Part shown: piece after piece, positions 1 through 64,000 of the stretch
Numbering within the stretch: position 1 is the stretch's first letter
How the letters are laid out: the number at the start of each line of letters is the position of its first letter
Sequence record: PZ445437.1
Strand: one strand, 5' to 3'
Origin: a phage
Length of the DNA: 64,000 nucleotides
Notes under the pieces: model-generated
Seen by the model: the letters and a program-made list of their open reading frames with translations, nothing else
Told to the model about the DNA's origin: nothing
Databases searched by the model: none
Position numbers and translations under genes: made by a program

Positions 1-32
1 AATATATTAAAGCATATTAAAGAGGATTAAAA

Positions 33-2012
33 ATGACTTTATTATCTCCGGGCATTGAGCTCAAAGAAACTACGGTTCAAAGCACCGTGGTTAATAACTC
101 TACTGGTACAGCAGCTTTGGCCGGTAAATTCCAGTGGGGTCCTGCTTTTCAGATTAAACAGGTTACAAATGAAGTAGATTTAGTTAATACTTTTGGTCAA
201 CCAACCGCTGAAACTGCTGACTATTTTATGTCTGCGATGAATTTCTTACAGTACGGAAATGACTTACGAGTAGTTCGTGCTGTTGATAGAGATACTGCTA
301 AAAACTCATCTCCGATTGCTGGTAATATTGAATACACAATTTCTACCCCAGGTAGTAACTATGCGGTTGGAGATAAAATCACGGTCAAATATGTTTCAGA
401 TGATATTGAAACTGAAGGTAAAATTACTGAAGTAGACGCAGATGGAAAAATTAAGAAAATTAATATTCCTACTGCAAAAATTATCGCTAAAGCGAAAGAA
501 GTCGGTGAATATCCAACACTAGGTTCTAACTGGACTGCAGAAATTTCTTCGTCTTCCTCTGGTTTAGCCGCAGTAATAACTCTTGGAAAAATTATTACTG
601 ATTCTGGTATTTTATTAGCTGAAATTGAAAATGCTGAAGCTGCTATGACAGCGGTTGACTTTCAAGCAAATCTCGAAAAATATGGAATTCCAGGAGTAGT
701 AGCTCTTTATCCAGGTGAGTTGGGCGATAAAATTGAAATTGAAATCGTATCTAAAGCTGACTATGCAAAAGGAGCTTCTGCATTACTCCCAATTTATCCA
801 GGTGGTGGTACTCGTGCATCTACTGCTAAAGCAGTGTTTGGATATGGACCACAAACTGATTCACAGTACGCTATTATAGTTCGTCGTAATGATGCTATTG
901 TTCAAAGTGTTGTTCTTTCAACTAAGCGTGGTGAAAAAGATATTTACGATAGTAACATCTATATCGATGACTTTTTCGCAAAAGGTGGTTCAGAATATAT
1001 TTTTGCAACTGCACAAAACTGGCCAGAAGGCTTCTCTGGAATTTTAACTCTGTCTGGTGGATTATCATCAAATGCTGAAGTAACAGCAGGAGATTTGATG
1101 GAAGCTTGGGACTTCTTTGCTGACCGTGAATCCGTTGATGTTCAATTGTTTATTGCGGGTTCTTGTGCCGGTGAATCTTTAGAAACAGCATCTACTGTCC
1201 AAAAACACGTCGTTTCAATTGGGGATGCTCGCCAAGATTGCTTAGTATTGTGCTCTCCTCCGCGTGAAACTGTAGTTGGAATTCCTGTAACTCGTGCTGT
1301 TGATAACTTAGTCAATTGGAGAACTGCAGCAGGTTCATACACTGATAATAACTTTAATATCAGTTCAACCTATGCAGCAATCGATGGTAACTACAAATAT
1401 CAGTATGACAAATATAATGATGTGAATCGTTGGGTTCCATTAGCAGCTGATATTGCTGGTTTATGCGCAAGAACTGATAACGTATCTCAGACTTGGATGT
1501 CTCCAGCTGGTTATAATCGTGGTCAGATTCTTAACGTTATTAAACTGGCTATTGAAACTCGCCAGGCTCAGCGCGACCGTTTATACCAAGAAGCTATCAA
1601 CCCGGTAACTGGTACAGGTGGCGATGGTTACGTATTGTATGGTGATAAAACAGCTACTTCTGTTCCTTCTCCGTTTGATCGTATTAACGTTCGTCGTCTG
1701 TTTAATATGTTGAAAACGAATATCGGACGTAGTTCAAAATATCGTTTGTTCGAATTAAACAACGCGTTTACTCGTTCATCATTCCGCACAGAAACCGCCC
1801 AGTACTTACAGGGAATTAAAGCTCTCGGTGGAATTTATGAATATCGTGTAGTTTGCGATACAACAAATAACACTCCATCAGTAATTGATAGAAATGAGTT
1901 TGTTGCAACATTCTACATCCAACCGGCTAGAAGCATTAACTACATTACCTTAAACTTCGTAGCAACTGCTACTGGTGCAGACTTCGATGAGTTAACTGGT
2001 CTTGCGGGTTAA
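33..2012 (+). CDS. 18: tail sheath protein gp18
   Basis: 659-aa ORF; translation recognised as T4 gp18 (MTLLSPGIELKETTVQ...), same length. Confidence 0.96.
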   Translation: MTLLSPGIELKETTVQSTVVNNSTGTAALAGKFQWGPAFQIKQVTNEVDLVNTFGQPTAETADYFMSAMNFLQYGNDLRVVRAVDRDTAKNSSPIAGNIEYTISTPGSNYAVGDKITVKYVSDDIETEGKITEVDADGKIKKINIPTAKIIAKAKEVGEYPTLGSNWTAEISSSSSGLAAVITLGKIITDSGILLAEIENAEAAMTAVDFQANLEKYGIPGVVALYPGELGDKIEIEIVSKADYAKGASALLPIYPGGGTRASTAKAVFGYGPQTDSQYAIIVRRNDAIVQSVVLSTKRGEKDIYDSNIYIDDFFAKGGSEYIFATAQNWPEGFSGILTLSGGLSSNAEVTAGDLMEAWDFFADRESVDVQLFIAGSCAGESLETASTVQKHVVSIGDARQDCLVLCSPPRETVVGIPVTRAVDNLVNWRTAAGSYTDNNFNISSTYAAIDGNYKYQYDKYNDVNRWVPLAADIAGLCARTDNVSQTWMSPAGYNRGQILNVIKLAIETRQAQRDRLYQEAINPVTGTGGDGYVLYGDKTATSVPSPFDRINVRRLFNMLKTNIGRSSKYRLFELNNAFTRSSFRTETAQYLQGIKALGGIYEYRVVCDTTNNTPSVIDRNEFVATFYIQPARSINYITLNFVATATGADFDELTGLAG

Positions 2013-2027
2013 TACGGTGCATTCTAA

Positions 2028-2046
2028 AGGCCTGTTTCGGCAGGCC
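2028..2046 (+). other. stem-loop after gene 18 (GGCCTG/CAGGCC), no U-run
   Basis: inverted repeat read in sequence; not followed by T-tract so not called a terminator. Confidence 0.4.
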
Positions 2047-2047
2047 A

Positions 2048-2055
2048 TATAAATA
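2048..2055 (+). promoter_or_regulatory. late promoter TATAAATA upstream of gene 19
   Basis: exact TATAAATA motif (T4 late promoter consensus) in 18-19 intergenic region. Confidence 0.6.
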
Positions 2056-2106
2056 CACTATATCCTTAATTCTTTAATTCTATATGCCCTAGGTTAAACA
2101 TAGGGA

Positions 2107-2114
2107 TATAAATA
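2107..2114 (+). promoter_or_regulatory. late promoter TATAAATA, 15 nt upstream of gene 19 start
   Basis: exact TATAAATA; preceded by 5-bp stem-loop CCCTA/TAGGG. Confidence 0.6.
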
Positions 2115-2128
2115 CTACAGAGGCTAAT

Positions 2129-2620
2129 ATGTTTGTAGATGATGTAACACGAGCGTTTGAATCTGGTGATTTTGCTCGACCTAACTTATTCCAAGTAGAA
2201 ATTTCTTATCTTGGACAAAATTTCACGTTCCAATGTAAAGCCACTGCTTTACCAGCTGGTATTGTAGAAAAAATTCCAGTCGGATTTATGAACCGTAAAA
2301 TTAACGTAGCAGGTGATCGTACATTCGATGACTGGACTGTTACAGTAATGAACGATGAGGCACATGATGCTCGCCAGAAGTTCGTTGATTGGCAAAGCAT
2401 TGCTGCTGGTCAAGGAAACGAAATTACTGGTGGAAAACCTGCAGAGTATAAAAAGAGCGCTATCGTTCGTCAATATGCTCGTGACGCTAAAACAGTAACA
2501 AAAGAAATTGAAATTAAAGGTCTGTGGCCTACTAACGTGGGTGAACTTCAATTAGATTGGGATTCAAACAATGAAATCCAAACATTTGAAGTAACTCTTG
2601 CTCTCGATTATTGGGAATAA
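2129..2620 (+). CDS. 19: tail tube protein gp19
   Basis: 163-aa ORF recognised as T4 gp19 (MFVDDVTRAFESGDFARPNLFQVEISYLGQ...). Confidence 0.96.
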   Translation: MFVDDVTRAFESGDFARPNLFQVEISYLGQNFTFQCKATALPAGIVEKIPVGFMNRKINVAGDRTFDDWTVTVMNDEAHDARQKFVDWQSIAAGQGNEITGGKPAEYKKSAIVRQYARDAKTVTKEIEIKGLWPTNVGELQLDWDSNNEIQTFEVTLALDYWE

Positions 2621-2652
2621 AATGAATGGGGAGAAATCCCCATCCTGCTTAA

Positions 2653-4277
<1,625 letters not shown>

Positions 4278-4278
<1 letters not shown>

Positions 4279-4517
4279 TGGAAGGTTTAATTGAAGCTAT
4301 TAAATCAAACGACCTCGTAGCCGCTCGTAAATTATTTGCTGAAGCCATGGCTGCAAGAACGATTGATTTAATTAAAGAAGAAAAAATCGCTATCGCTCGT
4401 AATTTCTTAATCGAAGGTGAAGAACCTGATGACGAGGATGATGACGAAGACGAAGATAGTGATGATAAAGACGACAAAAAAGACGAAGACTCTGACGAAG
4501 ACGAGGATGATGAATAA
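4278..4517 (+). CDS. 67: prohead core protein gp67 (acidic C-terminus)
   Basis: 79-aa [30 protein letters not shown]... with poly-D/E tail; ATGA overlap with gene 20 stop. Confidence 0.93.
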
Positions 4518-4942
4518 TGCTTCTGATCCCTGAAACTCATGAATTAGTTCTCGAGAATGTCGAAGCACTTATTCCTGAAGCACAGGGTCGCTTTGACGAA
4601 TTGTCTTCTGCTTTAAATAAAGACGATATAAATACAATTGTCGAGAATATGCTTGATGATGAAACTGATTTAGCGGTTGCATTAGCTTCTATTAATGAAA
4701 ATATGCCGTTAAATGAATTCATCGTTAAACATGTTTCCGCCCGTGGTGAAATTACTCGCACTAAAGACCGCAAAACGCGTGAACGTAATGCATTTCAAAC
4801 CACTGGGCTGTCTAAAGCAAAACGTAGACAAATTGCTCGTAAAGCTACCAAAACGAAGATTGCCAATCCAGCAGGTCAATCTCGTGCTCAGCGTAAGCGT
4901 AAAAAAGCTCTTAAACGCCGTAAAGCATTAGGATTAAGCTAA
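4517..4942 (+). CDS. 68: prohead core protein gp68
   Basis: 141-aa ORF; position and sequence as T4 gp68; basic C-terminus. Confidence 0.9.
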
Positions 4943-5580
4943 TGAATGAACCCCAATTACTAATTGAAACTTGGGGTCAACCTGGCGAAATTATTGATGG
5001 CGTGCCAATGCTTGAATCTCACGATGGAAAAGACTTAGGTTTAAAACCGGGTTTATACATCGAAGGAATATTCATGCAAGCGGAAGTTGTCAATAGAAAT
5101 AAACGTCTTTATCCAAAACGCATATTAGAAAAAGCGGTAAAAGACTATATTAATGAGCAAGTTTTAACTAAACAAGCTCTCGGAGAATTAAATCATCCTC
5201 CACGCGCTAATGTTGACCCAATGCAAGCCGCTATCATTATAGAAGATATGTGGTGGAAAGGAAATGACGTATACGGACGAGCTCGTGTTATTGAAGGTGA
5301 CCATGGTCCTGGAGATAAATTAGCAGCTAATATTCGTGCCGGATGGATTCCAGGAGTTTCTTCTCGTGGATTAGGTTCATTGACTGACACAAATAAAGGT
5401 TATCGTATCGTAAACGAAGGATTCAAATTAACTGTAGGTGTTGATGCAGTATGGGGTCCAAGTGCTCCAGATGCATGGGTAACTCCTAAGGAAATTACCG
5501 AATCACAGACGGCGGAAGCCGATACAAGTGCCGATGACGCCTATATGGCTCTCGCAGAGGCCATGAAAAAAGCGTTATAA
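4942..5580 (+). CDS. 21: prohead core protease gp21
   Basis: 212-aa ORF recognised as T4 gp21 ([42 protein letters not shown]...). Confidence 0.95.
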   Translation: MNEPQLLIETWGQPGEIIDGVPMLESHDGKDLGLKPGLYIEGIFMQAEVVNRNKRLYPKRILEKAVKDYINEQVLTKQALGELNHPPRANVDPMQAAIIIEDMWWKGNDVYGRARVIEGDHGPGDKLAANIRAGWIPGVSSRGLGSLTDTNKGYRIVNEGFKLTVGVDAVWGPSAPDAWVTPKEITESQTAEADTSADDAYMALAEAMKKAL

Positions 5581-5610
5581 ATATTATTATCTAAACAACA
5601 GGACTACAAA

Positions 5611-6420
5611 ATGCTTAAAGAACAACTGATTGCCGAAGCGCAGAAAATTGATGCTTCCGTTGCTCTTGATAGTATTTTCGAATCAGTTAATATTTCTCCG
5701 GAAGCAAAAGAAACTTTCGGCACTGTATTCGAAGCTACCGTCAAGCAGCACGCCGTTAAATTAGCTGAATCTCATATCGCTAAAATTGCTGAAAAAGCAG
5801 AAGAAGAAGTAGAAAAAAATAAAGAAGAAGCCGAAGAAAAAGCTGAGAAGAAAATCGCTGAGCAAGCTTCTAAATTCATTGACCATCTTGCGAAAGAATG
5901 GCTCGCTGAAAATAAATTAGCAGTTGATAAAGGCATCAAAGCCGAACTGTTTGAATCCATGCTTGGTGGATTAAAAGAGCTCTTTGTTGAACACAACGTT
6001 GTTGTTCCAGAAGAATCGGTTGATGTTGTAGCTGAAATGGAAGAAGAGCTGCAAGAACATAAAGAAGAATCAGCTCGTCTGTTCGAAGAACTCAATAAGC
6101 GTGACGCATATATCAATTATGTGCAGCGTGAAGTGGCATTGAGCGAAAGTACTAAAGATCTGACTGAGTCTCAAAAAGAAAAAGTCTCTGCTCTGGTCGA
6201 AGGTATGGATTATTCAGATGCATTCTCAAGTAAATTGAGTGCAATCGTAGAAATGGTGAAGAAATCTAATAAAGATGAAAGCACTATTACTGAGAGTATA
6301 AATACTCCTGATACTGAAGCAGCCGGACTGAATTTCGTCACTGAAGCTGTAGAAGATAAAGCTGCACAGGGTGCAGAAGATATTGTAAGTGTATATGCGA
6401 AAGTCGCATCTCGTTTCTAA
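5611..6420 (+). CDS. 22: prohead scaffolding core protein gp22
   Basis: 269-aa ORF, acidic coiled-coil-rich, matches T4 gp22. Confidence 0.94.
   Translation: MLKEQLIAEAQKIDASVALDSIFESVNISPEAKETFGTVFEATVKQHAVKLAESHIAKIAEKAEEEVEKNKEEAEEKAEKKIAEQASKFIDHLAKEWLAENKLAVDKGIKAELFESMLGGLKELFVEHNVVVPEESVDVVAEMEEELQEHKEESARLFEELNKRDAYINYVQREVALSESTKDLTESQKEKVSALVEGMDYSDAFSSKLSAIVEMVKKSNKDESTITESINTPDTEAAGLNFVTEAVEDKAAQGAEDIVSVYAKVASRF
6297..6304 (+). promoter_or_regulatory. late promoter TATAAATA inside 3' end of gene 22 (candidate P23)
   Basis: exact motif ~135 nt upstream of gene 23 start. Confidence 0.45.
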
Positions 6421-6438
6421 TTTTAAAGGTTAACACAA

Positions 6439-8004
6439 ATGACTATCAAAACTAAAGCTGAACTTTTGAACAAATGGAAGCCATTACTGGAAGGTGAAGG
6501 TTTACCGGAAATTGCTAATAGCAAACAAGCGATTATCGCTAAAATCTTTGAAAACCAGGAAAAAGATTTCCAGACAGCTCCAGAATATAAAGACGAAAAA
6601 ATTGCTCAGGCATTTGGTTCTTTCTTAACAGAAGCTGAAATCGGTGGTGACCACGGTTACAATGCTACCAACATCGCTGCAGGTCAGACTTCTGGCGCAG
6701 TAACTCAGATTGGCCCAGCTGTTATGGGTATGGTACGTCGTGCTATTCCTAACCTGATTGCTTTCGATATTTGTGGTGTTCAGCCGATGAACAGCCCAAC
6801 CGGTCAGGTATTCGCACTCCGCGCGGTATATGGTAAAGATCCGATCGCTGCCGGTGCTAAAGAAGCATTCCACCCAATGTATGGTCCAGATGCAATGTTC
6901 TCTGGTCAGGGTGCTGCTAAGAAATTCCCAGCTCTGGCTGCTAGCACAGAAACCACAGTAGGTGATATCTATACTCACTTCTTCCAGGACACTGGTACTG
7001 TGTATCTGCAAGCTTCTGCTCAAGTAACAATTAGTGCAAGCGCAACTGATGCAGATAAATTAGATGCTGAAATTAAGAAACAAATGGAAGCTGGTGCACT
7101 GGTAGAAATCGCTGAAGGTATGGCTACTTCTATCGCTGAACTCCAGGAAGGTTTCAACGGTTCTACCGATAACCCATGGAATGAAATGGGCTTCCGTATC
7201 GATAAACAAGTTATCGAAGCTAAATCTCGCCAGCTGAAAGCTGCTTACTCTATCGAATTAGCACAAGACCTCCGCGCTGTTCACGGTATGGATGCTGACG
7301 CTGAACTGTCTGGTATTCTGGCTACAGAAATTATGCTGGAAATCAACCGTGAAGTTGTTGATTGGATTAACTACTCAGCTCAGGTTGGTAAATCTGGTAT
7401 GACCCTGACTCCGGGTTCTAAAGCTGGTGTATTTGACTTCCAGGACCCAATCGATATTCGTGGTGCTCGCTGGGCAGGTGAATCCTTTAAAGCTCTGTTG
7501 TTCCAGATTGACAAAGAAGCAGTTGAAATTGCTCGTCAGACCGGTCGTGGTGAAGGTAACTTCATTATCGCTTCCCGTAACGTAGTTAACGTTCTGGCTT
7601 CAGTTGATACTGGCATTTCTTATGCTGCACAAGGTCTGGCTACCGGCTTTAACACTGATACTACCAAGTCAGTATTTGCTGGTGTTCTGGGTGGTAAATA
7701 CCGCGTATATATCGACCAGTATGCTAAACAGGATTATTTCACTGTAGGTTATAAAGGTCCGAACGAAATGGATGCTGGTATTTACTATGCTCCATATGTA
7801 GCTCTGACTCCGCTGCGTGGTTCCGATCCGAAGAACTTCCAACCGGTAATGGGATTCAAAACTCGTTACGGTATCGGTATCAACCCATTTGCAGAATCCG
7901 CTGCTCAGGCTCCGGCTTCTCGCATTCAGAGTGGTATGCCTTCTATCCTGAACAGCCTTGGTAAGAACGCTTACTTTAGACGTGTATATGTTAAAGGTAT
8001 CTAA
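6439..8004 (+). CDS. 23: major capsid protein gp23
   Basis: 521-aa ORF recognised as T4 gp23 (MTIKTKAELLNKWKPLLEGEGLPEIANSKQAIIAKIFENQEKDFQ...). Confidence 0.97.
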   Translation: MTIKTKAELLNKWKPLLEGEGLPEIANSKQAIIAKIFENQEKDFQTAPEYKDEKIAQAFGSFLTEAEIGGDHGYNATNIAAGQTSGAVTQIGPAVMGMVRRAIPNLIAFDICGVQPMNSPTGQVFALRAVYGKDPIAAGAKEAFHPMYGPDAMFSGQGAAKKFPALAASTETTVGDIYTHFFQDTGTVYLQASAQVTISASATDADKLDAEIKKQMEAGALVEIAEGMATSIAELQEGFNGSTDNPWNEMGFRIDKQVIEAKSRQLKAAYSIELAQDLRAVHGMDADAELSGILATEIMLEINREVVDWINYSAQVGKSGMTLTPGSKAGVFDFQDPIDIRGARWAGESFKALLFQIDKEAVEIARQTGRGEGNFIIASRNVVNVLASVDTGISYAAQGLATGFNTDTTKSVFAGVLGGKYRVYIDQYAKQDYFTVGYKGPNEMDAGIYYAPYVALTPLRGSDPKNFQPVMGFKTRYGIGINPFAESAAQAPASRIQSGMPSILNSLGKNAYFRRVYVKGI

Positions 8005-8030
8005 TCTCTAACGATAGAAACACAATTTTA

Positions 8031-8060
8031 GGGAACCTTCGGGTTCCCTTTTTCTATTTT
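8031..8060 (+). terminator. rho-independent terminator after gene 23 (possibly bidirectional)
   Basis: GGGAACC-TTCG-GGTTCCC hairpin followed by TTTTTCTATTTT. Confidence 0.75.
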
Positions 8061-8725
8061 ATACGATAGCAATCAGGCATATCATCCGCATTTATCCAAT
8101 TGCGAATAGTTTTAGGACTAACTTTAAAATGCTCCGCTGCGTAATCAGGATTATCAAATTTAACGCCCTTTATACATATTGGAATAAATTTTTTAATACC
8201 ACCAAGTTTTTCAGAAATAGCTTTACGATGTGAAATCGATATAGGTTTATTTTTTCGTGGATGAACATGTGTTTTATAGTATTCATTGCGCCCTTTAACT
8301 CGCTTCGCAATAGTTTCATCAGATTGCTTAACGCCTGTTTTTGCCTTTGATATTTTTCGTTTAGCTTCCACAGTCATTCCTTCTTTTGTTCGTATTGATA
8401 ACATATTACGATATGAAGGATCTTGCAAATGAACTATAACTGGATTTCCTCTGCCACCAATAGCAGCATTATAGGTATCAGTTCTCATAACGAATTCCTC
8501 ATTGACTAGTAAAGCTTCCATTTTATACATCTCCTCAGATGAGGAGAAAGAATAAAGAATTTCTTTTTTAAAGTTATGAATACCATATTTTTTGATGGAT
8601 TTTTTGATGTTTACTCCAGAACCCATATAACCATCGTTTTCGTCAAGAGTAGCATGAGCTCCGATGTAAATTTTTCCATTGATGATATTAGTAATTTGAT
8701 ATATTAAATATTTCATTTTAAACAT
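8054..8725 (-). CDS. segD: free-standing GIY-YIG homing endonuclease (SegD-like)
   Basis: GIY-YIG motif KYLIYQITNIINGKIYIGAH near N-terminus; sits between genes 23 and 24 as T4 segD does; start placed at internal ATG 8725 (223 aa), ORF-track ATG 8755 lacks SD. Confidence 0.8.
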   Translation of the reverse strand: MFKMKYLIYQITNIINGKIYIGAHATLDENDGYMGSGVNIKKSIKKYGIHNFKKEILYSFSSSEEMYKMEALLVNEEFVMRTDTYNAAIGGRGNPVIVHLQDPSYRNMLSIRTKEGMTVEAKRKISKAKTGVKQSDETIAKRVKGRNEYYKTHVHPRKNKPISISHRKAISEKLGGIKKFIPICIKGVKFDNPDYAAEHFKVSPKTIRNWINADDMPDCYRIK

Positions 8726-8780
8726 CGCTCCGTTTGTATATGAATATAATATCATATTACTTTGGTCTTGTAAATAACTT

Positions 8781-8788
8781 TATAAATA
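8781..8788 (+). promoter_or_regulatory. late promoter TATAAATA upstream of gene 24
   Basis: exact motif 28 nt upstream of ATG 8816. Confidence 0.6.
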
Positions 8789-8815
8789 GTATTATATTTC
8801 AACAAGGAAAATACA

Positions 8816-10099
8816 ATGGCTAAAATCAACGAACTTCTGCGCGAATCAACCACAACGAATAGCAACTCAATCGGTCGCCCAAATCTCGTTGCTTTGACTC
8901 GCGCTACCACTAAATTAATATATTCTGACATTGTAGCAACGCAAAGAACTAATCAACCTGTTGCTGCTTTTTATGGTATCAAATACCTTAACCCAGACAA
9001 TGAATTTACATTTAAAACTGGTGCTACTTACGCTGGCGAAGCTGGATATGTAGACCGAGAACAAATCACAGAATTGACAGAAGAGTCTAAATTAACTCTC
9101 AATAAAGGCGATTTATTCAAATATAATAATATCGTTTATAAAGTATTAGAAGATACTCCATTTGCTGATATTGAAGAAAGCGATTTAGAATTAGCTCTTC
9201 AGATTGCAATTGTTCTTTTAAAGGTTCGTCTATTTTCTGACGCAGCATCAACAAGCAAATTTGAAAGCTCTGATAGTGAAATTGCGGATGCTAGATTCCA
9301 GATTAATAAATGGCAAACCGCAGTTAAATCTCGCAAACTTAAAACTGGTATCACAGTTGAATTAGCACAAGATTTAGAAGCAAATGGATTCGATGCTCCT
9401 AATTTCTTGGAAGATTTGCTTGCAACTGAAATGGCAGATGAAATCAATAAAGATATTCTGCAGTCTTTGATTACAGTATCAAAACGTTATAAAGTTACAG
9501 GAATTACTGATACTGGATTCATTGATTTGAGTTATGCATCTGCTCCTGAAGCAGGTCGTTCATTATACCGAATGGTATGTGAAATGGTTTCACATATCCA
9601 AAAAGAATCAACTTATACAGCAACGTTCTGTGTTGCTTCAGCTCGTGCCGCTGCGATTCTTGCTGCATCAGGTTGGTTAAAACATAAACCAGAAGATGAC
9701 AAATATCTTTCACAAAATGCCTATGGGTTCTTAGCTAATGGTTTACCGCTTTATTGCGATACTAACAGCCCATTAGATTATGTAATCGTTGGTGTAGTAG
9801 AAAATATTGGCGAAAAAGAAATTGTTGGGTCAATTTTCTATGCTCCGTATACAGAAGGTCTCGACTTAGATGACCCTGAACATGTAGGTGCATTTAAAGT
9901 TGTTGTTGATCCAGAAAGCTTACAGCCGTCTATCGGTTTATTAGTTAGATATGCTTTATCAGCAAATCCTTATACCGTAGCAAAAGATGAAAAAGAAGCA
10001 AGAATAATTGACGGTGGAGACATGGATAAAATGGCGGGTCGTTCAGATTTGTCTGTTTTATTAGGTGTTAAATTACCAAAAATTATTATTGATGAATAA
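8816..10099 (+). CDS. 24: capsid vertex protein gp24
   Basis: 427-aa ORF, paralogous to gp23, matches T4 gp24. Confidence 0.95.
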   Translation: MAKINELLRESTTTNSNSIGRPNLVALTRATTKLIYSDIVATQRTNQPVAAFYGIKYLNPDNEFTFKTGATYAGEAGYVDREQITELTEESKLTLNKGDLFKYNNIVYKVLEDTPFADIEESDLELALQIAIVLLKVRLFSDAASTSKFESSDSEIADARFQINKWQTAVKSRKLKTGITVELAQDLEANGFDAPNFLEDLLATEMADEINKDILQSLITVSKRYKVTGITDTGFIDLSYASAPEAGRSLYRMVCEMVSHIQKESTYTATFCVASARAAAILAASGWLKHKPEDDKYLSQNAYGFLANGLPLYCDTNSPLDYVIVGVVENIGEKEIVGSIFYAPYTEGLDLDDPEHVGAFKVVVDPESLQPSIGLLVRYALSANPYTVAKDEKEARIIDGGDMDKMAGRSDLSVLLGVKLPKIIIDE

Positions 10100-10105
10100 A
10101 GCAAA

Positions 10106-10130
10106 GGGACCTTTCGGTCCCTTTTTATTT
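10106..10130 (+). terminator. rho-independent terminator after gene 24
   Basis: GGGACC-TTTC-GGTCCC hairpin + TTTTTATTT. Confidence 0.75.
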
Positions 10131-11133
10131 AACTTACCAATTCAATCCAAGCCGGACGAAGTACATCTTGTACCATTTTAACTAATTCCTTTTTAATCAA
10201 AGAAGGATTATCCGCTTGAGTTAGAGTAATACCTTCACGAGAAGTTTCTTCCAAAATATCTTGAACAGTTAGTCCCATCACCTTTCCAAAATCTTTTGGA
10301 CCAATTTCGCCAATTTTAGAAATAACGTTATTTACTCGGTTTAGTGTAACGTAACAAGCTAAAATCCCCACCAATTTGTTATCAGCTTCTGACAGTTCAA
10401 CTTTAGCTTTAATAGGCTTATCAGACTTTTTCTTTTCACTAAATTTAGAATTCTTGCATTTGATGGCTACACGATTGCGATTAGGCAGCCAAGAAGGATA
10501 ACAAGGTTTCAATACATATCCTTCAGCGGTAAATACTTCGCCTTTGGCTTCAGCTTTCCAAACACATTTGTTAGCGTCAATTAAACCTGCATTATCTACG
10601 GTAAAATTATAAGACGGAACAACAGAATCCAAATCATTTGGAAGTTTAATAAGATCTTCAAATTTACCACGACCCAAAAGTGGAGCGATTTTAAACCCAA
10701 ATGAATTACAAAACGATTCCATCATGTAATCATCAACATAAGTTACATCACCACTTTCGGTAGTGACAATAATGTCAAATACATAAAAATCTTTATCGCC
10801 ATAATCAACATTCTTCTGAATGCCAGGTCCAGCGAATTCGCCAAAAACTTGATAAGTCACAACAGCTGAAGTTTCCATAATATCTTGTACTGCTTTAATG
10901 GAATCTTCGTAATTCTTTAAAATAATTTCATAACCGAAGAAATCTTCAGCAGGAAGAATCGGTCCAGTACGTTTAGCGCAAGTTACTTTATCACGCTCAA
11001 TAATCAATGAGAAATTTGTGCCGTGAATCTTTTCACGAGCTACCCATTCGCCGCCAGTCAATCCCAAGCTATAAAGTTTTTCAATAAATTTAGAGTTGTA
11101 ATGATTTTCAAGACTGCTATACTTTTTAAACAT
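10129..11133 (-). CDS. rnlB: RNA ligase 2 (Rnl2)
   Basis: 334-aa ORF recognised as T4 Rnl2 ([45 protein letters not shown]...; KxHGxN ligase motif). Confidence 0.95.
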
Positions 11134-11142
11134 AATTAATCC

Positions 11143-11421
11143 TCAAAATGTAATTTCTAACCAATCACCATCACGCTGATCACTATTAACTTTAAAGATG
11201 AATCCTTCTTTTCTCAGCCAATCACCAATTTCTTCAGTAATCAATTTATCACGAGCAGTACAATAATAACTAAAATGTGTTTTACCTTGTTCAGCTGCTT
11301 TATTAGCAAGTTCCGAAAAATCTTTAATAAAACACTCTAGTTTAAACTGTTTGCTTTTAAGTGCTTTTTCGCGTAATCGATTAGCAAAAGATTCATTTTC
11401 ATAAAGATCATACTGTTCCAT
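11143..11421 (-). CDS. hypothetical protein (T4 24.2 position)
   Basis: 92-aa ORF with ATG start; positional equivalent of T4 24.2. Confidence 0.7.
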   Translation of the reverse strand: MEQYDLYENESFANRLREKALKSKQFKLECFIKDFSELANKAAEQGKTHFSYYCTARDKLITEEIGDWLRKEGFIFKVNSDQRDGDWLEITF

Positions 11422-11623
11422 TTTTCACCTTTTTATTGATATGTCTTTTTCTATAGACAACTTTTTCTCGAGTTTCAAATTTATTCTTAGCAGTCATAGC
11501 TCGAGCCCATAATACAGCCACTTCTTTTGCCTGTAAGTTTAATTCACGAGCAATTTCAATGAATGACTTTCCAGACTCATGAAGAGTAAACACCACAACC
11601 TCAGTTCTCATAATCAATCTCAT
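11408..11623 (-). CDS. hypothetical small protein with helix-turn-helix-like segment (T4 24.3 position)
   Basis: 71-aa ORF; segment GKSFIEIARELNLQAKEV resembles sigma70 region-4/LuxR-type HTH. Confidence 0.65.
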   Translation of the reverse strand: MRLIMRTEVVVFTLHESGKSFIEIARELNLQAKEVAVLWARAMTAKNKFETREKVVYRKRHINKKVKNGTV

Positions 11624-11679
11624 GTTATCGAGTTGGTGCCATTATATACATCATTTTCTGATTGTGTTTTGTGTGCTTT

Positions 11680-11708
11680 CAAAATGAAGAAAGGGGCCGA
11701 AGCCCCTT
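11680..11708 (-). terminator. terminator downstream of hoc (minus strand)
   Basis: AAGGGGC-CGAA-GCCCCTT hairpin; on minus strand followed by UCUUCAUUUUG. Confidence 0.55.
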
Positions 11709-11712
11709 ATGA

Positions 11713-12843
11713 TTATGGATAGGTATAGATGATACCAGTTTCTAAAGCAGTTTTATGAATGATGTATCCATTACGTGATTCTTGAACATCAACTTCTGGA
11801 TAGTCTTTCATCATCTTCTGAAGAGTATAACGATGCAGATAGTATTTACTATCTGGATTTTCAGTTTTCCAATCTTTACCTTCTTCGGTCATTTTTTGGA
11901 TTTCATCCATAACCCACCAACCACACCAGATGTAAGCTGAAGTACGATGTGGAAGAGGATGAACATAAGGTAATTCACCTTCTGGCTCTGGAGCAACTTT
12001 ATCAGTTACCTGAACTTGACCTTCCGCCGTAATAGTTTTGCTATCATAATCAGCAGCAGTAACAGTTGCAGTAACTTCAATAGTTTGACTTCCAATAGAT
12101 GAGGTATCAACTGTATATACATTAGTTGATCCTTCTACAGGAGAAGAATCTTTCTTCCATGAATATTCAATTTGCGCTTCTTCTGGAGCATCAGTGACAT
12201 TAGCAGTAAATGTAGCCGAAGCATCTTGCTGAACGTTAATAGAAGGAGGAGTCAATGTAACCTGTGGATTCATTGTCTTCTTATTAACCGTTAATGATAC
12301 TTCATTAGAAGTAACTTCCTTTTCATTGTAATTTTCAGCAGTTACTTGAGCTACGCATTTAATTCTTTTTACTCCACTTGTAGTTGGAGTATAGCTAAAT
12401 GTAGAGTTAGTTTCTCCACCAACTTGTGAATCATCTACATACCACTGATACGTAGCAGATGCACCTGGTGGCTGCGAAGCTAAGGCAGCGGTAAATTCAA
12501 CAGCTGTTCCAATCACTCCAGCAGCAGGACTATCGGGAGTTACTGCCAAAGTAGTTGTCTGTGTCTTATTTTGAACTGTGATAGTTGTAGTAGCTTCTGC
12601 TGTTTCAGCTTCAGCTTCTGGAACTGTATTTGTTGCAACTACTTTAATAGTCTTTTGACCGGCAGGTCCTTTTAATACATAATTAAAAGTTGCTTCAGCT
12701 CCATCTTGTGGAAAATCATCTACAGTCCAAGCATAGGTAATAGTTCCACCTCCAGTTTCACCACTGGGTGTAGCAGTAAACTGCTGAGTCTGATCTATAA
12801 CTCCAGTAGGTGTTTTAGGAGTTATATCAACTGTAAAAGCCAT
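11713..12843 (-). CDS. hoc: highly immunogenic outer capsid protein Hoc (Ig-like repeats)
   Basis: 376-aa ORF recognised as T4 Hoc (…YAWTVDDFPQDGAEATF…, C-terminal capsid-binding domain). Confidence 0.95.
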   Translation of the reverse strand: MAFTVDITPKTPTGVIDQTQQFTATPSGETGGGTITYAWTVDDFPQDGAEATFNYVLKGPAGQKTIKVVATNTVPEAEAETAEATTTITVQNKTQTTTLAVTPDSPAAGVIGTAVEFTAALASQPPGASATYQWYVDDSQVGGETNSTFSYTPTTSGVKRIKCVAQVTAENYNEKEVTSNEVSLTVNKKTMNPQVTLTPPSINVQQDASATFTANVTDAPEEAQIEYSWKKDSSPVEGSTNVYTVDTSSIGSQTIEVTATVTAADYDSKTITAEGQVQVTDKVAPEPEGELPYVHPLPHRTSAYIWCGWWVMDEIQKMTEEGKDWKTENPDSKYYLHRYTLQKMMKDYPEVDVQESRNGYIIHKTALETGIIYTYP

Positions 12844-12852
12844 AAGTTATCC

Positions 12853-13533
12853 TTATTTTAATGTTACGAAAGAAGAATTGCGTGTTTCACGAATTAAAAC
12901 TGATCCGTCACGGTTAATGTAATAAATTAAGCTAAATAAAGTTTGGTGTGCTGACGCATGCTCAAAACTTGTTGGGTGAGATTTCCAATCCGGAGTTTCA
13001 GCAATCCATTGATAAATCCACCAAGGAACAGTGCAGAATCCTGGATTTTTTCCAATCAACTGAAGATTCGGGCTAAAGTTTTCCGGAAGAGTAAATACAG
13101 ACGGCTTTTCAGATTCAATAATCTCAGCTACAGCTTGTTCGAATTTTTCTTCAACAAAAGGAGTATCTTCAATCAAAACATCGGTATTTTCAGGAATTTT
13201 ATCCGTTTCTACTACTTCAATTTTAATGTCAGATTTAACTGGAGAATCAATCAGAAGTGCTGCTTCTGGATTGACTTCTTCATCGTCATATTTTAATCCC
13301 TCTGCGGCATCAGCAGCATCAATTAAGTCTTTAATAGATAACCCATCAGTCTCTGGCATAGGTTCACTAGCGAGCTTCTGGAGGGCTTCTTCAATATCAA
13401 CAACGATATTATCAAAAGATTTATTCTTTTTGACCTTTATACCAAACTGTTCAGCATATTCAGCTAGTTTAGCTTTAGCTTCTTTATTATCATCAAGAGC
13501 CTTCAGCTCTGCAATATAATCTTTATCTATCAT
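12853..13533 (-). CDS. inh: Inh, inhibitor of prohead protease gp21
   Basis: 226-aa ORF at T4 inh position, acidic N-terminal half. Confidence 0.85.
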   Translation of the reverse strand: MIDKDYIAELKALDDNKEAKAKLAEYAEQFGIKVKKNKSFDNIVVDIEEALQKLASEPMPETDGLSIKDLIDAADAAEGLKYDDEEVNPEAALLIDSPVKSDIKIEVVETDKIPENTDVLIEDTPFVEEKFEQAVAEIIESEKPSVFTLPENFSPNLQLIGKNPGFCTVPWWIYQWIAETPDWKSHPTSFEHASAHQTLFSLIYYINRDGSVLIRETRNSSFVTLK

Positions 13534-13546
13534 AATATTTCCTCAG

Positions 13547-13554
13547 TATAAATA
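13547..13554 (+). promoter_or_regulatory. late promoter TATAAATA upstream of uvsW
   Basis: exact motif 30 nt upstream of ATG 13584. Confidence 0.6.
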
Positions 13555-13583
13555 TAGATATATTTATTACATGGTATTTAGAC

Positions 13584-15095
13584 ATGACTGACATTAAAGT
13601 ACATTTTTATGATTTTAGTCACGTGAGAATTGATTGTGAAGAAAGTACATTTCATGAACTCCGTGATTTCTTTAGCTTTGAAGCTGATGGGTATCGTTTT
13701 AATCCGAAATACAAATATGGCCACTGGGATGGACGAATCCGTCTTTTAGATTATAATCGTCTTCTTCCATTTGGCTTAGTCGGGCAAATTAAAAAGTTCT
13801 GTGATAACTTTGGCTATAAAGCCTGGATTGACCCACAAATTAACGAAAAAGAAGAATTATCAAGAAAAGATTTTGATGAATGGCTTTCTAAATTAGAAAT
13901 CTATTCAGGAAATAAAAGAATTGAACCACACTGGTATCAAAAAGATGCAGTGTTCGAAGGATTAGTTAATCGTCGTAGAATTCTTAATCTTCCAACATCC
14001 GCTGGTAAATCGTTAATTCAAGCTTTGCTTGCTCGGTATTATTTGGAAAATTATGAAGGTAAAATTCTTATCATTGTTCCAACAACTGCTCTGACAACTC
14101 AGATGGCTGATGACTTCGTTGACTATCGTTTATTCAGCCATGCAATGATAAAGAAAATTGGTGGCGGAGCATCAAAAGATGATAAATATAAAAATGATGC
14201 ACCAGTCGTTGTTGGTACATGGCAAACTGTAGTAAAACAACCAAAAGAATGGTTCTCACAGTTTGGAATGATGATGAATGATGAATGCCATCTTGCTACA
14301 GGAAAAAGTATTTCATCTATCATATCAGGATTAAATAACTGTATGTTTAAATTTGGTCTATCAGGTTCATTACGTGATGGCAAAGCTAATATCATGCAGT
14401 ATGTTGGAATGTTTGGTGAAATATTTAAGCCAGTAACGACTTCTAAATTAATGGAAGATGGACAAGTAACTGAGCTAAAAATTAATAGTATTTTTCTTCG
14501 CTATCCAGATGAGTTCACTACTAAATTAAAGGGAAAAACTTATCAAGAAGAAATAAAAATTATTACTGGGCTTAGTAAAAGAAATAAATGGATCGCTAAA
14601 TTAGCTATTAAGCTTGCGCAAAAAGATGAAAACGCTTTTGTCATGTTTAAACATGTATCACATGGTAAAGCTATTTTCGATTTAATTAAAAATGAATACG
14701 ATAAAGTTTATTACGTATCAGGGGAAGTTGATACCGAAACCCGCAATATAATGAAAACCTTAGCTGAAAATGGTAAAGGAATAATTATAGTAGCTAGTTA
14801 TGGTGTATTTTCTACTGGTATTTCAGTTAAAAATCTGCATCACGTTGTTTTAGCGCACGGTGTTAAATCAAAAATCATTGTATTACAAACAATCGGTCGT
14901 GTATTACGTAAGCATGGTTCTAAGACAATAGCAACAGTCTGGGACCTCATAGATGATTGTGGTGTTAAGCCAAAATCTGCTAATACTAAAAAGAAATATG
15001 TTCATTTGAACTATCTTTTAAAACACGGCATTGATCGTATTCAGCGCTACGCAGATGAAAAATTTAATTACGTAATGAAAACAGTTAATTTATAA
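13584..15095 (+). CDS. uvsW: UvsW SF2 DNA helicase
   Basis: 503-aa ORF recognised as T4 UvsW (MTDIKVHFYDFSHVRIDCEESTF...; Walker A NLPTSAGKS; DECH box). Confidence 0.95.
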   Translation: MTDIKVHFYDFSHVRIDCEESTFHELRDFFSFEADGYRFNPKYKYGHWDGRIRLLDYNRLLPFGLVGQIKKFCDNFGYKAWIDPQINEKEELSRKDFDEWLSKLEIYSGNKRIEPHWYQKDAVFEGLVNRRRILNLPTSAGKSLIQALLARYYLENYEGKILIIVPTTALTTQMADDFVDYRLFSHAMIKKIGGGASKDDKYKNDAPVVVGTWQTVVKQPKEWFSQFGMMMNDECHLATGKSISSIISGLNNCMFKFGLSGSLRDGKANIMQYVGMFGEIFKPVTTSKLMEDGQVTELKINSIFLRYPDEFTTKLKGKTYQEEIKIITGLSKRNKWIAKLAIKLAQKDENAFVMFKHVSHGKAIFDLIKNEYDKVYYVSGEVDTETRNIMKTLAENGKGIIIVASYGVFSTGISVKNLHHVVLAHGVKSKIIVLQTIGRVLRKHGSKTIATVWDLIDDCGVKPKSANTKKKYVHLNYLLKHGIDRIQRYADEKFNYVMKTVNL

Positions 15096-15108
15096 GGGCT
15101 TCGGCCCT

Positions 15109-15351
15109 TTGGAGAAAAAGATGTTACTAGAATTTAAACAATTTCTTTATGAAGCTTCTATTGATGAATTTATGGGTAAAATTGCCTCTTGTCAAACATT
15201 AGAAGGTTTAGAAGAACTTGAAGCTTATTATAAGAAAAGAGTCAAAGAAACTGAATTAAAAGATACTGATGACATCTCTGTGAGAGATGCTTTGGCAGGA
15301 AAAAGAGCTGAATTAGAAGATTCAGACGATGAAGTAGAAGAAAGCTTTTAA
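15109..15351 (+). CDS. uvsW.1: UvsW.1 small acidic protein
   Basis: 80-aa ORF immediately after uvsW, SD GGAG inside intercistronic hairpin. Confidence 0.85.
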   Translation: MEKKMLLEFKQFLYEASIDEFMGKIASCQTLEGLEELEAYYKKRVKETELKDTDDISVRDALAGKRAELEDSDDEVEESF

Positions 15352-15352
15352 A

Positions 15353-15383
15353 TTAAAAAAGGCCCAACCAAAAAGGAAGGGCC
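15353..15383 (-). terminator. candidate minus-strand terminator
   Basis: GGCCC...GGGCC stem with 13-nt loop; on minus strand followed by UUUUUU. Confidence 0.4.
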
Positions 15384-15406
15384 AAAACTATAGACTAAAG
15401 GTCACA

Positions 15407-15574
15407 CTATAGCAAAAGTTGTGTTTCATTTAATTGTTCTTCCGAACTTTCTGAAACTGGTAGTTCTTTAATGTAATTATAGCAAGGCCCAGGATGTACA
15501 GGACCTTTGTCTGTTTCAACAACCAATGCAGAATCGATTGGAGTTTTACAGACAACACAAATCTTATCTGACAT
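15407..15574 (-). CDS. 55-aa Cys-containing small protein (not in ORF track, below 60-aa cutoff)
   Basis: ATG preceded by GAGGAGA SD; translation MSDKICVVCKTPIDSALVVETDKGPVHPGPCYNYIKELPV...; CxxC + C motif. Confidence 0.6.
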   Translation of the reverse strand: MSDKICVVCKTPIDSALVVETDKGPVHPGPCYNYIKELPVSESSEEQLNETQLLL

Positions 15575-15602
15575 GATTGTCTCCTCTGAATTATATATCT
15601 AT

Positions 15603-15827
15603 TTATACAACTCTCATATGCATATCAATGCCCATATCTTTAGAATAAAAATATTCATCAAGATATCCGGCAAATTTTCCTTTAATATAAAGGACATCTT
15701 CACCGCATGGATGGTCGGCCAGGATACGAATATCCTGACGCTTAAGATTATGCTTTTTCATTAAGAATTGAATCTCAGTTTCAAATTCTTCTTCATAATT
15801 AAAAGCATCATCAATGCTATATCTCAT
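15603..15827 (-). CDS. hypothetical protein upstream-adjacent to uvsY (uvsY.-1/-2 region)
   Basis: 74-aa ORF with ATG start overlapping uvsY stop. Confidence 0.7.
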   Translation of the reverse strand: MRYSIDDAFNYEEEFETEIQFLMKKHNLKRQDIRILADHPCGEDVLYIKGKFAGYLDEYFYSKDMGIDMHMRVV

Positions 15828-16240
15828 TATTTTCCAGCCTCAAATGCTCGCATGTCTTGAATATGCTTAATAGCAAATCCACGTGATTTAATAGCATCAA
15901 GAGCTCCGCTACAGAAATCCAATAAAATCCCCCAATACTGTAACGAGGTATCAACCTTTAAAACATCCTTATCAGCTGATAGAACTGTTTTCATTTCTGA
16001 TTTCTCGTAACGATCCATACTAAATTCATCACCATCTCCTCGTCCCGAGTAGTAGTCTAATCTAGCTTTAAGAGCAACTTTTTTCTGTGCATCAATTCTA
16101 AGCATTTCCTTTTTAATACTTGAATGCTTATTAAGCCATTTACTATATAACATCACATTATTAGCTGCTTCATACTGCAATTTAGTCGAATCTATAAACA
16201 CATCTTTCTTCAATTCTTCTTGAAGATCTTCTAATTTCAT
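15827..16240 (-). CDS. uvsY: UvsY recombination mediator
   Basis: 137-aa ORF recognised as T4 UvsY (MKLEDLQEELKKDVFIDSTKLQYEAANNVMLYSKW...). Confidence 0.95.
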   Translation of the reverse strand: MKLEDLQEELKKDVFIDSTKLQYEAANNVMLYSKWLNKHSSIKKEMLRIDAQKKVALKARLDYYSGRGDGDEFSMDRYEKSEMKTVLSADKDVLKVDTSLQYWGILLDFCSGALDAIKSRGFAIKHIQDMRAFEAGK

Positions 16241-16280
16241 ATTGTTCTCTATTCAATTGTTATTGGATGGACTTAGATTC

Positions 16281-16306
16281 ATTATACCACGTTTATACGT
16301 GAAGCA
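16281..16306 (-). promoter_or_regulatory. MotA-dependent middle promoter for uvsY
   Basis: minus strand reads TGCTTCA (MotA box) - 13 nt - TATAAT; matches T4 middle-promoter architecture. Confidence 0.6.
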
Positions 16307-16705
16307 TTATACTCTGTTACTGGAAGCCAGTTGTAGTTTTATCTGCTCAATATCATCAGGGTTATCGATGACTGAAAAGCGTATTTCTACTATCAGAGTA
16401 TAATCATCATAAACTGGTATTACATTAACTGCTAATTTATCAATACGTGGCTCGTAGTTTCTTACTGCGCTTTCAATGTTACGCTCAACAGTATCAGCAG
16501 TAAGAGGAGTCATATTCTCAAAAAGCTGATCAGATAAATCGCATCCAAACTCTGGGTCAAATGGCCTTGACCCTTTCCTGGTTGTAATAATTCCTAAAAG
16601 GCTATTTTTAATTGACCTTAATCCAAGAGATCTGGAAACGTCTTTGTCCCAATCCATTTTCATTTCTGGGTCAATGTCAGAATAAAGCTTATTAATATTT
16701 GCCAT
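16307..16705 (-). CDS. 25: baseplate wedge protein gp25
   Basis: 132-aa ORF recognised as T4 gp25 ([57 protein letters not shown]...). Confidence 0.95.
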   Translation of the reverse strand: MANINKLYSDIDPEMKMDWDKDVSRSLGLRSIKNSLLGIITTRKGSRPFDPEFGCDLSDQLFENMTPLTADTVERNIESAVRNYEPRIDKLAVNVIPVYDDYTLIVEIRFSVIDNPDDIEQIKLQLASSNRV

Positions 16706-17331
16706 TACAATAGCTCAAAGAATTCTTTGAGTCCTCTTATTACATGAGCGTGAGTTTTTCCACACTCTGGACACTTAATTGGAACAGCCAAATAAACAGT
16801 AGGCTTTAAAAGCATATCTTTTATAGCTACAATATCTGACTCTGTGATGATAGAATATAAATCTTCCAACTCTTTTTCATTTAAGTCTTCAATTGGAATG
16901 CTTTCACCGTTAGCATGAATCGTTTCTATACATGATACTATCATGTGGGCTATATTTTTATCATCAAAAATTTTAGGGTAATGGAACTTAATTTTAATGT
17001 CACCCAGTGTATACCAGAGGTCTTCTGGTGCATCTATTTGTGTATGTAATAGATTTATATGGGTTGGTATTTCAGTTCCGCAGGTGCACTTCCAGGAGTT
17101 TTCGTGATTAACTTCTCCAAGAGAATGTGCCCATAAATGAATCAATAGTAGTTCTGATTCTTGGCGGTTTAAATCTTTTGCATTTGTGCATTCTTTAATT
17201 AGCTTTTTAACGATCTCTTCTACTGAACCGTTCTTTTTAGCAGTAATAAGTTCTAGATATTCTTTAAGAGTAAATGCGCGACAGTTGATTATTTTAGAAC
17301 CAACTCTCACATCAAATTTGTATTCATACAT
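16705..17331 (-). CDS. 26: baseplate hub protein gp26
   Basis: 208-aa ORF at T4 gene 26 position. Confidence 0.9.
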
Positions 17332-17352
17332 ATTTAGCTCCTTTATTTATCA

Positions 17353-17360
17353 TATTTATA
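17353..17360 (-). promoter_or_regulatory. late promoter TATAAATA (minus strand) for gene 26
   Basis: plus-strand TATTTATA = minus TATAAATA, 22 nt upstream of gene 26 ATG; overlaps the divergent gene 51 late promoter. Confidence 0.55.
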
Positions 17361-17364
17361 AATA
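17357..17364 (+). promoter_or_regulatory. late promoter TATAAATA for gene 51
   Basis: exact motif 18 nt upstream of ATG 17382. Confidence 0.6.
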
Positions 17365-17381
17365 GAATAAAAGGAGCATCT

Positions 17382-18134
17382 ATGGCAAACATTATTCGTT
17401 GTAAATTACCAGATGGTGTTCATCGTTTTAAACCATTTACGGTAGAAGATTATCGAGATTTTTTGTTAGTTCGAAACGATATAGAACATCGGTCACCACA
17501 AGAACAAAAAGAAATAATTGCTGATTTAATTGCCGATTATTTTGGAGACTATCCGAAGACTTGGCAACCATTTATATTTTTGCAGGTATTTGTAGGGTCA
17601 ATAGGTAAAACTAAAGTACCGGTCACATTTGTATGTCCAAAATGTAAAAAAGAAAAGACAGTTCCATTTGAAATATATCAAAAAGAATTAAAGGAACCTG
17701 TTTTTGATGTAGCTAATGTTAAAATTAAATTAAAGTTTCCTTCTGAGTTTTATGAAAATAAAGCAAAGATGATTACTGAAAATATTCATTCCGTTCAAGT
17801 AGATGAAATGTGGTATGACTGGAAGGAAATTAGCGAATCAAGTCAAATAGAACTTGTTGATGCCATCGAGATAGAAACATTAGAAAAAATTCTCGATGCA
17901 ATGAATCCTATTAATTTAACATTACATATGTCATGTTGTAATAAGTATGTAAAAAAATACACTGATATAGTAGATGTGTTTAAGCTATTAGTTAACCCAG
18001 ATGAAATATTTACTTTTTATCAAATTAATCACACGCTTGTAAAAAGTAATTATAGCTTAAATTCAATAATGAAAATGATTCCTGCCGAGCGCGGATTCGT
18101 ATTAAAACTGATTGAGAAGGATAAGCATCAATGA
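17382..18134 (+). CDS. 51: baseplate hub assembly catalyst gp51
   Basis: 250-aa ORF at T4 gene 51 position, Cys-rich (CPKCKK, CCNKY). Confidence 0.9.
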
Positions 18135-19306
18135 GTATGTTACAACGTCCTGGATATCCAAATCTCAGCGTTAAATTATTTGAGAGTTATGACGCTTGGA
18201 GTAATAATAGATTTGTTGAATTAGCTGCTACTATTACCACCTTAACTATGCGGGATTCTCTTTATGGACGAAATGAAGGAATGCTGCAGTTTTATGATTC
18301 TAAAAATATCCACACAAAAATGGATGGAAATGAAATAATTCAAATTTCTGTAGCTAATGCAAACGATATTAATAATGTTAAAACACGAATTTATGGATGT
18401 AAGCATTTTTCCGTGTCAGTAGATTCAAAAGGCGATAACATCATTGCTATTGAATTGGGAACTATTCATTCTATAGAAAATCTTAAATTTGGTAGACCAT
18501 TTTTCCCTGATGCAGGTGAATCTATAAAGGAAATGCTTGGTGTCATTTATCAGGATTGCACGTTATTAACTCCAGCAATAAATGCTATAAATGCTTATGT
18601 TCCTGATATTCCATGGACTAGCACATTTGAAAACTATTTGTCGTATGTTAGAGAAGTTGCTCTAGCTGTAGGAAGTGACAAATTTGTATTTGTGTGGCAA
18701 GACATCATGGGAGTTAACATGATGGACTATGATATGATGATAAATCAAGAACCGTATCCAATGATTGTCGGTGAGCCATCTTTAATAGGTCAATTCATCC
18801 AAGAATTAAAATATCCATTAGCATATGATTTCGTTTGGTTGACTAAATCGAATCCTCATAAACGCGACCCAATGAAAAACGCTACTATCTATGCTCATTC
18901 ATTTTTAGATTCTTCATTGCCAATGATTACTACAGGAAAGGGAGAAAACTCTATTGTAGTGTCAAGGTCAGGTGCTTATTCTGAAATGACTTATAGGAAT
19001 GGATATGAAGAAGCTATTCGTCTTCAAACTATGGCACAATACGATGGCTATGCTAAATGTTCTACTGTCGGTAATTTTAACTTGACTCCTGGCGTTAAAA
19101 TTATTTTTAATGATAGTAAAAACCAATTTAAAACAGAATTTTACGTTGATGAAGTTATCCACGAATTATCTAATAATAATTCAGTAACTCATCTATATAT
19201 GTTCACTAATGCAACGAAACTGGAAACAATAGACCCAGTTAAGGTTAAAAATGAATTTAAATCTGATACTACCACTGAAGAAAGTAGTTCTTCCAATAAG
19301 CAATAA
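18131..19306 (+). CDS. 27: baseplate hub protein gp27
   Basis: 391-aa ORF recognised as T4 gp27. Confidence 0.94.
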
Positions 19307-19784
19307 AGAAGTTTCTATTCCTAAGATGGGTCTTAAACATTATAACATTTTAAAAGATGTTAAAGGTCCTGATGAAAATTTAAAACTTCTTATTGATTCT
19401 ATTTGCCCGAATTTATCACCAGCAGAAGTTGATTTCGTTTCCATTCATTTATTGGAATTTAATGGAAAGATTAAATCTCGTAAAGAAATAGATGGTTATA
19501 CTTATGACATTAATGATGTTTATGTATGCCAAAGATTAGAATTTCAATACCAAGGAAATACATTTTATTTTAGACCTCCTGGAAAATTTGAACAATTTTT
19601 AACGGTGAGCGATATGTTATCCAAATGCTTGCTTAAGGTCAATGATGAAGTTAAAGAAATTAATTTTCTTGAGATGCCAGCATTCGTTTTAAAATGGGCA
19701 AATGATATTTTTACAACTTTAGCAATTCCTGGCCCTAATGGTCCAATAACCGGAATTGGCAATATTATTGGATTATTTGAATGA
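19251..19784 (+). CDS. 28: baseplate hub distal subunit gp28
   Basis: 177-aa ORF overlapping 3' end of gene 27, as in T4. Confidence 0.88.
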
Positions 19785-21553
19785 AAAAGCCACAAGAAAT
19801 GCAAACGATGCGTAGAAAAGTTATTTCAGATAATAAACCAACACAGGAAGCGGCTAAATCCGCTTCTAACACTTTATCTGGACTTAACGATATATCTACG
19901 AAATTGGATGATGCTCAAGCTGCTTCTGAATTAATTGCTCAAACTGTCGAAGAAAAATCGAATGAAATAATTGGAGCAATTGACAATGTAGAAAGCGCAG
20001 TGAGTGATACTACTGCTGGTTCTGAGTTAATTGCTGAAACTGTCGAAATTGGCAATAATATTAATAAAGAAATCGGTGAATCGCTCGGAAGTAAATTAGA
20101 TAAATTAACGAGTTTACTCGAGCAAAAAATCCAGACAGCCGCAATTCAACAAACAGGAACTAGTTTAGCTACGGTTGAAAGCGCTATTCCTGTTAAAGTT
20201 GTTGAGGACGATACAGCTGAATCTGTGGGTCCTTTATTACCGGCTCCTGAAGCAGTTAATAATGATCCTGATGCTGATTTTTTCCCTACCCCTCAGCCAG
20301 TTGAACCTAAACAAGAATCGCCAGAAGAAAAACAGAAAAAAGACGCATTTAACTTAAAATTATCTCAAGCTTTAGATAAATTAACAAAGACTGTTGATTT
20401 TGGATTTAAGAAATCCATTTCAATTACTGATAAAATATCAAGCATGCTATTTAAGTATACCGTTAGTGCTGCTATTGAAGCTGCTAAAATGACTGCAATG
20501 ATATTGGCTGTTGTTGTTGGAATAGATCTGCTGATGGTTCATTTCAAATATTGGTCAGATAAATTTTCGCAGGCTTGGGATTTGTTTAGTACAGACTTTA
20601 CTAAATTCTCTAGCGAAACCGGAACATGGGGTCCTTTATTACAGAGCATCTTTAGTTCTATTGATGAAATTAAAAAATTCTGGGAAGAGGGAGATTGGGG
20701 CGGTTTGACGGTAGCTATTGTAGAAGGGCTTGGAAAGGTTCTTTATAATTTAGGAGAACTTATTCAGCTTGGAATGGCTAAATTATCTGCTGCAATTCTT
20801 CGAGTCATTCCTGGCATGAAGGATACCGCTGATGAAGTAGAAGGAAGAGCACTAGAAAATTTCCAAAATTCTACTGGAGCATCTCTCAATAAAGAAGACC
20901 AGGAAAAAGTTGCAAATTATCAAGATAAACGAATGAACGGAGACCTTGGTCCGATAGCAAAAGGATTAGATAAAATTGCTAATTGGAAAACTCGTGCATC
21001 TAACTGGATTCGTGGCGTTGATAATAAAGAAGCATTGACAACCGATGAAGAACGCGCAGCAGAAGAAGAAAAATTAAAGCAACTTTCACCTGAAGAAAGA
21101 AAAAATGCTTTAATGAAGGCTAATGAAGCTCGGGCCGCGATGATTCGTTTTGAAAAATATGCTGATTCAGCTGATATGAGTAAAGACTCAACGGTTAAAT
21201 CAGTTGAAGCTGCCTATGAAGACCTTAAAAAACGGATGGATGACCCGGATTTAAATAATTCACCGGCAGTTAAAAAAGAACTTGCTGCTAGATTTTCTAA
21301 AATTGATGCTACTTATCAAGAGCTCAAGAAAAATCAGCCTAATGCCAAACCTGAAACTTCTGCTAAATCGCCAGAAGCAAAACAAGTCCAGGTAATAGAA
21401 AAGAACAAAGCACAGCAAGCTCCTGTTCAACAAGCATCTCCTTCGATCAATAATACTAATAATGTTGTTAAGAAAAATACTGTCGTTCATAATATGACAC
21501 CCGTAACGAGCACGACTGCTCCTGGTGTATTTGATGCGACCGGAGTTAATTAA
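19781..21553 (+). CDS. 29: tail length tape-measure / baseplate hub protein gp29
   Basis: 590-aa ORF at T4 gene 29 position, extended helical/low-complexity protein. Confidence 0.93.
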   Translation: MKKPQEMQTMRRKVISDNKPTQEAAKSASNTLSGLNDISTKLDDAQAASELIAQTVEEKSNEIIGAIDNVESAVSDTTAGSELIAETVEIGNNINKEIGESLGSKLDKLTSLLEQKIQTAAIQQTGTSLATVESAIPVKVVEDDTAESVGPLLPAPEAVNNDPDADFFPTPQPVEPKQESPEEKQKKDAFNLKLSQALDKLTKTVDFGFKKSISITDKISSMLFKYTVSAAIEAAKMTAMILAVVVGIDLLMVHFKYWSDKFSQAWDLFSTDFTKFSSETGTWGPLLQSIFSSIDEIKKFWEEGDWGGLTVAIVEGLGKVLYNLGELIQLGMAKLSAAILRVIPGMKDTADEVEGRALENFQNSTGASLNKEDQEKVANYQDKRMNGDLGPIAKGLDKIANWKTRASNWIRGVDNKEALTTDEERAAEEEKLKQLSPEERKNALMKANEARAAMIRFEKYADSADMSKDSTVKSVEAAYEDLKKRMDDPDLNNSPAVKKELAARFSKIDATYQELKKNQPNAKPETSAKSPEAKQVQVIEKNKAQQAPVQQASPSINNTNNVVKKNTVVHNMTPVTSTTAPGVFDATGVN

Positions 21554-21561
21554 GGAATAAT

Positions 21562-22656
21562 ATGGCAATTGTTAAAGAAATAACTGCTGATTTAATTAAA
21601 AAGTCCGGTGAGAAAATTTCAGCCGGACAGAGTACTAAATCAGAAGTAGCAACTAAAACATACACTGCCCAGTTTCCAACTGGGCGTGCTAGTGGTAATG
21701 ACACTACAGGGGACTTCCAGGTAACAGATCTATATAAGAATGGATTATTATTTACTGCATACAATATGTCATCTAGGGATTCTGGAAGTCTTAGATCGAT
21801 GAGATCTAACTACTCTTCTTCATCTTCGAGTATTTTAAGTACAGCTAGAAACACTATTAGTAGTACAGTATCAAAACTATCAAATGGATTAATATCAAAC
21901 AATAATTCAGGAACAATAAGTAAAGCTCCTGTCGCAAACATTCTTTTACCGAGATCTAAATCTGACGTTGATACATCATCACATAGATTTAATGATGTTC
22001 AAGAAAGTCTTATCAGCAGAGGCGGAGGTACTGCTACTGGTGTGTTAAGTAATATTGCTTCAACTGCAGTATTTGGGGCACTGGAAAGTATAACACAAGG
22101 TATAATGGCTGATAATAATGAACAGATTTATACGACAGCTAGAAGTATGTATGGCGGTGCTGAGAATAGAACTAAAGTGTTTACATGGGATTTGACGCCA
22201 CGTTCAACAGAAGATTTAATGGCTATTATTAATATCTATCAATATTTTAACTATTTTTCTTATGGTGAAACGGGTAAATCTCAATATGCTGCTGAAATAA
22301 AGGGGTATTTAGATGATTGGTATCGTTCTACGTTAATTGAACCTTTATCTCCGGAAGACGCAGCTAAAAATAAAACACTATTTGAGAAAATGACATCGAG
22401 TTTAACTAACGTTCTAGTAGTTTCAAACCCGACAATTTGGATGGTGAAAAACTTTGGCGCAACATCTAAGTTTGATGGAAAAACGGAAATATTTGGCCCA
22501 TGCCAAATACAGAGCATCAGATTTGATAAAACGCCTAATGGTAACTTTAACGGATTAGCTATTGCTCCAAACCTCCCTAGTACATTTACTCTTGAGATTA
22601 CTATGAGAGAAATTATCACGTTAAACCGTGCTTCTTTATATGCGGGGACTTTTTAA
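21562..22656 (+). CDS. 48: baseplate tail tube cap gp48
   Basis: 364-aa ORF at T4 gene 48 position. Confidence 0.92.
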   Translation: MAIVKEITADLIKKSGEKISAGQSTKSEVATKTYTAQFPTGRASGNDTTGDFQVTDLYKNGLLFTAYNMSSRDSGSLRSMRSNYSSSSSSILSTARNTISSTVSKLSNGLISNNNSGTISKAPVANILLPRSKSDVDTSSHRFNDVQESLISRGGGTATGVLSNIASTAVFGALESITQGIMADNNEQIYTTARSMYGGAENRTKVFTWDLTPRSTEDLMAIINIYQYFNYFSYGETGKSQYAAEIKGYLDDWYRSTLIEPLSPEDAAKNKTLFEKMTSSLTNVLVVSNPTIWMVKNFGATSKFDGKTEIFGPCQIQSIRFDKTPNGNFNGLAIAPNLPSTFTLEITMREIITLNRASLYAGTF

Positions 22657-23621
22657 TGTATTCTTTAGAGGAATTTAATAATCAAGCAATAAACGCAGAT
22701 TTCCAACGTAATAATATGTTTAGCTGCGTTTTTGCGACAACTCCATCAACTAAAAGCTCTTCGTTGATAAGTTCAATTAGCAACTTTTCTTATAATAACT
22801 TGGGTCTAAATTCAGATTGGTTAGGATTGACTCAAGGCGATATTAATCAGGGAATTACCACACTAATTACCGCTGGCACACAAAAACTGATAAGAAAATC
22901 AGGGGTTAGTAAATATCTTATTGGTGCCATGAGTCAACGTACAGTTCAAAGTTTATTGGGCTCATTTACAGTTGGTACATATTTAATTGACTTCTTTAAC
23001 ATGGCATATAACTCATCTGGATTGATGATATATTCTGTAAAAATGCCAGAGAATAGATTATCCTATGAAACTGACTGGAACTATAATTCTCCTAATATTC
23101 GTATAACTGGGAGAGAATTAGACCCTTTGGTTATTTCATTTAGGATGGATTCAGAAGCTTGTAACTATCGTGCGATGCAAGACTGGGTTAACGCTGTTCA
23201 AGACCCAGTAACTGGATTGCGTGCTTTGCCACAAGATGTCGAGGCAGATATTCAGGTTAATCTTCATGCTCGTAATGGATTACCTCATACTGCGGTGATG
23301 TTCACTGGATGCATTCCAGTGTCAGTGAGCGCTCCTGAGTTATCATATGATGGAGATAACCAAATAACTACATTTGATGTTACTTTTGCGTATAGAGTCA
23401 TGCAGGCTGGGTCGGTTGATAGACAAGCTGCGCTTGAGTGGCTTGAATCTGCTGCTATAAATGGCATTCAAAGCGTTCTCGGAAATAGTGGAGGTGTTAC
23501 TGGATTATCTAATTCGCTTTCACGACTTAGTAGATTAGGGGGAACTGCTGGAAGCATTTCAAACATTAATACTATGACAGGAATTGTCAATTCGCAAAGT
23601 AAAATATTAGGAGCAATATAA
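22656..23621 (+). CDS. 54: baseplate tail tube initiator gp54
   Basis: 321-aa ORF at T4 gene 54 position. Confidence 0.92.
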   Translation: MYSLEEFNNQAINADFQRNNMFSCVFATTPSTKSSSLISSISNFSYNNLGLNSDWLGLTQGDINQGITTLITAGTQKLIRKSGVSKYLIGAMSQRTVQSLLGSFTVGTYLIDFFNMAYNSSGLMIYSVKMPENRLSYETDWNYNSPNIRITGRELDPLVISFRMDSEACNYRAMQDWVNAVQDPVTGLRALPQDVEADIQVNLHARNGLPHTAVMFTGCIPVSVSAPELSYDGDNQITTFDVTFAYRVMQAGSVDRQAALEWLESAAINGIQSVLGNSGGVTGLSNSLSRLSRLGGTAGSISNINTMTGIVNSQSKILGAI

Positions 23622-23625
23622 CAAT

Positions 23626-23655
23626 GGGGACCGAAAGGTCCCCATATTTTTATTT
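23626..23655 (+). terminator. rho-independent terminator after gene 54
   Basis: GGGGACC-GAAA-GGTCCCC hairpin + ATATTTTTATTT. Confidence 0.7.
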
Positions 23656-23940
23656 ACGGAATGAAATAAAAGCAGCAACTGAAGCAACTAAACTGTCTTC
23701 AATATAAACTTCAATTTTTACCGGAGCTTCTGACTCAAATTTACCTGTTACTACACCTTGGAAAATGCTTTCAGTCTGTTCTGGCTTTGAAAAATTTTCA
23801 GAAGGAAAAATTCCGAACTTTTTATCTGTTCCAAAAATTTTGATAAATTCATCATAAACTGCTTCATTAAAAGCGTTATCAGCAGGAATAACGCCTTCAA
23901 CTACAAGTTCTTGACCTAAAAAGCGTAAAGAAGATTTCAT
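23650..23940 (-). CDS. hypothetical protein (T4 alt.-3 position)
   Basis: 96-aa ORF with ATG and GAGGA SD, downstream of the Alt genes. Confidence 0.75.
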   Translation of the reverse strand: MKSSLRFLGQELVVEGVIPADNAFNEAVYDEFIKIFGTDKKFGIFPSENFSKPEQTESIFQGVVTGKFESEAPVKIEVYIEDSLVASVAAFISFRK

Positions 23941-23971
23941 TTTATGTTCCTCATGTTATGTCAGTAAGATT

Positions 23972-24000
23972 ATTATAACACAACACGAGGGACTTGTAAA
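23972..24000 (-). promoter_or_regulatory. sigma70-type early promoter (TTTACA-17-TATAAT) for the alt.-3-position gene
   Basis: minus strand GTTTACA agtccctcgtgttgtgt TATAAT; 54-bp cassette duplicated at 39254-39307. Confidence 0.65.
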
Positions 24001-26058
24001 CTACATCTTGAACTTTTTAGACATTCCGTTGATGTTAACCAAAGAAGCCAAGATTTGAGAAACTTCGTTTTCCTCTTCTTTTGATTCTTCTACAAGGAAT
24101 TGATTAAACCCGGCCATTGGACGAACTTCGCCAGTTTCCATTAGATGATCGCCATCATATACCGATTCTTCTAATTGTTCAGAAGGAGGAACGATTGTGC
24201 CTTCGATTAGATACTTGTTATAAGCAGTTTCTTTCATCATGTACGTGCTTACTTTATTAATCTTCAACAAAATTCCACGCGGTAGAATAACTTCAGCTTC
24301 TGATGGAAATCCTGATAAATGACCTGGAACGATAACTTTGATTCGCTCAGCTCCTTTAATTACCATACCCACGCTAGTTTCAGCATCTTCATTAGCATAT
24401 GTAGAATGACTACCCATATGCATCAAATCTTCTGCATCAACAGAACCTTCTCCTTCGCCAGAAAATACTGCACCGGAATCATCTAGAGCCATATAGTTTT
24501 TACCATGCTCACCGAAGATATTTGGTTTAAGTGATGTCGATACGAAGTTCTTGAAATAGAACATTTTATTTTCAATATTGTGACGCAAAGTTTTAAAGGT
24601 AACTTCTTGTCCACGGTAAAGTGTAGTTCCTGGAGGAAGAACTGAACCTTTAGCGAATGCAGAATCCAGCGTCTCAATATGTTTAATAGCTCGTTCCATA
24701 TATTCTTCACGGGTAGAATCTGGTTTACCCAAAAGGAACGAGTTCATTTCAACATATGAATCTGCGCAATAATCTTCAATTACGTCAGATTCAGCCTGAG
24801 TTAATCCTTTTGGAGTTACTTCAGTACTTGCATATTCATATGCCTGAGCGGCAGATTCATTAATCAATTTATAAATGCCATTCATGACAAATTGAATAAT
24901 AGCTGTCTTTTCATCTGGCGTAGCTTTAGAACCTTTAACTAAATCATTGATAATTTTCTTAATAACATCAAAACTATTAGAAATATTAATATCAGCAAGA
25001 TCGCTTAAAATTTTATCAGTTTTATAATCAAAGAATTCTTTATTCTTTAAATATTCTTGAGAACCTTGATATGATGTATCGCTCTGCAACTTGATAGATG
25101 GATCACGTAAACGCGCATGGGCTAATGCAATATGATTTCGGAAGTTTTCTAGTTCATAATCGTTAGATTTAAAACGAGAAGCACTTCTCATACCACCGAT
25201 AGCTCCTTTGCCGAAGTTTGAACCAATCTGAATAACGCCAGAGTTCATTGGTCCTTCTGCTTTATATACCGGAACTTTGGATTCAAACTCTTGATATTTC
25301 TTAGCAGCGAAGCTATCACCCTGAAGTGAAGCATCAACAGTAGAATATTGAGCTTGTGCTGCTAATCGACGACTAATTTTAGTTTTCTGAATAACAGCTT
25401 GATCCGTGCGCTTATCATTTTCCAAAGCAATAGAAGCAGCAACTGCGACAGCTTTAGGAACAGCATTACCTGTTTTAACGTCTACATAAACATCACCAAC
25501 CTTTGATTCAACTTTTGTGAATAACTCAGTTGAAATAGGAGGTACACCTGGAATGTCTTCTAAATTGGCATTTTTACGGTAAACCATAATATATGCATAT
25601 TTCTTATCATAGTCCCAGATTTCCTTTAAAAGAACATATCGACCTGCTCCTTTAGTACGTACTAAACGGTCAGCAATAACTTGCATTTGACGAGCAGCGC
25701 CATTTGTTTTACTCTTTAGTACGCGGAATAAGCATGCATCAATTTTATACTGTTTCATTGTTTGAAGAGCAGTATCAAAAACAGCATTAATGACGCCAAT
25801 TGGATTTCCACCCAAGTTTTTAAGCTTAACTAATGATAGTTTCTCATTAACACCTATCATTACGATATGCATCATTTTGTCGCCTGGCTTAACGTTTTTA
25901 TTCGTATCACCGCCAGAGGTGTATGTACAAAATCTAAATCCAGGAAGCACGCTTTCTTCACCGGCTTGAATAGCAAAAATTTGTGGTATTTTATGCTTAG
26001 GATTTAAGTTAACAACCGGCGCCGAAGCGCCGTCAAATAATTCTGTAATAAGTTCCAT
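24001..26058 (-). CDS. Alt-like ADP-ribosyltransferase, second paralog (packaged internal protein type)
   Basis: 685-aa ORF; N-terminus MELITELFD...NLNPKHKIPQIF near-identical to Alt; C-terminal R (LYRGQ), FVSTSL and EAEVILPRG motifs. Confidence 0.85.
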   Translation of the reverse strand: MELITELFDGASAPVVNLNPKHKIPQIFAIQAGEESVLPGFRFCTYTSGGDTNKNVKPGDKMMHIVMIGVNEKLSLVKLKNLGGNPIGVINAVFDTALQTMKQYKIDACLFRVLKSKTNGAARQMQVIADRLVRTKGAGRYVLLKEIWDYDKKYAYIMVYRKNANLEDIPGVPPISTELFTKVESKVGDVYVDVKTGNAVPKAVAVAASIALENDKRTDQAVIQKTKISRRLAAQAQYSTVDASLQGDSFAAKKYQEFESKVPVYKAEGPMNSGVIQIGSNFGKGAIGGMRSASRFKSNDYELENFRNHIALAHARLRDPSIKLQSDTSYQGSQEYLKNKEFFDYKTDKILSDLADINISNSFDVIKKIINDLVKGSKATPDEKTAIIQFVMNGIYKLINESAAQAYEYASTEVTPKGLTQAESDVIEDYCADSYVEMNSFLLGKPDSTREEYMERAIKHIETLDSAFAKGSVLPPGTTLYRGQEVTFKTLRHNIENKMFYFKNFVSTSLKPNIFGEHGKNYMALDDSGAVFSGEGEGSVDAEDLMHMGSHSTYANEDAETSVGMVIKGAERIKVIVPGHLSGFPSEAEVILPRGILLKINKVSTYMMKETAYNKYLIEGTIVPPSEQLEESVYDGDHLMETGEVRPMAGFNQFLVEESKEEENEVSQILASLVNINGMSKKFKM

Positions 26059-26061
26059 GAT

Positions 26062-28158
26062 TTATCCTTGAACGAACTTGTAAGGCATGTTTGTAATATC
26101 TATGCAAGACGCAATAATTCCAAGAGATGATTCTACTTTCTGTTTAACGTTTGATGAAACAAATGATGCAAAGTCAACTCTGTCTTCTATTTCAATATCA
26201 CCTGTCATTGCAACTACTTCGCCGGTTTCCATTAAATGGTCTCCATCATAGATTACCGATTCGGTGAGCTCTTCCGTGGTCATAACTTCAGCTTGAATGA
26301 GTTTTGTATTATTAGACGTGGTTCCGTCATTATTAGAAGCATCAGTTATTTTATTAACTTTGACCATCAATCCGCGCGGTAGAATAACTTCAGCTTCTGT
26401 TGCTATTCCGAGACTTCCTGGATATACAACATTAACTTTATGAGCTCCATCAATTGCCCATCCTATTTGAACTTTAACGTATTCAGGATTTTCTTTATAC
26501 GCTCTTATTTCGTTTGGATTAATAGTTATTCCTTCTTCATTTTTATCAACTGTCAATTCATTACGAGCTTCTGGTTCTAAAAGACCAATACCAGCATGTG
26601 TAATTCCAAAACGTCCAAAAATGATAGGAGTTAAAGAAGTAGATACAAAATTTCTGAAATAGAACACTTTATTTTTAACTAGTGCTTCGTATATAGGAGC
26701 AGTCATACTTTGAGCACGATAAACTGTGATGCCTTCCGGTATGCGGTCACCATTTTCAAAAGCTGAATCTAAGTTATTTATAGCAGATTCAATTTCTTTT
26801 TCACTCATTACATCATATCGTTCTGGATTGTAACGACCTAAAAGAAGATTATTGATGTCAGTATATCCTGAACCACAATATTCTCTAATGCCACGCTTTT
26901 GTGATGGAGTATATTTAGAACCATCGCGGGCAATAGTAATATCAATCATTGGACCAGCACCAATTCCAGAAAAACTGTAAATCATTCGTTTGAGGAATTT
27001 AGTTTTTGCTGCGTTCCAGGAATTTTTAGTTATTTCTTCCCAGACTTCATCTGGTTGTCCTTTACGATTTTTATTATGATTAGCAAGCCATTTATCTTTA
27101 TAATCTTCAAAGAATTGATTTACAGCTGCTGCGTATTTCTCTAAACATTTTATTGAAGTAGTTGGTTCATTTTTAATTGCATTAAAAATTACTTCTTTAA
27201 TTTTTTCTGAAACTTCACCGACTTGACTCATTGGAAAGAATTTATAATCATAGTGAAGTTCATCTGCCGTTCCTTCAGCAATAATTTTTGCTGCCTTTGT
27301 TTTAGAAGCTAATGAATTAATTCCAATTTTCATTTCTTCTGCTTCGGGAATTAAAGGTGCAGTAGCAGGTTTATTGAAATTAGCTGCGGTAGATTCATAC
27401 TTCTGGAATAATTCACTTTCAAATCTAGAAGATTCCAATGATTGACTTTGCGCAATTGCTCTACGGGAAATTTTAACTTTAACGATTACAGCTTGGTCAG
27501 AACGTTTATCATTTTCTTGTGCAATAGATGCTGCAATTGCCTCATTTTTAGTTACTTGAGCTCCAGTATCTTTATTGATATAAACATCGCCGACTTTCGA
27601 TTCAACTTTAGTAAAGAGCTCGGTACTAATTTCCGGAACTCCTGGAATGTCTTCTAGTGATACATTTTTGCGATGTATAAGAATATATGCATACTTTTTA
27701 TCATAATCCCAGAGTTCCTTAAGAAGGACGTATCTGCCACCTGAACGACTACGGATAAGTCTATCAGCAATAACTTGAATTTGTCGAGCTTGACCAGCGG
27801 TTTTAGACTTAAGAATACGAAGCATACAAGCATCAATTTTATACTGACGCATTGTTTGCATTGCAACAGTAAAAACTGAATTGATATAATTAATTGGGCT
27901 TGGACCGAGACCTTTTAATTTAGCAATTGAACCTTTGGCAGTTAATGTAAAAGGAACAATATGCATCATTTTATCGCCCATCTTTAAATCGCGATTAGTA
28001 TCACCTCCAGATGTATAGGTGCATAAACGAAAGCCTGGTTGTTCAATTGCATCATCAACACGAACTGAAAAAATTTGCGGTATTTTCTTCTTTGGATTTA
28101 AGTTTGTAATCGGAAGAGTAGTATCTTCGTCAAATAATTCTGTAATAAGTTCCATCAT
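26062..28158 (-). CDS. alt: Alt ADP-ribosyltransferase
   Basis: 698-aa ORF MMELITELFDEDTTLPITNLNPKKKIPQIFSV... recognised as T4 Alt; R (VYRAQ), FVSTSL, EAEVILPRG motifs. Confidence 0.93.
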   Translation of the reverse strand: MMELITELFDEDTTLPITNLNPKKKIPQIFSVRVDDAIEQPGFRLCTYTSGGDTNRDLKMGDKMMHIVPFTLTAKGSIAKLKGLGPSPINYINSVFTVAMQTMRQYKIDACMLRILKSKTAGQARQIQVIADRLIRSRSGGRYVLLKELWDYDKKYAYILIHRKNVSLEDIPGVPEISTELFTKVESKVGDVYINKDTGAQVTKNEAIAASIAQENDKRSDQAVIVKVKISRRAIAQSQSLESSRFESELFQKYESTAANFNKPATAPLIPEAEEMKIGINSLASKTKAAKIIAEGTADELHYDYKFFPMSQVGEVSEKIKEVIFNAIKNEPTTSIKCLEKYAAAVNQFFEDYKDKWLANHNKNRKGQPDEVWEEITKNSWNAAKTKFLKRMIYSFSGIGAGPMIDITIARDGSKYTPSQKRGIREYCGSGYTDINNLLLGRYNPERYDVMSEKEIESAINNLDSAFENGDRIPEGITVYRAQSMTAPIYEALVKNKVFYFRNFVSTSLTPIIFGRFGITHAGIGLLEPEARNELTVDKNEEGITINPNEIRAYKENPEYVKVQIGWAIDGAHKVNVVYPGSLGIATEAEVILPRGLMVKVNKITDASNNDGTTSNNTKLIQAEVMTTEELTESVIYDGDHLMETGEVVAMTGDIEIEDRVDFASFVSSNVKQKVESSLGIIASCIDITNMPYKFVQG

Positions 28159-28178
28159 AGCCTCTCTAGTGTTTATTC

Positions 28179-28186
28179 TATTTATA
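28179..28186 (-). promoter_or_regulatory. late promoter TATAAATA (minus strand) for alt
   Basis: plus TATTTATA; ~20 nt upstream of alt ATG. Confidence 0.6.
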
Positions 28187-28191
28187 AAATT

Positions 28192-28209
28192 AAAGGCCCG
28201 AAGGCCTTT
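28192..28209 (-). terminator. hairpin between ligase-proximal ORF and alt (candidate early-transcript terminator)
   Basis: AAAGGCC-CGAA-GGCCTTT stem-loop; weak U-tract on minus strand. Confidence 0.35.
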
Positions 28210-28396
28210 AATAATCTATTGGTAAGAGAGTACGATATATTTCAAACTTTGGACCTTTTTCATAAGCATCAAAAGTTTCTGTGAATTTATTATAAGCATA
28301 TGCATCTATAAATTCAATCATGATTTGTGATACAGAAGTAGAAACATCTCCACCTTCTTTTTGAGCCACGACAATTGTTTCTAAGTAAGCTTTCAT
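28208..28396 (-). CDS. hypothetical small protein between DNA ligase and alt
   Basis: 62-aa ORF, ATG overlapping ligase stop (ATGA). Confidence 0.6.
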   Translation of the reverse strand: MKAYLETIVVAQKEGGDVSTSVSQIMIEFIDAYAYNKFTETFDAYEKGPKFEIYRTLLPIDY

Positions 28397-29856
28397 AGAC
28401 CAGTTACCTCATGAAAATCACCAAATACATCTTCGAATGTATTAGCTTTAGTTTTATCTTCACGTAAACGAATCGCAATCGGAAGAAATAATTTAACGTA
28501 ATCAGTGCGGCCATCGGATTTTAACCAACCGTTGCATTCGCACTCTAGAATTTTTCCAATATAATAATTTTGGTTTTCCATAATGCGAGTACGGTCAAGT
28601 TCATGTGATTTTACGCCGGCTTTATCTTTTAAGCCTGAACCGGCATTTACCTTAATTTTTCCACACTCTGACTCAAGAATAAATCCACCTGCTTTAGTAG
28701 GGTCTTTACGGTGAGGATAAATTCCTACAATTTTTAAATCAACATCAATTACTTCTTTAAATTTATAGAGATTTTTTGAACGAGCATTTTCCCATAATCC
28801 ATCGATATTTTTGAGAATAATACCTTCAAGACCTTGGTCAATATACTTTTTATAAATTACCTTAGCTTCATCTAGGTTATTTACTACTTGGTTTTCAATT
28901 AAAATTACTTTATCATATCCTGATGTCATTTGTTCTAATTTAGAAAAACGTACATCATATTTTAAACGAAATGCTGGAAGACCGTATATTTCTACCAACG
29001 GAACATAATCCCAGACCTGAAACTTCATGCATTGAGCTTCTTTTTCTGAAATAGTTCCCTTTAAAGATTTATTAGCGATTCCATTAGAAGTAGTACGTGA
29101 TTCAGCTACTTCAGCAAACTCTTTAGCTTTACTAATTTCAGGATAAGCATCAAAAAGAAAATCTAGGCCTTCTGGCTCCTTTTTAACTTGCTCATGGTAT
29201 ACCAATTCGCCATCAATTAACACACCTTCTGGATGAATCTGGCGGGCTTCAGCGGTCATTTTGATTAACTCTTCCTTAAGAAGATCTAATCCTAGATATT
29301 CATTACCAGCTCGTGATAAAAGACGGACATCATCTAATTCATCACCTCTAACTTCAGCAAAACACCGAGCTCCATCTGCTTTTAATTGTGCAAAGGCTGG
29401 AAATTTGATATTCTTACTAATGCCTTTTTCATCATAAGAACTTGCGAGCATTTGAGGTTGTTCAGGAATTAAACCTGGCCAAACTTTGTTTGCAATAGAT
29501 ACTGAAGCACCACATTCAAGGTCTCGCATCATCACTCGACGCAAAACTTCAACATCATCTTTTTTACCATCAGTGATATATCCAGTTAATTCCTCAATTG
29601 CCGCATTTCCAGTCAATTTCCGAGTAGCTAACGTGAATTCAATGAAGTCAAGCATATCGGTAAGAGTCAACATTCCAAAACTCTGGGTAGCAATACCAGA
29701 TTTAGGCCATTTCTTGATATAATACTGCAACCCACGAGAATAAGTCAGACGATATACTCGTTTAAGCAATTCATTATCTTTATTCTTTTCAAGAATTGCT
29801 TGCTTCTGCTTAGTTGAACCAATAGATGCTATTTCGTTCAGAATTTTAAGAATCAT
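28393..29856 (-). CDS. 30: ATP-dependent DNA ligase gp30
   Basis: 487-aa ORF recognised as T4 DNA ligase (MILKILNEIASIGSTKQKQAILEKNKDNELLKRVYRL...; KADGAR adenylation motif). Confidence 0.97.
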   Translation of the reverse strand: MILKILNEIASIGSTKQKQAILEKNKDNELLKRVYRLTYSRGLQYYIKKWPKSGIATQSFGMLTLTDMLDFIEFTLATRKLTGNAAIEELTGYITDGKKDDVEVLRRVMMRDLECGASVSIANKVWPGLIPEQPQMLASSYDEKGISKNIKFPAFAQLKADGARCFAEVRGDELDDVRLLSRAGNEYLGLDLLKEELIKMTAEARQIHPEGVLIDGELVYHEQVKKEPEGLDFLFDAYPEISKAKEFAEVAESRTTSNGIANKSLKGTISEKEAQCMKFQVWDYVPLVEIYGLPAFRLKYDVRFSKLEQMTSGYDKVILIENQVVNNLDEAKVIYKKYIDQGLEGIILKNIDGLWENARSKNLYKFKEVIDVDLKIVGIYPHRKDPTKAGGFILESECGKIKVNAGSGLKDKAGVKSHELDRTRIMENQNYYIGKILECECNGWLKSDGRTDYVKLFLPIAIRLREDKTKANTFEDVFGDFHEVTGL

Positions 29857-30122
29857 TGTTCATCCTTTAGAGTTTGGTTTACAGCTCTATTATAAATCAA
29901 TTCATCATTAAGCTCAGTCAAAGACCTATGGTACGTGGTTCTAACTTTATTTCCTTGCATCCAGTGTTTGACGTAAATGAAACCTTGCTCTACACATTTT
30001 TTAAAAATTCGTTCGTCTTTTTGAGCTCGGAATTCTGGATTGCATCTAAAAAATTGATTTACGTGACCGTAATCACGTGTAGTATTACCTTCATTTTCAT
30101 AAATAGTGTGAACAACAAACAT
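29853..30122 (-). CDS. hypothetical protein (T4 30.1 position)
   Basis: 89-aa ORF, ATGA overlap with ligase start region. Confidence 0.7.
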   Translation of the reverse strand: MFVVHTIYENEGNTTRDYGHVNQFFRCNPEFRAQKDERIFKKCVEQGFIYVKHWMQGNKVRTTYHRSLTELNDELIYNRAVNQTLKDEQ

Positions 30123-30949
30123 TAGAATGCTCCTTGGAAAATATTATCACCACTAGTAGGTCTATTATACAAATACTCTATGCCACCAGGTTTAATATAG
30201 TTCCATGTCTGAAACGGATGTGTCTGATATGGATTATAAGGATTAAATCCAGGAGTTCTCCAGGTAGTGTTCCAACGAAAAGAATCATTTTTAATCATCT
30301 TTTCAATTACATCTTTTATAGCTTTTTCACTATCAAAACTTTCTTTATTTTCCTTTGGTGAAAAAAGCTTATTCTCTACATCGTTCCATGTATAAACTCG
30401 CTGAGCGGTTTTTGGAATACTGTCACGTTCCCCTCGAGCCATCCAATACACAGGAACACGTAATATTTCACTCGCATGATCGCAGTGGTGAGCGAGATCG
30501 TCAATATAACAAATTACGTTATATTTCTCTTTTGCCTTTTTGAACAACTCTTCTTTTGAAGAATCATGACCACACATCATTACTTCTGAGAAGGCACCAG
30601 GAAAAAGAGCATTCAAATTAAATTGACGATTCAGCAGAGCGTCAATAGAATCACCCAATGCTGTAACAGCTACAAAATTATAATCTTCTTTTAATTTGTT
30701 AATTACACACAGGGCATCTTTATATGGAGACAAGTAACGAATAAAATCTGAACGATTGTATTTTTCAATTAGCTTAACGCCAAGCTCTTCATCGCAATTA
30801 AATAGTTTACCTGGAGAGATAAATTTCTCATCTTGGATCATTTTTAAAATATGTTCCAACGGAAGATTATATTTCTGAGCAAAATAAGGAAGACCTGATT
30901 GCCAGCTTAAACATACTCCATCAATATCAGTTAAAATAGTAGGCTTCAT
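30122..30949 (-). CDS. HAD-superfamily hydrolase-like protein (T4 30.2 position)
   Basis: 275-aa ORF; N-terminal LTDIDGV (HAD motif I DxDG[TV]) and later ICYIDDL (motif IV). Confidence 0.75.
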   Translation of the reverse strand: MKPTILTDIDGVCLSWQSGLPYFAQKYNLPLEHILKMIQDEKFISPGKLFNCDEELGVKLIEKYNRSDFIRYLSPYKDALCVINKLKEDYNFVAVTALGDSIDALLNRQFNLNALFPGAFSEVMMCGHDSSKEELFKKAKEKYNVICYIDDLAHHCDHASEILRVPVYWMARGERDSIPKTAQRVYTWNDVENKLFSPKENKESFDSEKAIKDVIEKMIKNDSFRWNTTWRTPGFNPYNPYQTHPFQTWNYIKPGGIEYLYNRPTSGDNIFQGAF

Positions 30950-31404
30950 AGAGAGTCTCTTAATAGGTTTAACACATCAATAAATTCAGCTTCGGTTAGT
31001 ATTGTATCATCTTTTGTTAGATCACTAGCCATGCTGTGCTTCAAAACTTTTCCTTTCGAGGCTTGTAATGCATCACGAAAGCCCTTGTTTTGGATCGCTG
31101 CTTCAAAATATGCATTTGTGTATAATTCTTTCCACGCCGGGGAGTATCTTGAAAACGGAACTCCAAGCCAGAAGAGGGTCCCACGGTCCTGAGCTCTAGC
31201 ATAAGACCTTCCAGCTTGTTGGGCGGCAAGCCCGGATAACCCAAATATACGACGTTGTTGTTCAACATTTTTCACCTTACACCCTTGGAGGAATCCTTCA
31301 AGACCTCCAAATTGAATACCATCCATAACGAAAGGCCATTGGGCGAAATTACTTAATGCACATGATGGCCACCTAAAATTACTTCTAATCTCTAACTCAG
31401 ACAT
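30946..31404 (-). CDS. YbiA/NADAR-family protein (T4 30.3 position)
   Basis: motif ALSNFAQWPFVMDG...EGFLQGCK parallels E. coli YbiA FSNFAAWPIKVDG...EHYFQAQK (recalled); ORF-track start is TTG, first ATG at 31404. Confidence 0.7.
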   Translation of the reverse strand: MSELEIRSNFRWPSCALSNFAQWPFVMDGIQFGGLEGFLQGCKVKNVEQQRRIFGLSGLAAQQAGRSYARAQDRGTLFWLGVPFSRYSPAWKELYTNAYFEAAIQNKGFRDALQASKGKVLKHSMASDLTKDDTILTEAEFIDVLNLLRDSL

Positions 31405-31603
31405 TTTCAATGCTTATAATTTCAACATCAGCCCAATGACCATAGCAAGGAAGACGAAATTCAACTGGCCAGTTAGGGTCCTTTTCTAATATAATAGACT
31501 TAACTTGTGGTTCTTCGTGTTCATCAGTATACGGATTTTTATCTGTTACTTTATATGTGACCTTAATGTACTGAATTCCAAAAATCTTATTAATTATATT
31601 CAT
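31397..31603 (-). CDS. hypothetical protein
   Basis: 68-aa ORF, ATG, translationally coupled in 30.x operon. Confidence 0.6.
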   Translation of the reverse strand: MNIINKIFGIQYIKVTYKVTDKNPYTDEHEEPQVKSIILEKDPNWPVEFRLPCYGHWADVEIISIENV

Positions 31604-31797
31604 ACTAATTCCTTTAATCCGTAGATAGGAGATAATTCATCACCCATACGAAGGTCTTCATTTCCATCTACCCAGGAAACAATATAAGCCTCTTTTATTT
31701 GAATACCACTCCATTTAAATGGAGGTAGAACCTTAGAAATTAATCCAGGTATACCAACTCCCTTTAATTCAACGGTTTGACCTAAAAAGAATTTCAT
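31600..31797 (-). CDS. hypothetical protein
   Basis: 65-aa ORF, ATGA-coupled. Confidence 0.6.
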   Translation of the reverse strand: MKFFLGQTVELKGVGIPGLISKVLPPFKWSGIQIKEAYIVSWVDGNEDLRMGDELSPIYGLKELV

Positions 31798-32084
31798 TAA
31801 AACCTCATCTGAAAACCATGCGATTTAACGTTACCACCGCCAATATCAGAAATATTAATTTCACGCGCAATTGAAGGGTCAATGTCAATTTCACGATTGA
31901 GTTTAGTGATAGCTAAAGTATCGCGCCCATTTACAGTACGGAACTCTAAAGGACAAACCACATCAACGTAGTTTTTAATCGATTCACTAGTAGGCTGCAA
32001 ATGAGCAGGAAGGTCTTTAGGCGCCTTTGAGAAAACCACTTCACAGAAATTTTTGCGGGTATCAAAATAAGTAGTCATAAACAT
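31797..32084 (-). CDS. hypothetical protein
   Basis: 95-aa ORF; GAGGA SD 9 nt upstream of ATG. Confidence 0.65.
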   Translation of the reverse strand: MFMTTYFDTRKNFCEVVFSKAPKDLPAHLQPTSESIKNYVDVVCPLEFRTVNGRDTLAITKLNREIDIDPSIAREINISDIGGGNVKSHGFQMRF

Positions 32085-32101
32085 AATATTTTCCTCAGTA
32101 A

Positions 32102-32128
32102 GGGGCCGAAGCCCCTCATTTTATTTTT
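32102..32128 (+). terminator. plus-oriented terminator-like hairpin inside the minus-strand early operon
   Basis: GGGGC-CGAA-GCCCC followed on the plus strand by TCATTTTATTTTT; on minus strand no U-run. Confidence 0.4.
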
Positions 32129-32492
32129 AAATATCAAATTCGTTAAGAACTACATCAAAGATTGCTTCCAAGTGCTCAGGTTTAGCTTTGTTACTCAGAA
32201 TATGACGAATCCAAGTTTTAACTAAGAGTTTACGATTAGCACCATTCCAGCAAGGATGAGTCCCTAAATCGCGTTGGCGGAAATCATCATCCAGAGCGAT
32301 TTTGAAGTTGGAACCTTTCATCGTGATTGAAACCGTGATACCGTTTTCAAATCGCATATAAACGTAGTTAGGAGTCATATACTGTTCAATTTCGCATACT
32401 GATCCGTTTTGATGTTTCCAGAGGCAAATAGTATCAATAGAACCTGCAATACCATTAGAAACATATTTACGTTCAAAGTTGATGTAGTTCAT
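32127..32492 (-). CDS. hypothetical protein (T4 30.6 position)
   Basis: ORF-track TTG start replaced by ATG 32492 (MNYINFERKY...) with GGAGA SD. Confidence 0.65.
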   Translation of the reverse strand: MNYINFERKYVSNGIAGSIDTICLWKHQNGSVCEIEQYMTPNYVYMRFENGITVSITMKGSNFKIALDDDFRQRDLGTHPCWNGANRKLLVKTWIRHILSNKAKPEHLEAIFDVVLNEFDI

Positions 32493-32528
32493 TTTATTCT
32501 CCAAGATGTTTAATTGCGGTACAGGTAT

Positions 32529-32556
32529 ATAATATCATATCCTGTACCAAAGTAAA
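32529..32556 (-). promoter_or_regulatory. sigma70-type early promoter (TTTACT-16-TATTAT) with 8-bp inverted repeat bracketing -10
   Basis: minus strand GTTTACT...TATTAT; GGTACAGG / CCTGTACC arms at 32518-32525 and 32541-32548. Confidence 0.5.
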
Positions 32557-32559
32557 CAA

Positions 32560-32892
32560 TTATTTTACTACTTTCCAATGCTGCATGTCAAGTTTACCAA
32601 CTTTTTTCATCTTCTCAATTAAGCGTTCTGCACGTTGGCGAGCTGTAACATAATGCCATTCGCCTAATTCATTTTGTTCAATTTTTCCAACGATTACTGT
32701 ATTCAATTCATAAATCCAACCAGTAAAGAAATTATGAACTTGAATTGTAAAGGTGAAATCTGTTCCCATACCTTCTGTTGTTTCTACTTCAATAATATCA
32801 CCTTCAACTGCCATTAAGAACCACATAGTTTCATTATATTTACCATTGAAGCATTTAGTTTTAACTGCAGCGTTCAGATTAATCGTTTTCAT
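32560..32892 (-). CDS. hypothetical protein (T4 30.7 position)
   Basis: 110-aa ORF, ATG with AAGGAG SD. Confidence 0.7.
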   Translation of the reverse strand: MKTINLNAAVKTKCFNGKYNETMWFLMAVEGDIIEVETTEGMGTDFTFTIQVHNFFTGWIYELNTVIVGKIEQNELGEWHYVTARQRAERLIEKMKKVGKLDMQHWKVVK

Positions 32893-32919
32893 TTTATTCT
32901 CCTTTGTTTGTGTAAGATA

Positions 32920-32948
32920 ATACTATCACAAAGGAACTATACTGTAAA
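32920..32948 (-). promoter_or_regulatory. sigma70-type early promoter (TTTACA-17-TAGTAT) with inverted repeat covering spacer and SD
   Basis: minus TGTTTACA gtatagttcctttgtga TAGTAT; arms TCCTTTGT/ACAAAGGA at 32900-32907 and 32928-32935. Confidence 0.5.
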
Positions 32949-32968
32949 CAACTTTATGCAATCTTTGG

Positions 32969-32997
32969 AAAATAAAAAAGGACTCCCGAAGGAGTCC
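32969..32997 (-). terminator. rho-independent terminator (minus strand) after the small basic protein gene
   Basis: GGACTCC-CGAA-GGAGTCC hairpin followed on minus strand by UUUUUUAUU. Confidence 0.65.
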
Positions 32998-33002
32998 TCA
33001 AC

Positions 33003-33221
33003 TTATGCTTTCTGCTTACCAAAACGAGAAGCATCATCTCGAAGAACCGCACGTGCTCGGCGCATGATCTTCTCAACAGTTTGATTGATACGAGAGTTCG
33101 ACCCACGCTTGTAACCAGCGCGTTTAGAATCACCAACTTTCTTTTCAACTGCTTTCTTTGCTTTAACTTGTTTTGCCATTATAAATTCTCTTTTAAATGA
33201 AAATGCAGGACTTATTGGCAT
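33003..33221 (-). CDS. small basic (Lys/Arg-rich) protein (T4 30.8 position); start uncertain (33221 or 33179)
   Basis: ORF with ATG at 33221 and internal ATG 33179 (MAKQVKAKKAVEKKVGDSKRAGYKRGS...). Confidence 0.55.
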   Translation of the reverse strand: MPISPAFSFKREFIMAKQVKAKKAVEKKVGDSKRAGYKRGSNSRINQTVEKIMRRARAVLRDDASRFGKQKA

Positions 33222-33400
33222 TGCCTGCGCAAGCCCTCAAAGGGGTACTTAGGTTTTGAATATTTACCGACAGGATAACCATAAACCTCGTCATCATACC
33301 ACCAAGACTTACACAGATAACACTTTTCTGACGCATGATAGTAACATTCAAGAGGTACACCATAAAACTGCCGGGGTCTTAAAACTATAATGATTCGCAA
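33212..33400 (-). CDS. hypothetical Cys/aromatic-rich small protein (T4 30.9 position), TTG start only
   Basis: 62-aa ORF with no in-frame ATG; start is TTG in ORF track. Confidence 0.35.
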   Translation of the reverse strand: MRIIIVLRPRQFYGVPLECYYHASEKCYLCKSWWYDDEVYGYPVGKYSKPKYPFEGLRRQCQ

Positions 33401-33468
33401 ATCATTAATCAGACAGTTCGATGGCTCCTCGATTTTAGCTCACACTAAGGCAGTGAATCTCCAATAAA

Positions 33469-33717
33469 TTACTTCAATGTTACCACAAAGTGACGAACTG
33501 CTTTTCGTGCAGCAGAAGCCAGAGGCTTAGCATACTTAAGTTCATCTTTTTCCTGAAGCTCAGCAGCTAATGCAGTTTGAGCAGGATTCAGATGTTTGAA
33601 ATAACGCAGGATTTCAAGAGCTTCGGCTTCAACATCAATAGATGCGCCATAGTTTTCGTGACCATTATTCCATGCGTTTCGTTGCAGTTCAAGAGCGTGT
33701 TGTAATTGTTTAATCAT
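33469..33717 (-). CDS. rIII: rIII lysis-inhibition accessory protein
   Basis: 82-aa ORF recognised as T4 rIII (MIKQLQHALELQRNAWNNGHENYGASIDVEAEALEILRYFKHLNP...). Confidence 0.93.
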   Translation of the reverse strand: MIKQLQHALELQRNAWNNGHENYGASIDVEAEALEILRYFKHLNPAQTALAAELQEKDELKYAKPLASAARKAVRHFVVTLK

Positions 33718-33835
33718 TTAAAAATTCTCGTTAGAGATTAAAACTCGGTAGTCACGTTCTTCTGAATTTCATCTTCTTTCGACAGATCTCTCAGTTGTAG
33801 ACTACCACATAGAATTGAAACTCAATTCATATTAT

Positions 33836-33843
33836 TATTTATA
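33836..33843 (-). promoter_or_regulatory. candidate late promoter TATAAATA (minus) upstream of rIII
   Basis: plus TATTTATA immediately after gene 31 stop, ~120 nt upstream of rIII. Confidence 0.4.
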
Positions 33844-34179
33844 TCACTTATAAAGACACGGAATAGCTTTATAGTGACAAGTAACGAATTTTTGTTTAAT
33901 TTCTTTTGGCTGCTTAAGACCCAGAGCTACAAAAGGATGCGGAACATTTCGAATTTGACCAACTGGAAGAGAAGTCAAATCGCCAACTTCGCAGAAACCT
34001 TCAGGAACATCAGGACCAACAGAGTGAACTACACACAGTTCAGGAACTTCACCTTGAACACGTTTACCGATAATAAGTCCTGATTCTGTAACTTCTTCAT
34101 CACCGGCTTGTGCAGGTTCAGAAACTAAAATAACATATTCACCGACAGCACGAATTGGTAGCTGTTGTACTTCAGACAT
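33844..34179 (-). CDS. 31: gp31 co-chaperonin (GroES analogue for gp23 folding)
   Basis: 111-aa ORF recognised as T4 gp31 ([48 protein letters not shown]...). Confidence 0.95.
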
Positions 34180-34209
34180 CGTTTTTCCTTTTTGTTAACA
34201 GATGAATTA

Positions 34210-34234
34210 ATAATAACAAATAATTCTTAAAGCA
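34210..34234 (-). promoter_or_regulatory. candidate MotA-dependent middle promoter for gene 31
   Basis: minus strand aaTGCTTTA (MotA box) - 12 nt - TATTAT. Confidence 0.45.
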
Positions 34235-34235
34235 T

Positions 34236-34544
34236 TTATTTACCAATAAATTGAAGCAAATGCTCAACTTTCATACCATTAACAGAAATCAATTTGTCAA
34301 TAGAAAAACCTCGCCATGCACCAAGCTCAACATCAAACACTGGAATCATGTCAGTAGATTCTTTCCGAGTAGATTCAGTCAATTTACCAGTTTGCATGGT
34401 TGGCATAAAGTCTGCATCACGAGTACCTTTCATAGTACGAATAGTACCATCAGACTTTTCAAAAACTACGTTTGAAACACCCATGGACAATTTAGTTTTC
34501 AAAATTTCACGAATTGCTACTTTCTGCTCAGTTGTCAGTTTCAT
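34236..34544 (-). CDS. hypothetical protein (T4 31.1 position)
   Basis: 102-aa ORF with ATG. Confidence 0.7.
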   Translation of the reverse strand: MKLTTEQKVAIREILKTKLSMGVSNVVFEKSDGTIRTMKGTRDADFMPTMQTGKLTESTRKESTDMIPVFDVELGAWRGFSIDKLISVNGMKVEHLLQFIGK

Positions 34545-34781
34545 TTATTTACCTATTACAGTTTTAATATGAGTTGTTCCACGTTCTTTAAGGGTGGAAA
34601 GTAATTTTTGGCATTTTTCTAAATCAGATTTCCAACTATATGGTCTATCAATACTAGTCCAATCAGTTTTATAATACTGTTTCCATTTAGAGAAAAAATA
34701 TTTCTTATACTCTACAGCAAATGAGATGTTCTCGTTAGAATAAGAACTAATTGCTGTGAGCTTTACCAAACGAAATTTCAT
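34545..34781 (-). CDS. hypothetical protein (T4 31.2 position)
   Basis: 78-aa ORF with ATG. Confidence 0.65.
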   Translation of the reverse strand: MKFRLVKLTAISSYSNENISFAVEYKKYFFSKWKQYYKTDWTSIDRPYSWKSDLEKCQKLLSTLKERGTTHIKTVIGK

Positions 34782-35362
34782 TATTCACCACAGAATTCGT
34801 TGATATTTTCCCAGTTTAACTTATTCAAGTTTTTCTTGGGAACATTAAACACTTCAATACCTGCATTTCGCAGAATATCATCCCAGCCAGGTTTATTTTT
34901 ATCATATGTTTCGCAATAAACCAGCTTTTTAATACCAGATTGAGCTATCGCTTTTGCGCAATCTGGACAAGGAGAAAGTGTTACATACATAGTAGCACCT
35001 TCAATAGAAGAACCATTTCGTGCAGCAAACAAAATTGCATTTAGTTCAGCATGAATTTCATTTTTAGACGACCATTCAGAGTGAGCGCTACGGTGTTCTT
35101 TCGCCAAGACAAAGCGATCAGTTGAACCAAATGATACGCATTCAGGCTTATGGCCTTGGATGATAGTATGTTTAGGTTTATTCAGCAACCAACCTTGCTC
35201 AGCGGCATAATCACAACAGTTCACACCTCCTGCGGGTGAACCGTTATACCCAGTAGAAATAATACGTCCATTCTTTTCAATTACTGCTCCTACCTTCCAG
35301 GAGCAACATTTTGATTCTTGTGATACTAAATATGCAATTTGAAGTACTGTACTCGCTTTCAT
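34781..35362 (-). CDS. cd: dCMP deaminase
   Basis: 193-aa ORF with zinc-deaminase motifs HAELNAI and PCPDCAKAI. Confidence 0.93.
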   Translation of the reverse strand: MKASTVLQIAYLVSQESKCCSWKVGAVIEKNGRIISTGYNGSPAGGVNCCDYAAEQGWLLNKPKHTIIQGHKPECVSFGSTDRFVLAKEHRSAHSEWSSKNEIHAELNAILFAARNGSSIEGATMYVTLSPCPDCAKAIAQSGIKKLVYCETYDKNKPGWDDILRNAGIEVFNVPKKNLNKLNWENINEFCGE

Positions 35363-35697
35363 TTCATAATCACCAGATAAGCAGATTTAGCAGTTTCAAC
35401 ACGATAAATTTCATGACGAAGTTTAGTTATACTTTTAATAACAGAACTAATTATATTCTGTCCGTCTTTAAAGCGGTTTTTCTTATCAATAAAAATTGCG
35501 CCAACCATCTTTTTGTGAAGCTCAACTGGATACTTCGTCACAATAATAGCATCATATACAGAAGGATGAATACTATTTACTAGAGTGTCATTCATTAAAG
35601 TTATTCTAATGAACTGTGCTGTTTCAGAGTCAAGCGCTCTATGATCGCCAGTATCATTTTCAAGACAATTATCAATTATATCAGTTAAATTCATCAT
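35359..35697 (-). CDS. hypothetical protein (cd.1 position)
   Basis: 112-aa ORF, ATG. Confidence 0.65.
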   Translation of the reverse strand: MMNLTDIIDNCLENDTGDHRALDSETAQFIRITLMNDTLVNSIHPSVYDAIIVTKYPVELHKKMVGAIFIDKKNRFKDGQNIISSVIKSITKLRHEIYRVETAKSAYLVIMK

Positions 35698-35933
35698 AGT
35701 ACGCCATACACCCTTTGTGCTTCAACTAATCCATCAAAATCCAGTTTAAGATGCGATATTTGATCGCCATCACCTGGATTCACAATTACTAATACTGAAC
35801 GAGGAGTTTCGGTAATAACACGAACCGATGTTTCAGGAAATCGTTCAGAAACCTTATTTACCAATTCCTGAGCAAATAGTTTAACTTTTTCTTGGAATTC
35901 TTTAACAGTAATTGGTTTTTCACTTAGCAGCAT
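35694..35933 (-). CDS. hypothetical protein (cd.2 position)
   Basis: ORF-track TTG start replaced by ATG 35933 (MLLSEKPITVKEF...) with GAGGA SD. Confidence 0.6.
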   Translation of the reverse strand: MLLSEKPITVKEFQEKVKLFAQELVNKVSERFPETSVRVITETPRSVLVIVNPGDGDQISHLKLDFDGLVEAQRVYGVL

Positions 35934-35994
35934 TTTGTTTTCCTCATTTGTTTGGTAGAGCCATAATATCACAACTCTACCGTAAAGTAAACTA

Positions 35995-36270
35995 TTAAAT
36001 CGCTTTGAATTCCGCAGTTTGAGATTCAAAGCGAATGTCGCCTTTGATAACTAACTCAGCATCAAGACCGAATACGACAATGATATGCGCGGAACCTGGA
36101 TACAGCGTAATGGCAACAGAATCCACCTGGTCTGGAAGCAAAGTGTTTAATACATGAGTCACTTGAGCATGGATTCGAAGCTCGGCTGCGTTATCAAGCT
36201 TTTCAAACATATTATTAGCGATAATTTGACTAAACACTACTTCTACGATTTTAGAATAAGTCGGAAACAT
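35995..36270 (-). CDS. hypothetical protein (cd.3 position)
   Basis: 91-aa ORF, ATG. Confidence 0.65.
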   Translation of the reverse strand: MFPTYSKIVEVVFSQIIANNMFEKLDNAAELRIHAQVTHVLNTLLPDQVDSVAITLYPGSAHIIVVFGLDAELVIKGDIRFESQTAEFKAI

Positions 36271-36272
36271 AT

Positions 36273-36473
36273 TTACCTCACATAATTTTCTTCAAGCCAA
36301 TCAATAACATCCAAAGCGTTATCAAAAGTTGAACCATCTACTTTGTCTTCTGTTTCATAATCAAGAACATCTAAGCCTACTCTTCCGTCAACAATAGGCC
36401 ATAAACAAAATAGATATTTCTTTTCTTTTTCAATTTTATCACAAAGACGATAAATCTTTTCTATGTTATTCAT
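36273..36473 (-). CDS. hypothetical protein (cd.4 position)
   Basis: 66-aa ORF, ATG. Confidence 0.6.
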   Translation of the reverse strand: MNNIEKIYRLCDKIEKEKKYLFCLWPIVDGRVGLDVLDYETEDKVDGSTFDNALDVIDWLEENYVR

Positions 36474-36662
36474 AAGTTTTCCATGGTAAAGGCAGTTTAG
36501 TTTTCTTTACTGTTAGTTCAACATCAGGATTCTTTTCTCTCAATTTAAGACATTCCTCCCAAGCTCTGATTTCACTAGTGAATACACAAAATTGCCCATT
36601 ACTAGTACCGACTAAACCACTATTTACAATAATAATAGCCCAAGTTTCATGATGCCACGCCA

Positions 36663-36663
<1 letters not shown>
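36466..36663 (-). CDS. hypothetical protein (cd.5 position)
   Basis: 65-aa ORF, ATG. Confidence 0.6.
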
Positions 36664-37875
<1,212 letters not shown>

Positions 37876-37879
<4 letters not shown>

Positions 37880-38112
37880 TTATTTTTCTCAACTAATGAT
37901 TGAATATAATCATGCAGGTCTTTAGATGCTTTACCCCACTTATTTTGATATTCATTTTTGAGATTAGCACGTGATTGAGCTAATAAAACATCATTAGTTG
38001 GAGGTAAAGATTCTAACCGCTGAATCTGGCGTCCATAAATCATTGCAGCCATCTCGGATTCATAAATCAATCCTTTGAGATGTTCAAATTGATGCCATGA
38101 AATCATTTGCAT
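37876..38112 (-). CDS. hypothetical protein
   Basis: 78-aa ORF, ATG with AAGAGGA SD. Confidence 0.65.
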
Positions 38113-38402
38113 TTATCCTCTTTTAACTCTTGACGATAATAACATATCATAGTTTTCTGGTCATGTACATATCGTTTTACATCATTAAGCCAAATACGAA
38201 ATTCCTGGGAATCTTCAAATGGCATACCGACCCAAGCTTTACCATCAATAACTTTAACTTGCCAAGATAGTTTAGCTTCGTCATATGACTTTATTTGTAC
38301 AGGCCAGTTAGGATGAACTGTTTCTTTCTTTACTTCTAGAGGCTTTGTCGAACAACCAGCTAGAAGACCAATAGATAATATTACTGCGGATAGTTTAATC
38401 AT
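38103..38402 (-). CDS. outer-membrane lipoprotein, o-spanin (Rz1-like)
   Basis: 99-aa ORF with signal peptide + lipobox LLAGC; overlaps upstream i-spanin; T4 equivalent recalled as pseT.2. Confidence 0.75.
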   Translation of the reverse strand: MIKLSAVILSIGLLAGCSTKPLEVKKETVHPNWPVQIKSYDEAKLSWQVKVIDGKAWVGMPFEDSQEFRIWLNDVKRYVHDQKTMICYYRQELKEDKCK

Positions 38403-38752
38403 TTAGAAAGATCCTGGATGTCTTCTGCGAACTTGTTGAAGGAGTTGTTGATTTGTTTTTCAACCAATCCTGGCTTATGAGCCACCACATCCGCCTTCTT
38501 TGCGTCTTTGCGCAGTTTTTCATTTTCACGCTCAATAGCAGCAATTGCCTCACGATTTTTATTATTCATCGCATCAATATAATTATACTGAATTCGCAAA
38601 TTATTTAATGCTAAAGCGTTTTCATTGGCTGTTTTTGTAATTTCAGTAACTGATGTTTCTAATCTTTCTACCTTATTTTTTAAAATAATAGATGTTCCGC
38701 CCAACGCAATTACAATTAATAACAAGCCTGCTGTCGTATTACTTAATTGCAT
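38399..38752 (-). CDS. i-spanin (Rz-like): N-terminal TM helix + periplasmic coiled coil
   Basis: 117-aa ORF; hydrophobic segment AGLLLIVIALGGTSIIL then heptad-rich region; T4 equivalent recalled as pseT.3. Confidence 0.75.
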   Translation of the reverse strand: MQLSNTTAGLLLIVIALGGTSIILKNKVERLETSVTEITKTANENALALNNLRIQYNYIDAMNNKNREAIAAIERENEKLRKDAKKADVVAHKPGLVEKQINNSFNKFAEDIQDLSK

Positions 38753-39249
38753 AAAGTTTTAATAACCTCTATAATATCGTCTTGAGAAAGACCGTTAATT
38801 AAAATATGATGTTCAGCTGGAGATTTAGAAATTTTAAAGCATGCCGCAACATCTTCTGCCATATCTGATGCACTACGATTTGGATTACTAATTCCAAGAC
38901 GATGTTTTCCCGTCAAAGGATTAACGATGATATAACATTTGCAGCTATTGATATGAACATTAGGCTGAGTCTGATTAATGAATACTTCGCACTCATACTT
39001 AGCGAGTTGATTTTCTAAAAAGACTTTCATCTCCTCAACCGCATCAGGAAGCATATCACGGGCTTGCTCAAGACGACGATTTCGATATTCTTTAATGGTC
39101 GTTTTCCGCTTGACTTGCTTAGCTAAATCTTTCTTAAGATCGGTGATATATCCAACTCGACGATTTCCTTTGAATACAGAAATCCCATCTGTAGTATCAC
39201 CGTATGCTTCAACGACCATTTCAGTAGTAATAAGCTGTAAATCCATCAT
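38743..39249 (-). CDS. alc: Alc, inhibitor of host transcription
   Basis: 168-aa ORF at T4 alc position. Confidence 0.8.
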   Translation of the reverse strand: MMDLQLITTEMVVEAYGDTTDGISVFKGNRRVGYITDLKKDLAKQVKRKTTIKEYRNRRLEQARDMLPDAVEEMKVFLENQLAKYECEVFINQTQPNVHINSCKCYIIVNPLTGKHRLGISNPNRSASDMAEDVAACFKISKSPAEHHILINGLSQDDIIEVIKTLCN

Positions 39250-39277
39250 AAAGTCCTCATGTTATGTCAGTAAAACT

Positions 39278-39306
39278 ACTATAACACAACATGAGGGACT
39301 TGTAAA
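39278..39306 (-). promoter_or_regulatory. sigma70-type early promoter (TTTACA-17-TATAGT) for alc, second copy of duplicated cassette
   Basis: minus GTTTACA agtccctcatgttgtgt TATAGT; 50/54 identical to copy at 23948-24001. Confidence 0.65.
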
Positions 39307-39310
39307 CAGC

Positions 39311-40898
<1,588 letters not shown>

Positions 40899-40906
40899 AA
40901 TAAAAT

Positions 40907-40920
40907 GGGCCTTGCGGCCC
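40907..40920 (-). terminator. hairpin between nrdB stop and denA start (candidate attenuator)
   Basis: GGGCC-TTGC-GGCCC; followed on minus strand by AUUUUAUU and the denA ATG. Confidence 0.4.
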
Positions 40921-40925
40921 ACTCC

Positions 40926-41428
40926 TTAAAAGTATTTTTTAAAACTCATCATAACTTTATCATCAACATCATTATCAATCTGTGCAACAAGGTAAGATGA
41001 CAGTTCTACTTCTTGTGGCGCGGATTGAACATTATCAGAATTAAGATATTCACGAATCCAAGGATATGGATGTTTAACCGGAGCATCGGTAATTGGGCAT
41101 GGAAGACCACACTGTTTCATACGAGATACAGTTAAGTAATCAATAAAGCTCCACATGCTATTTGTATTTAATCCAGGAACATCGCCATCTTTAAATAAAT
41201 GAACTGCCCAATCTTTTTCTTGGCGGTTAACTTCCATAAAAATATCAACTGCTTCTTGTTCACACTCTTTGGCAATTTTAACCCATTCATCGCCGTCAGT
41301 GCCAAGTTGAAGTTGACGAATAATATATTGGGTGCCTTTAAGGTGAAGCTGTTCATCACGTGCAATGAACTTCATAATCTTGGCATTACCTTCCATGATT
41401 TCCATGTTCTTATGGAAGTTAAAGGTAC
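40926..41428 (-). CDS. nrdB: ribonucleotide reductase small subunit NrdB, exon 2
   Basis: C-terminal NrdB sequence (…MEIMEGNAKIMKFIARDEQLHLKG…); exon start inferred so that exon-1 T + GT gives Cys and intron ends in G. Confidence 0.8.
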
Positions 41429-42517
41429 CGTATGTTCGATTGAGCTCGCTAATTCTCAACCCGTTCTCTTATGAACTGCTGCATGTTACCATGCAGTCCA
41501 GACTATATCACAATCCCGGAGGGATTCTCCCCATTTCGAGTCGCTTGACCCTACGTCCGAAGACTAGTCGTTGAACCTTGTTTTGCAATTGTCGCCGTGC
41601 CATCGTTTATATGTTGATGGTGATAAATCTTTCTTACCACAATATGGACAATTCAATTGAATTCTATTTGGATTTAATTTACATCTGTCATTATGTTTTA
41701 GATAAAATCCAGGACCTTTACCAATGTGACCACAGAAATCACATGTGATTTCTTTTTGTGCAGGATGGGTCCCGTTCTTAACCATTTCTAATGTTTTTGC
41801 TGATGTTCTTTTCTTATGGTCTTCTGATAAGAAATGATGTGAACCGTCATTTACCCGTTTTGATTGAGTTTCTGACTGCATTTTACCACCGCAAAATACA
41901 TGAGTACCTTCTTTTATAGCTGCAATATTGCGTTCTTTAACTTTTGCAATATGCTCAGCTTGTTGAAAATTATGTATACCTAATGCAACTCTATTTAAAT
42001 TAGATTTACGCTGTATTTCACCATCTAAAAGATGAAATGTACCATTTTCTATCTTAGATTTAATAGAGGCAATATTTTTAGCTCGTACTTCAGGGATATT
42101 AAAAATCTGGATTTCTCTAGATTTTGCGGCTTTAGAAGCTAATTCAGAAATTTCTTCAGGAGAATATTTCATTCTAAGCTTTATAGCATGACAAGCCTGG
42201 TAATCTTTTTGAGCTAAATGTATATCATAATGTTCCTGTATAGAAAGGCACATCAAATTATCTAAATCATTATTTTCACGGTTACCGTCTTTATGATGGA
42301 TTTCGTATGTTCTTCCATCAGAATCTTTAGGTATAGGTCCGTTAGCATCTATCCAAATTTTTCTATAGTTCAATTGTGCATCCTCTTAAAAGTATAATCA
42401 TATTTATATTATACTAATTAAAGGTGCAAGCAAAACCTTGGCTGCTAGTTTTCCATAAAGGACTTTCCAGCAATTAAAGGAGTTTTCGATAAACGTTACC
42501 GTTTAAAGGCGCATTTT
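41429..42517 (-). mobile_element. group I self-splicing intron in nrdB carrying an HNH homing endonuclease gene
   Basis: nrdB reading frame interrupted for ~1089 bp; contains 269-aa HNH ORF; boundaries inferred (exon 1 ends in U, intron ends in G), not verified by structure. Confidence 0.7.
41564..42373 (-). CDS. I-TevIII: intron-encoded HNH homing endonuclease, I-TevIII-like (full length)
   Basis: 269-aa ORF with HNH motif EIHHKDGNRENNDLDNL and Cys-rich C-terminal zinc-finger-like region; start is TTG preceded by AAGAGGA SD. Confidence 0.85.
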   Translation of the reverse strand: MNYRKIWIDANGPIPKDSDGRTYEIHHKDGNRENNDLDNLMCLSIQEHYDIHLAQKDYQACHAIKLRMKYSPEEISELASKAAKSREIQIFNIPEVRAKNIASIKSKIENGTFHLLDGEIQRKSNLNRVALGIHNFQQAEHIAKVKERNIAAIKEGTHVFCGGKMQSETQSKRVNDGSHHFLSEDHKKRTSAKTLEMVKNGTHPAQKEITCDFCGHIGKGPGFYLKHNDRCKLNPNRIQLNCPYCGKKDLSPSTYKRWHGDNCKTRFND

Positions 42518-43193
42518 ACGCAAAAGATACATAAAAACGAATAGCTTCCAATGCGTTGATTGCATGGAGGCAAAGGTAAAGAGATTTCATTAAAGCACGT
42601 TTAGCTTCGGCTTCTTGTTTAATAGCTCGGTTTAAACGAAAGACAGCATCAGGAGATTCTTTAGCTAGTTCTACAAATTCTTTAGCGTTTTCCCAATAAC
42701 GAGTTTTAATCAGAACATCATCATAATAACGTCCAATGGATTCAGCACGTTTCATAATAGCTTCATCTAATACAATTTCATCAAATACCTTCGATGGATC
42801 AGTATAAAGATTTCGCATGATATGTGTATATGAACGGCTGTGAATAGTTTCACTAAAAGTCCATGTAGCAACCCATGTATCAAGGCTTGGGTCTGAAATT
42901 AACGACATAAGTACAGCAGACGGCGCACGACCCTGAATGCTATCCAAAAGTGATTGATACTTCAGATTATTAGTAAAAATATTTTGCTGATACTGAGGAA
43001 GCTTATTAAACTGTGCAGCATCCATCATCAAGTTTACTTCTTCAGGACGCCAGAAAAATGATAATTGCTTTTCGGTTAAATCTTCAAAAACTTTATGGCG
43101 TTGAATATCATAACGCGCAATACCAAGACCTGAACCAAAAAACATAGGTTCTTTTAAAACATCAACTGGATTTGTATTAAAAACTGTGCTCAT
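42518..43193 (-). CDS. nrdB: ribonucleotide reductase small subunit NrdB, exon 1
   Basis: N-terminal NrdB sequence ending …AIRFYVSFA then in-frame stop in intron. Confidence 0.85.
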
Positions 43194-43244
43194 AAATTTT
43201 CCACTTAGTTAATAGATAGTGACTCGTCCATGAGTCAAATTATA

Positions 43245-45509
43245 TCATAATTTACAGGATGAACAATCTTCAGCTTTTGGAGTTTCTATTTCATAATCAT
43301 CAGTACCAGAACCATCACGGGTATTATGATAATAGAAATTTTTTCCGCCAAAATACCAAAAATACAAAAGGTCATCAATCATTATTGACATTGGAACCTT
43401 TCCTTTTGGAAAAATCTGTGGGTCATAATATGTATTCGCTGAAGCTGATTGACATACCCATTTCAGCATAATAGCTACCTGCGTAAGATAAGGTTTATTA
43501 CCTTTCTTAGCTAATTTCCATGTATAATCATAGAGGTCTATGTTATGCTCAATATTGGGCACGACTTGATTAAAGGAGCCCTCTTTTGATTCTTTAACAG
43601 AGACTGGTCCACGTGGAGGCTCGATACCGTTTGTACTGTTAGAAACTTGGGAAGATGACTCACATGGCATAAGTGCTGATAATGTGCTATTACGGATGCC
43701 AAAGAGCTTAAGGTCTTCCCGCAGCGACGACCAGTCACAAACGTATTTTGGAGCTGCGATTTGGTCAATCTTTTTATTGTACCAGTCGATAGGTAATTCG
43801 CCTCGAGACCAACGAGTGTCTGAATAATATTCGCAAGGTCCTTTTTCTTTGGCGAGCTTAATGGATGCTTTAATGAGTCCATACTGTAATCTCTCAAATA
43901 GTTCATGTGTTAAATCGTTAGCATCTTCATAAGAAGCAAAGTTACTTGCCAGCCAAGCTGCATAGTTAGTAACACCTACACCAAGGTTTCGACGCTTTTT
44001 AGCTTTTTCTGCTTCAGGAACTGGATATCCTTGGTAATCCAAAAGATTATCAAGAGCACGAACTTGAACTTCTGCTAATTCATTAATTTTATCTTGGTCT
44101 TGCCAATCGAAGTTATCCAGCACAAATGCAGAGAGAGTGCACAATCCAATTTCAGCATCAGGGCTATTCACATCATTTGTTGGAATAGCAATTTCACAGC
44201 ACAAGTTACTCTGACGAATAGGTGCCTTTTCACGAATAAACGGAGTATAGTTATTCGTATTATCAATGAACTGCACATAAATCCTTGCTGTTCCTGAGCG
44301 TTCAGTCATGAGCAATTCAAATAGTTCACGGGCTTTAATGCGCTTTTTACGAATATTAGGGTCTTTTTCTGCTGCTTCGTATAATTCACGGAAACGGTCT
44401 TGGTCTTTAAAATAAGAATAATAAAGCTCGCCACCCATTTCATGCGGACTGAACAAAGTAATGTAATCGTTCTTTCCGAATCGTTCCATCATCAAATCAT
44501 TCAGCTGAACACCATAATCCATATGACGAATGCGGTTTTCTTCTACGCCTTTGTTATTTTTCAAAACGAGAAGATTTTCAACTTCCAAATGCCAAATAGG
44601 ATAATAAGCAGTAGCAGCGCCGCCACGAATTCCACCCTGTGAGCATGATTTAACTGCAGTCTGAAAATGTTTCCAAAAAGGAATAACACCAGTATGACGT
44701 ACTTCACCCATGCCAATCTTAGAACCTTCGGCACGAATCATACCAACATTAATACCAATTCCAGCGCGTTTAGAGATATATTCAACAATTGAAGCGGAAG
44801 CCTTATTGATAGACTTCAATGAATCACCTGCCTCAATAACAACGCATGAACTAAACTGTCGAGTCGGAGTACGACAACCAGCCATAATAGGAGTTGGCAA
44901 TGAAATCTGTCGAGTAGATACTGCTTCATAAAAACGAATAACGTGTTTTAATCTATCAACAGGTTCATCTTGATGCAAGGCCATTCCAATAGTCATAAAT
45001 GCAAACTGTGGAGTTTCATAAATTTGACCAGTGGTTTTATCTTTAACTAGATATTTTTCTTTTAATTGCATCGCCCCGGAATAAGTAAATTCCATATCAC
45101 GCTCGTGCTTAATTTTTGATTCTAAAAATGTAATTTCTTCTGCTGAATATTTTGACAATAATTCAGGGTCATATTTACCTGCATTTACACAATAAGAAAT
45201 ATGGTCAATAAATGAACGCGGTTCATACTGCCCATAAACATGCTTACGAAGAGCAAACATTAAACAACGTGCAGCTACATATTGGTAATCAGGCTCTTCA
45301 ACCGAAATAGAATTCGCAGCGGCCTTAATGACAATAGTCTGAATATCATCAGTTGTCATTCCATCACGGAGATAAGATTTAATATTTTCATATAATTCAT
45401 AAGGATCTACTGATGTTCCTTCAGCTGCCCAAGATAAAACTTTAATAATTTTTTGTGGGTCAAAGCTCTGAGAAACACCACTACTTTTGATAACATTAAT
45501 TAATTGCAT
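43245..45509 (-). CDS. nrdA: ribonucleotide reductase large subunit NrdA
   Basis: 754-aa ORF with class Ia RNR features, same length as T4 NrdA. Confidence 0.96.
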   Translation of the reverse strand: MQLINVIKSSGVSQSFDPQKIIKVLSWAAEGTSVDPYELYENIKSYLRDGMTTDDIQTIVIKAAANSISVEEPDYQYVAARCLMFALRKHVYGQYEPRSFIDHISYCVNAGKYDPELLSKYSAEEITFLESKIKHERDMEFTYSGAMQLKEKYLVKDKTTGQIYETPQFAFMTIGMALHQDEPVDRLKHVIRFYEAVSTRQISLPTPIMAGCRTPTRQFSSCVVIEAGDSLKSINKASASIVEYISKRAGIGINVGMIRAEGSKIGMGEVRHTGVIPFWKHFQTAVKSCSQGGIRGGAATAYYPIWHLEVENLLVLKNNKGVEENRIRHMDYGVQLNDLMMERFGKNDYITLFSPHEMGGELYYSYFKDQDRFRELYEAAEKDPNIRKKRIKARELFELLMTERSGTARIYVQFIDNTNNYTPFIREKAPIRQSNLCCEIAIPTNDVNSPDAEIGLCTLSAFVLDNFDWQDQDKINELAEVQVRALDNLLDYQGYPVPEAEKAKKRRNLGVGVTNYAAWLASNFASYEDANDLTHELFERLQYGLIKASIKLAKEKGPCEYYSDTRWSRGELPIDWYNKKIDQIAAPKYVCDWSSLREDLKLFGIRNSTLSALMPCESSSQVSNSTNGIEPPRGPVSVKESKEGSFNQVVPNIEHNIDLYDYTWKLAKKGNKPYLTQVAIMLKWVCQSASANTYYDPQIFPKGKVPMSIMIDDLLYFWYFGGKNFYYHNTRDGSGTDDYEIETPKAEDCSSCKL

Positions 45510-45826
45510 AAGTCCTCAACTTGAAAATCGTCTTTAAACAATCGGTTAACTATATGAGCTATTATATCACCATGACACGGCTTTGGTTTACATGTGCATC
45601 CTAGCCTCATTCCACGTAAAGGCTCTAAATGTGCTTTAGTTATTTCTCCGGATTTAATTCGACGTATAAAATCTTTTTTGAATAATTCAATGGCAGCCTC
45701 CCGGCTGCCAGCATCTTTACCGACGTAATTTCCCCAAAATGTACCACGGTGAATATTAACATCAAAGTCGGATTTATATTTATTCACTACCCGGCATAGA
45801 CGGCCCGCGCGGTTGTAGGTGTTCAT
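45500..45826 (-). CDS. hypothetical protein (nrdA.1 position)
   Basis: 108-aa ORF, ATG. Confidence 0.7.
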
Positions 45827-46043
45827 ATTGTTCTTCCGTTAAAACAGTAATATCGTAGTAACAGTCAGAAGAAGTTTTAACTGTGGAAATTTTATTATCA
45901 AAATACTCACGAGTCATTTTATGAGTATAGTATTTTTTACCATAAATGGTAATAGGCTGTTCTGGTCCTGGAACTTCTAACTCGCTTGGGTTAGGAAGTG
46001 TAAAAAGAACAACGCCAGAAGTATCTTTAAATCGTAAAATCAT
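45780..46043 (-). CDS. hypothetical protein (nrdA.2 position)
   Basis: ORF-track TTG start replaced by ATG 46043 ([12 protein letters not shown]...) with GAGGA SD. Confidence 0.6.
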
Positions 46044-46063
46044 ACATCCTCGCAATAATAAAA

Positions 46064-46924
46064 TTACACCGCCATTTTTCCTTTAATTGGCAGATGAGAT
46101 ACATAGTTGTTAAGAACAAAATTATGAGGCTTTGCAAATTGACTCAACCAAAATACCTGCGATTCTGTGTCCCATTCATCAAATTCATCTGGAAATTTTA
46201 ATTGTAATTCGCATAAATCCATAGGTTCACGACGTAAAATTTCTTTACATTGTTCTACGTGATTCATATAGATATGAGTATTACCACCAGAAAATATCAA
46301 ATCTCCAGGAATAAGATTACACATTTTAGCTACAATATGAACTAACGTAGCATATGATGCAATATTAAATGGAAGACCGAGGAAAACATCTACCGAACGT
46401 TGATACCACTGCAAATCTAAATAGCCATTACGCACATTAAACTGATAGAACATATGACAAGGCGGTAATGCCATATATTTAAGTTCAGCTGGATTCCACG
46501 CAGAAACAATTTGACGCCTATCATTTGGCAGTTTTTTAATACGATCAACAACTTCTATAATTTGGTCTACACCGCCAAAATCACGCCACTGTTTTCCATA
46601 AATTGGACCAAGTTCACCACTATGGTATCCTAAATCTTTTGCCTGATTTTCGTAATTTTCATCCCAAACTGTTTTGCCTTGGATTAACGAATCGTGTTGA
46701 ATTAATCGTAAATCATTGACATTTGTGCTTCCCGATAAAAACCATATTAGCTCAGCAATGCATGCATTCCAGGCGAGCTTCTTAGTTGTTACTGCAGGAA
46801 AACCTTTGGTTAAATCCCATCGTAATTTAGTACCGAACAAAGCAATTGTTCCTGTGCCCGTTCGGTCATCGGTTTCATAGCCATTTTCAAAAATGTCTTT
46901 AATTAAATCTTGGTATTGTTTCAT
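46064..46924 (-). CDS. td: thymidylate synthase, uninterrupted (no intron)
   Basis: contiguous 286-aa ORF recognised as T4 TS ([31 protein letters not shown]...); catalytic Cys in PPCH motif. Confidence 0.96.
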
Positions 46925-46969
46925 TTAGTACCTTATATAAATTATAATACATTTTATGAAGCTAAATAA

Positions 46970-47317
46970 TCAATACGATTTAGCATCAAATTTTCTCTCA
47001 ATTTCAGGCGTGAAATATAATTCTTTACCGCGTTTGGAAAAGCGACCAATAATATGATAATTATTCTCATCAAACGTGATATTACCAATATCCATAGCTT
47101 TCAACCAAATATCGATATTTCTATCCAGCTTTATATCAAAATTCCAATACGGAGAACTATTACCGAAAATAATGCAAGCGGATTCAGTGAAACAACTGCT
47201 ATAAATCTTGTCTTTAGGAACTACTAATTGATAGACACCTTTAATAAACTGAGGACCCTGCCACTTTGGCTGTTTCTCGTCTTTTTCTAACAGAATAGGG
47301 TAATAATTAAAATTCAT
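46970..47317 (-). CDS. hypothetical 115-aa protein inserted between frd and td
   Basis: ATG-initiated ORF occupying a position where T4 frd and td overlap (recalled). Confidence 0.6.
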   Translation of the reverse strand: MNFNYYPILLEKDEKQPKWQGPQFIKGVYQLVVPKDKIYSSCFTESACIIFGNSSPYWNFDIKLDRNIDIWLKAMDIGNITFDENNYHIIGRFSKRGKELYFTPEIERKFDAKSY

Positions 47318-47336
47318 ATTTCCGCCACGCGTTATT

Positions 47337-48163
<827 letters not shown>

Positions 48164-48174
48164 ATCATCTCCAA

Positions 48175-48507
48175 TTAAAAAGGATCAGGAACGTATCCGC
48201 TAGCTTTAATCATTTTAATTAACGTTAACATTCCTTTGTTAACTGCTCGTGAGATTTCATCAAAAGCTTCAGGATTAAAAAGTTCTAACACGCCCTTCTG
48301 AACTTTTAATTTACAGCCAACAATTTCTTCATCGCCTATAGTAAATTCATTACCACCAATTCCTCCGAAAAACTTAATTACACCAGTTAACTGTCTTCCA
48401 CGAGAATATGGGTCGTGTGATAAATTAATATGAGTCACCCCGGGTACAGTTTTAAATTGGCAGCGAATGTTTACTTGGGAAATTCCAGTTACATGAATAT
48501 CAGACAT
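48175..48507 (-). CDS. hypothetical protein (frd-32 interval)
   Basis: 110-aa ORF, ATG with GAGGA SD. Confidence 0.65.
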   Translation of the reverse strand: MSDIHVTGISQVNIRCQFKTVPGVTHINLSHDPYSRGRQLTGVIKFFGGIGGNEFTIGDEEIVGCKLKVQKGVLELFNPEAFDEISRAVNKGMLTLIKMIKASGYVPDPF

Positions 48508-48517
48508 AATATTTTCC

Positions 48518-48760
48518 TCAAACAGACTTTTTCACAATTTTCCAATCAGCTTTAAACTGTTCAACGTCAGAATGGTAAATCCAGAATCCTGCGCTTTCTC
48601 CATCCTCATAAAGAGGGCATCCATCACATTCATCTTCCCATCCCATATCACGCAAAAGACGTTCAGCTTTTTCAACAAGTTCAGAATCTTTACCAATAAT
48701 ATTAAAATACCATTTACCTCTAACTTCTGAATCTTTGATACTCTGACGTTGTAATCTCAT
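48518..48760 (-). CDS. hypothetical protein (frd-32 interval)
   Basis: ORF-track TTG start replaced by ATG 48760 (MRLQRQSIK...) with AAGGAG SD. Confidence 0.6.
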   Translation of the reverse strand: MRLQRQSIKDSEVRGKWYFNIIGKDSELVEKAERLLRDMGWEDECDGCPLYEDGESAGFWIYHSDVEQFKADWKIVKKSV

Positions 48761-48785
48761 TTTATTCTCCTTAGTTGATAAGGCT

Positions 48786-48814
48786 ATAGTATCACTACCA
48801 TAGCCTGTTGTAAA
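48786..48814 (-). promoter_or_regulatory. candidate sigma70-type early promoter (TTTACA-17-TACTAT) with 7-bp inverted repeat at -10
   Basis: minus GTTTACA acaggctatggtagtga TACTAT; AGGCTAT/ATAGCCT arms. Confidence 0.4.
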
Positions 48815-48817
48815 CAA

Positions 48818-49078
48818 TTATTTTTGAATTTTATCGAGCCACTTACCAAGCTTAATCATTTCTTTAGTAGCCTTTTCCATACTTCTGAACTTAACCAATA
48901 GAGGATAGGTATCGACACCCATAACTAAACTGGTTACAAGACTGTGTTCACCCACAAGCCATAACGAATACGTTTGAATATCGAGCCCGTAATTTCTGTC
49001 TTTGTGGACCCGTACACCCATCACTTCAAATTTCTCACTAGCTTTTTCTACCGCATTCAGGAAATCATCTTTAGTCAT
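48818..49078 (-). CDS. hypothetical protein (frd-32 interval)
   Basis: start placed at ATG 49078 (MTKDDFLNAVEK...) with AAGG SD, 2 nt after upstream stop; ORF-track ATG 49120 would overlap upstream gene by 41 nt. Confidence 0.55.
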   Translation of the reverse strand: MTKDDFLNAVEKASEKFEVMGVRVHKDRNYGLDIQTYSLWLVGEHSLVTSLVMGVDTYPLLVKFRSMEKATKEMIKLGKWLDKIQK

Positions 49079-49079
49079 A

Positions 49080-49460
49080 TTAGGCCTTAAAAGTTTTTCG
49101 CAAAAGTTCAATGATTTCATCTACATTGTTTTCGTCAACAATACAGTGAATTTTTGTTACGCCAGAAACCTTGTCTTTGACTTCATCTTTTTCAGAAGTC
49201 GGTTCTTTATACTCACGAAAACAATGAAATTCGTCTTCGCAAATTTCTAAAAGTCTATCTTTGAGGTAAAAATGCTTTCCATTTGCGCATTCAATGTGTT
49301 TTACTGCTTTATATCCATTAGCGACGGAAACTTCTTTAACTTCAAACCATCCGCCATTATCTCGAATCGCTTTAACTATTGATGAATTAGAACGTGGGCT
49401 ATAATTAATAAATGTATCAATAAGTCTTGGAACAAGCTCATACTTTTTACCGGTATACAT
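49080..49460 (-). CDS. hypothetical protein (frd-32 interval)
   Basis: 126-aa ORF, ATG with GAGGA SD. Confidence 0.65.
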   Translation of the reverse strand: MYTGKKYELVPRLIDTFINYSPRSNSSIVKAIRDNGGWFEVKEVSVANGYKAVKHIECANGKHFYLKDRLLEICEDEFHCFREYKEPTSEKDEVKDKVSGVTKIHCIVDENNVDEIIELLRKTFKA

Positions 49461-49504
49461 TACGTTTTCCTCATTTTAATAGGGGCTTAATAGCCCCTTG
49501 ATAA

Positions 49505-49732
49505 TTATTGTTCAATCAGTCCCATGTAAAATTCTGCGTCTTCGGCATCCATGCCATCACAATATTCATTAGCCATAAAGCGGGTGAGGTCTTCAAGAGG
49601 ACCTTCAATAACGATTTGAATACTCCAAAACTTAGAATCTTGCACGCTTGTGATACTAAGTTCAGGATAACGATTACGAATAATTTCTTCGATATATTCA
49701 AAATCAACGATGTCAATATCAACTTTAGCCAT
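49505..49732 (-). CDS. hypothetical acidic protein (frd-32 interval)
   Basis: ORF-track TTG start replaced by ATG 49732 ([13 protein letters not shown]...) with AAGAGGA SD. Confidence 0.6.
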
Positions 49733-49824
49733 ATTATTTTCCTCTTTAATCATCAGCAGTATTGCCGATAGTTGTATAGTACCATGGAAGGACAAGGATG
49801 TAAACCGTTTTGTGAAAAAATTTT

Positions 49825-49855
49825 TGAAATAAAAAAGGGGACCCTAGAGGTCCCC
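49825..49855 (-). terminator. rho-independent terminator after gene 32 (minus strand)
   Basis: GGGGACC-CTAGA-GGTCCCC hairpin followed on minus strand by UUUUUUAUUUC. Confidence 0.65.
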
Positions 49856-49877
49856 AATTAATTAGTAATATAATCTA

Positions 49878-50783
49878 TTAAAGGTCATTCAAAAGGTCAT
49901 CTAGGTCCGTGTCATCAGCACTAGATGAACTGCCAGAGCTTGAGCTCATAAAATCATCTTCAGTTTTTGTATTGAAGTCATCAACATTGAATGCATCCAA
50001 ATCATCAGCAACTTTATCAGCTTTCTTAGCAGCAGTTGCAGCGGCACCGCCCATCACAGCAGTTCCCATGACTTGACCGAATTTAGTGCTCAGTTCTTCA
50101 AACGATTTGAATTTATCTTTAGAAGTCATTTCAGAAAGGTCAACCATTTGTTCGAACAGTTCTTTCTGGAAAGATTCATCGTCAATGTTTGGAATCGCAG
50201 ATTGATTTAGGAATTTAGATTCATCGTAGTTACTAAATCCAGAAACCTGTTTAACTTTCAGTACAAAGTTAGCACCTTCCCACGGACAAGTTACATCAAC
50301 TGGAGTTTCACCCATTTCAACATCAACCGCAATCATCGCGTTGATTTTATCCCAGATTTTCTTACCGAAACGATATTTAAATACTTTACCTTCATTTTCT
50401 GGAGCAGCTGGGTCTTTTACAACAAGAATATTAGCCCAGTAAGAAGTTTTACGTTTAACAAGACTGTACTCTTTATTGTCAGTGTTGTACAGATCATTTT
50501 TACTGATGTACTGACATACTGGGCAAGAATCGTAATCACCGTGGGTAGATGAACATGTTTCAATATACCATTTACCATTTTTCTTGAAACCGTGATTTAC
50601 AAGAATTGCGAATGGTGCTTGTTCATCATTTTTAGACGGAAGAAAACGAATTACTGCTTGACCGTTACCCGCATTATCGAGTTTCAGTTTCCACTCGCCT
50701 TTATCTTCAGAAGAAAAACCTTTATTGCCATTCAGTTTAGCCATTTGTGCAGCAAGTTCAGCAGTAGATTTACGTTTAAACAT
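49878..50783 (-). CDS. 32: single-stranded DNA-binding protein gp32
   Basis: 301-aa ORF recognised as T4 gp32 ([51 protein letters not shown]...). Confidence 0.97.
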
Positions 50784-50856
50784 TTTATTTCCTTTTTAAT
50801 TTAATTTAATTTAATTAACAGTTGGTGCTATGACACTTTACCTCATAGCTGGCATA
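50784..50856 (-). promoter_or_regulatory. gene 32 autoregulatory translational operator (pseudoknot + UUAAA repeats)
   Basis: leader reads GCUAUGAGGUAAAGUGUCAUAGCACCAACUGUUAAUUAAAUUAAAUUAAAUUAAAAAGGAAAUAAA-AUG, matching the T4 gene 32 operator as recalled. Confidence 0.75.
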
Positions 50857-51475
50857 ATTCGCAATACTCTGGGTCTTCGAGAGGTATCCAACCTGAGTTG
50901 AAATACTTTACCATCGATTTAGCAGTTGTATCAGTTATATTTATATTACCTTTAACTCTTCGCCATCCAGGAGTTTTACCGTACAGATTAGAGGATAATA
51001 ATAACACATAATTCTCGTAAGCAATATGAGATAATTTCCAAGACTCTATATTAGCTCGTGATGTTTTCCAAGGTCTAAAATCGTCACGGTTCATATAATT
51101 AGCCAATCTCATATGCTCTCTAACTTCCGGGTCTTTGGCTGGATGAGTTTCACCACTCACACCAAATCCACCACCAGCATATACCAGATTAAAATAGTCT
51201 GGATTATCTCTGGCATTTACTTCAAGTTGGTATTTTCGTTCTGCTTCAATAACATCCAAGTCATCATCAATTTGAATTATTTTAACGCTCGGTTTTTGAA
51301 GCATTAGCGCATTCAAAAATCTTTTTTGTTTACATGAGCTCCAGTATTCCTTTCCGGAAGAGTCATATATTATTCCGTTCTCAAATGAGCAATTTAATTT
51401 ACTACCGATATAGTAGTATGGCGGAGTCTTATTTTTGACACGGTCTTCAAATGTAAACCAATATACTATATTCAT
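50843..51475 (-). CDS. segG: free-standing GIY-YIG homing endonuclease (SegG-like)
   Basis: 210-aa ORF, N-terminal IVYWFTF...PYYYIGSK (GIY...YIG); between genes 59 and 32; 3' end overlaps gene 32 operator. Confidence 0.75.
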   Translation of the reverse strand: MNIVYWFTFEDRVKNKTPPYYYIGSKLNCSFENGIIYDSSGKEYWSSCKQKRFLNALMLQKPSVKIIQIDDDLDVIEAERKYQLEVNARDNPDYFNLVYAGGGFGVSGETHPAKDPEVREHMRLANYMNRDDFRPWKTSRANIESWKLSHIAYENYVLLLSSNLYGKTPGWRRVKGNINITDTTAKSMVKYFNSGWIPLEDPEYCELCQL

Positions 51476-51476
51476 A

Positions 51477-52130
51477 TCAATACTTGCAAGATTTCACAGT
51501 TTCAATGAAAACATTTTTAGCTTTCTGTGAATCAATATTTAAAATTTTTCTATAAGCCTTTAACTTTATAGAATAATTATTCCAGACTAAATTATCAGTC
51601 TGTTCATCATGTTTATCAATTATATTTAAAAATGAATCAAGCAAGATAAACGTCTCAAACGAAATTATGTTCGACTGAAGCAGTTTAAAAATATAACTTG
51701 ATTGAACTTTTGGATTATATTCAAAGATTTCTTTAAAAGCAGAAACTTCAACTTTTTTACTAAAATAATAAATGTTGCGAATATCTTCTTCAAACTTAAA
51801 TTTAATTTGCTTTAAGCGTCCGATATATTCACGATAAAACACAAGTGCATCAGCGTCAGAGATGTCACCAATCCAAGCATCTTGGTTAGCAACCAAATTG
51901 CTTATAAAGATTAAAGCAAGTTCCTTTAATTTATATTTTTCTGATAACTTCTGGAAAAAATACTTATCCCTTCGCTTTTGATAAGCAGCATCAGACACCC
52001 GCATGCACCAATTATACTTAATAACATCATACTTTCCATTCATATGCTGTTTTATCATTAAGTATAATTTATAAACTGATTTACCATCAATGTATCTTTC
52101 ACCACCAGCAGGCATGCGGAGTTTAATCAT
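51477..52130 (-). CDS. 59: helicase loader gp59
   Basis: 217-aa ORF recognised as T4 gp59 (MIKLRMPAGGERYIDGKSVYKLYLMIKQHMNGKYDVIKYNW...). Confidence 0.95.
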   Translation of the reverse strand: MIKLRMPAGGERYIDGKSVYKLYLMIKQHMNGKYDVIKYNWCMRVSDAAYQKRRDKYFFQKLSEKYKLKELALIFISNLVANQDAWIGDISDADALVFYREYIGRLKQIKFKFEEDIRNIYYFSKKVEVSAFKEIFEYNPKVQSSYIFKLLQSNIISFETFILLDSFLNIIDKHDEQTDNLVWNNYSIKLKAYRKILNIDSQKAKNVFIETVKSCKY

Positions 52131-52465
52131 AGCAGAAAATCTAATGTATTAGTTTTTTCACAACGAACAACAGAAGGACGTAAAAGATTTTCGTCAATAG
52201 CTTCTGACTGAATTTTTTCAATTATACCCGAAGGAATAAATTTAGCAAATTGAGTTTCAGGAATAGAGTTTTCTTCTAAGAATGCTGTCGTAGCTTCAAG
52301 ATAACTCATTCCAAACTCTTCTACCATTTTTTCAATAATAAATCCATTTTCTTGACGATCAAGAAGCTTTGCTATTTCATCCTTTTCTTTCTTGATTGAA
52401 AGTTCTTTTTCTGAAAGACCGGTCTCATCGACCGGGCGAATATCATTTAGAGAAAACTGTGTCAT
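52127..52465 (-). CDS. 33: late transcription co-activator gp33
   Basis: 112 aa from ATG 52465 (MTQFSLNDIRPVDETGLSEKELSIKKEKDEIAK...); ORF-track start is TTG. Confidence 0.92.
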   Translation of the reverse strand: MTQFSLNDIRPVDETGLSEKELSIKKEKDEIAKLLDRQENGFIIEKMVEEFGMSYLEATTAFLEENSIPETQFAKFIPSGIIEKIQSEAIDENLLRPSVVRCEKTNTLDFLL

Positions 52466-52712
52466 AAAGTTCAACTACCTCTTCAGTTTCAGCTTCAAAC
52501 ACATCACGGTTATCTTTATGATACAAAGCTAATAGACGATTAAACATCTTACCATCAACGCCAAGTTCATCTTTGGCACGAATTCGAATATCTTTAATCA
52601 GTTCATTATAACCGGAAATTTTCAGTTTATGATCAGATGCTTCTTTAATAAATTTAGCCAAGTCTTCGCCATGGATAGCTTCATCAAATTCAACCATTTC
52701 TTTTTTAGCCAT
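52443..52712 (-). CDS. dsbA: double-stranded DNA-binding protein DsbA
   Basis: 89-aa ORF (MAKKEMVEFDEAIHGEDLAKFIKEASDHKLKISGYNELIKDIRIR...) as T4 DsbA. Confidence 0.92.
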   Translation of the reverse strand: MAKKEMVEFDEAIHGEDLAKFIKEASDHKLKISGYNELIKDIRIRAKDELGVDGKMFNRLLALYHKDNRDVFEAETEEVVELYDTVFSK

Positions 52713-52720
52713 TATTCACC

Positions 52721-53638
52721 TCAAAATTCATTAATGCTATTAGTTAATTTAGAAAGACCCGCTTTTACAAAATATGAATAAATTTTGCCACGCGGTGGTA
52801 ATTTATATGAATTATAGTAATTCACAATGTTTGAAGCAATATTATCAGGAATATAATCAAAATCAATTAGAACTAAATTTTCTTTATAACGATTATATTC
52901 AGATTCTGTGAGAAGCACCTTAGCTTGCTCACGGTCATTAGCAATAGCTTCAACGATTGAAGTTTTCATTGAAGGAGTTCGTTCACCTTCAACTCTGGTA
53001 AACCAAAAGTCAGATCGTACTTTAACTGAAGCAACGTTATCCTTTTTGTCGCCTTTAAGGATTTTAGTCATGCAATCAATTTCAGCAGAACCGCTTTTAA
53101 TTTTAACCCATTTCTTATGCATCGGTGACCATTGCTTAACATTTGGATATTTGTGAAGCTGTGTAAAGTCACCATCCGATGAAATGATTAAAATCTTGTG
53201 TCCTTCTAAAGAGAACTTTTTAACAAGAACAGCAATGTGGTCATCCGCTTCATACTTATCAATATCCATAACAATGTATGGCATATAAGCTTTCAATTCA
53301 TCTATAACTTTATGGCTGGATTCAAAATAACCTTCCCAGTCCCAAGTAGATTCTTCTCGTGCTTTTCCACGGTTTTTCTTATAATAATAAGCGAAATCAC
53401 GACGCCAGTATCCAGATTTCGCGTTATCAATACACAGTACAATTTTAGTGTATCCAAGCGTTTTTGCTTTTTTGACATTAAACTTAATTGAGTTCAATAT
53501 CAAATGACGAACCATTGATAAATTAATTTTTTCTTTATCTGGGAAGTTTACTAAAGCAGTTGAAAGCGCAATTTGACTAAAGTCAATAAAGCAAATTCCT
53601 TCTTTGTAATCTTCATCCAACATCATTTCTAAATCCAT
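52721..53638 (-). CDS. rnh: RNase H (5'-3' exonuclease, FEN-1 family)
   Basis: 305 aa from ATG 53638 (MDLEMMLDEDYKEGIC...), GAGG SD; upstream ATG 53653 lies too close to predicted TSS. Confidence 0.94.
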   Translation of the reverse strand: MDLEMMLDEDYKEGICFIDFSQIALSTALVNFPDKEKINLSMVRHLILNSIKFNVKKAKTLGYTKIVLCIDNAKSGYWRRDFAYYYKKNRGKAREESTWDWEGYFESSHKVIDELKAYMPYIVMDIDKYEADDHIAVLVKKFSLEGHKILIISSDGDFTQLHKYPNVKQWSPMHKKWVKIKSGSAEIDCMTKILKGDKKDNVASVKVRSDFWFTRVEGERTPSMKTSIVEAIANDREQAKVLLTESEYNRYKENLVLIDFDYIPDNIASNIVNYYNSYKLPPRGKIYSYFVKAGLSKLTNSINEF

Positions 53639-53667
53639 ATGAACCTCGTTCAATTAGTGAGATTTCT

Positions 53668-53696
53668 ATTATATACCATCCAAATCTTAAAGTAAA
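53668..53696 (-). promoter_or_regulatory. sigma70-type early promoter (TTTACT-17-TATAAT) for rnh
   Basis: minus GTTTACT ttaagatttggatggta TATAAT; 6-bp inverted repeat AGATTT/AAATCT brackets -10. Confidence 0.6.
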
Positions 53697-53700
53697 CAAG

Positions 53701-53708
53701 TATAAATA
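53701..53708 (+). promoter_or_regulatory. late promoter TATAAATA upstream of gene 34
   Basis: exact motif 35 nt upstream of ATG 53743. Confidence 0.6.
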
Positions 53709-53742
53709 CTTATTATTGAAAACACAATAGGAGCCCGGGAGA

Positions 53743-56700
53743 ATGGCCGAGATTAAAAGAAAGTTCAGAGCAGAAGACGGTCTGGACGCAGGTGGCGATA
53801 AAATAATCAACGTAGCTTTAGCTGATCGTACCGTAGGAACTGACGGTGTTAACGTTGATTACTTAATTCAAGAAAACACAGTTCAACAATATGATCCAAC
53901 TCGTGGATATTTAAAAGATTTTGTAATCATTTATGATAACCGCTTTTGGGCTGCTATAAATGATATTCCAAAACCGGCAGGAGCTTTTAATAGCGGGCGC
54001 TGGAGAGCATTACGTACAGACGCAAACTGGATTACGGTTTCATCTGGTTCATATCAATTAAAATCCGGTGAAGCTATTTCGGTTAATACTGCAACTGGAA
54101 ATGACATCACGTTTACTTTACCATCTTCTCCAATTGATGGAGATACTATCGTTCTCCAAGATATTGGAGGAAAACCTGGAGTTAACCAAGTTTTAATTGT
54201 AGCTCCAGTACAAAGTATTGTAAACTTTAGAGGTGAACAAGTACGTTCAGTACTAATGACTCATCCAAAGTCACAGCTAGTTTTAATTTTTAGTAATCGT
54301 CTGTGGCAAATGTATGTCGCTGATTATAGTAGAGAAGCTGTAGTTGTAACACCAGCGAATACTTATCAAGCGCAATCTAATGATTTTATCGTGCGTAGAT
54401 TTACTTCTGCTGCACCAATTAATGTTAAACTTCCAAGATTTGCTAATCATGGCGATATTATTAATTTCGTCGATTTAGATAAACTGAATCCACTTTATCA
54501 TACAATTGTTACTACATACGATGAAACGACTTCAGTACAAGAAGTTGGAACTCATTCCATTGAAGGCCGTACATCGATTGACGGTTTCTTGATGTTTGAT
54601 GATAATGAGAAATTGTGGAGATTGTTTGACGGGGATAGTAAAGCACGTTTACGCATTATAACGACTAATTCTAATATTCGTCCAAACGAAGAAGTTATGG
54701 TATTTGGTGCGAATAACGGAACAACTCAGACAATTGAACTTCAGCTTCCTACTGATATTTCTGTTGGTGATACTGTTAAAATTTCCATGAATTACATGAG
54801 AAAAGGACAAACAGTTAAAATCAAAGCTGCAGGTGAAGATAAAATTGCTTCTTCAGTTCAATTGCTGCAATTCCCAAAACGCTCAGAATATCCACCTGAA
54901 GCTGAATGGGTTACAGTTCAAGAATTAGTTTTTAACGGTGAAACTAATTATGTTCCAGTTTTACAACTTGCTTATATAGAAGATTCTGATGGAAAATACT
55001 GGGTTGTACAGCAAAACGTTCCAACTGTAGAAAGAGTTGATTCTTTAAATGATTCTACTAGAGCAAGATTAGGCGTAATTGCTTTAGCTACACAAGCTCA
55101 AGCTAATGTCGATTTAGAAAATTCTCCACAAAAAGAATTAGCAATTACTCCAGAAACATTAGCTAACCGTACTGCTACAGAAACTCGTAGAGGTATCGCA
55201 AGAATAGCAACTACTGCTCAAGTGAATCAGAACACCACATTCTCTTTTGCTGATGATATTATCATCACTCCTAAAAAGCTGAATGAAAGAACTGCTACAG
55301 AAACTCGCAGAGGTGTCGCAGAAATTGCTACGCAGCAGGAAACTAATACAGGTACTGATGATACTACAATCATTACTCCTAAAAAGCTTCAAGCTCGTCA
55401 AGGTTCTGAATCATTATCTGGTATTGTAACTTTTGTATCTACTGCAGGTGCTACTCCAGCTTCTAGCCGTGAATTAAATGGTACGAATGTTTATAATAAA
55501 AACACTAATAATTTAGTTGTTTCACCTAAAGCTTTGGATCAGTATAAAGCTACTCCAACACAGCAAGGTGCAGTAATTTTAGCAGTTGAAAGTGAAGTAA
55601 TTGCTGGACAAAGCCAAGAAGGATGGGCAAATGCTGTTGTAACGCCAGAAACGTTACACAAAAAGACATCAACTGATGGAAGAATTGGTTTAATTGAAAT
55701 TGCTACACAAAGTGAAGTTAATACAGGAACTGATTATACTCGTGCAGTCACTCCTAAAACTTTAAATGACCGTAGAGCAACTGAAGGTTTAAGTGGTATA
55801 GCTGAAATTGCTACACAAGTTGAATTCGACGCAGGCGTCGACGATACTCGTATCTCTACACCATTAAAAATTAAAACCAGATTTAATAGTACTGATCGTA
55901 CTTCTGTTGTTGCTCTATCTGGATTGGTTGAATCAGGAACTCTCTGGGACCATTATACCCTTAATATTCTTGAAGCAAATGAGACACAGCGTGGCACACT
56001 TCGTGTAGCTACACAAGTTGAAGCTGCTGCAGGAACATTAGATAATGTTTTAATAACTCCTAAAAAGCTTTTAGGTACTAAATCTACCGAATCACAAGAA
56101 GGTGTTATTAAAGTTGCAACTCAGTCTGAAACTGTGACTGGAACATCAGCAAATACTGCTGTATCTCCAAAAAATTTAAAATGGATTGTGCAGAGTGAAC
56201 CTACCTGGGCAGCTACTACTGCGATAAGAGGTTTTGTTAAAACTTCATCTGGTTCAATTACATTCGTTGGTAATGATACAGTCGGTTCTACTCAGGATTT
56301 AGAGCTATATGAGAAAAATAGCTATGCAGTATCACCATATGAATTAAACCGTGTATTAGCAAATTATTTGCCGTTAAAAGCAAAAGCTGCTGATACAAAT
56401 TTATTGGATGGTCTAGATTCATCTCAGTTCATTCGTAGGGATATTGCACAGACGGTTAATGGTTCACTAACCTTAACCCAACAAACGAATCTGAGTGCCC
56501 CTCTTGTATCATCTAGTACTGCTGCGTTTGGTGGTTCAGTTTCGGCAAATAGTACATTAACTATTTCTAATACTGGAACGGCAACTCGTCTGATTTTTGA
56601 AAAAGGACCTCAAACTGGAACTAACCCAGCACAGACGATGACTATAAGAGTTTGGGGAAATCAGTTTGGTGGCGGATCAGATACAACACGTTCTACTGTA

Positions 56701-57612
56701 TTTGAAGTTGGTGATGAAACATCTAATCACTTTTATTCTCAACGTAATAAAGCTGGTAATATTACGTTTAGCATTAATGGTACTGTGATGCCAATAAATG
56801 TTAACGCTTCCGGTTCATTGAATGCGAATGGCGTAGCAACATTTGGTAGTTCAGTTACAGCCAATGGTGAATTCATTAGCAAGTCTGCAAATGCTTTCAG
56901 AGCAATAAACGGTGATTATGGATTCTTTATCAGGAATGATGGCGGCAGCACATATTTTATGCTTACTGCATCTGGTGATCAGACCGGTGGATTTAATGGA
57001 TTACGTCCATTATCAATTAATAATCAATCCGGTCAAGTCACAATTGGTGAAAGCTTAATCATTGCCAAAGGTGCTACTATAAATTCAGGCGGTTTAACTG
57101 TTAACTCGAGAATTCGTTCTCAGGGTACTAAAACATCTGATTTATATACCCGCGCACCAACAACTGATACTGTAGGATTCTGGTCAATTGATATTAACGA
57201 TTCAGCCACTTATAACCAGTTCCCGGGTTATTTTAAAATGGTTGAAAAAACTAATGAAGTGACTGGGCTTCCATACTTAGAACGTGGCGAAGAAGTTAAA
57301 TCTCCTGGTACACTGACTCAGTTTGGTAACACACTTGATTCGCTTTACCAAGATTGGATTACTTATCCAACGACGCCAGAAGCGCGTACCACTCGCTGGA
57401 CACGTACATGGCAGAAAACCAAAAACTCTTGGTCAAGTTTTGTTCAGGTATTTGACGGAGGTAACCCTCCTCAGCCGTCTGATATCGGTGCTTTACCATC
57501 TGATAATGCTACAATGGGGAATCTTACTATTCGTGATTTCTTACGAATTGGTAATGTTCGCATTATTCCTGACCCAGTGAATAAAACGGTTAAATTTGAA
57601 TGGGTTGAATAA
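53743..57612 (+). CDS. 34: long tail fibre proximal subunit gp34
   Basis: 1289-aa ORF (MAEIKRKFRAEDGLDAGGDKIINVALADRTVGTDGVNVDYL...) as T4 gp34; internal ~40-aa tandem repeats. Confidence 0.96.
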   Translation: MAEIKRKFRAEDGLDAGGDKIINVALADRTVGTDGVNVDYLIQENTVQQYDPTRGYLKDFVIIYDNRFWAAINDIPKPAGAFNSGRWRALRTDANWITVSSGSYQLKSGEAISVNTATGNDITFTLPSSPIDGDTIVLQDIGGKPGVNQVLIVAPVQSIVNFRGEQVRSVLMTHPKSQLVLIFSNRLWQMYVADYSREAVVVTPANTYQAQSNDFIVRRFTSAAPINVKLPRFANHGDIINFVDLDKLNPLYHTIVTTYDETTSVQEVGTHSIEGRTSIDGFLMFDDNEKLWRLFDGDSKARLRIITTNSNIRPNEEVMVFGANNGTTQTIELQLPTDISVGDTVKISMNYMRKGQTVKIKAAGEDKIASSVQLLQFPKRSEYPPEAEWVTVQELVFNGETNYVPVLQLAYIEDSDGKYWVVQQNVPTVERVDSLNDSTRARLGVIALATQAQANVDLENSPQKELAITPETLANRTATETRRGIARIATTAQVNQNTTFSFADDIIITPKKLNERTATETRRGVAEIATQQETNTGTDDTTIITPKKLQARQGSESLSGIVTFVSTAGATPASSRELNGTNVYNKNTNNLVVSPKALDQYKATPTQQGAVILAVESEVIAGQSQEGWANAVVTPETLHKKTSTDGRIGLIEIATQSEVNTGTDYTRAVTPKTLNDRRATEGLSGIAEIATQVEFDAGVDDTRISTPLKIKTRFNSTDRTSVVALSGLVESGTLWDHYTLNILEANETQRGTLRVATQVEAAAGTLDNVLITPKKLLGTKSTESQEGVIKVATQSETVTGTSANTAVSPKNLKWIVQSEPTWAATTAIRGFVKTSSGSITFVGNDTVGSTQDLELYEKNSYAVSPYELNRVLANYLPLKAKAADTNLLDGLDSSQFIRRDIAQTVNGSLTLTQQTNLSAPLVSSSTAAFGGSVSANSTLTISNTGTATRLIFEKGPQTGTNPAQTMTIRVWGNQFGGGSDTTRSTVFEVGDETSNHFYSQRNKAGNITFSINGTVMPINVNASGSLNANGVATFGSSVTANGEFISKSANAFRAINGDYGFFIRNDGGSTYFMLTASGDQTGGFNGLRPLSINNQSGQVTIGESLIIAKGATINSGGLTVNSRIRSQGTKTSDLYTRAPTTDTVGFWSIDINDSATYNQFPGYFKMVEKTNEVTGLPYLERGEEVKSPGTLTQFGNTLDSLYQDWITYPTTPEARTTRWTRTWQKTKNSWSSFVQVFDGGNPPQPSDIGALPSDNATMGNLTIRDFLRIGNVRIIPDPVNKTVKFEWVE

Positions 57613-57620
57613 GAGGTATT

Positions 57621-58736
57621 ATGGAAAAATTTATGGCAGAGTTTGGACAAGGATATGTCCAAACTCCATTTTTATCGGAAAGCAATTCAGTAAGATACAA
57701 AATAAGTATAGCGGGTTCTTGCCCGCTTTCTACTGCAGGACCATATGTTAAATTTCAGGATAATCCTGTAGGAAATCAAACATTTAGCGCAGGTCTTCAT
57801 TTAAGAGTTTTTGACCCTTTCACAGGAGCATTAGTTGATAGTAAGTCATATGCTTTTTCGACTTCAAATGATACTACATCAGCTGCTTTTGTTAGTTTCA
57901 TGAATTCTTTGACGAATAATCGAATTGTTGCTATATTAACTAACGGAAAGGTTAATTTTCCTCCTGAAGTAGTATCTTGGTTAAGAACCGCCGGAACGTC
58001 TGCCTTTCCATCTGATTCTATATTGTCAAGATTTGACGTATCATATGCTGCTTTTTATACTTCTTCTAAAAGAGCTATTGCATTAGAGCATGTTAAACTG
58101 AGTAATAGAAAAAGCACAGATGATTATCAAACTATTTTAGATGTTGTATTTGACAGTTTAGAAGACGTCGGAGCTACCGGATTTCCAAGAAGAACGTATG
58201 AAAGTGTTGAGCAATTTATGTCGGCAGTCGGTGGAACTAATAACGAAATTGCGAGATTGCCAACTTCAGCTGCTATAAGTAAATTATCTGATTATAATTT
58301 AATTCCTGGTGATGTTCTTTATCTTAAAGCACAGCTATATGCTGATGCTGATTTACTTGCTCTTGGAACTACGAATATATCCATTCGATTTTATAATGCA
58401 TCTAATGGATATATTTCCTCGACACAAGCTGAGTTTACTGGGCAAGCTGGGTCATGGGAATTAAAGGAAGATTATGTAGTTGTTCCAGAAAACGCAGTAG
58501 GATTTACGATATATGCACAAAGAACTGCGCAAGCTGGCCAAGGTGGCATGAGAAATTTAAGCTTTTCTGAAGTATCAAGAAACGGCGGTATTTCAAAACC
58601 TGCTGAATTTGGCGTCAATGGTATTCGTGTTAATTATATCTGTGAATCTGCTTCACCTCCGGATATAATGGTACTTCCTACGCAAGCATCGTCTAAAGCT
58701 GGTAAAGTGTTTGGACAAGAATTTAGAGAAGTTTAA
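57621..58736 (+). CDS. 35: long tail fibre hinge connector gp35
   Basis: 371-aa ORF at gene 35 position. Confidence 0.9.
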   Translation: MEKFMAEFGQGYVQTPFLSESNSVRYKISIAGSCPLSTAGPYVKFQDNPVGNQTFSAGLHLRVFDPFTGALVDSKSYAFSTSNDTTSAAFVSFMNSLTNNRIVAILTNGKVNFPPEVVSWLRTAGTSAFPSDSILSRFDVSYAAFYTSSKRAIALEHVKLSNRKSTDDYQTILDVVFDSLEDVGATGFPRRTYESVEQFMSAVGGTNNEIARLPTSAAISKLSDYNLIPGDVLYLKAQLYADADLLALGTTNISIRFYNASNGYISSTQAEFTGQAGSWELKEDYVVVPENAVGFTIYAQRTAQAGQGGMRNLSFSEVSRNGGISKPAEFGVNGIRVNYICESASPPDIMVLPTQASSKAGKVFGQEFREV

Positions 58737-58743
58737 ATTGAGG

Positions 58744-58769
58744 GAGCCTTCGGGTTCCCTTTTTCTTTA
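58744..58769 (+). terminator. rho-independent terminator after gene 35
   Basis: GGGAGCC-TTCG-GGTTCCC hairpin + TTTTTCTTT. Confidence 0.7.
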
Positions 58770-58777
58770 TAAATACT
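58770..58777 (+). promoter_or_regulatory. late promoter TATAAATA upstream of gene 36
   Basis: exact motif 22 nt upstream of ATG 58799. Confidence 0.6.
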
Positions 58778-58798
58778 ATTAAAATAAAGGGGCATACA

Positions 58799-59464
58799 AT
58801 GGCTGATTTAAAAGTAGGTTCAACAACTGGAGGCTCTGTCATTTGGCATCAAGGAAATTTTCCATTGAATCCGGCCGGTGACGATGTACTCTATAAATCA
58901 TTTAAAATATATTCAGAATATAATAAACCACAAGCTGCTGATAACGATTTCGTTTCTAAAGCTAATGGTGGTACTTATGCATCAAAGGTAACATTTAACG
59001 GCGGTGTTCAAATACCATATGCTATAAACAATACAAATCAATCTGGTATTTATCCTGGTAATGGAGATGCAGCTACTTTTGTTACAGCAAATATTGATAT
59101 TGTTTCATGGTATGGCGTAGGATTTAAATCATCACAAGGATCTGCCGGTAGAACTGTAGTAATTAATACACGCAATGGTGATATTAGCACAAAAGGTGTT
59201 GTGTCGGCAGCTGGTCAAGTAAGAAGTGATGCGACTTCTCCTATAGCAGCGAATGACCTTACTAGAAAGGACTATGTTGATGGAGCAATAAATACTGTTA
59301 CAGCAAATGCGAACTCTAGAGTGTTGCGTTCTGGCGACACTATGACAGGTAATTTAACCGCGCCAAACTTTTTCTCACAGAATCCTGCATCTCAACCTTC
59401 ACATGTTCCACGATTTGACCAAATCGTAATTAAGGATTCTGTTCAAGATTTCGGCTATTATTAA
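58799..59464 (+). CDS. 36: long tail fibre distal connector gp36
   Basis: 221-aa ORF ([49 protein letters not shown]...) as T4 gp36. Confidence 0.93.
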
Positions 59465-59472
59465 GAGGACTT

Positions 59473-62400
59473 ATGGCTACTTTAAAACAAATACAATTTA
59501 AAAGAAGCAAAACCGCAGGTGCACGTCCTGCTGCTTCAGTATTAGCCGAAGGTGAATTGGCTATAAACTTAAAAGATAGAACAATTTTTACTAAAGATGA
59601 TACAGGAAATATCATTGATCTAGGTATTGCTAAAGGCGGTCAAATTGATGGAAATGTAACTATTGATGGAACTTTACGCGTCAATGGACCAATAAACAAC
59701 TTTGGAAATTTTTCTACAAGTGGTACTATTACGGCAAGTAATATTGTTTCTGCTACAGTATTCAGATCAACATCTGGTTCATTTTATACAAGAGCAATAA
59801 ATGATACTGCAAATGCCCATCTTTGGTTTGAAAATACAAATGGCTCAGAACGTGGCGTTTTATATTCAAAACCGCAGTCTGAAAATGAAGGCGTAATTAC
59901 AATGCGTGTTCGTCAAGGAACCGCTGCGGGAGCTCAAAATTCAGAATTTCATTTCATTTCTACTGATGGCGGTATCTTCCAGGCACGCAAGCTAACTGCT
60001 TTAACTTCTATTAGTACACCAACTATTAGTGTTAATTTAATTAATCATGATTCTAAATCATTTGGACAATACGATTCACAGTCTTTGGTTAACTATGTTT
60101 ATCCTGGAACCGGTGAAACAAATGGTGTAAACTATCTTCGTAAAGTTCGCGCTAAGTCCGGTGGTACAATTTATCATGAAATTGTTACTGCCCAAACAGG
60201 CCTGGCTGATGAAGTTTCTTGGTGGACTGGTAATACACCATTATTTAAACTATACGGTATTCGTAACGACGGCAGAATGATTATCCGCAATAGCTTGGCC
60301 ATTGGTACTGTGACGCAAGGGTTTCCGTCAAGCGATTATGGCAATGTTGGGGCACTAGGAAATATATTTCTTGCTTTAGGTGATAATGGAACTGGTCTAG
60401 TTTATAGAAAAACCGGGGTATTTGATTTCGTTGGTTCTGGTTTATCTTTGGCATCTATTACTCCTGATAGTTTCCGTAGTACCCGTAAAGCGATTTTTGG
60501 TCGTTCCGAGGACCAAGGTACAACATGGATTATGCCTGGAACGAACGCTGCATTTTTATCAGTTCAAACACAAGCTGATACTAACACTGCTGGCGACGGC
60601 CAGACGCATATTGGCTATAACTCAGGCGGAAAAATGAACCACTATTTCCGTGGTAAAGGCAAAACTAATATTAATACCCAAGAAGGCATGGAAGTTAACC
60701 CGGGTATTCTTAAACTAGTGACTGGCTCTAATAATGTAATGTTTTATGCTGATGGCGGTATTACATCTGTTAAGCAGCTTTCAATATATAACGGCATATA
60801 TTTAGCAGCTAATAATTCTACTGCTGGGCTAACATTCGCTCCAACTACTACAGTTGATGGCACTAAGCAAATTTTGTGGGAAGGTGGTACTCGTGCTGGG
60901 CAGAATAAAAGCTATGTAACTGTTAAAGCATGGGGTAATTCATTTAACGCATCTGGCGATCGTTCCCGTGAAACGGTTTTTGAAGTATCAGATGGGCAAG
61001 GTTACCATTTTTATTCTCAGCGAGTTGCTCCCGGATCAGGTTCTACTGTCGGACCTATTCAATTTCGAGTTAATGGTGGTTTATTAACTTCAGGTAGTAT
61101 TGTTGCTTCTGGTTCTATTACAACTGAATCTTCTTTAAATGTTAATAATGGATTGTCTGTAAATGGACAAGCTAAATTTGGTGGAACAGCAAACGCATTG
61201 AGAATTTGGAACGCCGAATATGGCGCTATTTTCCGTCGTTCAGAAAGTAATTTTTATATTATTCCAACCAATCAAAATGAAGGCGAAAGTGGAGACATTC
61301 ACAGCTCTTTAAGACCTGTGAGAATAGGATTAAGCGATGGCATGGTTGGGTTAGGAAGAGATTCTTTTATAGTAGATCAAAATAATGCTTTAACTACTAT
61401 AAACAGTAACTCTCGCATTAATGCCAACTTTAGAATGCAATTGGGGAAGTCGACATATATTGATGCAGAATGCACTGATGCCGTTAGACCCGCAGGGGCT
61501 GGTTCATTTGCTTCGCAAAATAATGAAAACGTCCGTGCTCCGTTCTATATGAATATTAATCGCACAGATACAAGTACTTACGTTCCAATTGTTAAACAGA
61601 GATACGTACAAAATAATAGTTGCTATTCTATTGGTACTTTAATTAATGGCGGTAATTTTAGAGTTCATTATCATGAAGGTGGTGATGGCGGTTCTACTGG
61701 CGCGATTATAAAGGATTTAGGTTGGGAATTTAATAAAAATGGTGATTTTTACTCTCCTGGTAAATTAGGTGCTGGAAATATTCGTATCGGAACAGACGGT
61801 AATATCACGGGTGGTTCTGGTAATTTTGCTAACTTGAATACCACATTAAACCGTAAGGTCAATTCCGGATTTGTAACATACGGTGCAACTGCTGGATGGT
61901 ATAAATTCGCTACAGTAACGATGCCACAATCTACTTCTACTGTTTCATTTACTATAACTGGTGGTAAAGGATTTAATACCGGACTGTTTACACAGTGTGC
62001 TATAACAGAAATTGTTCTTCGTACTGGCAATGACCGCCCAGCAGGTTTAAACGCCGTGATGTATACCAGAACAGCTGCAGGTCTTACTGATATTGCTGTA
62101 GTTAATACCTCAGGAAATACATATGATATCTATGTTGAATCGGGTACTTATGCCAACCAATTAGCTTATACTTGGCATACAGTTGATAATGCTACCGTAG
62201 AAGTTATCGGCGCTTTTGGTCCTACTCAAAACCCAGTAGATTCTTTGCCGGTTGATTATGTTAAAGGTCAAGTAGCTAACATGCTTAACAACCTGGTAGA
62301 CACTGGTAAAGTAAAACGCTATGTAGCAGAGTCGGAAATTGCTATTAATAACCCAACTGGTATTCGTATTACGAGTAATTCTGATAGATCAGGTTCTAAT

Positions 62401-63411
62401 TCCGTTTTATTTCGAAATGACGGTGGAAGCTTCTATATTTTACTGACCGACAAAAACTCTTCAGACGGCGATAATAAAGCAACTGAAGGTGATTGGAATG
62501 GAAAACGACCATTTTCAATTGATATGACTGCTGGTACTGTTCGTCTTGGCGAAAATACTTCTTTTGGTAAAGATGTTACTATTGATGGAAGCATTAATTC
62601 ACGAGTTAAAGTTGTCGGACAGTGGAATGTTAGCTTTTCTGATATTTCAGATGTGACTCGTGACCGTTCTGCATTTTTAGTGAATACGGGTGGCATTTCC
62701 AAGACAAGTCAATCTTATTACCCGCTATTTTCTGGATACAGTTTTTTAACTGACGCAGGTTATCGACAATCGTTTGAATTTGGATGGTTAGGTGTTTCTG
62801 GTACTTGGCGTCAAGGCATTATTCGCATGCGTGGTGACAACCCATCGGGGCAACAGGCTCGTTGGACTTTTGATATGGACGGAACATTTTATGCTCCTAT
62901 ACTATCATGCGGATCTGCGAGAGCATTCGGTGTCAATGCATCAAATGGTCTCGGTGGAAACAGTATAACATTTGGTGATAGCGATACTGGTATTAAGCAA
63001 AATGGCGATGGATTATTAGACATATATGCGAACAGCGTACAAGTGTTCCGTTTCCAAAACGGTGATTTGTACTCATACAAAAATATAAATGCTCCAAACG
63101 TTTATATTCGTTCTGATATTCGTTTAAAATCCAACTTCAAACCTATCGAAAATGCACTTGATAAAGTTGAAAAACTTAACGGTGTCATTTACGATAAAGC
63201 TGAATACATCGGTGGAGAGGCAATTGAAACTGAAGCTGGTATTATAGCTCAAACGTTACAAGACGTTTTACCAGAAGCTGTCCGTGAAACAGAAGACAGT
63301 AAGGGTAATAAAATACTCACTGTTTCTTCTCAAGCCCAGATTGCTCTTCTAGTTGAAGCTGTGAAAACACTTTCTTCTCGTGTAAAAGAACTTGAATCTA
63401 AACTTATGTAA
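59473..63411 (+). CDS. 37: long tail fibre distal subunit gp37, T2-type with C-terminal intramolecular chaperone domain
   Basis: 1312-aa ORF; N-terminus [39 protein letters not shown] as gp37; C-terminal ~110 aa resemble autoproteolytic chaperone domains of other phage fibres. Confidence 0.93.
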
Positions 63412-63441
63412 AGGAGGGCTTCGGCCCTCTAAGGATTTTTA

Positions 63442-64000
63442 ATGGCAATTGTAGGTGTTCCTGGCTGGATTGGTGAATCTGCCGTGAATGAAACTGGACA
63501 ACGCTGGATGGACGCTGCGATGAAAGCTGTTCGTGTTTCAGTTCCCGGTTGGATGAGTTCAATGGCTGGGCAATCTAAAGAAGTATATTATAGCGTTGGT
63601 GCTAGCAATTCTTACAATAAAGACACACTAATAAATTGGATAAAAGCCCAAGGCAGTACTCCTGTTGTTATTACTATTACAGGAAATATTGTTTCTCAAT
63701 CTACTGGTGTTCCATGCTTAGATTTTCCTAGCTCATTAACTAATGCATATGTTACCTTAAATATTAATAGTGGGGTTCATGTATTAGGTCGGGGAGGAAA
63801 TGGCGGAAGTAACTCTGCTGGCGGAGCAGGAGGAACTGCAATAAATAACGGAATTGGAACTCGTTTAAGAATAAACAATAATGGTATTATTGGTGGCGGC
63901 GGAGGTGGCGGCGCTGGTGCTAGATACCATCCTTTCCCTCAAATGGATATGATATTTGGTGGCGGCGGAGGTCGTCCATTTGGCGCAGCTGGCGCAGCAG
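63442..64000 (+). CDS. 38: tail fibre adhesin gp38 (T2-type, glycine-rich motifs), truncated by window end
   Basis: MAIVGVPGWIGESAVNETGQRWMDAAMKA... followed by GRGGNGGSNSAGGAGG and GGGGGGGAGA glycine runs; runs to window end. Confidence 0.88.
   Translation, partial: MAIVGVPGWIGESAVNETGQRWMDAAMKAVRVSVPGWMSSMAGQSKEVYYSVGASNSYNKDTLINWIKAQGSTPVVITITGNIVSQSTGVPCLDFPSSLTNAYVTLNINSGVHVLGRGGNGGSNSAGGAGGTAINNGIGTRLRINNNGIIGGGGGGGAGARYHPFPQMDMIFGGGGGRPFGAAGAA

Follow-up and report, generated by a model that had tools for sequence, protein, structure and literature searches.

Why does a phage carry nearly the same promoter, leader and ribosome-binding site in front of two separate genes? The question is raised by a 64,000-nucleotide stretch of sequence record PZ445437.1 (the window), which belongs to a T4-like phage (Tequatrovirus). 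The initial annotation of this DNA described two 54-bp sequences that differ at 4 of 54 positions. Both were recovered at the same places with the same letters; they are identical at the other 50 positions and form a repeat family (D11, 93% identity) with a spacing of 15,306 bases.

Two cassette copies and their genomic surroundings

The copies, as defined by sequence search and repeat family, and the genes on either side are:

23948..24001, minus strand: cassette copy 1 (promoter, leader and Shine-Dalgarno sequence, SD), before the alt.-3-position gene
23650..23940, minus strand: alt.-3-position gene, 96 aa, Pfam DUF5498, 100% identical to T4 Alt.-3
24001..26058, minus strand: Alt-like ADP-ribosyltransferase paralogue upstream of copy 1, whose transcripts read into copy 1
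39254..39307, minus strand: cassette copy 2 (promoter, leader and SD), before alc
38743..39249, minus strand: alc, inhibitor of host transcription, open reading frame taken from the first ATG (39249)
39311..40471, minus strand: rnlA (gene 63) upstream of copy 2, stop codon TAA at 39311-39313, whose transcripts read into copy 2

The T4 annotation starts alc at the second ATG, here 39246. Two details of the initial annotation were corrected: the upstream neighbour of alc is rnlA (gene 63), and copy 1 follows a second alt paralogue of full length, whose stop codon TAG overlaps the GTTTAC of copy 1 by its G. Copy 1 thereby adjoins the variable alt paralogue region, which holds a full second alt here and in phage HY01, and the remnants alt.-1 and alt.-2 in T4. 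DUF5498 is the sole family match of the Alt.-3 protein; in the literature, this protein is reported only for mutations that extend its C terminus and allow escape from the CmdTAC defence system (PMC11618068). Neither the family match nor the literature on Alt.-3 revealed a functional tie to Alc.

A search of the window for further copies, allowing up to 3 mismatches, returned just these two sites, with none expected from shuffled sequences. The same two copies, before alc and alt.-3, are present in 499 matching phage records including T4, with the one exception of an anomalous 32-kb record that holds a single copy; a third copy was found in none of them. The T4 copies differ at 1 of 54 positions, and copy 1 of the window is identical to the Tequatrovirus consensus at 52 of 54.

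The two copies stand out among T4 early promoters

In minus-strand orientation, GTTTAC is followed after 18 nt of spacer by a TGn-extended -10 hexamer (TATAAT in copy 1, TATAGT in copy 2), then by the leader, GAGG and ATG. Counted from the hexamer TTTACA, the spacer is 17 nt and the match to the sigma-70 consensus is 11 of 12 positions in copy 1 and 10 of 12 in copy 2. A GTTTAC-type -35, a spacer of 17-18 nt and a TATAAT-like -10 with TGn are the sequence features of T4-type early (sigma-70) promoters, and the site of copy 2 is labelled 'predicted early promoter' in the annotation of phage fPS-90. The description of each copy as a sigma-70-type early promoter with its entire leader and ribosome-binding site, directly before the alt.-3-position gene and alc, therefore holds.

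Could two strong early promoters simply have converged on one optimal sequence? T4 early promoters do have a common extended consensus comprising UP element, -35, TGn, -10 and +1 region (PMC2988021), and the leader motif (A/T)CTTAC is found again in many of them. The cassette conforms to this consensus in its GTTTAC at -35, TGn-extended -10, A-rich upstream region and conserved +1 region. Among 35 early-promoter-like sites of T4, however, the alc/alt.-3 pair is identical at 54 of 60 positions, whereas the mean is 23.9 (sd 4.4), so that the consensus explains some 24 of 60 common positions on average. The next-best pair reaches 40 of 60. Looser relatives are present among other T4 early promoters, such as 57990 and 20612 with 40 of 60. 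An equal likeness between any two early promoters, which would have told against the initial annotation, is thus absent from T4, and the similarity goes beyond an ordinary promoter consensus, as had been claimed. The matching positions also take in the spacer and the leader, which are freely variable in other promoters, and the same loci in other genera carry different sequences. The comparison of T4 early promoters refutes convergence, to which we assign next to no weight.

A predicted RNA hairpin between promoter spacer and SD

Conservation as far as the SD, pointed out in the initial annotation, is explained by a predicted RNA hairpin (-21 to -28 kcal/mol) between the promoter spacer and the leader/SD, which that annotation overlooked. 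The 5' arm is the -35/-10 spacer, the loop holds the -10 box and the predicted start site, and the 3' arm contains the SD. The parts, all on the minus strand, with arms from the minimum-free-energy structure and starts placed by the sigma-70 position rule alone, are:

23996..24001, minus strand: -35 hexamer GTTTAC of copy 1, whose G is the last base of the upstream TAG stop
23977..23990, minus strand: 5' arm (anti-SD strand) CCUCGUGUUGUGUU of copy 1, within the -35/-10 spacer
23972..23977, minus strand: -10 hexamer TATAAT of copy 1, preceded by TGn, in the hairpin top and loop
23965, minus strand: predicted transcription start of copy 1, an A 7 nt after the -10 box
23949..23962, minus strand: 3' arm GACAUAACAUGAGG of copy 1, with the SD GAGG at 23949-23952
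39302..39307, minus strand: -35 hexamer GTTTAC of copy 2
39283..39296, minus strand: 5' arm (anti-SD strand) CCUCAUGUUGUGUU of copy 2, in the spacer
39278..39283, minus strand: -10 hexamer TATAGT of copy 2, preceded by TGn
39271, minus strand: predicted transcription start of copy 2
39255..39268, minus strand: 3' arm GACAUAACAUGAGG of copy 2, with the SD GAGG at 39255-39258

As in-silico equilibrium values, which all hairpin and opening energies given here are, the folding energies of the two copies are -24.9 and -28.1 kcal/mol (z about -5), and those of their 51-nt cores are -21.4 and -24.2 kcal/mol (z -6.6 and -7.2). Owing to G-U pairs, the sense RNA is favoured over the antisense RNA by 5.5 kcal/mol. 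Opening the region from SD to AUG is predicted to cost 15.0-17.8 kcal/mol in read-through RNA (15.0 at copy 1 and 17.8 at copy 2) versus 1.1-3.0 kcal/mol in promoter-initiated RNA, in the window and in T4, and none of 100 spacer shuffles matched the observed cost. Of the 23 early-promoter sites of T4 that have a neighbouring gene, alc (z 13) and alt.-3 (z 8.7) show the strongest predicted masking. Because it is located between -35 and -10, the 5' arm in its entirety precedes any plausible start from the cassette promoter. The T4 counterparts of the predicted starts are at about 123057 (copy 1) and 136300 (copy 2).

Since the hairpin explains the conservation, the earlier proposal that the two genes are given identical expression properties does not stand as worded; translation tied to the local early promoter would describe the device better.

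Rfam covariance models gave zero matches at either cassette (region 23000-40500, E ≤ 1). One weak Rfam match, Atu_C8 (32964-33047), sits on an ordinary terminator hairpin.

A promoter with a proposed built-in translational insulator

We propose that both copies are immediate-early T4 promoters of the sigma-70 type, each with its own translational insulator, and that an alc-type cassette replaced the native promoter-leader at alt.-3; we give this model a probability of roughly two in three. According to the model, the 18-nt spacer specifies an RNA strand able to pair with the leader and SD of the next gene downstream. Polymerases arriving from upstream would copy both strands, in rnlA transcripts at alc and in alt transcripts at alt.-3, and the ribosome-binding site would be buried in a hairpin of 14-18 base pairs formed by the read-through RNA. 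RNA from the cassette promoter would start in the loop, past the -10 box, and without the 5' arm its ribosome-binding site would stay open. Because only the read-through RNA would be masked in this way, translation would proceed only from RNA begun at the cassette promoter. Synthesis of Alc and Alt.-3 would then be limited to the time when their own early promoters fire, the first minutes of infection, and read-through RNA made later would yield neither protein. Alc has been described as an immediate-early product (PMC2988021), and alt as a late transcript (PMC9697503).

A hairpin in this position could instead act mainly as a terminator, attenuator or 3'-end stabiliser of rnlA or alt, coupled to a restart promoter, its overlap with the SD being incidental. 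Termination plus restart is the published reading of the promoter-early stem-loop (PeSL) cassettes of T4-type phages, and the PeSL stem-loops of RB49 often overlap the -10 box and were as effective as rrnB T1 in lowering read-through into lacZ (PMC2839356). The equivalent hairpin of regB was entered as 'pot. transcription terminator' in a 1986 T4 record (GenBank X04567), and the hairpins described here start 11-14 nt past the upstream stop codon. Nevertheless, the G+C-rich stem and U-run of an intrinsic (rho-independent) terminator are absent from both cassettes: the stem contains many A-U and G-U pairs, no U-run follows it (the tails are ACUUUAUGAUGG and AACAUAAAAUG), and a T-run terminator scan was empty at both copies, which speaks against intrinsic termination. 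The scan also gave no terminator-like site between the alt paralogue and copy 1 or between rnlA and copy 2. In seven genera, moreover, the 3' arm always ends on the alc SD despite differing stems, and a terminator needs no such thing. We consider it unlikely that termination is the main role; by analogy with the published cassettes, an attenuator role may exist alongside masking.

The inverted repeat might also work as DNA, as a cruciform or the site of a dimeric protein that switches off both early promoters together. It brackets the -10 box, an ideal operator position; inverted repeats surround the -10 box in many T4 early promoters, and the mechanism of T4 early-promoter shut-off has been described as not understood (PMC2988021, PMC3014915). 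The DNA fold, however, reaches only -7.5 and -13 kcal/mol, and this form, like the antisense RNA, is much weaker than the sense RNA because of three G-U pairs. The stems also vary between genera and promoters with pairing kept, which is the signature of an RNA helix and not of a conserved protein site. A DNA-level function is accordingly very improbable.

The masked layout is widespread at alc and confined to Tequatrovirus at alt.-3

Upstream of alc the same layout, with covarying stems, was found in six other genera; upstream of alt.-3 it was found in none outside Tequatrovirus. In Karamvirus, Jiaodavirus, Roskildevirus, Dhakavirus, Winklervirus and Gelderlandvirus an anti-SD strand comes right after the GTTTACA upstream of alc, and the stems vary by genus (TCTCCATTTGGTT/AACCAAATGGAGA, TCCTCATCAG/CTGATGAGGA, ATCTCCGTTT/AAACGGAGAT and others). 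The predicted cost of opening the alc site in these genera is 9-18 kcal/mol, equalled by 0-3 of 100 shuffles. A formal tally of the alc stems gave compensatory double changes at 7 of 10 pairs and pairing in 96.9% of cells, against 42-60% in slid controls; its arms were picked by eye, which makes the tally partly circular, and the spacer-shuffle test provides an independent control. SD masking of alc is missing from three of the ten genera (Mosigvirus, Gaprivervirus and Kanagawavirus), and the device is therefore dispensable. The alt.-3 promoters of Mosigvirus, Gaprivervirus, Gelderlandvirus, Dhakavirus, Karamvirus and Moonvirus contain only a short, spacer-confined hairpin that leaves the SD free (3-6 kcal/mol).

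Within Tequatrovirus, five of six stem substitutions keep pairing of the sense RNA via wobble (C-G to U-G, G-U to A-U, U-G to U-A, G-C to G-U and U-A to U-G). Exact-pattern scans yielded 5 T4-like matches in IMG/VR and 9 in metagenomes, other 15-mer matches being due to chance, and IMG/VR locus searches with the Alc and Alt.-3 proteins led to the same few contigs. Since public collections hold few T4-like matches, the polymorphism sample is small, about 12 independent genomes.

Origin of the two copies

Since the masked layout is present at alc in six other genera and at alt.-3 only in Tequatrovirus, an alc-type cassette probably took the place of the native alt.-3 promoter-leader in the ancestor of this genus, and this replacement would be why the two copies are near-identical. 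The comparison with other genera thus bears out the suggestion that a promoter-leader module was moved by recombination. The exchange could have used motifs already common to both promoters, namely GTTTACA on the -35 side and CATGAGGA on the SD side. These motifs bound the homology between the copies, which ends exactly at the cassette borders (the adjoining 60 nt are 47-60% identical), and the T4 alt.-3 sequence past GAGGA (ACACAAAATG) looks like native alt.-3 leaders. Sequence identity is uninformative about the donor locus, the T4 cassette being 57-72% identical to both promoter types of other genera; on architecture, the direction from alc-type to alt.-3 is somewhat favoured.

The initial annotation had also offered gene conversion as the force that maintains the likeness. 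T4 recombines efficiently on short homologies, and continuing conversion between the loci, in place of one old replacement followed by divergence, would fit the copies that are identical at 54 of 54 positions in some genomes and at 53 of 54 in T4. Two polymorphisms, G to A at positions 16 and 32, are moreover present at both loci. Both are transitions that could have arisen twice independently, however, and the remaining variants are confined to one locus each. The 0-4 differences between copies within a genome match ordinary divergence between phages at the same locus (2-3 per 54), and conservation of the cassette (96.3% and 94.4%) does not exceed that of its coding flanks (96.8%). Continuing conversion is not needed to account for these figures, and in this small sample of about 12 independent genomes we regard it as doubtful, while replacement followed by divergence is the preferred history.

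Implications for early gene timing

We tentatively suggest, at somewhat less than an even chance, that an anti-SD strand in the spacer of immediate-early promoters is a conserved, so far undescribed design across the Tevenvirinae. If so, translation of potentially harmful host-takeover proteins would be limited to RNA made in the first minutes; the proteins concerned would be Alc, RegB and probably ModB, and in Tequatrovirus also Alt.-3. This would explain why their synthesis halts despite continued read-through by RNA polymerase from upstream, and promoter-leader cassettes would be exchangeable 'timing modules'. The end of T4 early protein synthesis has so far been only partly explained: reviews treat early-promoter shut-off as not understood (PMC2988021, PMC3014915) and credit RegB cleavage for some messages only. 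A self-masking promoter would be a simple cis-acting contribution, since read-through transcripts could not yield protein once the early promoter is silent.

The comparison across genera supplies ready mutant designs in the form of arm swaps that nature has already tried. At alt.-3, the timing of a gene would have been rewritten in one step by a swap of about 50 bp. For annotation, such hairpins should not be called terminators by default.

Relation to known T4 elements

The idea of a mobile promoter module has already been published for the PeSL cassettes (Arbiol et al. 2010, PMC2839356; Comeau et al. 2014, PMC4122927), and the cassette is present in T4 itself. A PeSL is intergenic and joins a strong early promoter of sigma-70-like type to the SD and ATG of the gene that follows, with a stem-loop placed in the -35/-10 interval or overlapping the -10 box; several loci carry related copies, for which movement or exchange by recombination within the motif has been proposed. 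Both copies described here are intergenic and combine early promoter, stem-loop, SD and start codon, and each genome holds two near-identical ones. Gene content differs around them (the variable alt region), and the type of alt.-3 promoter differs by genus. Bounded homology and the inferred promoter replacement fit the PeSL model, and the swap at alt.-3 would lend its modular shuffling concrete support. Comeau et al. widen the class to the PST/T4 pair; their figure legend for this pair places the stem-loops just upstream of the promoter, and the reading given is one of terminators, with no discussion of SD masking (PMC4122927). In the cassette, by contrast, the 3' arm is the SD itself and the terminator signature is absent. 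Adjacent PeSLs form the ends of an excisable mini-circle, whereas the cassette copies cannot do so because the roughly 15 kb between them include essential genes.

The second relationship is to the hairpins with an internal promoter that sequester the ribosome-binding sites of T4 genes e, soc, 49 and I-TevI (reviewed by Uzan and Miller 2010, PMC3014915). In these, long transcripts from upstream promoters hold the SD and/or AUG in a helix, and a promoter inside the structure gives a well-translated RNA without the 5' strand, so that translation is bound to one promoter and one time window. Likewise, SD and AUG are predicted to be paired in RNA from promoters upstream of the cassette, the transcript of the cassette promoter would lack the 5' strand, and for alc the pairing is kept by compensatory changes in seven of ten genera (hand-picked arms). 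Every documented case, however, has a late promoter and delays translation (PMC3014915), while the internal promoter of the cassette is an early sigma-70 one; the logic would be inverted, with translation confined to the immediate-early period. Those cases are documented, whereas the masking of alc and alt.-3 is predicted from sequence.

The early promoter hairpin of regB (GenBank X04567, 'imp. inverted repeat D/D'') shares the layout: its anti-SD strand comes right after -35, its loop holds the -10 box and its 3' arm contains the SD. This design was found again in Mosigvirus with a different stem. The regB sequence is unrelated to that of the cassette, and its depositors labelled the hairpin a potential terminator; RegB also cleaves its own SD (PMC3014915). 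Our literature searches returned no account of SD masking embedded in an early promoter. As a kind of element the cassette is not new; what is new is an early-promoter example of two known T4 devices.

The repeated cassette and its distribution

The initial annotation described two near-identical 54-bp cassettes, each an early promoter with its leader and Shine-Dalgarno sequence (SD). Both quoted sequences were confirmed and differ at 4 of 54 positions.

24001-23948, minus strand: copy 1, after the stop codon of the second full-length alt paralogue and before the alt.-3-position gene
39307-39254, minus strand: copy 2, between rnlA (gene 63) and alc

Searching the window with up to 3 mismatches revealed these two sites only (0 expected by chance), and a repeat finder returned them as a two-copy family with 93% identity and a spacing of 15,306 bases. 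Each copy consists of GTTTAC, an 18-nt spacer, TGn with TATAAT or TATAGT, a roughly 20-nt leader, GAGG and ATG, and the sigma-70 consensus is matched at 11/12 and 10/12 positions. The phage is T4-like, of the genus Tequatrovirus, with up to 99.5% identity to several isolates, and the gene downstream of copy 1 encodes a 96-aa protein (Pfam DUF5498) that is 100% identical to T4 Alt.-3.

To compare early promoters, the T4 genome was put together from five pieces, and all 35 early-promoter-like sites were aligned at the -10 box and compared across 60 nt. The alc/alt.-3 pair was identical at 54/60 positions, the next-best pair at 40/60, and the mean over all pairs was 23.9/60 (sd 4.4). No other two of these sites are equally alike, and the similarity extends beyond a promoter consensus, as had been proposed. 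Homology between the two loci ends exactly at the cassette borders.

A 68-nt query that includes copy 2 matched 499 phage records, all of T4 type and T4 among them, at 997 places: two per genome, with a single copy in one 32-kb record. The T4 copies differ at 1 position, both copies are identical in some metagenomic T4-like contigs, and the Tequatrovirus consensus is identical at both loci. Since the cassette is common to the genus and found in T4, it is a fixed genus feature rather than something peculiar to this window; the repeat is real, exceptional and already present in T4. GenBank MG010123.1 (labelled Staphylococcus phage SAJK-IND, 32 kb) carries the T4 cassette at 31824-31877 with 94% identity, probably because the deposited sequence is contaminated or misassembled.

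Several other elements were recorded in the window. Two full-length Alt-like ADP-ribosyltransferase paralogues lie in tandem (minus strand, 24001-26058 and 26062-28158; 685 and 698 aa), and repeat families D1, D7 and D9 recur in them at a spacing of about 2.1 kb; in T4 there is a single alt, and the second paralogue's position is taken by the remnants alt.-1 and alt.-2. A perfect 9-bp G+C-rich hairpin at 23624-23645 (ATGGGGACC GAAA GGTCCCCAT), with T-runs on both strands, resembles a bidirectional terminator and lies in the gap where gene 54 and the alt.-3-position gene converge. A weak Rfam match to the Rhizobiales sRNA Atu_C8 at 32964-33047 (minus strand; 31.4 bits, below the gathering score of 50) is most likely due to chance; it overlies an ordinary terminator hairpin (GAGGACTCCTTCGGGAGTCCTTTTTTATTTT), which is followed by another GTTTAC site. 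GAC/GAA/GAT-rich imperfect repeats at 4419-4513 (family D3) would be translated into an acidic Asp/Glu tract.

A hairpin predicted to mask the ribosome-binding site

A strong hairpin, overlooked in the initial annotation, is predicted in the sense RNA of each copy (-24.9 and -28.1 kcal/mol with flanks, z about -5; -21.4 and -24.2 kcal/mol for the 51-nt cores). The promoter spacer forms its 5' arm, the -10 box and the expected start site fall in its loop, and the leader with GAGG makes up its 3' arm. Owing to three G-U pairs, the antisense RNA is 5.5 kcal/mol less stable than the sense RNA, and the DNA form is weaker by far. Of six independent substitutions in the Tequatrovirus stem, five retain pairing via wobble pairs, which are workable only in sense RNA.

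Given these arm positions, RNA reading through from the upstream gene (alt paralogue or rnlA) has both arms, and RNA started at the cassette only the 3' arm. None of 100 spacer-only shuffles reached the observed opening cost at the cassettes, and a terminator scan found no terminator-like T-run after the hairpin at either copy.

Predicted cost of opening the SD-to-AUG region (kcal/mol)
Locus; read-through RNA; promoter-initiated RNA
Window alc; 17.8; 3.0
Window alt.-3 position; 15.0; 2.9
T4 alc; 17.3; 2.8
T4 alt.-3; 15.2; 1.1

Most likely, the hairpin lets alc be translated only from RNA that starts at the gene's own immediate-early promoter, and acts on alt.-3 likewise in Tequatrovirus.

Conservation of masking at alc and at other early promoters

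The alc upstream regions of nine other Tevenvirinae genera were compared. In six, a strand complementary to the SD directly follows GTTTACA and pairs with the SD, and the stem sequences vary.

Predicted alc stems in six genera
Genus; stem arms (5' / 3'); predicted cost of opening (kcal/mol; where two values are given, the lower and higher of two calculations)
Karamvirus; TCTCCATTTGGTT / AACCAAATGGAGA; 17.7-18.1
Winklervirus; TCCTCATTTCGTT / AACGAAATGAGGA; 14.0-14.1
Jiaodavirus; TCCTCATCAG / CTGATGAGGA; 13.1
Roskildevirus; TCTCCTCAG / CTGAGGAGA; 12.9
Dhakavirus; TCTCCTCAT / ATGAGGAGA; 10.8-10.9
Gelderlandvirus; ATCTCCGTTT / AAACGGAGAT; 9.1-10.8

Seven of the ten outermost stem pairs have changes on both sides, and 96.9% of cells in the stem tally are paired, compared with 42–60% when the partner strand is slid, a tally biased towards structure by arms picked by eye. 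Spacer shuffling provides an independent control: 0–3 of 100 shuffles reached the observed cost in these genera. SD masking at alc is absent from Mosigvirus, Kanagawavirus and Gaprivervirus, the last of which has a duplicated alc.

The alc promoter of Mosigvirus SSE1 has an alt.-3-type spacer hairpin (ACACCAAGGAAGGTGT) and has in common with the alt.-3 promoter of that phage GTTTACAAACAC, the leader ATCAAYAACAYGAGGA and a -10 box of unusual sequence, TACTAT; this likeness may reflect an older swap in which the alt.-3 type moved to alc. For the Karamvirus alc cassette there are 2–3 related places per genome, its best match in two records being only ~80–84% identical, at regB or ~61.6 kb, and the Karamvirus alt.-3 promoter has the same -10 box and leader (GTGTTACTAT..CT.TACACTAAC). 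Early-promoter cassette families therefore recur outside Tequatrovirus.

The T4 regB early promoter (62797) has the alc design: the anti-SD strand directly follows the -35, the loop contains the -10 box and the 3' arm the SD (15.6 kcal/mol). In Mosigvirus the regB stem covaries (TCTCCTCTAGTTG/CAACTAGAGGAGA; 15.1 kcal/mol, shuffles 0/100), and masking is weaker in Jiaodavirus and Karamvirus. The T4 modB promoter (13186; 14.1 kcal/mol) and a site before gene 1 (75429; 13.2 kcal/mol) are also masked. Four other early-promoter-like sites on the minus strand of the window (-35 starts 35992, 32557, 53697 and 8775) have inverted repeats around the -10 box (GGTAGAG...CTCTACC, GGTACAGG...CCTGTACC, AGATTT...AAATCT and ATATGA...TCATAT) that stop short of the SD, and SD masking was not found at their T4 equivalents.

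Origin of the alt.-3 copy

In six genera (Mosigvirus, Gaprivervirus, Gelderlandvirus, Dhakavirus, Karamvirus and Moonvirus) the alt.-3 promoter is of a different type, with a short hairpin within the spacer only (e.g. CACAAGGATGTG) and a free SD (3–6 kcal/mol). The masked alc-type cassette occurs at alt.-3 only in Tequatrovirus, where it is near-identical to the alc copy. Its flanks there resemble other genera's alt.-3 loci (...AAAATGTA before GTTTACA, ACACAAAATG after GAGGA), and on this sequence comparison the cassette flanks are native to each locus. We lean towards the simplest explanation, replacement of the alt.-3 promoter-leader by an alc-type cassette near the base of Tequatrovirus. 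The exchange would have proceeded by recombination at two motifs already common to both promoters; sequence identity alone does not confirm the donor locus or the direction of copying.

Continuing gene conversion, which would keep the two copies alike, is possible but not required. The cassettes diverge between the window and T4 about as fast as their flanks (96.3% and 94.4% versus 96.8% identity), the 0–4 differences between the two copies of a genome agree with the prediction from that rate, and both polymorphisms common to the two loci are G>A transitions.

In Kanagawavirus PEi20 the alt.-3 promoter spacer (CGAATGAATG) pairs with alt.-3 codons 2–5 (CATTCATTCG), and the start region is masked via coding sequence and not the SD (12.5 kcal/mol, shuffles 0/100).

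Comparison with known systems

On a broader reading, alc, regB and modB may have in common a general 'early-only' translational switch across Tevenvirinae. The searchable literature, from which most of the older T4 papers are missing, yielded no description of the arrangement at alc or alt.-3. At regB, a T4 record of 1986 (GenBank X04567) had already marked the corresponding inverted repeat as a 'potential terminator'.

Two published concepts cover the cassette. Promoter-early stem-loops (PeSLs) combine an early promoter and a stem-loop in one cassette ending in SD and ATG, and in phage RB49 the stem is frequently located in the -35/-10 interval or overlaps the -10 box (PMC2839356). They were proposed as mediators of modular shuffling, and the class was widened to the PST/T4 pair (PMC2839356, PMC4122927). 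The cassettes have the structure that defines PeSLs, and the putative promoter swap fits the PeSL model. The 'portable promoter-leader module' of the initial annotation is right in part and agrees with this idea, the conserved anti-SD hairpin being the more informative feature. PeSL stem-loops were read as terminators, whereas the cassettes are without a terminator-like T-run. The second concept comes from four T4 genes (e, soc, 49 and I-TevI) whose ribosome-binding sites are covered by inhibitory structures and a late promoter inside them yields translatable RNA (PMC3014915). The cassettes would work in the same way, but with an early promoter, so that the timing logic is inverted.

What the first reader, a model, noticed from the sequence alone, without database searches (positions are those of the whole stretch)
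24001..28158. Two full-length Alt-type ADP-ribosyltransferase genes in tandem
Seen: adjacent same-strand ORFs of 698 aa (26062-28158) and 685 aa (24001-26058), separated by 3 nt. Their first ~40 residues are near-identical (MELITELFD..NLNPK.KIPQIF). Both keep the three catalytic elements near the C-terminus: the Arg in TLYRGQ/TVYRAQ, FVSTSL, and EAEVILPRG. The central ~300 residues diverge strongly. A late promoter (TATAAATA, 28179-28186) precedes only the first gene. Established: T4 Alt is packaged in the head, trimmed by the gp21 prohead protease, injected with the DNA, and ADP-ribosylates host RNA polymerase and other proteins. Inference: the shared N-terminus is the capsid-targeting/processing signal, so both proteins are probably packaged and injected; the divergent middle suggests different host targets. 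I recall T4 having only short alt.-1/alt.-2 ORFs at this position, so this phage may carry an intact paralog where T4 has remnants; that recollection is not verified.
Basis: partly seen in the sequence, partly recalled or inferred. Interest (0 to 1): 0.6.

Follow-up and report, generated by a model that had tools for sequence, protein, structure and literature searches.

The report
Two tandem Alt ADP-ribosyltransferase genes
This T4-like phage carries two adjacent, intact genes for Alt-type enzymes, which T4 packs into its head and injects to modify host proteins; this is the usual, already annotated state of T4's close relatives, and T4 itself is the exception that has lost most of the second copy.

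Summary
Window 26062-28155(-) encodes AltA (697 aa from the T4-equivalent second ATG) and 24001-26058(-) encodes AltB (685 aa), 3 nt apart. They are 42% identical, so this is not an assembly duplicate. Both match the Alt family full length and keep the Arg / Ser-Thr-Ser / Glu-x-Glu catalytic residues.

T4 alt.-1 and alt.-2 are 95-98% identical to AltB residues 1-116, and T4 lacks about 1.7 kb of the gene.

It is not new. An intact AltB body occurs in 401 of the 542 phage records that match the locus, including T2, T6 and RB14 (there named "alt.-2"). The T4-type deletion occurs in 91 records. A Dhakavirus has the same ordered pair, so the duplication predates that genus split. AltB is under strong purifying selection (dN/dS 0.03-0.05).

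Both proteins keep T4 Alt's two mapped gp21 cleavage motifs (ITE-6; LTE/LEE at about 631). The window's gp21 is 99.5% identical to T4's.

The central 180 residues of the paralogs share no detectable sequence similarity.

Best reading: two co-transcribed late genes for injected arginine ADP-ribosyltransferases with different targets. Packaging, activity and targets of AltB remain untested.

The parts
26062..28155 (-). altA, ortholog of T4 alt (697 aa from the second ATG; the ORF extends to 28158 with one extra Met)
   Evidence: ORF list. phrog_802 E=8e-273 over full length. Pfam PF03496 E=1e-37. 100% identical to T4 Alt over residues 1-~235 and 70.6% overall. dN/dS 0.02-0.10 against RB14, T2 and T6.
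24001..26058 (-). altB, the full-length Alt paralog (685 aa); called 'alt.-2' in RB14 and T6; intact form of T4 alt.-1 + alt.-2
   Evidence: ORF list. phrog_802 E=5e-256 over full length. PF03496 E=3.5e-20. 42% identical to AltA. T4 alt.-1 and alt.-2 are 95% and 98% identical to its residues 1-56 and 62-116. dN/dS 0.03-0.05.
28179..28186 (-). T4 late-promoter motif TATAAATA upstream of altA
   Evidence: The motif occurs 18 times in the window against 8.8 expected.
28189..28212 (-). Hairpin (10-bp stem, UUCG loop, then a U-rich tail) overlapping the alt.1 stop codon; terminator-like, and it separates the gene 30/alt.1 unit from the alt promoter
   Evidence: RNA fold -13.5 kcal/mol, z=-3.4.
28161..28166 (-). 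Shine-Dalgarno GAGAGG for altA, 5 nt before the second ATG
26065..26069 (-). Shine-Dalgarno AAGGA for altB, 6 nt before its ATG and inside the last codons of altA; the junction has no stable structure
   Evidence: Junction fold z=-0.5.
26775..26782 (-). Second TATAAATA on the coding strand, inside altA (codons A-I-N-N 458-461); candidate internal late promoter for altB
   Evidence: Conserved in RB14, T2 and T6; absent from T4 and from Dhakavirus dhaeg. Function untested.
28138..28146 (-). AltA I4-T5-E6, the N-terminal gp21 cleavage motif
   Evidence: The T4 site ITE-6 is reported in PMC5694885.
26041..26049 (-). AltB I4-T5-E6, the N-terminal gp21 cleavage motif; the first 27 nt of altB are identical to altA
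   Evidence: E6 is invariant in 43 sequences.
26260..26268 (-). AltA L630-T-E632, counterpart of the T4 Alt C-terminal gp21 site LTE-619
   Evidence: The predicted mature protein is 7-632, 70.1 kDa.
24166..24174 (-). AltB L629-E-E631, counterpart of T4 LTE-619; followed by the invariant YDGDHLMETGE
   Evidence: The predicted mature protein is 7-631, 69.1 kDa.
24292..24615 (-). AltB catalytic core: R482 (24613-24615), S507-T-S509 (24532-24540), E587-A-E589 (24292-24300)
26389..26718 (-). AltA catalytic core: R480 (26716-26718), S505-T-S507 (26635-26643), E587-A-E589 (26389-26397)
24793..25350 (-). AltB central all-helical module (residues 237-422), a type specific to AltB
   Evidence: No similarity to any AltA centre. 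45% identical to the centre of Dhakavirus AltB. No Pfam hit. Helical in the AF2 model.
26902..27444 (-). AltA central all-helical module (residues 238-418), a T2-like allele
   Evidence: 92% identical to T2, 65% to Dhakavirus AltA and only 36% to T4 Alt. Helical in the AF2 model.
23624..23645 (.). Bidirectional terminator hairpin between alt.-3 and gene 54; probable end of the alt transcription unit
   Evidence: RNA fold -17.5 kcal/mol, z=-4.0.
4942..5577 (+). Gene 21 prohead protease, the trans-acting enzyme expected to process both Alt proteins
   Evidence: tblastn gives 99.5% identity to T4 gp21 over 212/212 residues.

Best explanation
altA and altB are an ancient tandem duplicate pair in the Alt family of T-even phages.

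**Proposed mechanism**
- Both genes are transcribed late as one unit: late promoter at 28179-28186, then altA, altB and alt.-3, ending at the terminator at 23624-23645. Each gene has its own ribosome-binding site.
- Each protein has four parts:
  - a conserved ~235-residue N-terminal alpha/beta domain;
  - a paralog-specific, all-helical central module of about 180 residues;
  - a C-terminal arginine-type (R / S-T-S / E-x-E) mono-ADP-ribosyltransferase domain;
  - short terminal propeptides.
- I infer the following steps:
  - The phage's gp21 protease trims them after E6 and after E632 (AltA) or E631 (AltB), leaving proteins of about 70 and 69 kDa.
  - Both are injected with the DNA.
  - They ADP-ribosylate different sets of host proteins, with the non-homologous central modules (plus variable loops in the catalytic domain) setting target choice.

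**T4 and its near relatives**
T4 lost AltB through two lesions. One is a 1.69-kb deletion between 9-of-10-nt direct repeats (CTAAARAGT). The other is a frameshift.

**Shown versus inferred**
- Shown: gene structure, homology, motif and residue conservation, purifying selection, distribution, and the nature of the T4 lesion.
- Inferred: co-transcription, packaging, processing, injection, enzymatic activity and distinct targets.
For: **Family membership and catalytic residues**
- Full-length matches to phrog_802 and to PF03496. Relatives also carry PF26846 'Tevenvirinae_ADPRT'.
- R, S-T-S and E-x-E are invariant in 43 sequences.
- The AF2 models (pLDDT 76 and 77) share one architecture.
- The catalytic domain matches arginine-specific Vis and the C3, VIP2 and iota toxins.

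**Evidence that both genes are functional**
- dN/dS for AltB is 0.03-0.05 at dS 0.12-0.20. For AltA it is 0.02-0.10.
- The intact AltB body is present at >=90% nucleotide identity in 401 phage records. The protein is >=95% identical in 396 records.
- The same ordered pair with a 3-nt gap occurs in Dhakavirus dhaeg. Orthologous identities are 63% (A) and 51% (B), against 35-39% cross-identity.

**Processing**
- T4 Alt is cut at ITE-6 and LTE-619, giving 68.2 kDa (PMC5694885). My coordinates reproduce 68.2 kDa.
- AltA and AltB keep ITE4-6 and LTE or LEE at the aligned position. E6 and E631 are invariant.
- gp21 is 99.5% identical to T4's.

**Expression signals**
- Promoter, SD sequences, no terminator or structure at the altA/altB junction, and a terminator after alt.-3.

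**Central modules**
- No detectable similarity between the A and B types. Each type is conserved across genera.

**T4 lesion**
-.
Against: - No direct evidence that AltB is in virions. The one virion proteome found for a phage with both genes (fD1; g200 = AltB, g201 = AltA) is illegible for those rows in the held supplement.
- About 91 records, T4 included, do without AltB. It is therefore dispensable, at least on some hosts.
- T4 Alt itself is non-essential (PMC9026906).
- 'Different targets' rests only on sequence divergence. Both central modules are predicted helical and could be structurally analogous.
- The experimentally studied Alt (T4) has a central module only 36% identical to this window's AltA. 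Even AltA's targets are therefore extrapolated.
Confidence: 0.6

Rival explanations
1. AltB is an active ADP-ribosyltransferase that is not packaged. It would act inside the producing cell late in infection, more like ModA and ModB than Alt. Alternatively it would act only as a scaffold-associated protein that is degraded.
For: - No virion evidence for AltB was obtained.
- An internal TATAAATA in altA could give altB its own expression level.
- The L/I-x-E motifs are short and could be kept for other reasons.
Against: - The first 9 residues, including the ITE-6 site, are identical to AltA even at nucleotide level (27/27 nt).
- The C-terminal cleavage motif and the following YDGDHLMETGE block are invariant across both paralogs.
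- The whole N-terminal domain is conserved at 55-82%.
- Natural hybrids carry the AltA N-terminal segment on an AltB body. This suggests the N-terminal region is functionally interchangeable.
Confidence: 0.15
2. AltB is redundant with AltA and is on its way to being lost. The tandem pair would then be a dispensable duplicate with no separate role.
For: - T4 and about 91 records carry the deletion.
- Some assemblies have a single A/B hybrid gene in place of the pair.
- T4 alt mutants are viable.
Against: - dN/dS of 0.03-0.05 with dS up to 0.20 is not relaxed selection.
- The pair is retained in both Tequatrovirus and Dhakavirus, each with paralog-specific central modules.
- 401 of the 542 records that match the locus keep an intact AltB body.
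- The central modules are not detectably similar, so simple redundancy is unlikely.
Confidence: 0.15
3. AltB is a specialised counter-defence effector. Once injected, it would ADP-ribosylate a host immunity or toxin protein rather than the transcription apparatus.
For: - From my own knowledge, not checked here: T4 Alt has been reported to modify the MazF toxin.
- A survey of viral NAD+/ADP-ribose systems describes most viral ARTs as fast-evolving, which it takes to suggest a role in biological conflicts (PMC9503650).
- The locus is polymorphic for presence or absence of AltB.
- The neighbouring gene alt.-3 can mutate to block the CmdTAC defence (PMC11618068).
Against: - No target is known and no defence-system link was found in the literature searched.
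- AltB is unusually uniform (>=95% amino-acid identity in 396 records). That is not the pattern expected of a gene in a fast arms race.
- AltA's centre, by contrast, shows allelic module replacement.
Confidence: 0.1
4. The duplication is an assembly or annotation artefact.
For: None beyond the identical first 9 codons.
Against: - 42% amino-acid and 65% nucleotide identity, with no shared 31-mers.
- The same structure occurs in hundreds of independent genomes.
Confidence: 0

Closest known systems
T4 Alt (gpAlt, NP_049811), the head-packaged, injected NAD+:arginine mono-ADP-ribosyltransferase
   Same: - AltA is its positional ortholog.
- Residues 1-~235 are 100% identical and the C-terminal ~90 residues are 85-92% identical.
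- It has the same R / STS / ExE residues and the same ITE-6 and LTE cleavage motifs.
- AltB shares the whole architecture at 41-46% identity.
   Different: - AltA's central module is only 36% identical to T4's. It is closer to the AltA centres of T2 (92%) and Dhakavirus dhaeg (65%).
- The segment between STS and ExE carries an 11-residue insertion.
- AltB's central module has no detectable similarity to either AltA centre type, window/T2 or T4.
- Target data exist only for the T4 protein.
T4 alt.-1 (61 aa) and alt.-2 (67 aa)
   Same: They are 95% and 98% identical to AltB residues 1-56 and 62-116. The T4 record annotates them as an old duplication of the first part of alt.
   Different: - They are remnants.
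- Lesion 1: a 1-nt frameshift near codon 55.
- Lesion 2: a 1.69-kb deletion between CTAAAGAGT (codons ~114-117) and CTAAAAAGT (codons ~679-682).
- The window carries the intact gene.
Full-length 'alt.-2' / second 'Alt-like RNA polymerase ADP-ribosyltransferase' of RB14, RB32, T2, T6, phiD1 g200 and about 400 other Tequatrovirus records
   Same: 98-99% amino-acid identity to AltB, with the same position, length and 3-nt spacing.
   Different: Nothing of note. The window's gene is one more copy of this known but uncharacterised ortholog group.
Alt paralog pairs in other T4-like phages (Dhakavirus dhaeg_62/63; 44RRORF187c/188c and RB49ORF183c in Nolan et al. 2006)
   Same: - Tandem alt duplicates next to gene 30 and gene 54.
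- The dhaeg pair is orthologous copy for copy.
   Different: Only 51-63% identity to the window's proteins. The RB49 and 44RR relationships were not examined here.
R-S-E clade bacterial mono-ADP-ribosyltransferase toxins (Vis, C3, VIP2, iota-Ia, CDTa, Certhrax)
   Same: - The R / STS / ExE signature is present.
   Different: - Sequence identity is 14-25%.
- Delivery is by phage head ejection, not by secretion or a binary toxin partner.
T4 ModA and ModB
   Same: Phage-encoded arginine ADP-ribosyltransferases that act on host RNA polymerase or translation proteins.
   Different: - About 200-aa early proteins made after infection.
- Neither appears in the lists of T4 head-core proteins read here.
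- They lack the Alt N-terminal and central regions. Not compared by sequence here.

Membership tests
Alt family of Tevenvirinae (phrog_802; PF26846 N-terminal domain + PF03496 ART domain) | Full-length sequence match to the family profile | tested here: met
   phrog_802: AltB E=4.6e-256 (residues 1-685) and AltA E=7.7e-273 (residues 1-696). PF03496 is above the gathering score for both. PF26846 is precomputed on close homologs but is absent from the local Pfam copy.
Alt family of Tevenvirinae (phrog_802; PF26846 N-terminal domain + PF03496 ART domain) | Genomic position between gene 30/alt.1 and alt.-3/gene 54, on the late-transcribed strand behind a TATAAATA promoter | tested here: met
Alt family of Tevenvirinae (phrog_802; PF26846 N-terminal domain + PF03496 ART domain) | gp21 processing motifs at both termini (T4: ITE-6 and LTE-619) | tested here: met
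   AltA has ITE4-6 and LTE630-632. AltB has ITE4-6 and LEE629-631. The Glu residues are invariant in 43 sequences. This shows that the motifs are present, not that cleavage occurs.
Alt family of Tevenvirinae (phrog_802; PF26846 N-terminal domain + PF03496 ART domain) | Incorporation into the prohead core (about 40 copies in T4) and ejection into the host | not testable with these tools
   This needs virion proteomics or injection assays. The fD1 virion table is illegible for g200 and g201.
Alt family of Tevenvirinae (phrog_802; PF26846 N-terminal domain + PF03496 ART domain) | ADP-ribosylation of RNA polymerase alpha Arg265 and other host proteins | not testable with these tools
   Known for T4 Alt only (PMC2988021).
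R-S-E clade arginine-specific mono-ADP-ribosyltransferases (C2/C3/VIP2/Vis-like) | Catalytic Arg, Ser-Thr-Ser and Glu-x-Glu (ARTT loop) motifs | tested here: met
   AltA R480, STS505-507, EAE587-589. AltB R482, STS507-509, EAE587-589. All are invariant.
R-S-E clade arginine-specific mono-ADP-ribosyltransferases (C2/C3/VIP2/Vis-like) | ART fold | tested here: met
   [not shown]
R-S-E clade arginine-specific mono-ADP-ribosyltransferases (C2/C3/VIP2/Vis-like) | NAD+-dependent transfer to arginine | not testable with these tools
   Inferred from the E-x-E motif, on established knowledge of the clade.

The most novel reading that the evidence does not exclude
AltB is a second head-packaged, injected ADP-ribosyltransferase. 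Its private central module directs it to host targets that T4 Alt does not modify, possibly a defence or stress-response protein. Under this reading, classical T4 is a natural altB null. Part of the T2/T6-versus-T4 difference in host takeover or defence sensitivity would then trace to this gene. The conserved N-terminal domain plus the two propeptides would form a swappable packaging module, as the natural AltA(N)/AltB(C) hybrids suggest.
Probability: 0.35. Interest if true: 0.55.

Novelty: already known. Interest (0 to 1): 0.3.

Why it matters
Almost all that is known about injected phage ADP-ribosyltransferases comes from T4. At this locus T4 is atypical in two ways. It has lost the second paralog, and its Alt has a central module only 36% identical to the common allele found in this window and in T2.

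Most natural T-even phages probably deliver two such enzymes. The second one, AltB, is conserved and under strong purifying selection. I found no functional study of it in the literature available to me.

This gives an easy experimental opening: T2, T6 or RB14 knockouts, virion mass spectrometry and ADP-ribosylome comparison. As a genomic observation, however, it is already recorded in GenBank annotations and in Nolan et al. 2006.

Tried and rejected
- **Assembly duplication.** Rejected: 42% amino-acid and 65% nucleotide identity, with no shared 31-mers.
- **Virion proteomics for AltB.**
  - The fD1 (phiD1) paper reports 113 particle-associated proteins.
  - The machine-read Table S3 is illegible between g189 and g203, which hides g200 and g201.
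  - That dataset also lists DNA ligase as particle-associated, so it would have been weak evidence in any case.
- **Papers not held.**
  - Koch et al. 1995 (PMC6134386) and Miller et al. 2003 (PMC150520) could not be read.
  - What Koch & Rüger said about T2 and T6 alt could therefore not be checked.
  - The T6 record X69894 (2169 nt) lists only alt under the match.
- **Search for 'alt.-2' in the paper library.** One relevant paper only.
- **PDB sequence search with AltB.** No hit.
- **NCBIfam.** No hit.
- **Pfam on the isolated central modules and the N-terminal domain at E<=10.** Nothing meaningful; the best was CesA at E=0.02, below cut-off.
- **Papers on injected anti-restriction proteins and bNACHT11.** No mention of Alt.
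- **Link between the AltA allele type and AltB loss.** Not strict: slur08 has a T2-like AltA centre together with the T4-type deletion. I did not pursue this further.

Full report
**1. The observation**

The window holds two same-strand ORFs, 26062-28158(-) of 698 aa and 24001-26058(-) of 685 aa. They are separated by ATC at 26059-26061. I call them AltA and AltB.

They align end to end at 42% identity, E=7e-161. The first 750 nt are 65% identical and the two genes share no 31-mer. This is a real pair of diverged paralogs, not an assembly duplicate.

Both exceed the Pfam gathering score for PF03496, the ADP-ribosyltransferase exoenzyme family. Both match phrog_802, 'Alt-like RNA polymerase ADP-ribosyltransferase', over their full length.

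- AltA: R480, S505-T-S507, E587-A-E589.
- AltB: R482, S507-T-S509, E587-A-E589.

These positions are invariant in a 43-sequence family alignment. TATAAATA lies at 28179-28186(-).

Four details need correcting:
- **Start of AltA.** The SD sequence GAGAGG sits 2 nt from the first ATG and 5 nt from the second. T4, RB14, T2 and T6 all begin at MELITE. AltA is therefore most likely 697 aa, starting at 28155.
- **N-terminal similarity.** Only the first nine residues are identical, and residues 1-40 are 55-60% identical. Paralog similarity extends to about residue 235 and is highest (75-82%) around residues 120-200.
- **Size of the divergent core.** It spans about 180 residues and shows no detectable similarity (BLASTP E=5).
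- **A second promoter motif.** Another TATAAATA lies on the coding strand inside altA at 26775-26782. It is conserved in RB14, T2 and T6 but absent from T4 and from a Dhakavirus. The statement that a late promoter precedes only the first gene therefore needs a caveat.

**2. What it is**

The window is part of a Tequatrovirus genome. The locus is 98.5% identical to Escherichia phage AV122, and 542 phage records match it.

The gene order is 30 (ligase), alt.1, altA, altB, alt.-3, then a convergent gene 54. This is the T4 order.

- T4 has alt (682 aa), then alt.-1 (61 aa) and alt.-2 (67 aa). The T4 record annotates these two as an old duplication of the first part of alt.
- T4 alt.-1 and alt.-2 are 95% and 98% identical to AltB residues 1-56 and 62-116. 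T4 lacks window ~24021-25710.
- At nucleotide level the T4 remnant shows a 1-nt frameshift near codon 55. It also shows a 1.69-kb deletion whose ends lie in a 9-of-10-nt direct repeat: CTAAAGAGT at codons ~114-117 and CTAAAAAGT at codons ~679-682.

The arrangement is the norm rather than a peculiarity of this phage:
- The part of altB that T4 lacks is present at >=90% nucleotide identity in 401 records.
- The AltB protein is >=95% identical in 396 records.
- These include T6, T2, RB14 and RB32 (both 'alt.-2') and phiD1 (g200). The T6 record notes 'apparent insertion in alt.-2; also similar to alt'.
- RefSeq already names both genes 'Alt-like RNA polymerase ADP-ribosyltransferase'.
- The T4-type deletion junction is contiguous in 91 records, among them wild isolates such as slur03 and slur14. 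It is an old polymorphism, not a laboratory artefact.
- Nolan et al. 2006 (PMC1524935) already listed alt paralogs in T4, RB49 and 44RR.

**3. Age of the duplication and selection**

Dhakavirus dhaeg has the same ordered pair with a 3-nt gap. Its upstream copy is 63% identical to AltA and its downstream copy 51% identical to AltB. Cross-comparisons give 35-39%. The duplication therefore predates the Tequatrovirus/Dhakavirus split, and both copies have been kept since.

Among the window, RB14, T2 and T6, AltB has dN/dS of 0.03-0.05 at dS 0.12-0.20. AltA has 0.02-0.10. Both are under strong purifying selection, which argues against AltB being a decaying duplicate.

**4. Anatomy**

AlphaFold2 models of AltB (mean pLDDT 76) and AltA (77) show the same layout:
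- a disordered N-terminal ~10 residues;
- an alpha/beta domain to about residue 195;
- connecting helices to about residue 240;
- an all-helical central module, about residues 250-415;
- the ART domain, about residues 417-625;
- a low-confidence C-terminal tail.

The central modules fall into two unrelated sequence types:
- **A-type.** The window's module is 92% identical to T2, 65% to Dhakavirus AltA and 36% to T4 Alt.
- **B-type.** The window's module is 45% identical to Dhakavirus AltB.
- No significant similarity was found between the two types.

AltA is 100% identical to T4 Alt over residues 1-~235 yet only 14-32% identical over residues 260-420. The T4 protein on which all biochemistry rests therefore carries a different central allele from the one in this window and in T2.

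**5. Processing and packaging (inferred)**

The T4 head literature read here establishes the following:
- T4 Alt is a prohead-core protein of about 40 copies (PMC9958956).
- It is ejected into the host (PMC9026906).
- gp21 trims it after ITE-6 and after LTE-619, giving a 68.2 kDa mature protein (PMC5694885). My coordinates reproduce 68.2 kDa for T4 residues 7-619.

Both window proteins keep ITE4-6. At the aligned C-terminal site AltA has LTE630-632 and AltB has LEE629-631. These predict mature proteins of 70.1 and 69.1 kDa.

E6, E631 and the block just after the C-terminal site (YDGDHLMETGE), as well as a terminal KF, are invariant or nearly so across both paralogs. The window's gene 21 protease (4942-5577) is 99.5% identical to T4's.

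The one virion proteome I found for a two-gene phage was unreadable at the relevant rows.

**6. Expression (inferred)**

- A 10-bp UUCG hairpin (28189-28212, -13.5 kcal/mol) ends the gene 30/alt.1 unit just before the late promoter.
- altB has its own SD, AAGGA, 6 nt upstream of its ATG. No structure or terminator lies at the junction.
- The next strong terminator is the bidirectional hairpin at 23624-23645, after alt.-3.
- The simplest model is a late altA-altB-(alt.-3) transcript.

**7. Most likely function and its rivals**

| Reading | Confidence |
|---|---|
| Two injected arginine mono-ADP-ribosyltransferases that share a packaging and processing framework and a catalytic domain, but differ in a target-selecting central module | ~0.6 |
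| AltB is active but not packaged | ~0.15 |
| AltB is redundant and being lost | ~0.15 |
| AltB is a dedicated counter-defence effector | ~0.1 |
| Assembly or annotation artefact | 0 (excluded) |

The redundancy rival is disfavoured by the selection and cross-genus retention data. The counter-defence rival has no direct support.

**8. Novelty**

- The genomic feature is already known and annotated.
- The window's proteins are 98-100% identical to their RB14, T2 and T6 counterparts.
- What remains open is the biology of AltB. I found no functional study of it in the searchable library.
- Interest is therefore modest: a correct, well-read observation of an ordinary locus, with one clear experimental opening.

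Noticed in passing
window 23972-24000 (-): A strong sigma-70-type promoter match lies directly after the altB stop codon and upstream of alt.-3 (23650-23940, DUF5498). The sequence is TTTACA, 17 nt, TATAAT with a TG extension, matching 11 of 12 positions. T4 retains this sequence downstream of its deletion. In T4, C-terminal extensions of Alt.-3 give escape from the CmdTAC defence system (PMC11618068).
   Followed up: partly
L007 5001-7055; L006 5001-7061; proteins P0003, P0004, P0005, P0007: Natural hybrid genes have an N-terminal segment 100% identical to AltA, up to about residue 40, 90, 170 or 205. The rest is AltB. In a 65-kb Logan contig (L007) one hybrid gene sits alone between alt.1 and alt.-3. 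This is the pattern expected from unequal recombination between the tandem paralogs. altA and altB share no 31-mer in the window, so an assembler join is unlikely, though not excluded.
   Followed up: partly
window 26902-27444 (-), AltA residues 238-418: AltA's central module is 92% identical to T2 and 65% to Dhakavirus AltA, but only 36% to T4 Alt. The flanking N-terminal 235 residues are 100% identical to T4. This points to allelic module replacement within the orthologous alt gene. By megablast, 103 records carry the window-type allele (>=95%) and 214 a T2/RB32-type allele (90-95%).
   Followed up: partly
window 28129-28155 and 26032-26058 (-); also nt 1757-1781 of both genes: The first 27 nt (MELITELFD) of altA and altB are identical, although the surrounding DNA is about 65% identical. 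A second identical run of 25 nt covers TEAEVILPR in the catalytic site. This suggests a nucleotide-level constraint or local gene conversion.
   Followed up: no
window 26775-26782 (-): TATAAATA lies on the coding strand inside altA, about 720 nt upstream of altB. It is conserved in RB14, T2 and T6 and absent from T4 (which lacks altB) and from Dhakavirus dhaeg (which has altB). It is a possible internal late promoter or a chance match.
   Followed up: partly
L001 5066-5451 (T4 alt.-1/alt.-2) compared with window 24001-26058: The T4 deletion ends lie in 9-of-10-nt direct repeats: CTAAAGAGT at altB codons ~114-117 and CTAAAAAGT at codons ~679-682. A separate 1-nt frameshift near codon 55 creates the alt.-1/alt.-2 split. 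The same deletion junction is contiguous in 91 phage records.
   Followed up: yes
window 28208-28396 (-): alt.1 (62 aa) matches Pfam PF24647 'Phage blade protein' over its full length (E=7.5e-29). Its stop codon lies inside the UUCG hairpin that precedes the alt late promoter.
   Followed up: no
AltB residues 634-644 and 682-683; AltA residues 636-646 and 693-694: The C-terminal propeptide, which is removed in T4 Alt, contains the most conserved short block outside the catalytic site (YDGDHLMETGE) and a near-terminal KF. Both are invariant or nearly so in all 43 aligned sequences of both paralogs. The block includes a further L-x-E motif (LME). Its role is unknown; targeting, tethering or auto-inhibition are possibilities.
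   Followed up: no

Follow-up and report, generated by a model that had tools for sequence, protein, structure and literature searches.

Genes 30.3 (adfN) and 30.2 of a T4-like phage: a NADAR gene of known T4 type beside a predicted HAD-type phosphatase gene, very probably with separate functions

The region of sequence record PZ445437.1 described here, from a Tequatrovirus (T4-like phage), very probably consists of two adjacent, functionally separate early genes, adfN (gene 30.3) and the gene of the predicted HAD phosphatase gp30.2. The window is the whole analyzed stretch of DNA, 64,000 nucleotides long. The smaller ORF is gene 30.3, the product of which, AdfN (anti-DarT factor NADAR), has already been characterized in T4 (Johannesman et al., Nat Commun 2025; PMC11825919); judging from its sequence, the allele of this phage should be active as well. 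The role of AdfN in counter-defence is thus a published one, to which this stretch adds another, nearly identical allele, and its significance lies in the capture by phages of antitoxin-like enzymes that undo the DNA ADP-ribosylation caused by DarTG1. What the present analysis adds is the separation of gp30.2 from counter-defence and its tie to DNA ligase, based on comparative data and on a published screen, as well as the finding that adfN of T-even-type phages has no SD and is probably translated via gene 30.4. The features of the region are as follows.

30.4: 31397..31603, minus strand, 68 aa; last 8 nt overlap the start of 30.3; probable translational leader for adfN
30.3 (adfN): 30946..31404, minus strand, 152 aa; gp30.3-type NADAR DNA ADP-ribosylglycohydrolase
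AdfN E36 codon: 31297..31299, minus strand, GAA; catalytic glutamate, invariant in the family alignment
AdfN K43 codon: 31276..31278, minus strand, AAG; catalytic lysine, nearly invariant in the family
AdfN H123 codon: 31036..31038, minus strand, CAC; last-strand residue of phage (gp30.3-type) NADARs, invariant in alignment A2
30.3': 31041..31268, minus strand; 75-codon alternative-frame ORF within 30.3, annotated in T4
30.2: 30122..30949, minus strand, 275 aa; residues 1-195 a predicted C1-capped HAD-superfamily phosphatase-type domain, residues ~200-275 a low-confidence tail
gp30.2 HAD motif I (D8-I-D10): 30920..30928, minus strand, GAT ATT GAT; nucleophile Asp and general acid/base Asp, family-invariant
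30.1 (DUF3045): 29853..30122, minus strand; PF11243, E 2.9e-64; between 30.2 and ligase
30: 28393..29856, minus strand; ATP-dependent DNA ligase gp30, the gene most consistently linked to 30.2
Alt paralogue, full-length: 26062-28158; 71% identical to T4 Alt
Alt paralogue, full-length: 24001-26058; 41% identical to T4 Alt

A preliminary description of this DNA had located the two ORFs where they are indeed found on the minus strand, and both have matches beyond chance, to PF08010 and PHROG 652 for gp30.3 and to PHROG 420 (E 6e-94) for gp30.2. The ligase gene and the two Alt genes that it had placed nearby are likewise present. Proximity to Alt, which it had used as a functional hint, carries no such meaning, being ordinary synteny of the T4 early region, and insertions in alt had a neutral effect under DarTG1. 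Gene 30.3 starts with the ATG at 31404, and the mechanical list of ORFs runs out to a TTG at 31410. The frame of 30.3' is uninterrupted in 13 of 14 T-even-type orthologues, and 30.1, found in 24 of 79 loci, is confined to T-even-type phages. Scans for promoters and terminators stayed at background (24 found, 22.8 expected); at that level one early promoter-like site was seen at 32591-32562 on the minus strand, and no minus-strand terminator-like site was seen from there to 28000, the end of the scan just past ligase.

Identity, fold and activity of gp30.3

The gp30.3 of this phage and that of T4 have equal length and share 150 of 152 residues, the two differences, M125 for I and D128 for G, being conservative and neither of them catalytic. 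The C-terminal helix is intact, the 152-aa chain ending, identically to T4, in ...LTEAEFIDVLNLLRDSL; the 30.3 gene of RB69 is annotated at 414 nt, and the RB69 allele, which is without this helix, is inactive. The Pfam family Phage_30_3 (PF08010) is matched with E 2.6e-70 and 235 bits (cutoff 36) over profile positions 1-138 of 138, and PHROG 652 with E 3.8e-51.

The assignment of this ORF to the NADAR/YbiA family had been made from a YbiA motif in the stretch ...CALSNFAQWPFVMDGIQFGGLEGFLQGCKV... of gp30.3. The motif was given accurately: YbiA (PDB 2b3w) reads FSNFAAWPIKVDGKTWPTSEHYFQAQKF where it is aligned to the same stretch. In a search with the Pfam profile of the NADAR superfamily, PF08719 (de Souza & Aravind 2012), gp30.3 alone has no match at E up to 1, while 12 of its 30 homologues do match (best E 1.5e-7). 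Single-sequence searches of gp30.3 and gp30.2 against PDB sequences returned noise only, and family profiles were needed; that of gp30.3 reaches YbiA 2b3w (E 1.4e-3) over the motif region. Structure prediction agrees with the assignment. The AF2 model (pLDDT 93.3, pTM 0.88) has the NADAR α+β fold, its top three Foldseek matches in the PDB being YbiA 2b3w (E 1.7e-5, TM 0.67), PnNADAR 8bau, and GlNADAR 8bat, each with a probability of at least 0.99, and the next match has a probability of 0.08. The link of gp30.3 to NADAR lies at the level of family and fold only.

The catalytic set, made up of E36 and K43 of the ExxxQxxK motif and of H123, is present in full in gp30.3; among 30 homologues, E36 and H123 are invariant and K43 is nearly so. 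Mutations E36A and K43A each impair T4 AdfN (PMC11825919), and the residue in the last strand sets the NADAR subfamily, with His in phages, Glu in YbiA, and Asp in the DarG1 type (PMC11125620, PMC11543638). The changes of His to Gly and of Tyr to Phe in the second motif had been considered a possible sign of altered activity. This reading is not supported, since the whole gp30.3 family has an invariant E-G-F-x-Q and the T4 protein, like YbiA, is able to hydrolyse guanine-ADP-ribose in vitro.

The suggestion that the small ORF serves counter-defence against DNA ADP-ribosylation by DarT is supported by experiments on the 99%-identical T4 AdfN, which include chimera mapping, deletion and complementation, the E36A/K43A mutants, and removal of ADP-ribose from DNA in vitro, where the purified protein is active alone (PMC11825919). 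T4 deleted for adfN no longer plates on DarTG1, and complementation by catalytic mutants is incomplete. In the HIDEN-SEQ transposon screen of T4, the log2FC of 30.3 was -7.25 under DarTG1 (adjusted p 0) and 0.03 under DarTG2, and on K-12 without the defence no phenotype is seen. T4 gp30.3 hydrolyses guanine-ADPr and not thymine-ADPr; because guanine rather than thymine adducts are its substrate, AdfN does not counter DarTG2.

In the proposed mechanism, DarT1 of the host would ADP-ribosylate the N2 amino group of guanine in single-stranded phage DNA, by which replication would be blocked. AdfN, an N-glycosidase, would cut the bond between ribose and guanine with the participation of E36, K43, and H123, the last being the phage-subfamily counterpart of the Glu of YbiA and the Asp of DarG1; ADP-ribose would be freed, the normal base restored, and replication resumed. 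As the T4 data show, the phage can do without the gene on naive E. coli K-12 but requires it on hosts with DarTG1. T4 AdfN fails to rescue uninfected cells from DarT1, and T5 and Bas25 were rescued only weakly, so the simple picture of an enzyme acting alone is incomplete and a T-even-specific requirement exists.

Fold and predicted activity of gp30.2

The neighbouring gp30.2 carries MKPTILTDIDGV... and ...NVICYIDDL..., which had been read as HAD motif I and a motif-IV-like stretch, and the assignment to HAD-like proteins proves sound. Of the HAD motifs, defined as DxDx(T/V) for motif I, T/S for II, K/R for III, and DD for IV, all four are found, as D8-I-D10-G-V, T96, K132, and D150-D151, respectively. 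Residues D8, D10, K132, D150, and D151 are invariant among 33 gp30.2-family sequences, and T96 is conserved in at least 90% of them. The Rossmannoid HAD core, together with a helical cap, is predicted with confidence. As with gp30.3, it is in the protein of this phage itself that identity, fold, and motifs were observed. In the profile searches, gp30.2 alone has no HAD match in Pfam or NCBIfam (the latter search gave nothing useful), whereas 9 of 33 relatives match HAD PF00702 (best E 3.5e-4). NT5C PF06941 is matched by 5 of 33, with a best E of 1.2e-4 that is under the gathering score, and the sole sequence-profile match of the family in the PDB is the deoxyribonucleotidase 2jao (E 0.02). HAD membership is thus based on the predicted fold and the motifs.

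On these grounds, gp30.2 may be described as a predicted Mg2+-dependent phosphatase of the DxD type, in which Asp8 would be the nucleophile and Asp10 the acid/base, with Thr96, Lys132, and Asp150/151 completing the site. Within the HAD superfamily, a helical C1 cap such as that of gp30.2 would indicate a small-molecule substrate, and by best resemblance we can speculate that this is a (deoxy)nucleoside monophosphate; the proposal is a weak one, since no named HAD subfamily passes its curated threshold for gp30.2. Extra regions in the extended 30.2 family (P0253, P0311, P0206, P0245, and others) gave no Pfam match and no informative domain fusion, and literature searches on gp30.2 found nothing. 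In T4, insertions were recovered at 72 of 72 TA sites of 30.2, which marks the gene as non-essential. As a predicted phosphatase, gp30.2 is widespread, occurring in about 1,400 phage genomes.

Relations among 30.2, 30.3 and 30.4

The preliminary description had also proposed that 30.3 and 30.2 act jointly as one unit dealing with ADP-ribose or nucleotide damage. In such a unit, the HAD protein might act on freed ADP-ribose, or else on an intermediate carrying phosphate, and counter-defence would require it. Several features of the locus fit such a pair. Genes 30.3 and 30.2 overlap by stop and start codon in the sequence ATGA, and the SD of 30.2 is weak (dG -2.9), so that translation of the two genes is probably linked; NADAR, HAD, and ligase genes follow one another in this order in distant T4-like phages as well, and AdfN reportedly requires a factor specific to T-even phages. 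The two genes also share a genus profile in about 1,450-1,500 phage genomes and co-occur highly at the genome level (1437 phage records with 30.2 versus 1510 with 30.3), although this co-occurrence is confounded because both are near-core in Straboviridae. Their adjacency, however, is lineage-specific. A NADAR gene lies beside the 30.2 HAD in 37 of 78 HAD loci, a 30.2-type HAD is found within 6 kb in 19 of 80 gp30.3-type NADAR loci and is missing from the other 61, and in at least 11 T4-like genomes the NADAR gene is ~60 kb distant from 30.2. Hydrolysis by NADAR requires no phosphatase step, and purified AdfN is active by itself in vitro. In HIDEN-SEQ, moreover, 30.2 insertions were neutral on the DarTG1 host on which 30.3 was lost (log2FC -0.12, p 0.61, 71 TA sites; 0.00 under DarTG2), and 30.3 and 30.4 were the only significant genes under DarTG1. 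The joint unit is thus largely refuted, and we regard it as very improbable. Gene 30.2 is not needed in counter-defence against DarTG1 or DarTG2, a statement to be read with the reservation that Tn-seq could miss a redundant or subtle contribution. The idea that gp30.2 is the missing T-even partner of AdfN was rejected in view of the Tn-seq data. Across T4-like phages, 30.2 travels with the DNA ligase gene and further replication genes rather than with NADAR; ligase is immediately downstream of it in 73 of 78 viral-contig loci. That gp30.2 is a 3'-phosphatase of DNA ends, readying nicks for the adjacent ligase in the manner of the HAD domain of T4 polynucleotide kinase, is unlikely. An even less probable reading makes gp30.3 mainly a metabolic or soluble-signal enzyme, acting like YbiA on riboflavin-pathway intermediates or degrading ADP-ribose-derived immune signals, with removal of ADP-ribose from DNA as a side activity. 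YbiA is indeed the best structural match of gp30.3, and it too cleaves guanine-ADPr in vitro, and therefore activity in vitro alone cannot discriminate between the two roles. The T4 genetics, however, are specific and strong, both in the plating defect of the deletion and in the incomplete complementation by catalytic mutants, the complete loss of 30.3 in Tn-seq occurs under DarTG1 only, and K-12 without the defence reveals no phenotype.

The other gene that responded in the screen, 30.4, overlaps the start of adfN, the junction reading ATGTCTGA, and this overlap is conserved in T4, this phage, and RB69. Gene 30.3 is without an SD (dG -0.7 kcal/mol, versus -5.4 to -7.7 for its neighbours), and the same arrangement, an SD-less 30.3 with its ATG inside 30.4, is found in 14 of 14 T-even-type loci; NADAR genes without a 30.4 have an SD of their own, with a mean dG of -5.2. 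With no SD, and with its ATG placed within the last part of 30.4, 30.3 probably relies on coupling to 30.4 for its translation, and for the same reason insertions in 30.4 should lower translation of AdfN. The partial depletion of 30.4 insertions (log2FC -1.79 under DarTG1, adjusted p 0.014; -0.03 under DarTG2) would be explained in this way, and translational coupling is its likely cause, as far as the sequence indicates. It is also conceivable, though improbable, that gp30.4 itself is a T-even-specific factor for full activity of AdfN in vivo, which would make 30.4-30.3 a counter-defence unit of two proteins and not an enzyme with a translational leader. Such a role would agree with the fact that 30.4 is the sole gene besides 30.3 with significant depletion, specific to DarTG1, with the retention of the overlap in RB69, a phage in which ectopic AdfN is fully effective, and with the restriction of 30.4 to T-even-type phages (720 records), which fits where T4 AdfN works. 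Against it, the lower AdfN translation expected with an SD-less adfN would be enough to account for partial depletion, the purified enzyme is active by itself in vitro, and the preprint claims no role for 30.4. The probable coupling would explain the hit in 30.4, which went unremarked in the DarTG1 transposon screen, or alternatively makes it interesting.

Comparison with known systems

T4 is a sister phage, and its AdfN is the product of this same gene, with E36, K43, and H123, as well as the neighbouring genes 30.4 and 30.2, in common; the protein of this phage differs at positions 125 and 128, as described above, and probably shares its activity. E. coli YbiA (2b3w) has in common with gp30.3 the fold and the motifs xSNFAxWP...DG and ExxxQxxK, and cleavage of guanine-ADP-ribose in vitro is common to YbiA and T4 AdfN. 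In contrast, sequence identity to YbiA is 18%, the last strand of YbiA has a catalytic Glu where gp30.3 has His, and YbiA is encoded by a bacterial housekeeping/SOS-operon gene and acts on riboflavin intermediates rather than in phage counter-defence. The NADAR antitoxin DarG1 (Geobacter lovleyi, 8bat; E. coli C7), which is reportedly nearer in evolution to the phage NADAR clade than any other relative, shares the fold and the reversal of guanine ADP-ribosylation by DarT1. Its last-strand residue is Asp, and, unlike T4 AdfN, it rescues uninfected cells from DarT1, whereas T4 AdfN works fully only in T-even infection and is an orphan with no linked toxin.

For gp30.2, the closest HAD group is that of the 5'(3')-deoxyribonucleotidases cdN/mdN and the NT5C family (2jao, 2i7d, 3bwv; PF06941), which are among its top structural matches at 16-21% identity. 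They share with it the HAD core and the helical cap, as well as a DxDGV motif with an aromatic residue and S-G-L after it; in the 30.2 family, W16 and S18 are invariant. In turn, no member of the 30.2 family reaches the Pfam gathering score of NT5C, and gp30.2 has an extra tail of ~80 residues. Finally, AdfM (T4 tk.4, a macrodomain) and AdfA (T4 61.2) are, like AdfN, T-even phage factors directed against DarT toxins; reversal of the thymine adducts of DarT2 is the proposed role of AdfM, and AdfA binds the toxin, but their folds and mechanisms are unrelated to those of AdfN, and they are encoded elsewhere in the genome.

Gene map of the ligase region

The 1.9 kb surrounding 30.2 and 30.3 is 99.3% identical to the sequence of Escherichia phage KarlGJung, and this region finds matches in 685 phage records, nearly all of them T4-like. 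The minus-strand genes were named by comparison with the T4 reference record.

24001-26058, minus strand: alt paralogue, 41% identical to T4 Alt
26062-28158, minus strand: alt paralogue, 71% identical to T4 Alt
Between the alt paralogues and gene 30, minus strand: alt.1
28393-29856, minus strand: gene 30, DNA ligase
29853-30122, minus strand: 30.1
30122-30949, minus strand: 30.2
30946-31404, minus strand: 30.3
31041-31268, minus strand: 30.3', an alternative-frame ORF inside 30.3
31397-31603, minus strand: 30.4
Onward from 30.4, minus strand: rIII, 31 and cd

Both ORFs and all four peptide strings quoted in the preliminary description are found in the window, and its placement of two Alt genes and the ligase is correct. 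The ATG at 31404 that it took as the start of 30.3 is the one annotated in T4, and numbering from that codon puts the catalytic residues reported in the literature at E36 and K43. Both Alt ADP-ribosyltransferase paralogues are full-length, whereas of the second copy T4 retains just two fragments, alt.-1 and alt.-2. The strongest sigma-70-like match in this region (TTGACA-18-TAAAAT, 11/12; 32562-32591, minus strand) lies upstream of 30.7, its reading as a promoter being based on the consensus match alone, with scan counts at background level. Since no minus-strand terminator-like site was found from there to 28000, where the scan ended just past the ligase gene, 30.7 through 30 may form a single early transcription unit.

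The HAD-fold protein gp30.2 and its proposed pairing with 30.3

The gp30.2 of the window is 97% identical to that of T4, has no assignment in Pfam or NCBIfam, and belongs to PHROG 420, labelled 'unknown function'; its homologues occur throughout T4-like phages, with a HAD hydrolase annotation in a few records. Across 33 diverse sequences there is no variation at D8, D10, K132, D150, and D151 and almost none at T96. By sequence D8/D10, T96, K132, and D150/D151 correspond to the four motifs of the HAD superfamily, including the second Asp that phosphatases typically have. The model is confident for residues 1-190 (pLDDT above 90), which form a Rossmann-like core that carries a helical cap as an insertion following motif I, and of low confidence for residues about 200-275. 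The core and the four motifs bear out the HAD fold proposed for this 275-residue product. At the sequence level it can be linked only to 5'(3')-deoxyribonucleotidases, by a match of the family profile to 2jao in the PDB (E 0.02) and by matches to NT5C in five of the 33 family members (best E 1.2e-4); the nucleotidase stretch DGVLADFESGL aligns with DGVxxxW-x-S-G-L following motif I of gp30.2. Our best guess is a small-molecule phosphatase, probably acting on nucleotides, for which we only infer the substrate. The tail (30122-30350, minus strand; residues ~200-275) carries a short conserved motif, G-I-E-Y-L-x-N/R-x-P-T, which is also present in Klebsiella-type and other homologues and may serve for docking; the entire tail is missing from the versions in Acinetobacter, Serratia, and Shewanella phages.

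The proposal that the NADAR and HAD proteins act as a pair was tested on 30.2-family loci, 30.3-family loci, whole genomes, and published genetics. Among 78 loci of the 30.2 family on viral contigs, ligase follows immediately downstream in 73, and a gp30.3-type NADAR lies within 6 kb in just 37; conversely, a 30.2-type HAD gene is near just 19 of 80 loci of the 30.3 family. Cross-matching of contig names between the two locus sets revealed at least 11 T4-like genomes in which 30.2 and 30.3 are ~60 kb apart. In GenBank, 30.2 is present in 1437 phage records and 30.3 in 1510, with genus profiles almost alike, from which it follows only that the two genes are near-core in Straboviridae. In HIDEN-SEQ, a published transposon screen of T4 (preprint), 30.2 is non-essential (insertions at 72/72 TA sites) and neutral under both DarTG1 (log2FC -0.12, p 0.61, 71 sites) and DarTG2 (0.00). 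The DarTG1 sheet contains exactly two significant genes, 30.3 and 30.4, with alt, modA, modB, nudE, pseT, and 61.2 all flat. The functional pair is therefore rejected on the locus counts and the neutrality of 30.2, and the adjacency is ligase-region synteny.

Distant 30.2-family genes without an adjoining ligase are found beside a UvsX recombinase (L067:6001-7709) and beside a PD-(D/E)XK nuclease, a patatin-like phospholipase, and a gp59 helicase loader (L072:5288-8662). The UvsX, gp59, and nuclease neighbours are consistent with a role of 30.2 in DNA or nucleotide metabolism. In a viral contig of 22.8 kb (L098:5905-7753), the gene directly after a gp30.3-type NADAR is a DNA ligase homologue, and no HAD gene lies between the two.

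AdfN and gene 30.4

The counter-defence against DNA ADP-ribosylating toxins proposed for 30.3 is right, and it is published knowledge, from T4 genetics, biochemistry, and HIDEN-SEQ. Johannesman et al. (Nat Commun 2025; PMC11825919) mapped T-even resistance to DarTG1 to this gene and renamed it adfN; its deletion abolished plating on DarTG1 hosts, the E36A and K43A substitutions and an RB69-type C-terminal truncation each impaired AdfN, and the purified protein de-ADP-ribosylated DNA. HIDEN-SEQ confirms this role, with T4 30.3 non-essential on K-12 (insertions at 27/28 TA sites), lost on the DarTG1 host (log2FC -7.25, adj p 0), and unaffected on DarTG2 (0.03).

Gene 30.4, the only other significant gene under DarTG1, is depleted partially and specifically in that screen (log2FC -1.79, adj p 0.014), on which the preprint text does not comment. 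AdfN-T4 gave no protection to uninfected cells and protected T5 and Bas25 weakly, and its authors suggested an additional T-even-encoded factor. That gp30.4 is this cofactor would agree with these limits and with the DarTG1-specific depletion, as well as with the restriction of 30.4 to T-even-type phages and the overlap of its final 8 nt with the adfN start, an overlap also present in RB69, where ectopic AdfN fully works. We nevertheless consider such a role improbable, as translational coupling is simpler and would suffice for a partial depletion. Shine-Dalgarno pairing is essentially absent at adfN (dG -0.7 kcal/mol, compared with -5.4 to -7.7 for its neighbours and a background mean of -1.8). 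All 14 T-even-type loci lack it (mean dG -0.84) and conserve the adfN ATG inside the end of 30.4, whereas the mean for 60 NADAR genes without a 30.4 is -5.2. Ribosomes ending 30.4 probably start adfN, and through this coupling insertions in 30.4 would reduce AdfN and produce the partial depletion.

AdfN among the NADAR proteins

The window protein shares 150/152 residues with T4 gp30.3. In Pfam it matches a separate family of phage 30.3 proteins, PF08010 Phage_30_3 (E 2.6e-70), and has no direct assignment to NADAR PF08719. The two families are nevertheless linked, since 12 of 30 diverse 30.3 homologues match PF08719 (best E 1.5e-7) and the 30.3-family profile matches YbiA in the PDB (E 1.4e-3). 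The AlphaFold2 model (pLDDT 93.3) has as its sole PDB matches YbiA (2b3w), a Phytophthora NADAR (8bau), and a Geobacter DarG1-type NADAR (8bat), each at a probability of at least 0.99, with the next match at 0.08. The NADAR reading of the small ORF is thereby upheld.

Truncated remnants of 30.3 occur in many T4-like phages (homologues P0107, P0114-P0117, P0149, and P0194), some of them joined to sequence of the 30.3', 30.7, or 30.8 families, which indicates, as judged from these sequences, recurrent deletion and loss of adfN in the variable 30.3 region. Of 14 T-even-type orthologues, 13 keep the 30.3' frame (75 codons, frame +1 within adfN) open, including ones whose AdfN is just 86% identical to that of the window; in distant NADAR genes the frame is closed.

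The YbiA motifs given in the preliminary description are accurate, as the alignment with 2b3w places YbiA FSNFAAWPIKVDGKTWPTSEHYFQAQKF opposite the 30.3 family consensus. Its suggestion that the His-to-Gly and Tyr-to-Phe changes relative to YbiA mean altered activity fails, because these residues belong to an invariant family signature (E36, G37, F38, Q40, and H123 are invariant, K43 nearly so) and T4 gp30.3 is active in vitro, removing ADP-ribose from guanine, not from thymine. A known difference lies at another position, where phage gp30.3-type NADARs have His, whereas YbiA has Glu and the DarT-linked NADARs have Asp (PMC11125620, PMC11543638).

Follow-up and report, generated by a model that had tools for sequence, protein, structure and literature searches.

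T4 has long served as a model of temporal gene control, and to our knowledge the accepted picture reserves inhibitory hairpins that are split by a promoter for the late genes. Such late-promoter-split hairpins, which sequester the translation initiation region, are described for T4 genes e, soc, 49, I-TevI and segB (PMC3014915, PMC2988022). Stem-loops have also been associated with early promoters. Arbiol et al. (2010) described in phages RB49 and phi1 the PeSL (promoter-early stem-loop), which combines an early promoter with a stem-loop, and among whose subclasses are 'between -35 and -10' and 'overlapping the -10'; roles in termination and in recombination were proposed, and analogous, more AT-rich motifs were noted at the internal-protein loci of T-even phages, with reference to Repoila 1994 (PMC2839356). 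For PST/T4, the species group to which the closest relative of the window belongs, Comeau et al. (2014) reported a stem-loop situated just upstream of the promoter (PMC4122927).

The locus analysed here has the PeSL anatomy of an early promoter, an adjacent or overlapping stem-loop (at seven of eight promoters), and a Shine-Dalgarno (SD) sequence and start codon at the 3′ end. The hairpins are further PeSL-type elements, of a kind already partly described.

The window and its early promoters

The window, i.e. the whole 64,000-nucleotide stretch analysed (record PZ445437.1), is a segment of a Tequatrovirus (T4-like) genome. Between 31500 and 34500 it is 100% identical to Escherichia phage KarlGJung and 97–98% identical to T6, RB14-like and other phages. 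Outside of approximately 30.2–40.7 kb the window is mosaic relative to the KarlGJung record, making transfer of that annotation unreliable there, and genes were therefore named by tblastn against T4; this identifies alc downstream of the promoter at 39307 and frd.1 downstream of that at 48815. The early genes are on the minus strand, as are all of the window's promoters and hairpins described below.

A search for early promoters with the pattern GTTTAC-N15-19-TAnnnT found nine minus-strand sites, compared with 4.2 expected on both strands combined. Eight of these lie immediately 5′ of an SD sequence and ATG and have a spacer of 17 or 18 nt, and the ninth (54225) is antisense within gene 34. 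All eight gene-proximal promoters have their ATG 25–43 nt from the -10, and permitting one mismatch in the -35 element added no further gene-proximal promoter in the window. A generic sigma-70 scan was of no use for promoter calling (68 sites in the window, 68.5 expected), and no Rfam family matches anywhere in the window.

Inverted repeats at the -10 hexamer

A hairpin is present at seven of the eight gene-proximal GTTTAC promoters. At the gene 30.7 promoter (32529–32557; -35 GTTTAC at 32552–32557, 17-nt spacer, -10 TATTAT at 32529–32534) a perfect 8-bp repeat spans 32518–32548, with the 5′ arm GGTACAGG at 32541–32548, the 3′ arm CCTGTACC at 32518–32525, and the extended -10 within its 15-nt loop. 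The ATG (32492) follows the end of the 3′ arm by 26 nt, and the arm leaves the SD uncovered. Folded as RNA, this hairpin has a predicted energy of -16.1 kcal/mol and a z-score of -5.3 relative to dinucleotide shuffles, the comparison used for all z-scores here. Similar arrangements are found at the cd.2 promoter (35963–35992; -10 TATTAT, ATG 35933), where a perfect 7-bp GGTAGAG/CTCTACC repeat at 35954–35981 surrounds the TATTAT (-14.9 kcal/mol, z -5.0), and at the frd.1 promoter (48786–48815; -10 TACTAT, ATG 48760), where AGGCTAT/ATAGCCT has a 3′ arm overlapping the last 2 nt of the -10 (-15.6 kcal/mol, z -5.0). The frd.1 repeat had been noted in the first-pass annotation at 48786–48814; its sequence is as given there and its actual position is 48781–48806.

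At three further promoters the repeat extends to the SD. The gene 30.8 promoter (32920–32949; ATG 32892) has an 8-bp hairpin at 32900–32935 (TCCTTTGT/ACAAAGGA; -12.1 kcal/mol, z -3.5) with its 3′ arm overlapping the SD AAGGAG. The alc promoter (39278–39307; ATG 39249) has a perfect 9-bp core, CCTCATGTT/AACATGAGG, at 39255–39296, within an extended hairpin at 39250–39301 with the 5′ arm in the spacer and a 3′ arm, AACATGAGGAC, that includes the SD GAGGA (-24.3 kcal/mol, z -6.8). The alt.-3 promoter (23972–24001, the G of GTTTAC being 24001; ATG 23940) and the alc promoter are two copies of one duplicated 54-bp promoter cassette. The repeat reported previously for the alt.-3 copy is present, at 23944–23995, and it pairs only by way of a G·U pair (CTCGTG/CATGAG) and a bulge, with a predicted energy of -21.4 kcal/mol (z -7.6) as RNA and -7.5 with DNA parameters.

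The remaining repeat, at the rnh promoter (53668–53697), is a 6-bp AGATTT/AAATCT at 53660–53687 with a predicted energy of -3.1 kcal/mol and a z-score of 0.04; 92 of 200 shuffles fold equally well or better, which is the chance level, and this repeat is probably not a true member of the class. With rnh excepted, six of the seven hairpins have RNA z-scores of -3.5 to -7.6 and energies of -12 to -24 kcal/mol. All six of the inverted repeats listed in the first-pass annotation are thus present in the window. Its description of them as a feature of all six early promoters overlooked two promoters, that of cd.2 (35992), which has a repeat, and that of frd.3 (49776–49805), a GTTTAC promoter without a repeat around the -10. 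The idea that every GTTTAC promoter carries a repeat accordingly holds for seven of eight in the window and fails at 49805, and such a hairpin accompanies only about 40–50% of the early promoters of T4. The frd.3 promoter belongs to a conserved-leader cassette class (TACTATacaactatc...), and the conserved leader TACTATacaactatcaactactga marks a family of hairpin-free T4 early promoters of which 49805 is a member.

Just upstream of the 30.8 promoter there is also a canonical intrinsic terminator (32978–32999), with a T-run after GAGGACTCCTTCGGGAGTCCTT. This element is separate from the -10 repeats and is the type of stem-loop that, in the accessible text of Comeau et al. (2014), is counted as a PeSL in PST/T4.

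Anatomy of the hairpins in T4-like phages

In these early-promoter hairpins the 5′ arm is in the -35/-10 spacer in every case, usually ending 4–8 nt before the -10, and the 3′ arm is in the leader, such that the transcription start site falls between the arms. The putative start site is approximately 7 nt after the -10; our literature search found no T4 start-site or 3′-end maps and no experimental data on these promoters. Two placements of the 3′ arm can be distinguished. In one (30.7, cd.2, frd.1) it begins 0–3 nt past the -10, with the start site inside the arm, and this is seen in many T4 cases, for example at 57990 (13 bp), 65799 (14 bp) and 20612 (9 bp). In the other (alc, alt.-3 and 30.8, and T4 regB, denV and others) it is further down the leader and includes the SD. 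Of the 23 strong duplexes between spacer and leader, the SD is covered in 11 and is downstream of the duplex in 12, and SD-covering 3′ arms are found at about one quarter to one third of T4 early promoters. The arms have no sequence in common between promoters (compare GGTACAGG, TCCTTTGT, AGGCTAT, GGTAGAG and CCTCATGTT), and those of hairpins other than the alt.-3/alc pair are unique to their own promoter. The strongest T4 examples found are at ipI, ipII, ipIII and denV, loci of the T-even internal-protein group for which Arbiol et al. noted analogous motifs.

Enrichment of inverted repeats at early promoters

The frequency of these repeats was determined by asking whether a hexamer lies within the 6–24-nt loop of a perfect inverted repeat of at least 6 bp. 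This is so for 7.3% of window positions and 5.3% of positions in shuffled sequence, and for six of the nine GTTTAC sites in the window (p=1e-5). In the whole of T4, for which the first-pass annotation had also called for such a count, 16 of 41 early-promoter sites have a perfect repeat around the -10 against a background of 7.7% (p=2e-8). Other T4-like lineages behave similarly, with 9 of 23 non-redundant promoters against a background of 5.8% (p=3e-6).

The enrichment is narrowly positioned. The positional profile has a sharp peak at the -10 and returns to background within about 15 nt on both flanks. The zone of enrichment is approximately 20 nt wide, and there is no enrichment in the flanking intergenic DNA. 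Matched controls within T4 give the same picture: 39% of early promoters have the repeat, compared with 8.7% of sites that are upstream of genes and have no early promoter (Fisher p=4e-5) and 9.7% of TAnnnT hexamers in regions of this type (Fisher p=1e-3). For T4 late promoters, a known positive class, a repeat of at least 6 bp is present in 5 of 20 (25%). The promoter hairpins are a genuine, selected feature.

Neither of two simple correlates of gene arrangement accompanies the hairpins. There is no association with a missing upstream terminator for which the hairpin might substitute (odds ratio 0.9, p=1), and no preference for the shortest intergenic spaces (p=0.64, with the upstream stop estimated only roughly from open reading frames). 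With or without a hairpin, promoters have their -35 at a median of about 2–6 nt from the upstream stop codon.

Complementarity is maintained as the arms change

Orthologous loci were drawn from IMG/VR and GenBank and the arms compared sequence by sequence. At the orthologous alc, 30.7 and cd.2 promoters the arm sequences have been replaced wholesale and complementarity retained, evidence that selection acts on the pairing and not on the sequence. The alc promoter provides six lineage-specific arm pairs, all six of them complementary: GTCCCTCGTGTT/AACATGAGGAC in T4, TCTCCTCAT(G)/(C)ATGAGGAGA in JS98-like loci, CCCATTTTGTT/AACAAAATGGG in L033, TCTCCATTTGGTT/AACCAAATGGAGA in L036, CCGTTTGGTTG/CAACCAAACGG in L039, and GGGTGTAAGG/CCTTACACCC in L034. 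A MAFFT alignment with RNAalifold consensus of eight alc-promoter orthologs did not recover the stems, because the 3′ arms are out of register.

At the 30.7 promoter the arms GGTACAGG/CCTGTACC are identical in Tequatrovirus, Mosigvirus (RB69), Gaprivervirus and JS98-like loci, while the flanks have diverged, and one arm variant has a C-to-T change that yields a G·U pair. The more distant L033–L035 have instead a 13-bp stem, GCTGATTGAGTGT/ACACTCAATCAGC, and further phages have an SD-covering stem, CTCCGTTGTAT/ATACAACGGAG. In the JS98-like loci the 30.8 and 30.7 promoters have their 3′ halves in common. The cd.2 ortholog in L031 has GGTGGAGTT/AACTCTACC, which includes a G·U pair, and in a candidate cd.2 counterpart at L033:11089 the arms are CCGGAAGT/ACTTCCGG, the loop is the same and the leader is nearly identical. 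Loop-inverted variants of cd.2 were considered as a further comparison and are uninformative, as a perfect inverted repeat with an inverted loop is simply the reverse complement of the original. At frd.1, the positional counterpart in T4 is AGGGTA/TACCCT, with both sides changed from G-C to C-G, the variant GGGCTAT in L021 gives a G·U pair, and an indel adjoining the promoter separates T4 from the window.

The correspondence between each spacer and its own leader is also seen when leaders are exchanged among 43 non-redundant promoters: pairing with the own leader averages -11.6 kcal/mol and with other leaders -7.1 kcal/mol (p=9e-6), and in 15 cases the own leader is the best of all 43. A generic scan of IMG/VR for AAAGTTGTTTAC-N18-TAnnAT returned mostly unrelated contigs and a few extra examples.

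RNA or DNA

Several comparisons bear on whether the repeats act as RNA or as DNA. Sense RNA folds better than antisense, both in T4 (p=4e-4) and in other lineages (p=0.004), but this asymmetry is confounded because GUG...UAU wobble pairs stem from the extended -10 consensus. With the extended -10 removed the asymmetry is small, -0.67 compared with -0.33 at baseline (p=0.13), and once this conserved element is set aside the sense-antisense comparison is weak as a proof of RNA folding. Interior arm mismatches are G·U in 15 instances and A·C in 6 (p=0.08), so that the wobble-pair test in favour of RNA over DNA is suggestive only. It may also be that T4 intergenic regions are so compact that any intercistronic hairpin is forced to straddle the promoter.

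Because the wobble and strand-asymmetry tests are not significant, a reading in which the repeats act on DNA keeps a low probability: under negative supercoiling, or in the wake of a polymerase, intrastrand pairing of the GC-richer arms would expose the extended -10 as a single-stranded loop, giving a 'pre-melted' or a locked promoter. The hairpin promoters of the phage N4 virion RNA polymerase offer a loose comparison, and if correct such a mechanism could contribute to the unexplained strength or the abrupt shut-off of T4 early promoters. As single-stranded DNA, the hairpins have predicted energies of only -5 to -13 kcal/mol.

Accessibility of the SD and a proposed mechanism

The predicted folding of the leader differs between RNA that reads through from an upstream promoter and RNA that starts at the promoter itself. 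In T4 the SD is predicted to be unpaired with a mean probability of 0.32 when the RNA reads through and of 0.53 when it starts at the own promoter (p=2e-4), an effect that is partly generic since a longer RNA has more pairing options. Within the window the predicted difference is large for alc (0.02 in read-through and 0.67 in own-promoter RNA) and 30.8 (0.03 and 0.78) and smaller for cd.2 (0.40 and 0.76). At alt.-3 the SD is inside the stem, yet the predicted values are 0.19 for read-through and 0.01 for own-promoter RNA, and the two RNAs are not separated. Sequestration of the SD in read-through RNA only is not predicted for 30.7 (0.76 and 0.67), frd.1 or rnh. There is no general signal from anti-SD motifs in the spacers, anti-SD 4-mers being present in 11 of 43 and complementary 4-mers in 12 of 43.

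We consider it somewhat more probable than an even chance that these are RNA hairpins of the PeSL kind, split by the start site and formed only in read-through transcripts. The RNA made from the promoter itself would lack the 5′ arm and stay open, and RNA from an upstream promoter would have both arms and be able to fold. Such read-through is plausible at 30.7 and alc, since the minus strand has no terminator-like site from the 30.8 promoter to the 30.7 promoter and none upstream of the alc promoter. For the genes with an SD-covering arm (alc, 30.8, alt.-3) the fold would block translation of read-through RNA, such that the gene would be translated only from its own early promoter and synthesis of its protein would be limited to the period when that promoter fires. 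This translational mechanism is inapplicable to 30.7, as its hairpin is clear of the SD. At 30.7, cd.2 and frd.1 the hairpin is under selection and could be a barrier to decay or processing in polycistronic RNA; alternatively, it could protect AU-rich promoter RNA or attenuate transcription. Among the possibilities raised in the first-pass annotation, an RNA-level element in read-through transcripts fits best with the positions of the arms and the coverage of the SD, although the direct test of RNA against DNA is no stronger than suggestive. Action as RNA, with an effect on translation, is thus the explanation that we favour and do not regard as proven.

Alternative explanations

The hairpins could attenuate or terminate transcription arriving from upstream, as Arbiol et al. 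proposed for PeSL stem-loops. One RB49/phi1 PeSL stem-loop lowered the expression of lacZ to about the same degree as did the rrnB T1 terminator, and the authors regard stem-loops overlapping the -10 as a common PeSL subclass (PMC2839356); a position at the end of the upstream cistron also suits such a role. However, no T-run follows any -10 stem in the window and none was flagged as terminator-like by a scan that does flag the site at 32978–32999. The stems are also more AT-rich and their loops longer (10–24 nt) than those of intrinsic terminators, and about half of the strong stems place the 3′ arm on the SD, for which a terminator has no need. Attenuation or termination is rather unlikely. 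We rate as unlikely, too, a role in DNA structure, by which extrusion of a cruciform or hairpin tunes melting of the -10 or marks a site of recombination, as in PeSL shuffling and mini-circles. Here the AT-rich extended -10 does form the loop and GC-richer arms flank it, arms with perfect Watson-Crick pairing are frequent, and the wobble asymmetry falls short of significance; in addition, a crossover in an RB49 PeSL was mapped inside the stem-loop, in its loop, as reported in the accessible part of that paper (PMC2839356), and the 54-bp cassette has been duplicated between alt.-3 and alc. But loops of 10–24 nt with arms of 6–13 bp make for costly cruciforms, and these together with the modest energies as DNA disfavour the extrusion-prone element suggested in the first-pass annotation. 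The alt.-3 copy needs a G·U pair and goes from -21.4 as RNA to -7.5 kcal/mol as DNA, an arm on the SD has no rationale at the DNA level, and, since each promoter has arms of its own, homology from one promoter to another cannot come from them.

A palindromic operator bound by a dimeric protein of the phage or the host, such as a factor for early-promoter shut-off, would account for the dyad symmetry of the arms about the -10 and for the invariance of the 30.7 arms in four genera despite diverging flanks, and the mechanism of early-promoter shut-off is not fully understood (PMC3014915). It is nonetheless very improbable: there is no arm motif common to the promoters, the arms are anywhere from 8 to more than 30 nt apart, orthologs exchange whole arm sequences with complementarity kept, and only about 40–50% of early promoters carry a repeat. 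Arms that differ from promoter to promoter make a common dimeric regulator unlikely, and the earlier suggestion of one finds no support. T4 is a classic system for quasi-palindrome-templated mutation, and the repeats might be a by-product of template switching or quasi-palindrome correction during T4 replication, with no selected function; changing both arms in a single step would mimic compensatory evolution. This we judge to have very little probability, as the enrichment is confined to about 20 nt at the -10, with none in the flanks or at matched sites upstream of genes, genera whose arm sequences are unrelated still have complementary arms, and single-step transitions that leave G·U pairs are tolerated. 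Chance matches in AT-rich DNA, the reservation with which the repeats were first reported, describe the rnh repeat (like shuffles, z=0.04), and about 7% of hexamer positions do have a surrounding 6-bp repeat. For the class as a whole, chance is scarcely credible against p-values of 1e-5 to 2e-8 relative to the genome background and 4e-5 relative to matched controls, with six of seven hairpins having z-scores of -3.5 or lower.

Implications

If about half of the early promoters of the Tevenvirinae are built with a start-site-split RNA hairpin of this kind, many immediate-early genes would depend for their translation on their own promoters. Their translation would then cease at early-promoter shut-off despite middle-mode transcription crossing the genes, adding a post-transcriptional layer to the early-to-middle switch beside RegB. 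PeSL stem-loops, discussed so far as terminators or recombination sites, would gain a testable role. There is also a point for annotation and engineering, as a T4 early gene moved without its promoter spacer would have an altered leader fold.

Comparison with known systems

Unlike palindromic operators, the repeats have neither a recurring half-site nor a fixed spacing, and both arms and spacings differ at each promoter and from ortholog to ortholog. Like intrinsic terminators, the hairpins are stem-loops situated between genes where an upstream cistron ends; they differ in being without a U-tract, having long loops and being missed by a terminator scan; the combination of GC-rich stem, 3–8-nt loop and U-tract is not found among the -10 hairpins.

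The hairpins and PeSLs are alike in belonging to compact modules between genes, with an AT-rich upstream region, early promoter, stem-loop, SD and start codon. The published stems are drawn with G·T pairs, and copies can occur in duplicate within a genome, here the alt.-3/alc cassette. The RB49 stems, as described in the available text, are G/C tracts with demonstrated terminator activity, whereas the stems here are promoter-specific, more AT-rich and without a U-tract, and no -10 stem in the window has the PeSL terminator signature of a T-run and a terminator-scan flag. Our literature search found no prior description of SD-sequestering hairpins at early promoters. Sequestration of the SD is not discussed in the accessible portions of the PeSL papers, and the word 'translation' is absent from those of the 2010 text (PMC2839356); compensatory evolution, own-leader specificity and the division into SD and non-SD classes likewise appear to be absent from these portions.

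In T4 e, soc, 49, I-TevI and segB, as here, the promoter is within the hairpin. There the RNA begun at that promoter is without the 5′ arm and can be translated, and longer RNAs fold and hide the SD or AUG; the same behaviour is predicted for alc and 30.8, and is proposed for alt.-3. Unlike those systems, the embedded promoter here is of the early sigma-70 type (GTTTAC...TAnnnT) rather than the late TATAAATA, and about half of the stems, that of 30.7 included, stop short of the SD. The logic would also differ, in that translation would take place in the early period only and would not be put off until the late one.

Early promoter cassettes and their possible rearrangements

Two copies of a 54-bp cassette extending from the -35 through the SD are present on the minus strand, at the alt.-3 and alc promoters (23948–24001 and 39254–39307). 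The two copies differ at five positions and lie within unrelated flanking sequences. The window alc copy has CTCATG, which gives a Watson-Crick pair, whereas CTCGTG, giving a G.U pair, is present in the window alt.-3 copy and in both copies of T4.

Comparison of T4 146030–146143 with window 48760–48815 shows an indel immediately beside a promoter cassette. In T4 the hairpin promoter (146143) is separated from frd.1 by an unannotated 22-codon open reading frame (MFAPYIMAAVMLVCLYLLIKAC), whereas in the window frd.1 directly adjoins its promoter without this reading frame. In the JS98-like phages (loci L023–L027) the 30.8 and 30.7 promoters, which are located about 105 nt upstream of the starts of these genes, have a nearly common 3′ half, agaC(A/C)TGTACCaaataatac...ctggagaataaaATG, but different 5′ halves, an arrangement consistent with recombination between adjacent promoter cassettes.

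There is a second family of early promoter cassettes, represented at 49776–49805 in the window and at 167086, 163673, 146875, 70696, 55384, and 27080 in T4, whose members are near-identical in the upstream part (tttcacaaaacGGTTTACa) and in the leader (TACTATacaactatcaactactga). The -10 of these cassettes has no surrounding repeat, and several of them are preceded by a canonical terminator.

The cd.2 promoter region

The ortholog of window 35961–35974 in T4 (NC_000866, coordinates 133300–133313; 33300–33313 of segment L004) carries a misc_feature described in the T4 record as 'inverted complement of previously reported sequence; corrects the early promoter Pe133295'. These 14 bases make up exactly the loop of the hairpin at the cd.2 promoter, and the loop was therefore flipped between its inverted arms in the earlier T4 sequence. 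The flip could have arisen artefactually, during cloning or sequencing, or could be a genuine inversion of the loop. A second repeat, with 10-bp arms (CGCTTTGAAT/ATTCAAAGCG) around a loop of 13 nt and lacking a T-run, lies beside this hairpin on the minus strand (36001–36033), such that one intergenic region contains two separate hairpins. The repeat stops 8 nt upstream of the cd.2 promoter -35.

An antisense site in gene 34

A full match to GTTTAC-N18-TACAAT is located on the minus strand at 54196–54225, antisense within the long tail fibre gene 34, and is conserved at T4 151291. The site is accompanied by a 6-bp repeat of its own (CTGGAG/CTCCAG), and there is no open reading frame downstream of it; the match could be due to chance or could mark an antisense promoter.

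Relationship to phage KarlGJung

A search of the whole window at the Rfam gathering threshold, including the td group I intron region, gave zero matches. Collinearity with the Escherichia phage KarlGJung at a constant offset is confined to about 30.2–40.7 kb of the window. Patches at a slightly different KarlGJung offset (2493) are present between about 21.2 and 29.9 kb, and past about 41.4 kb the offsets shift or the 25-mer matches cease; the genome is thus a mosaic when compared with its best database match.
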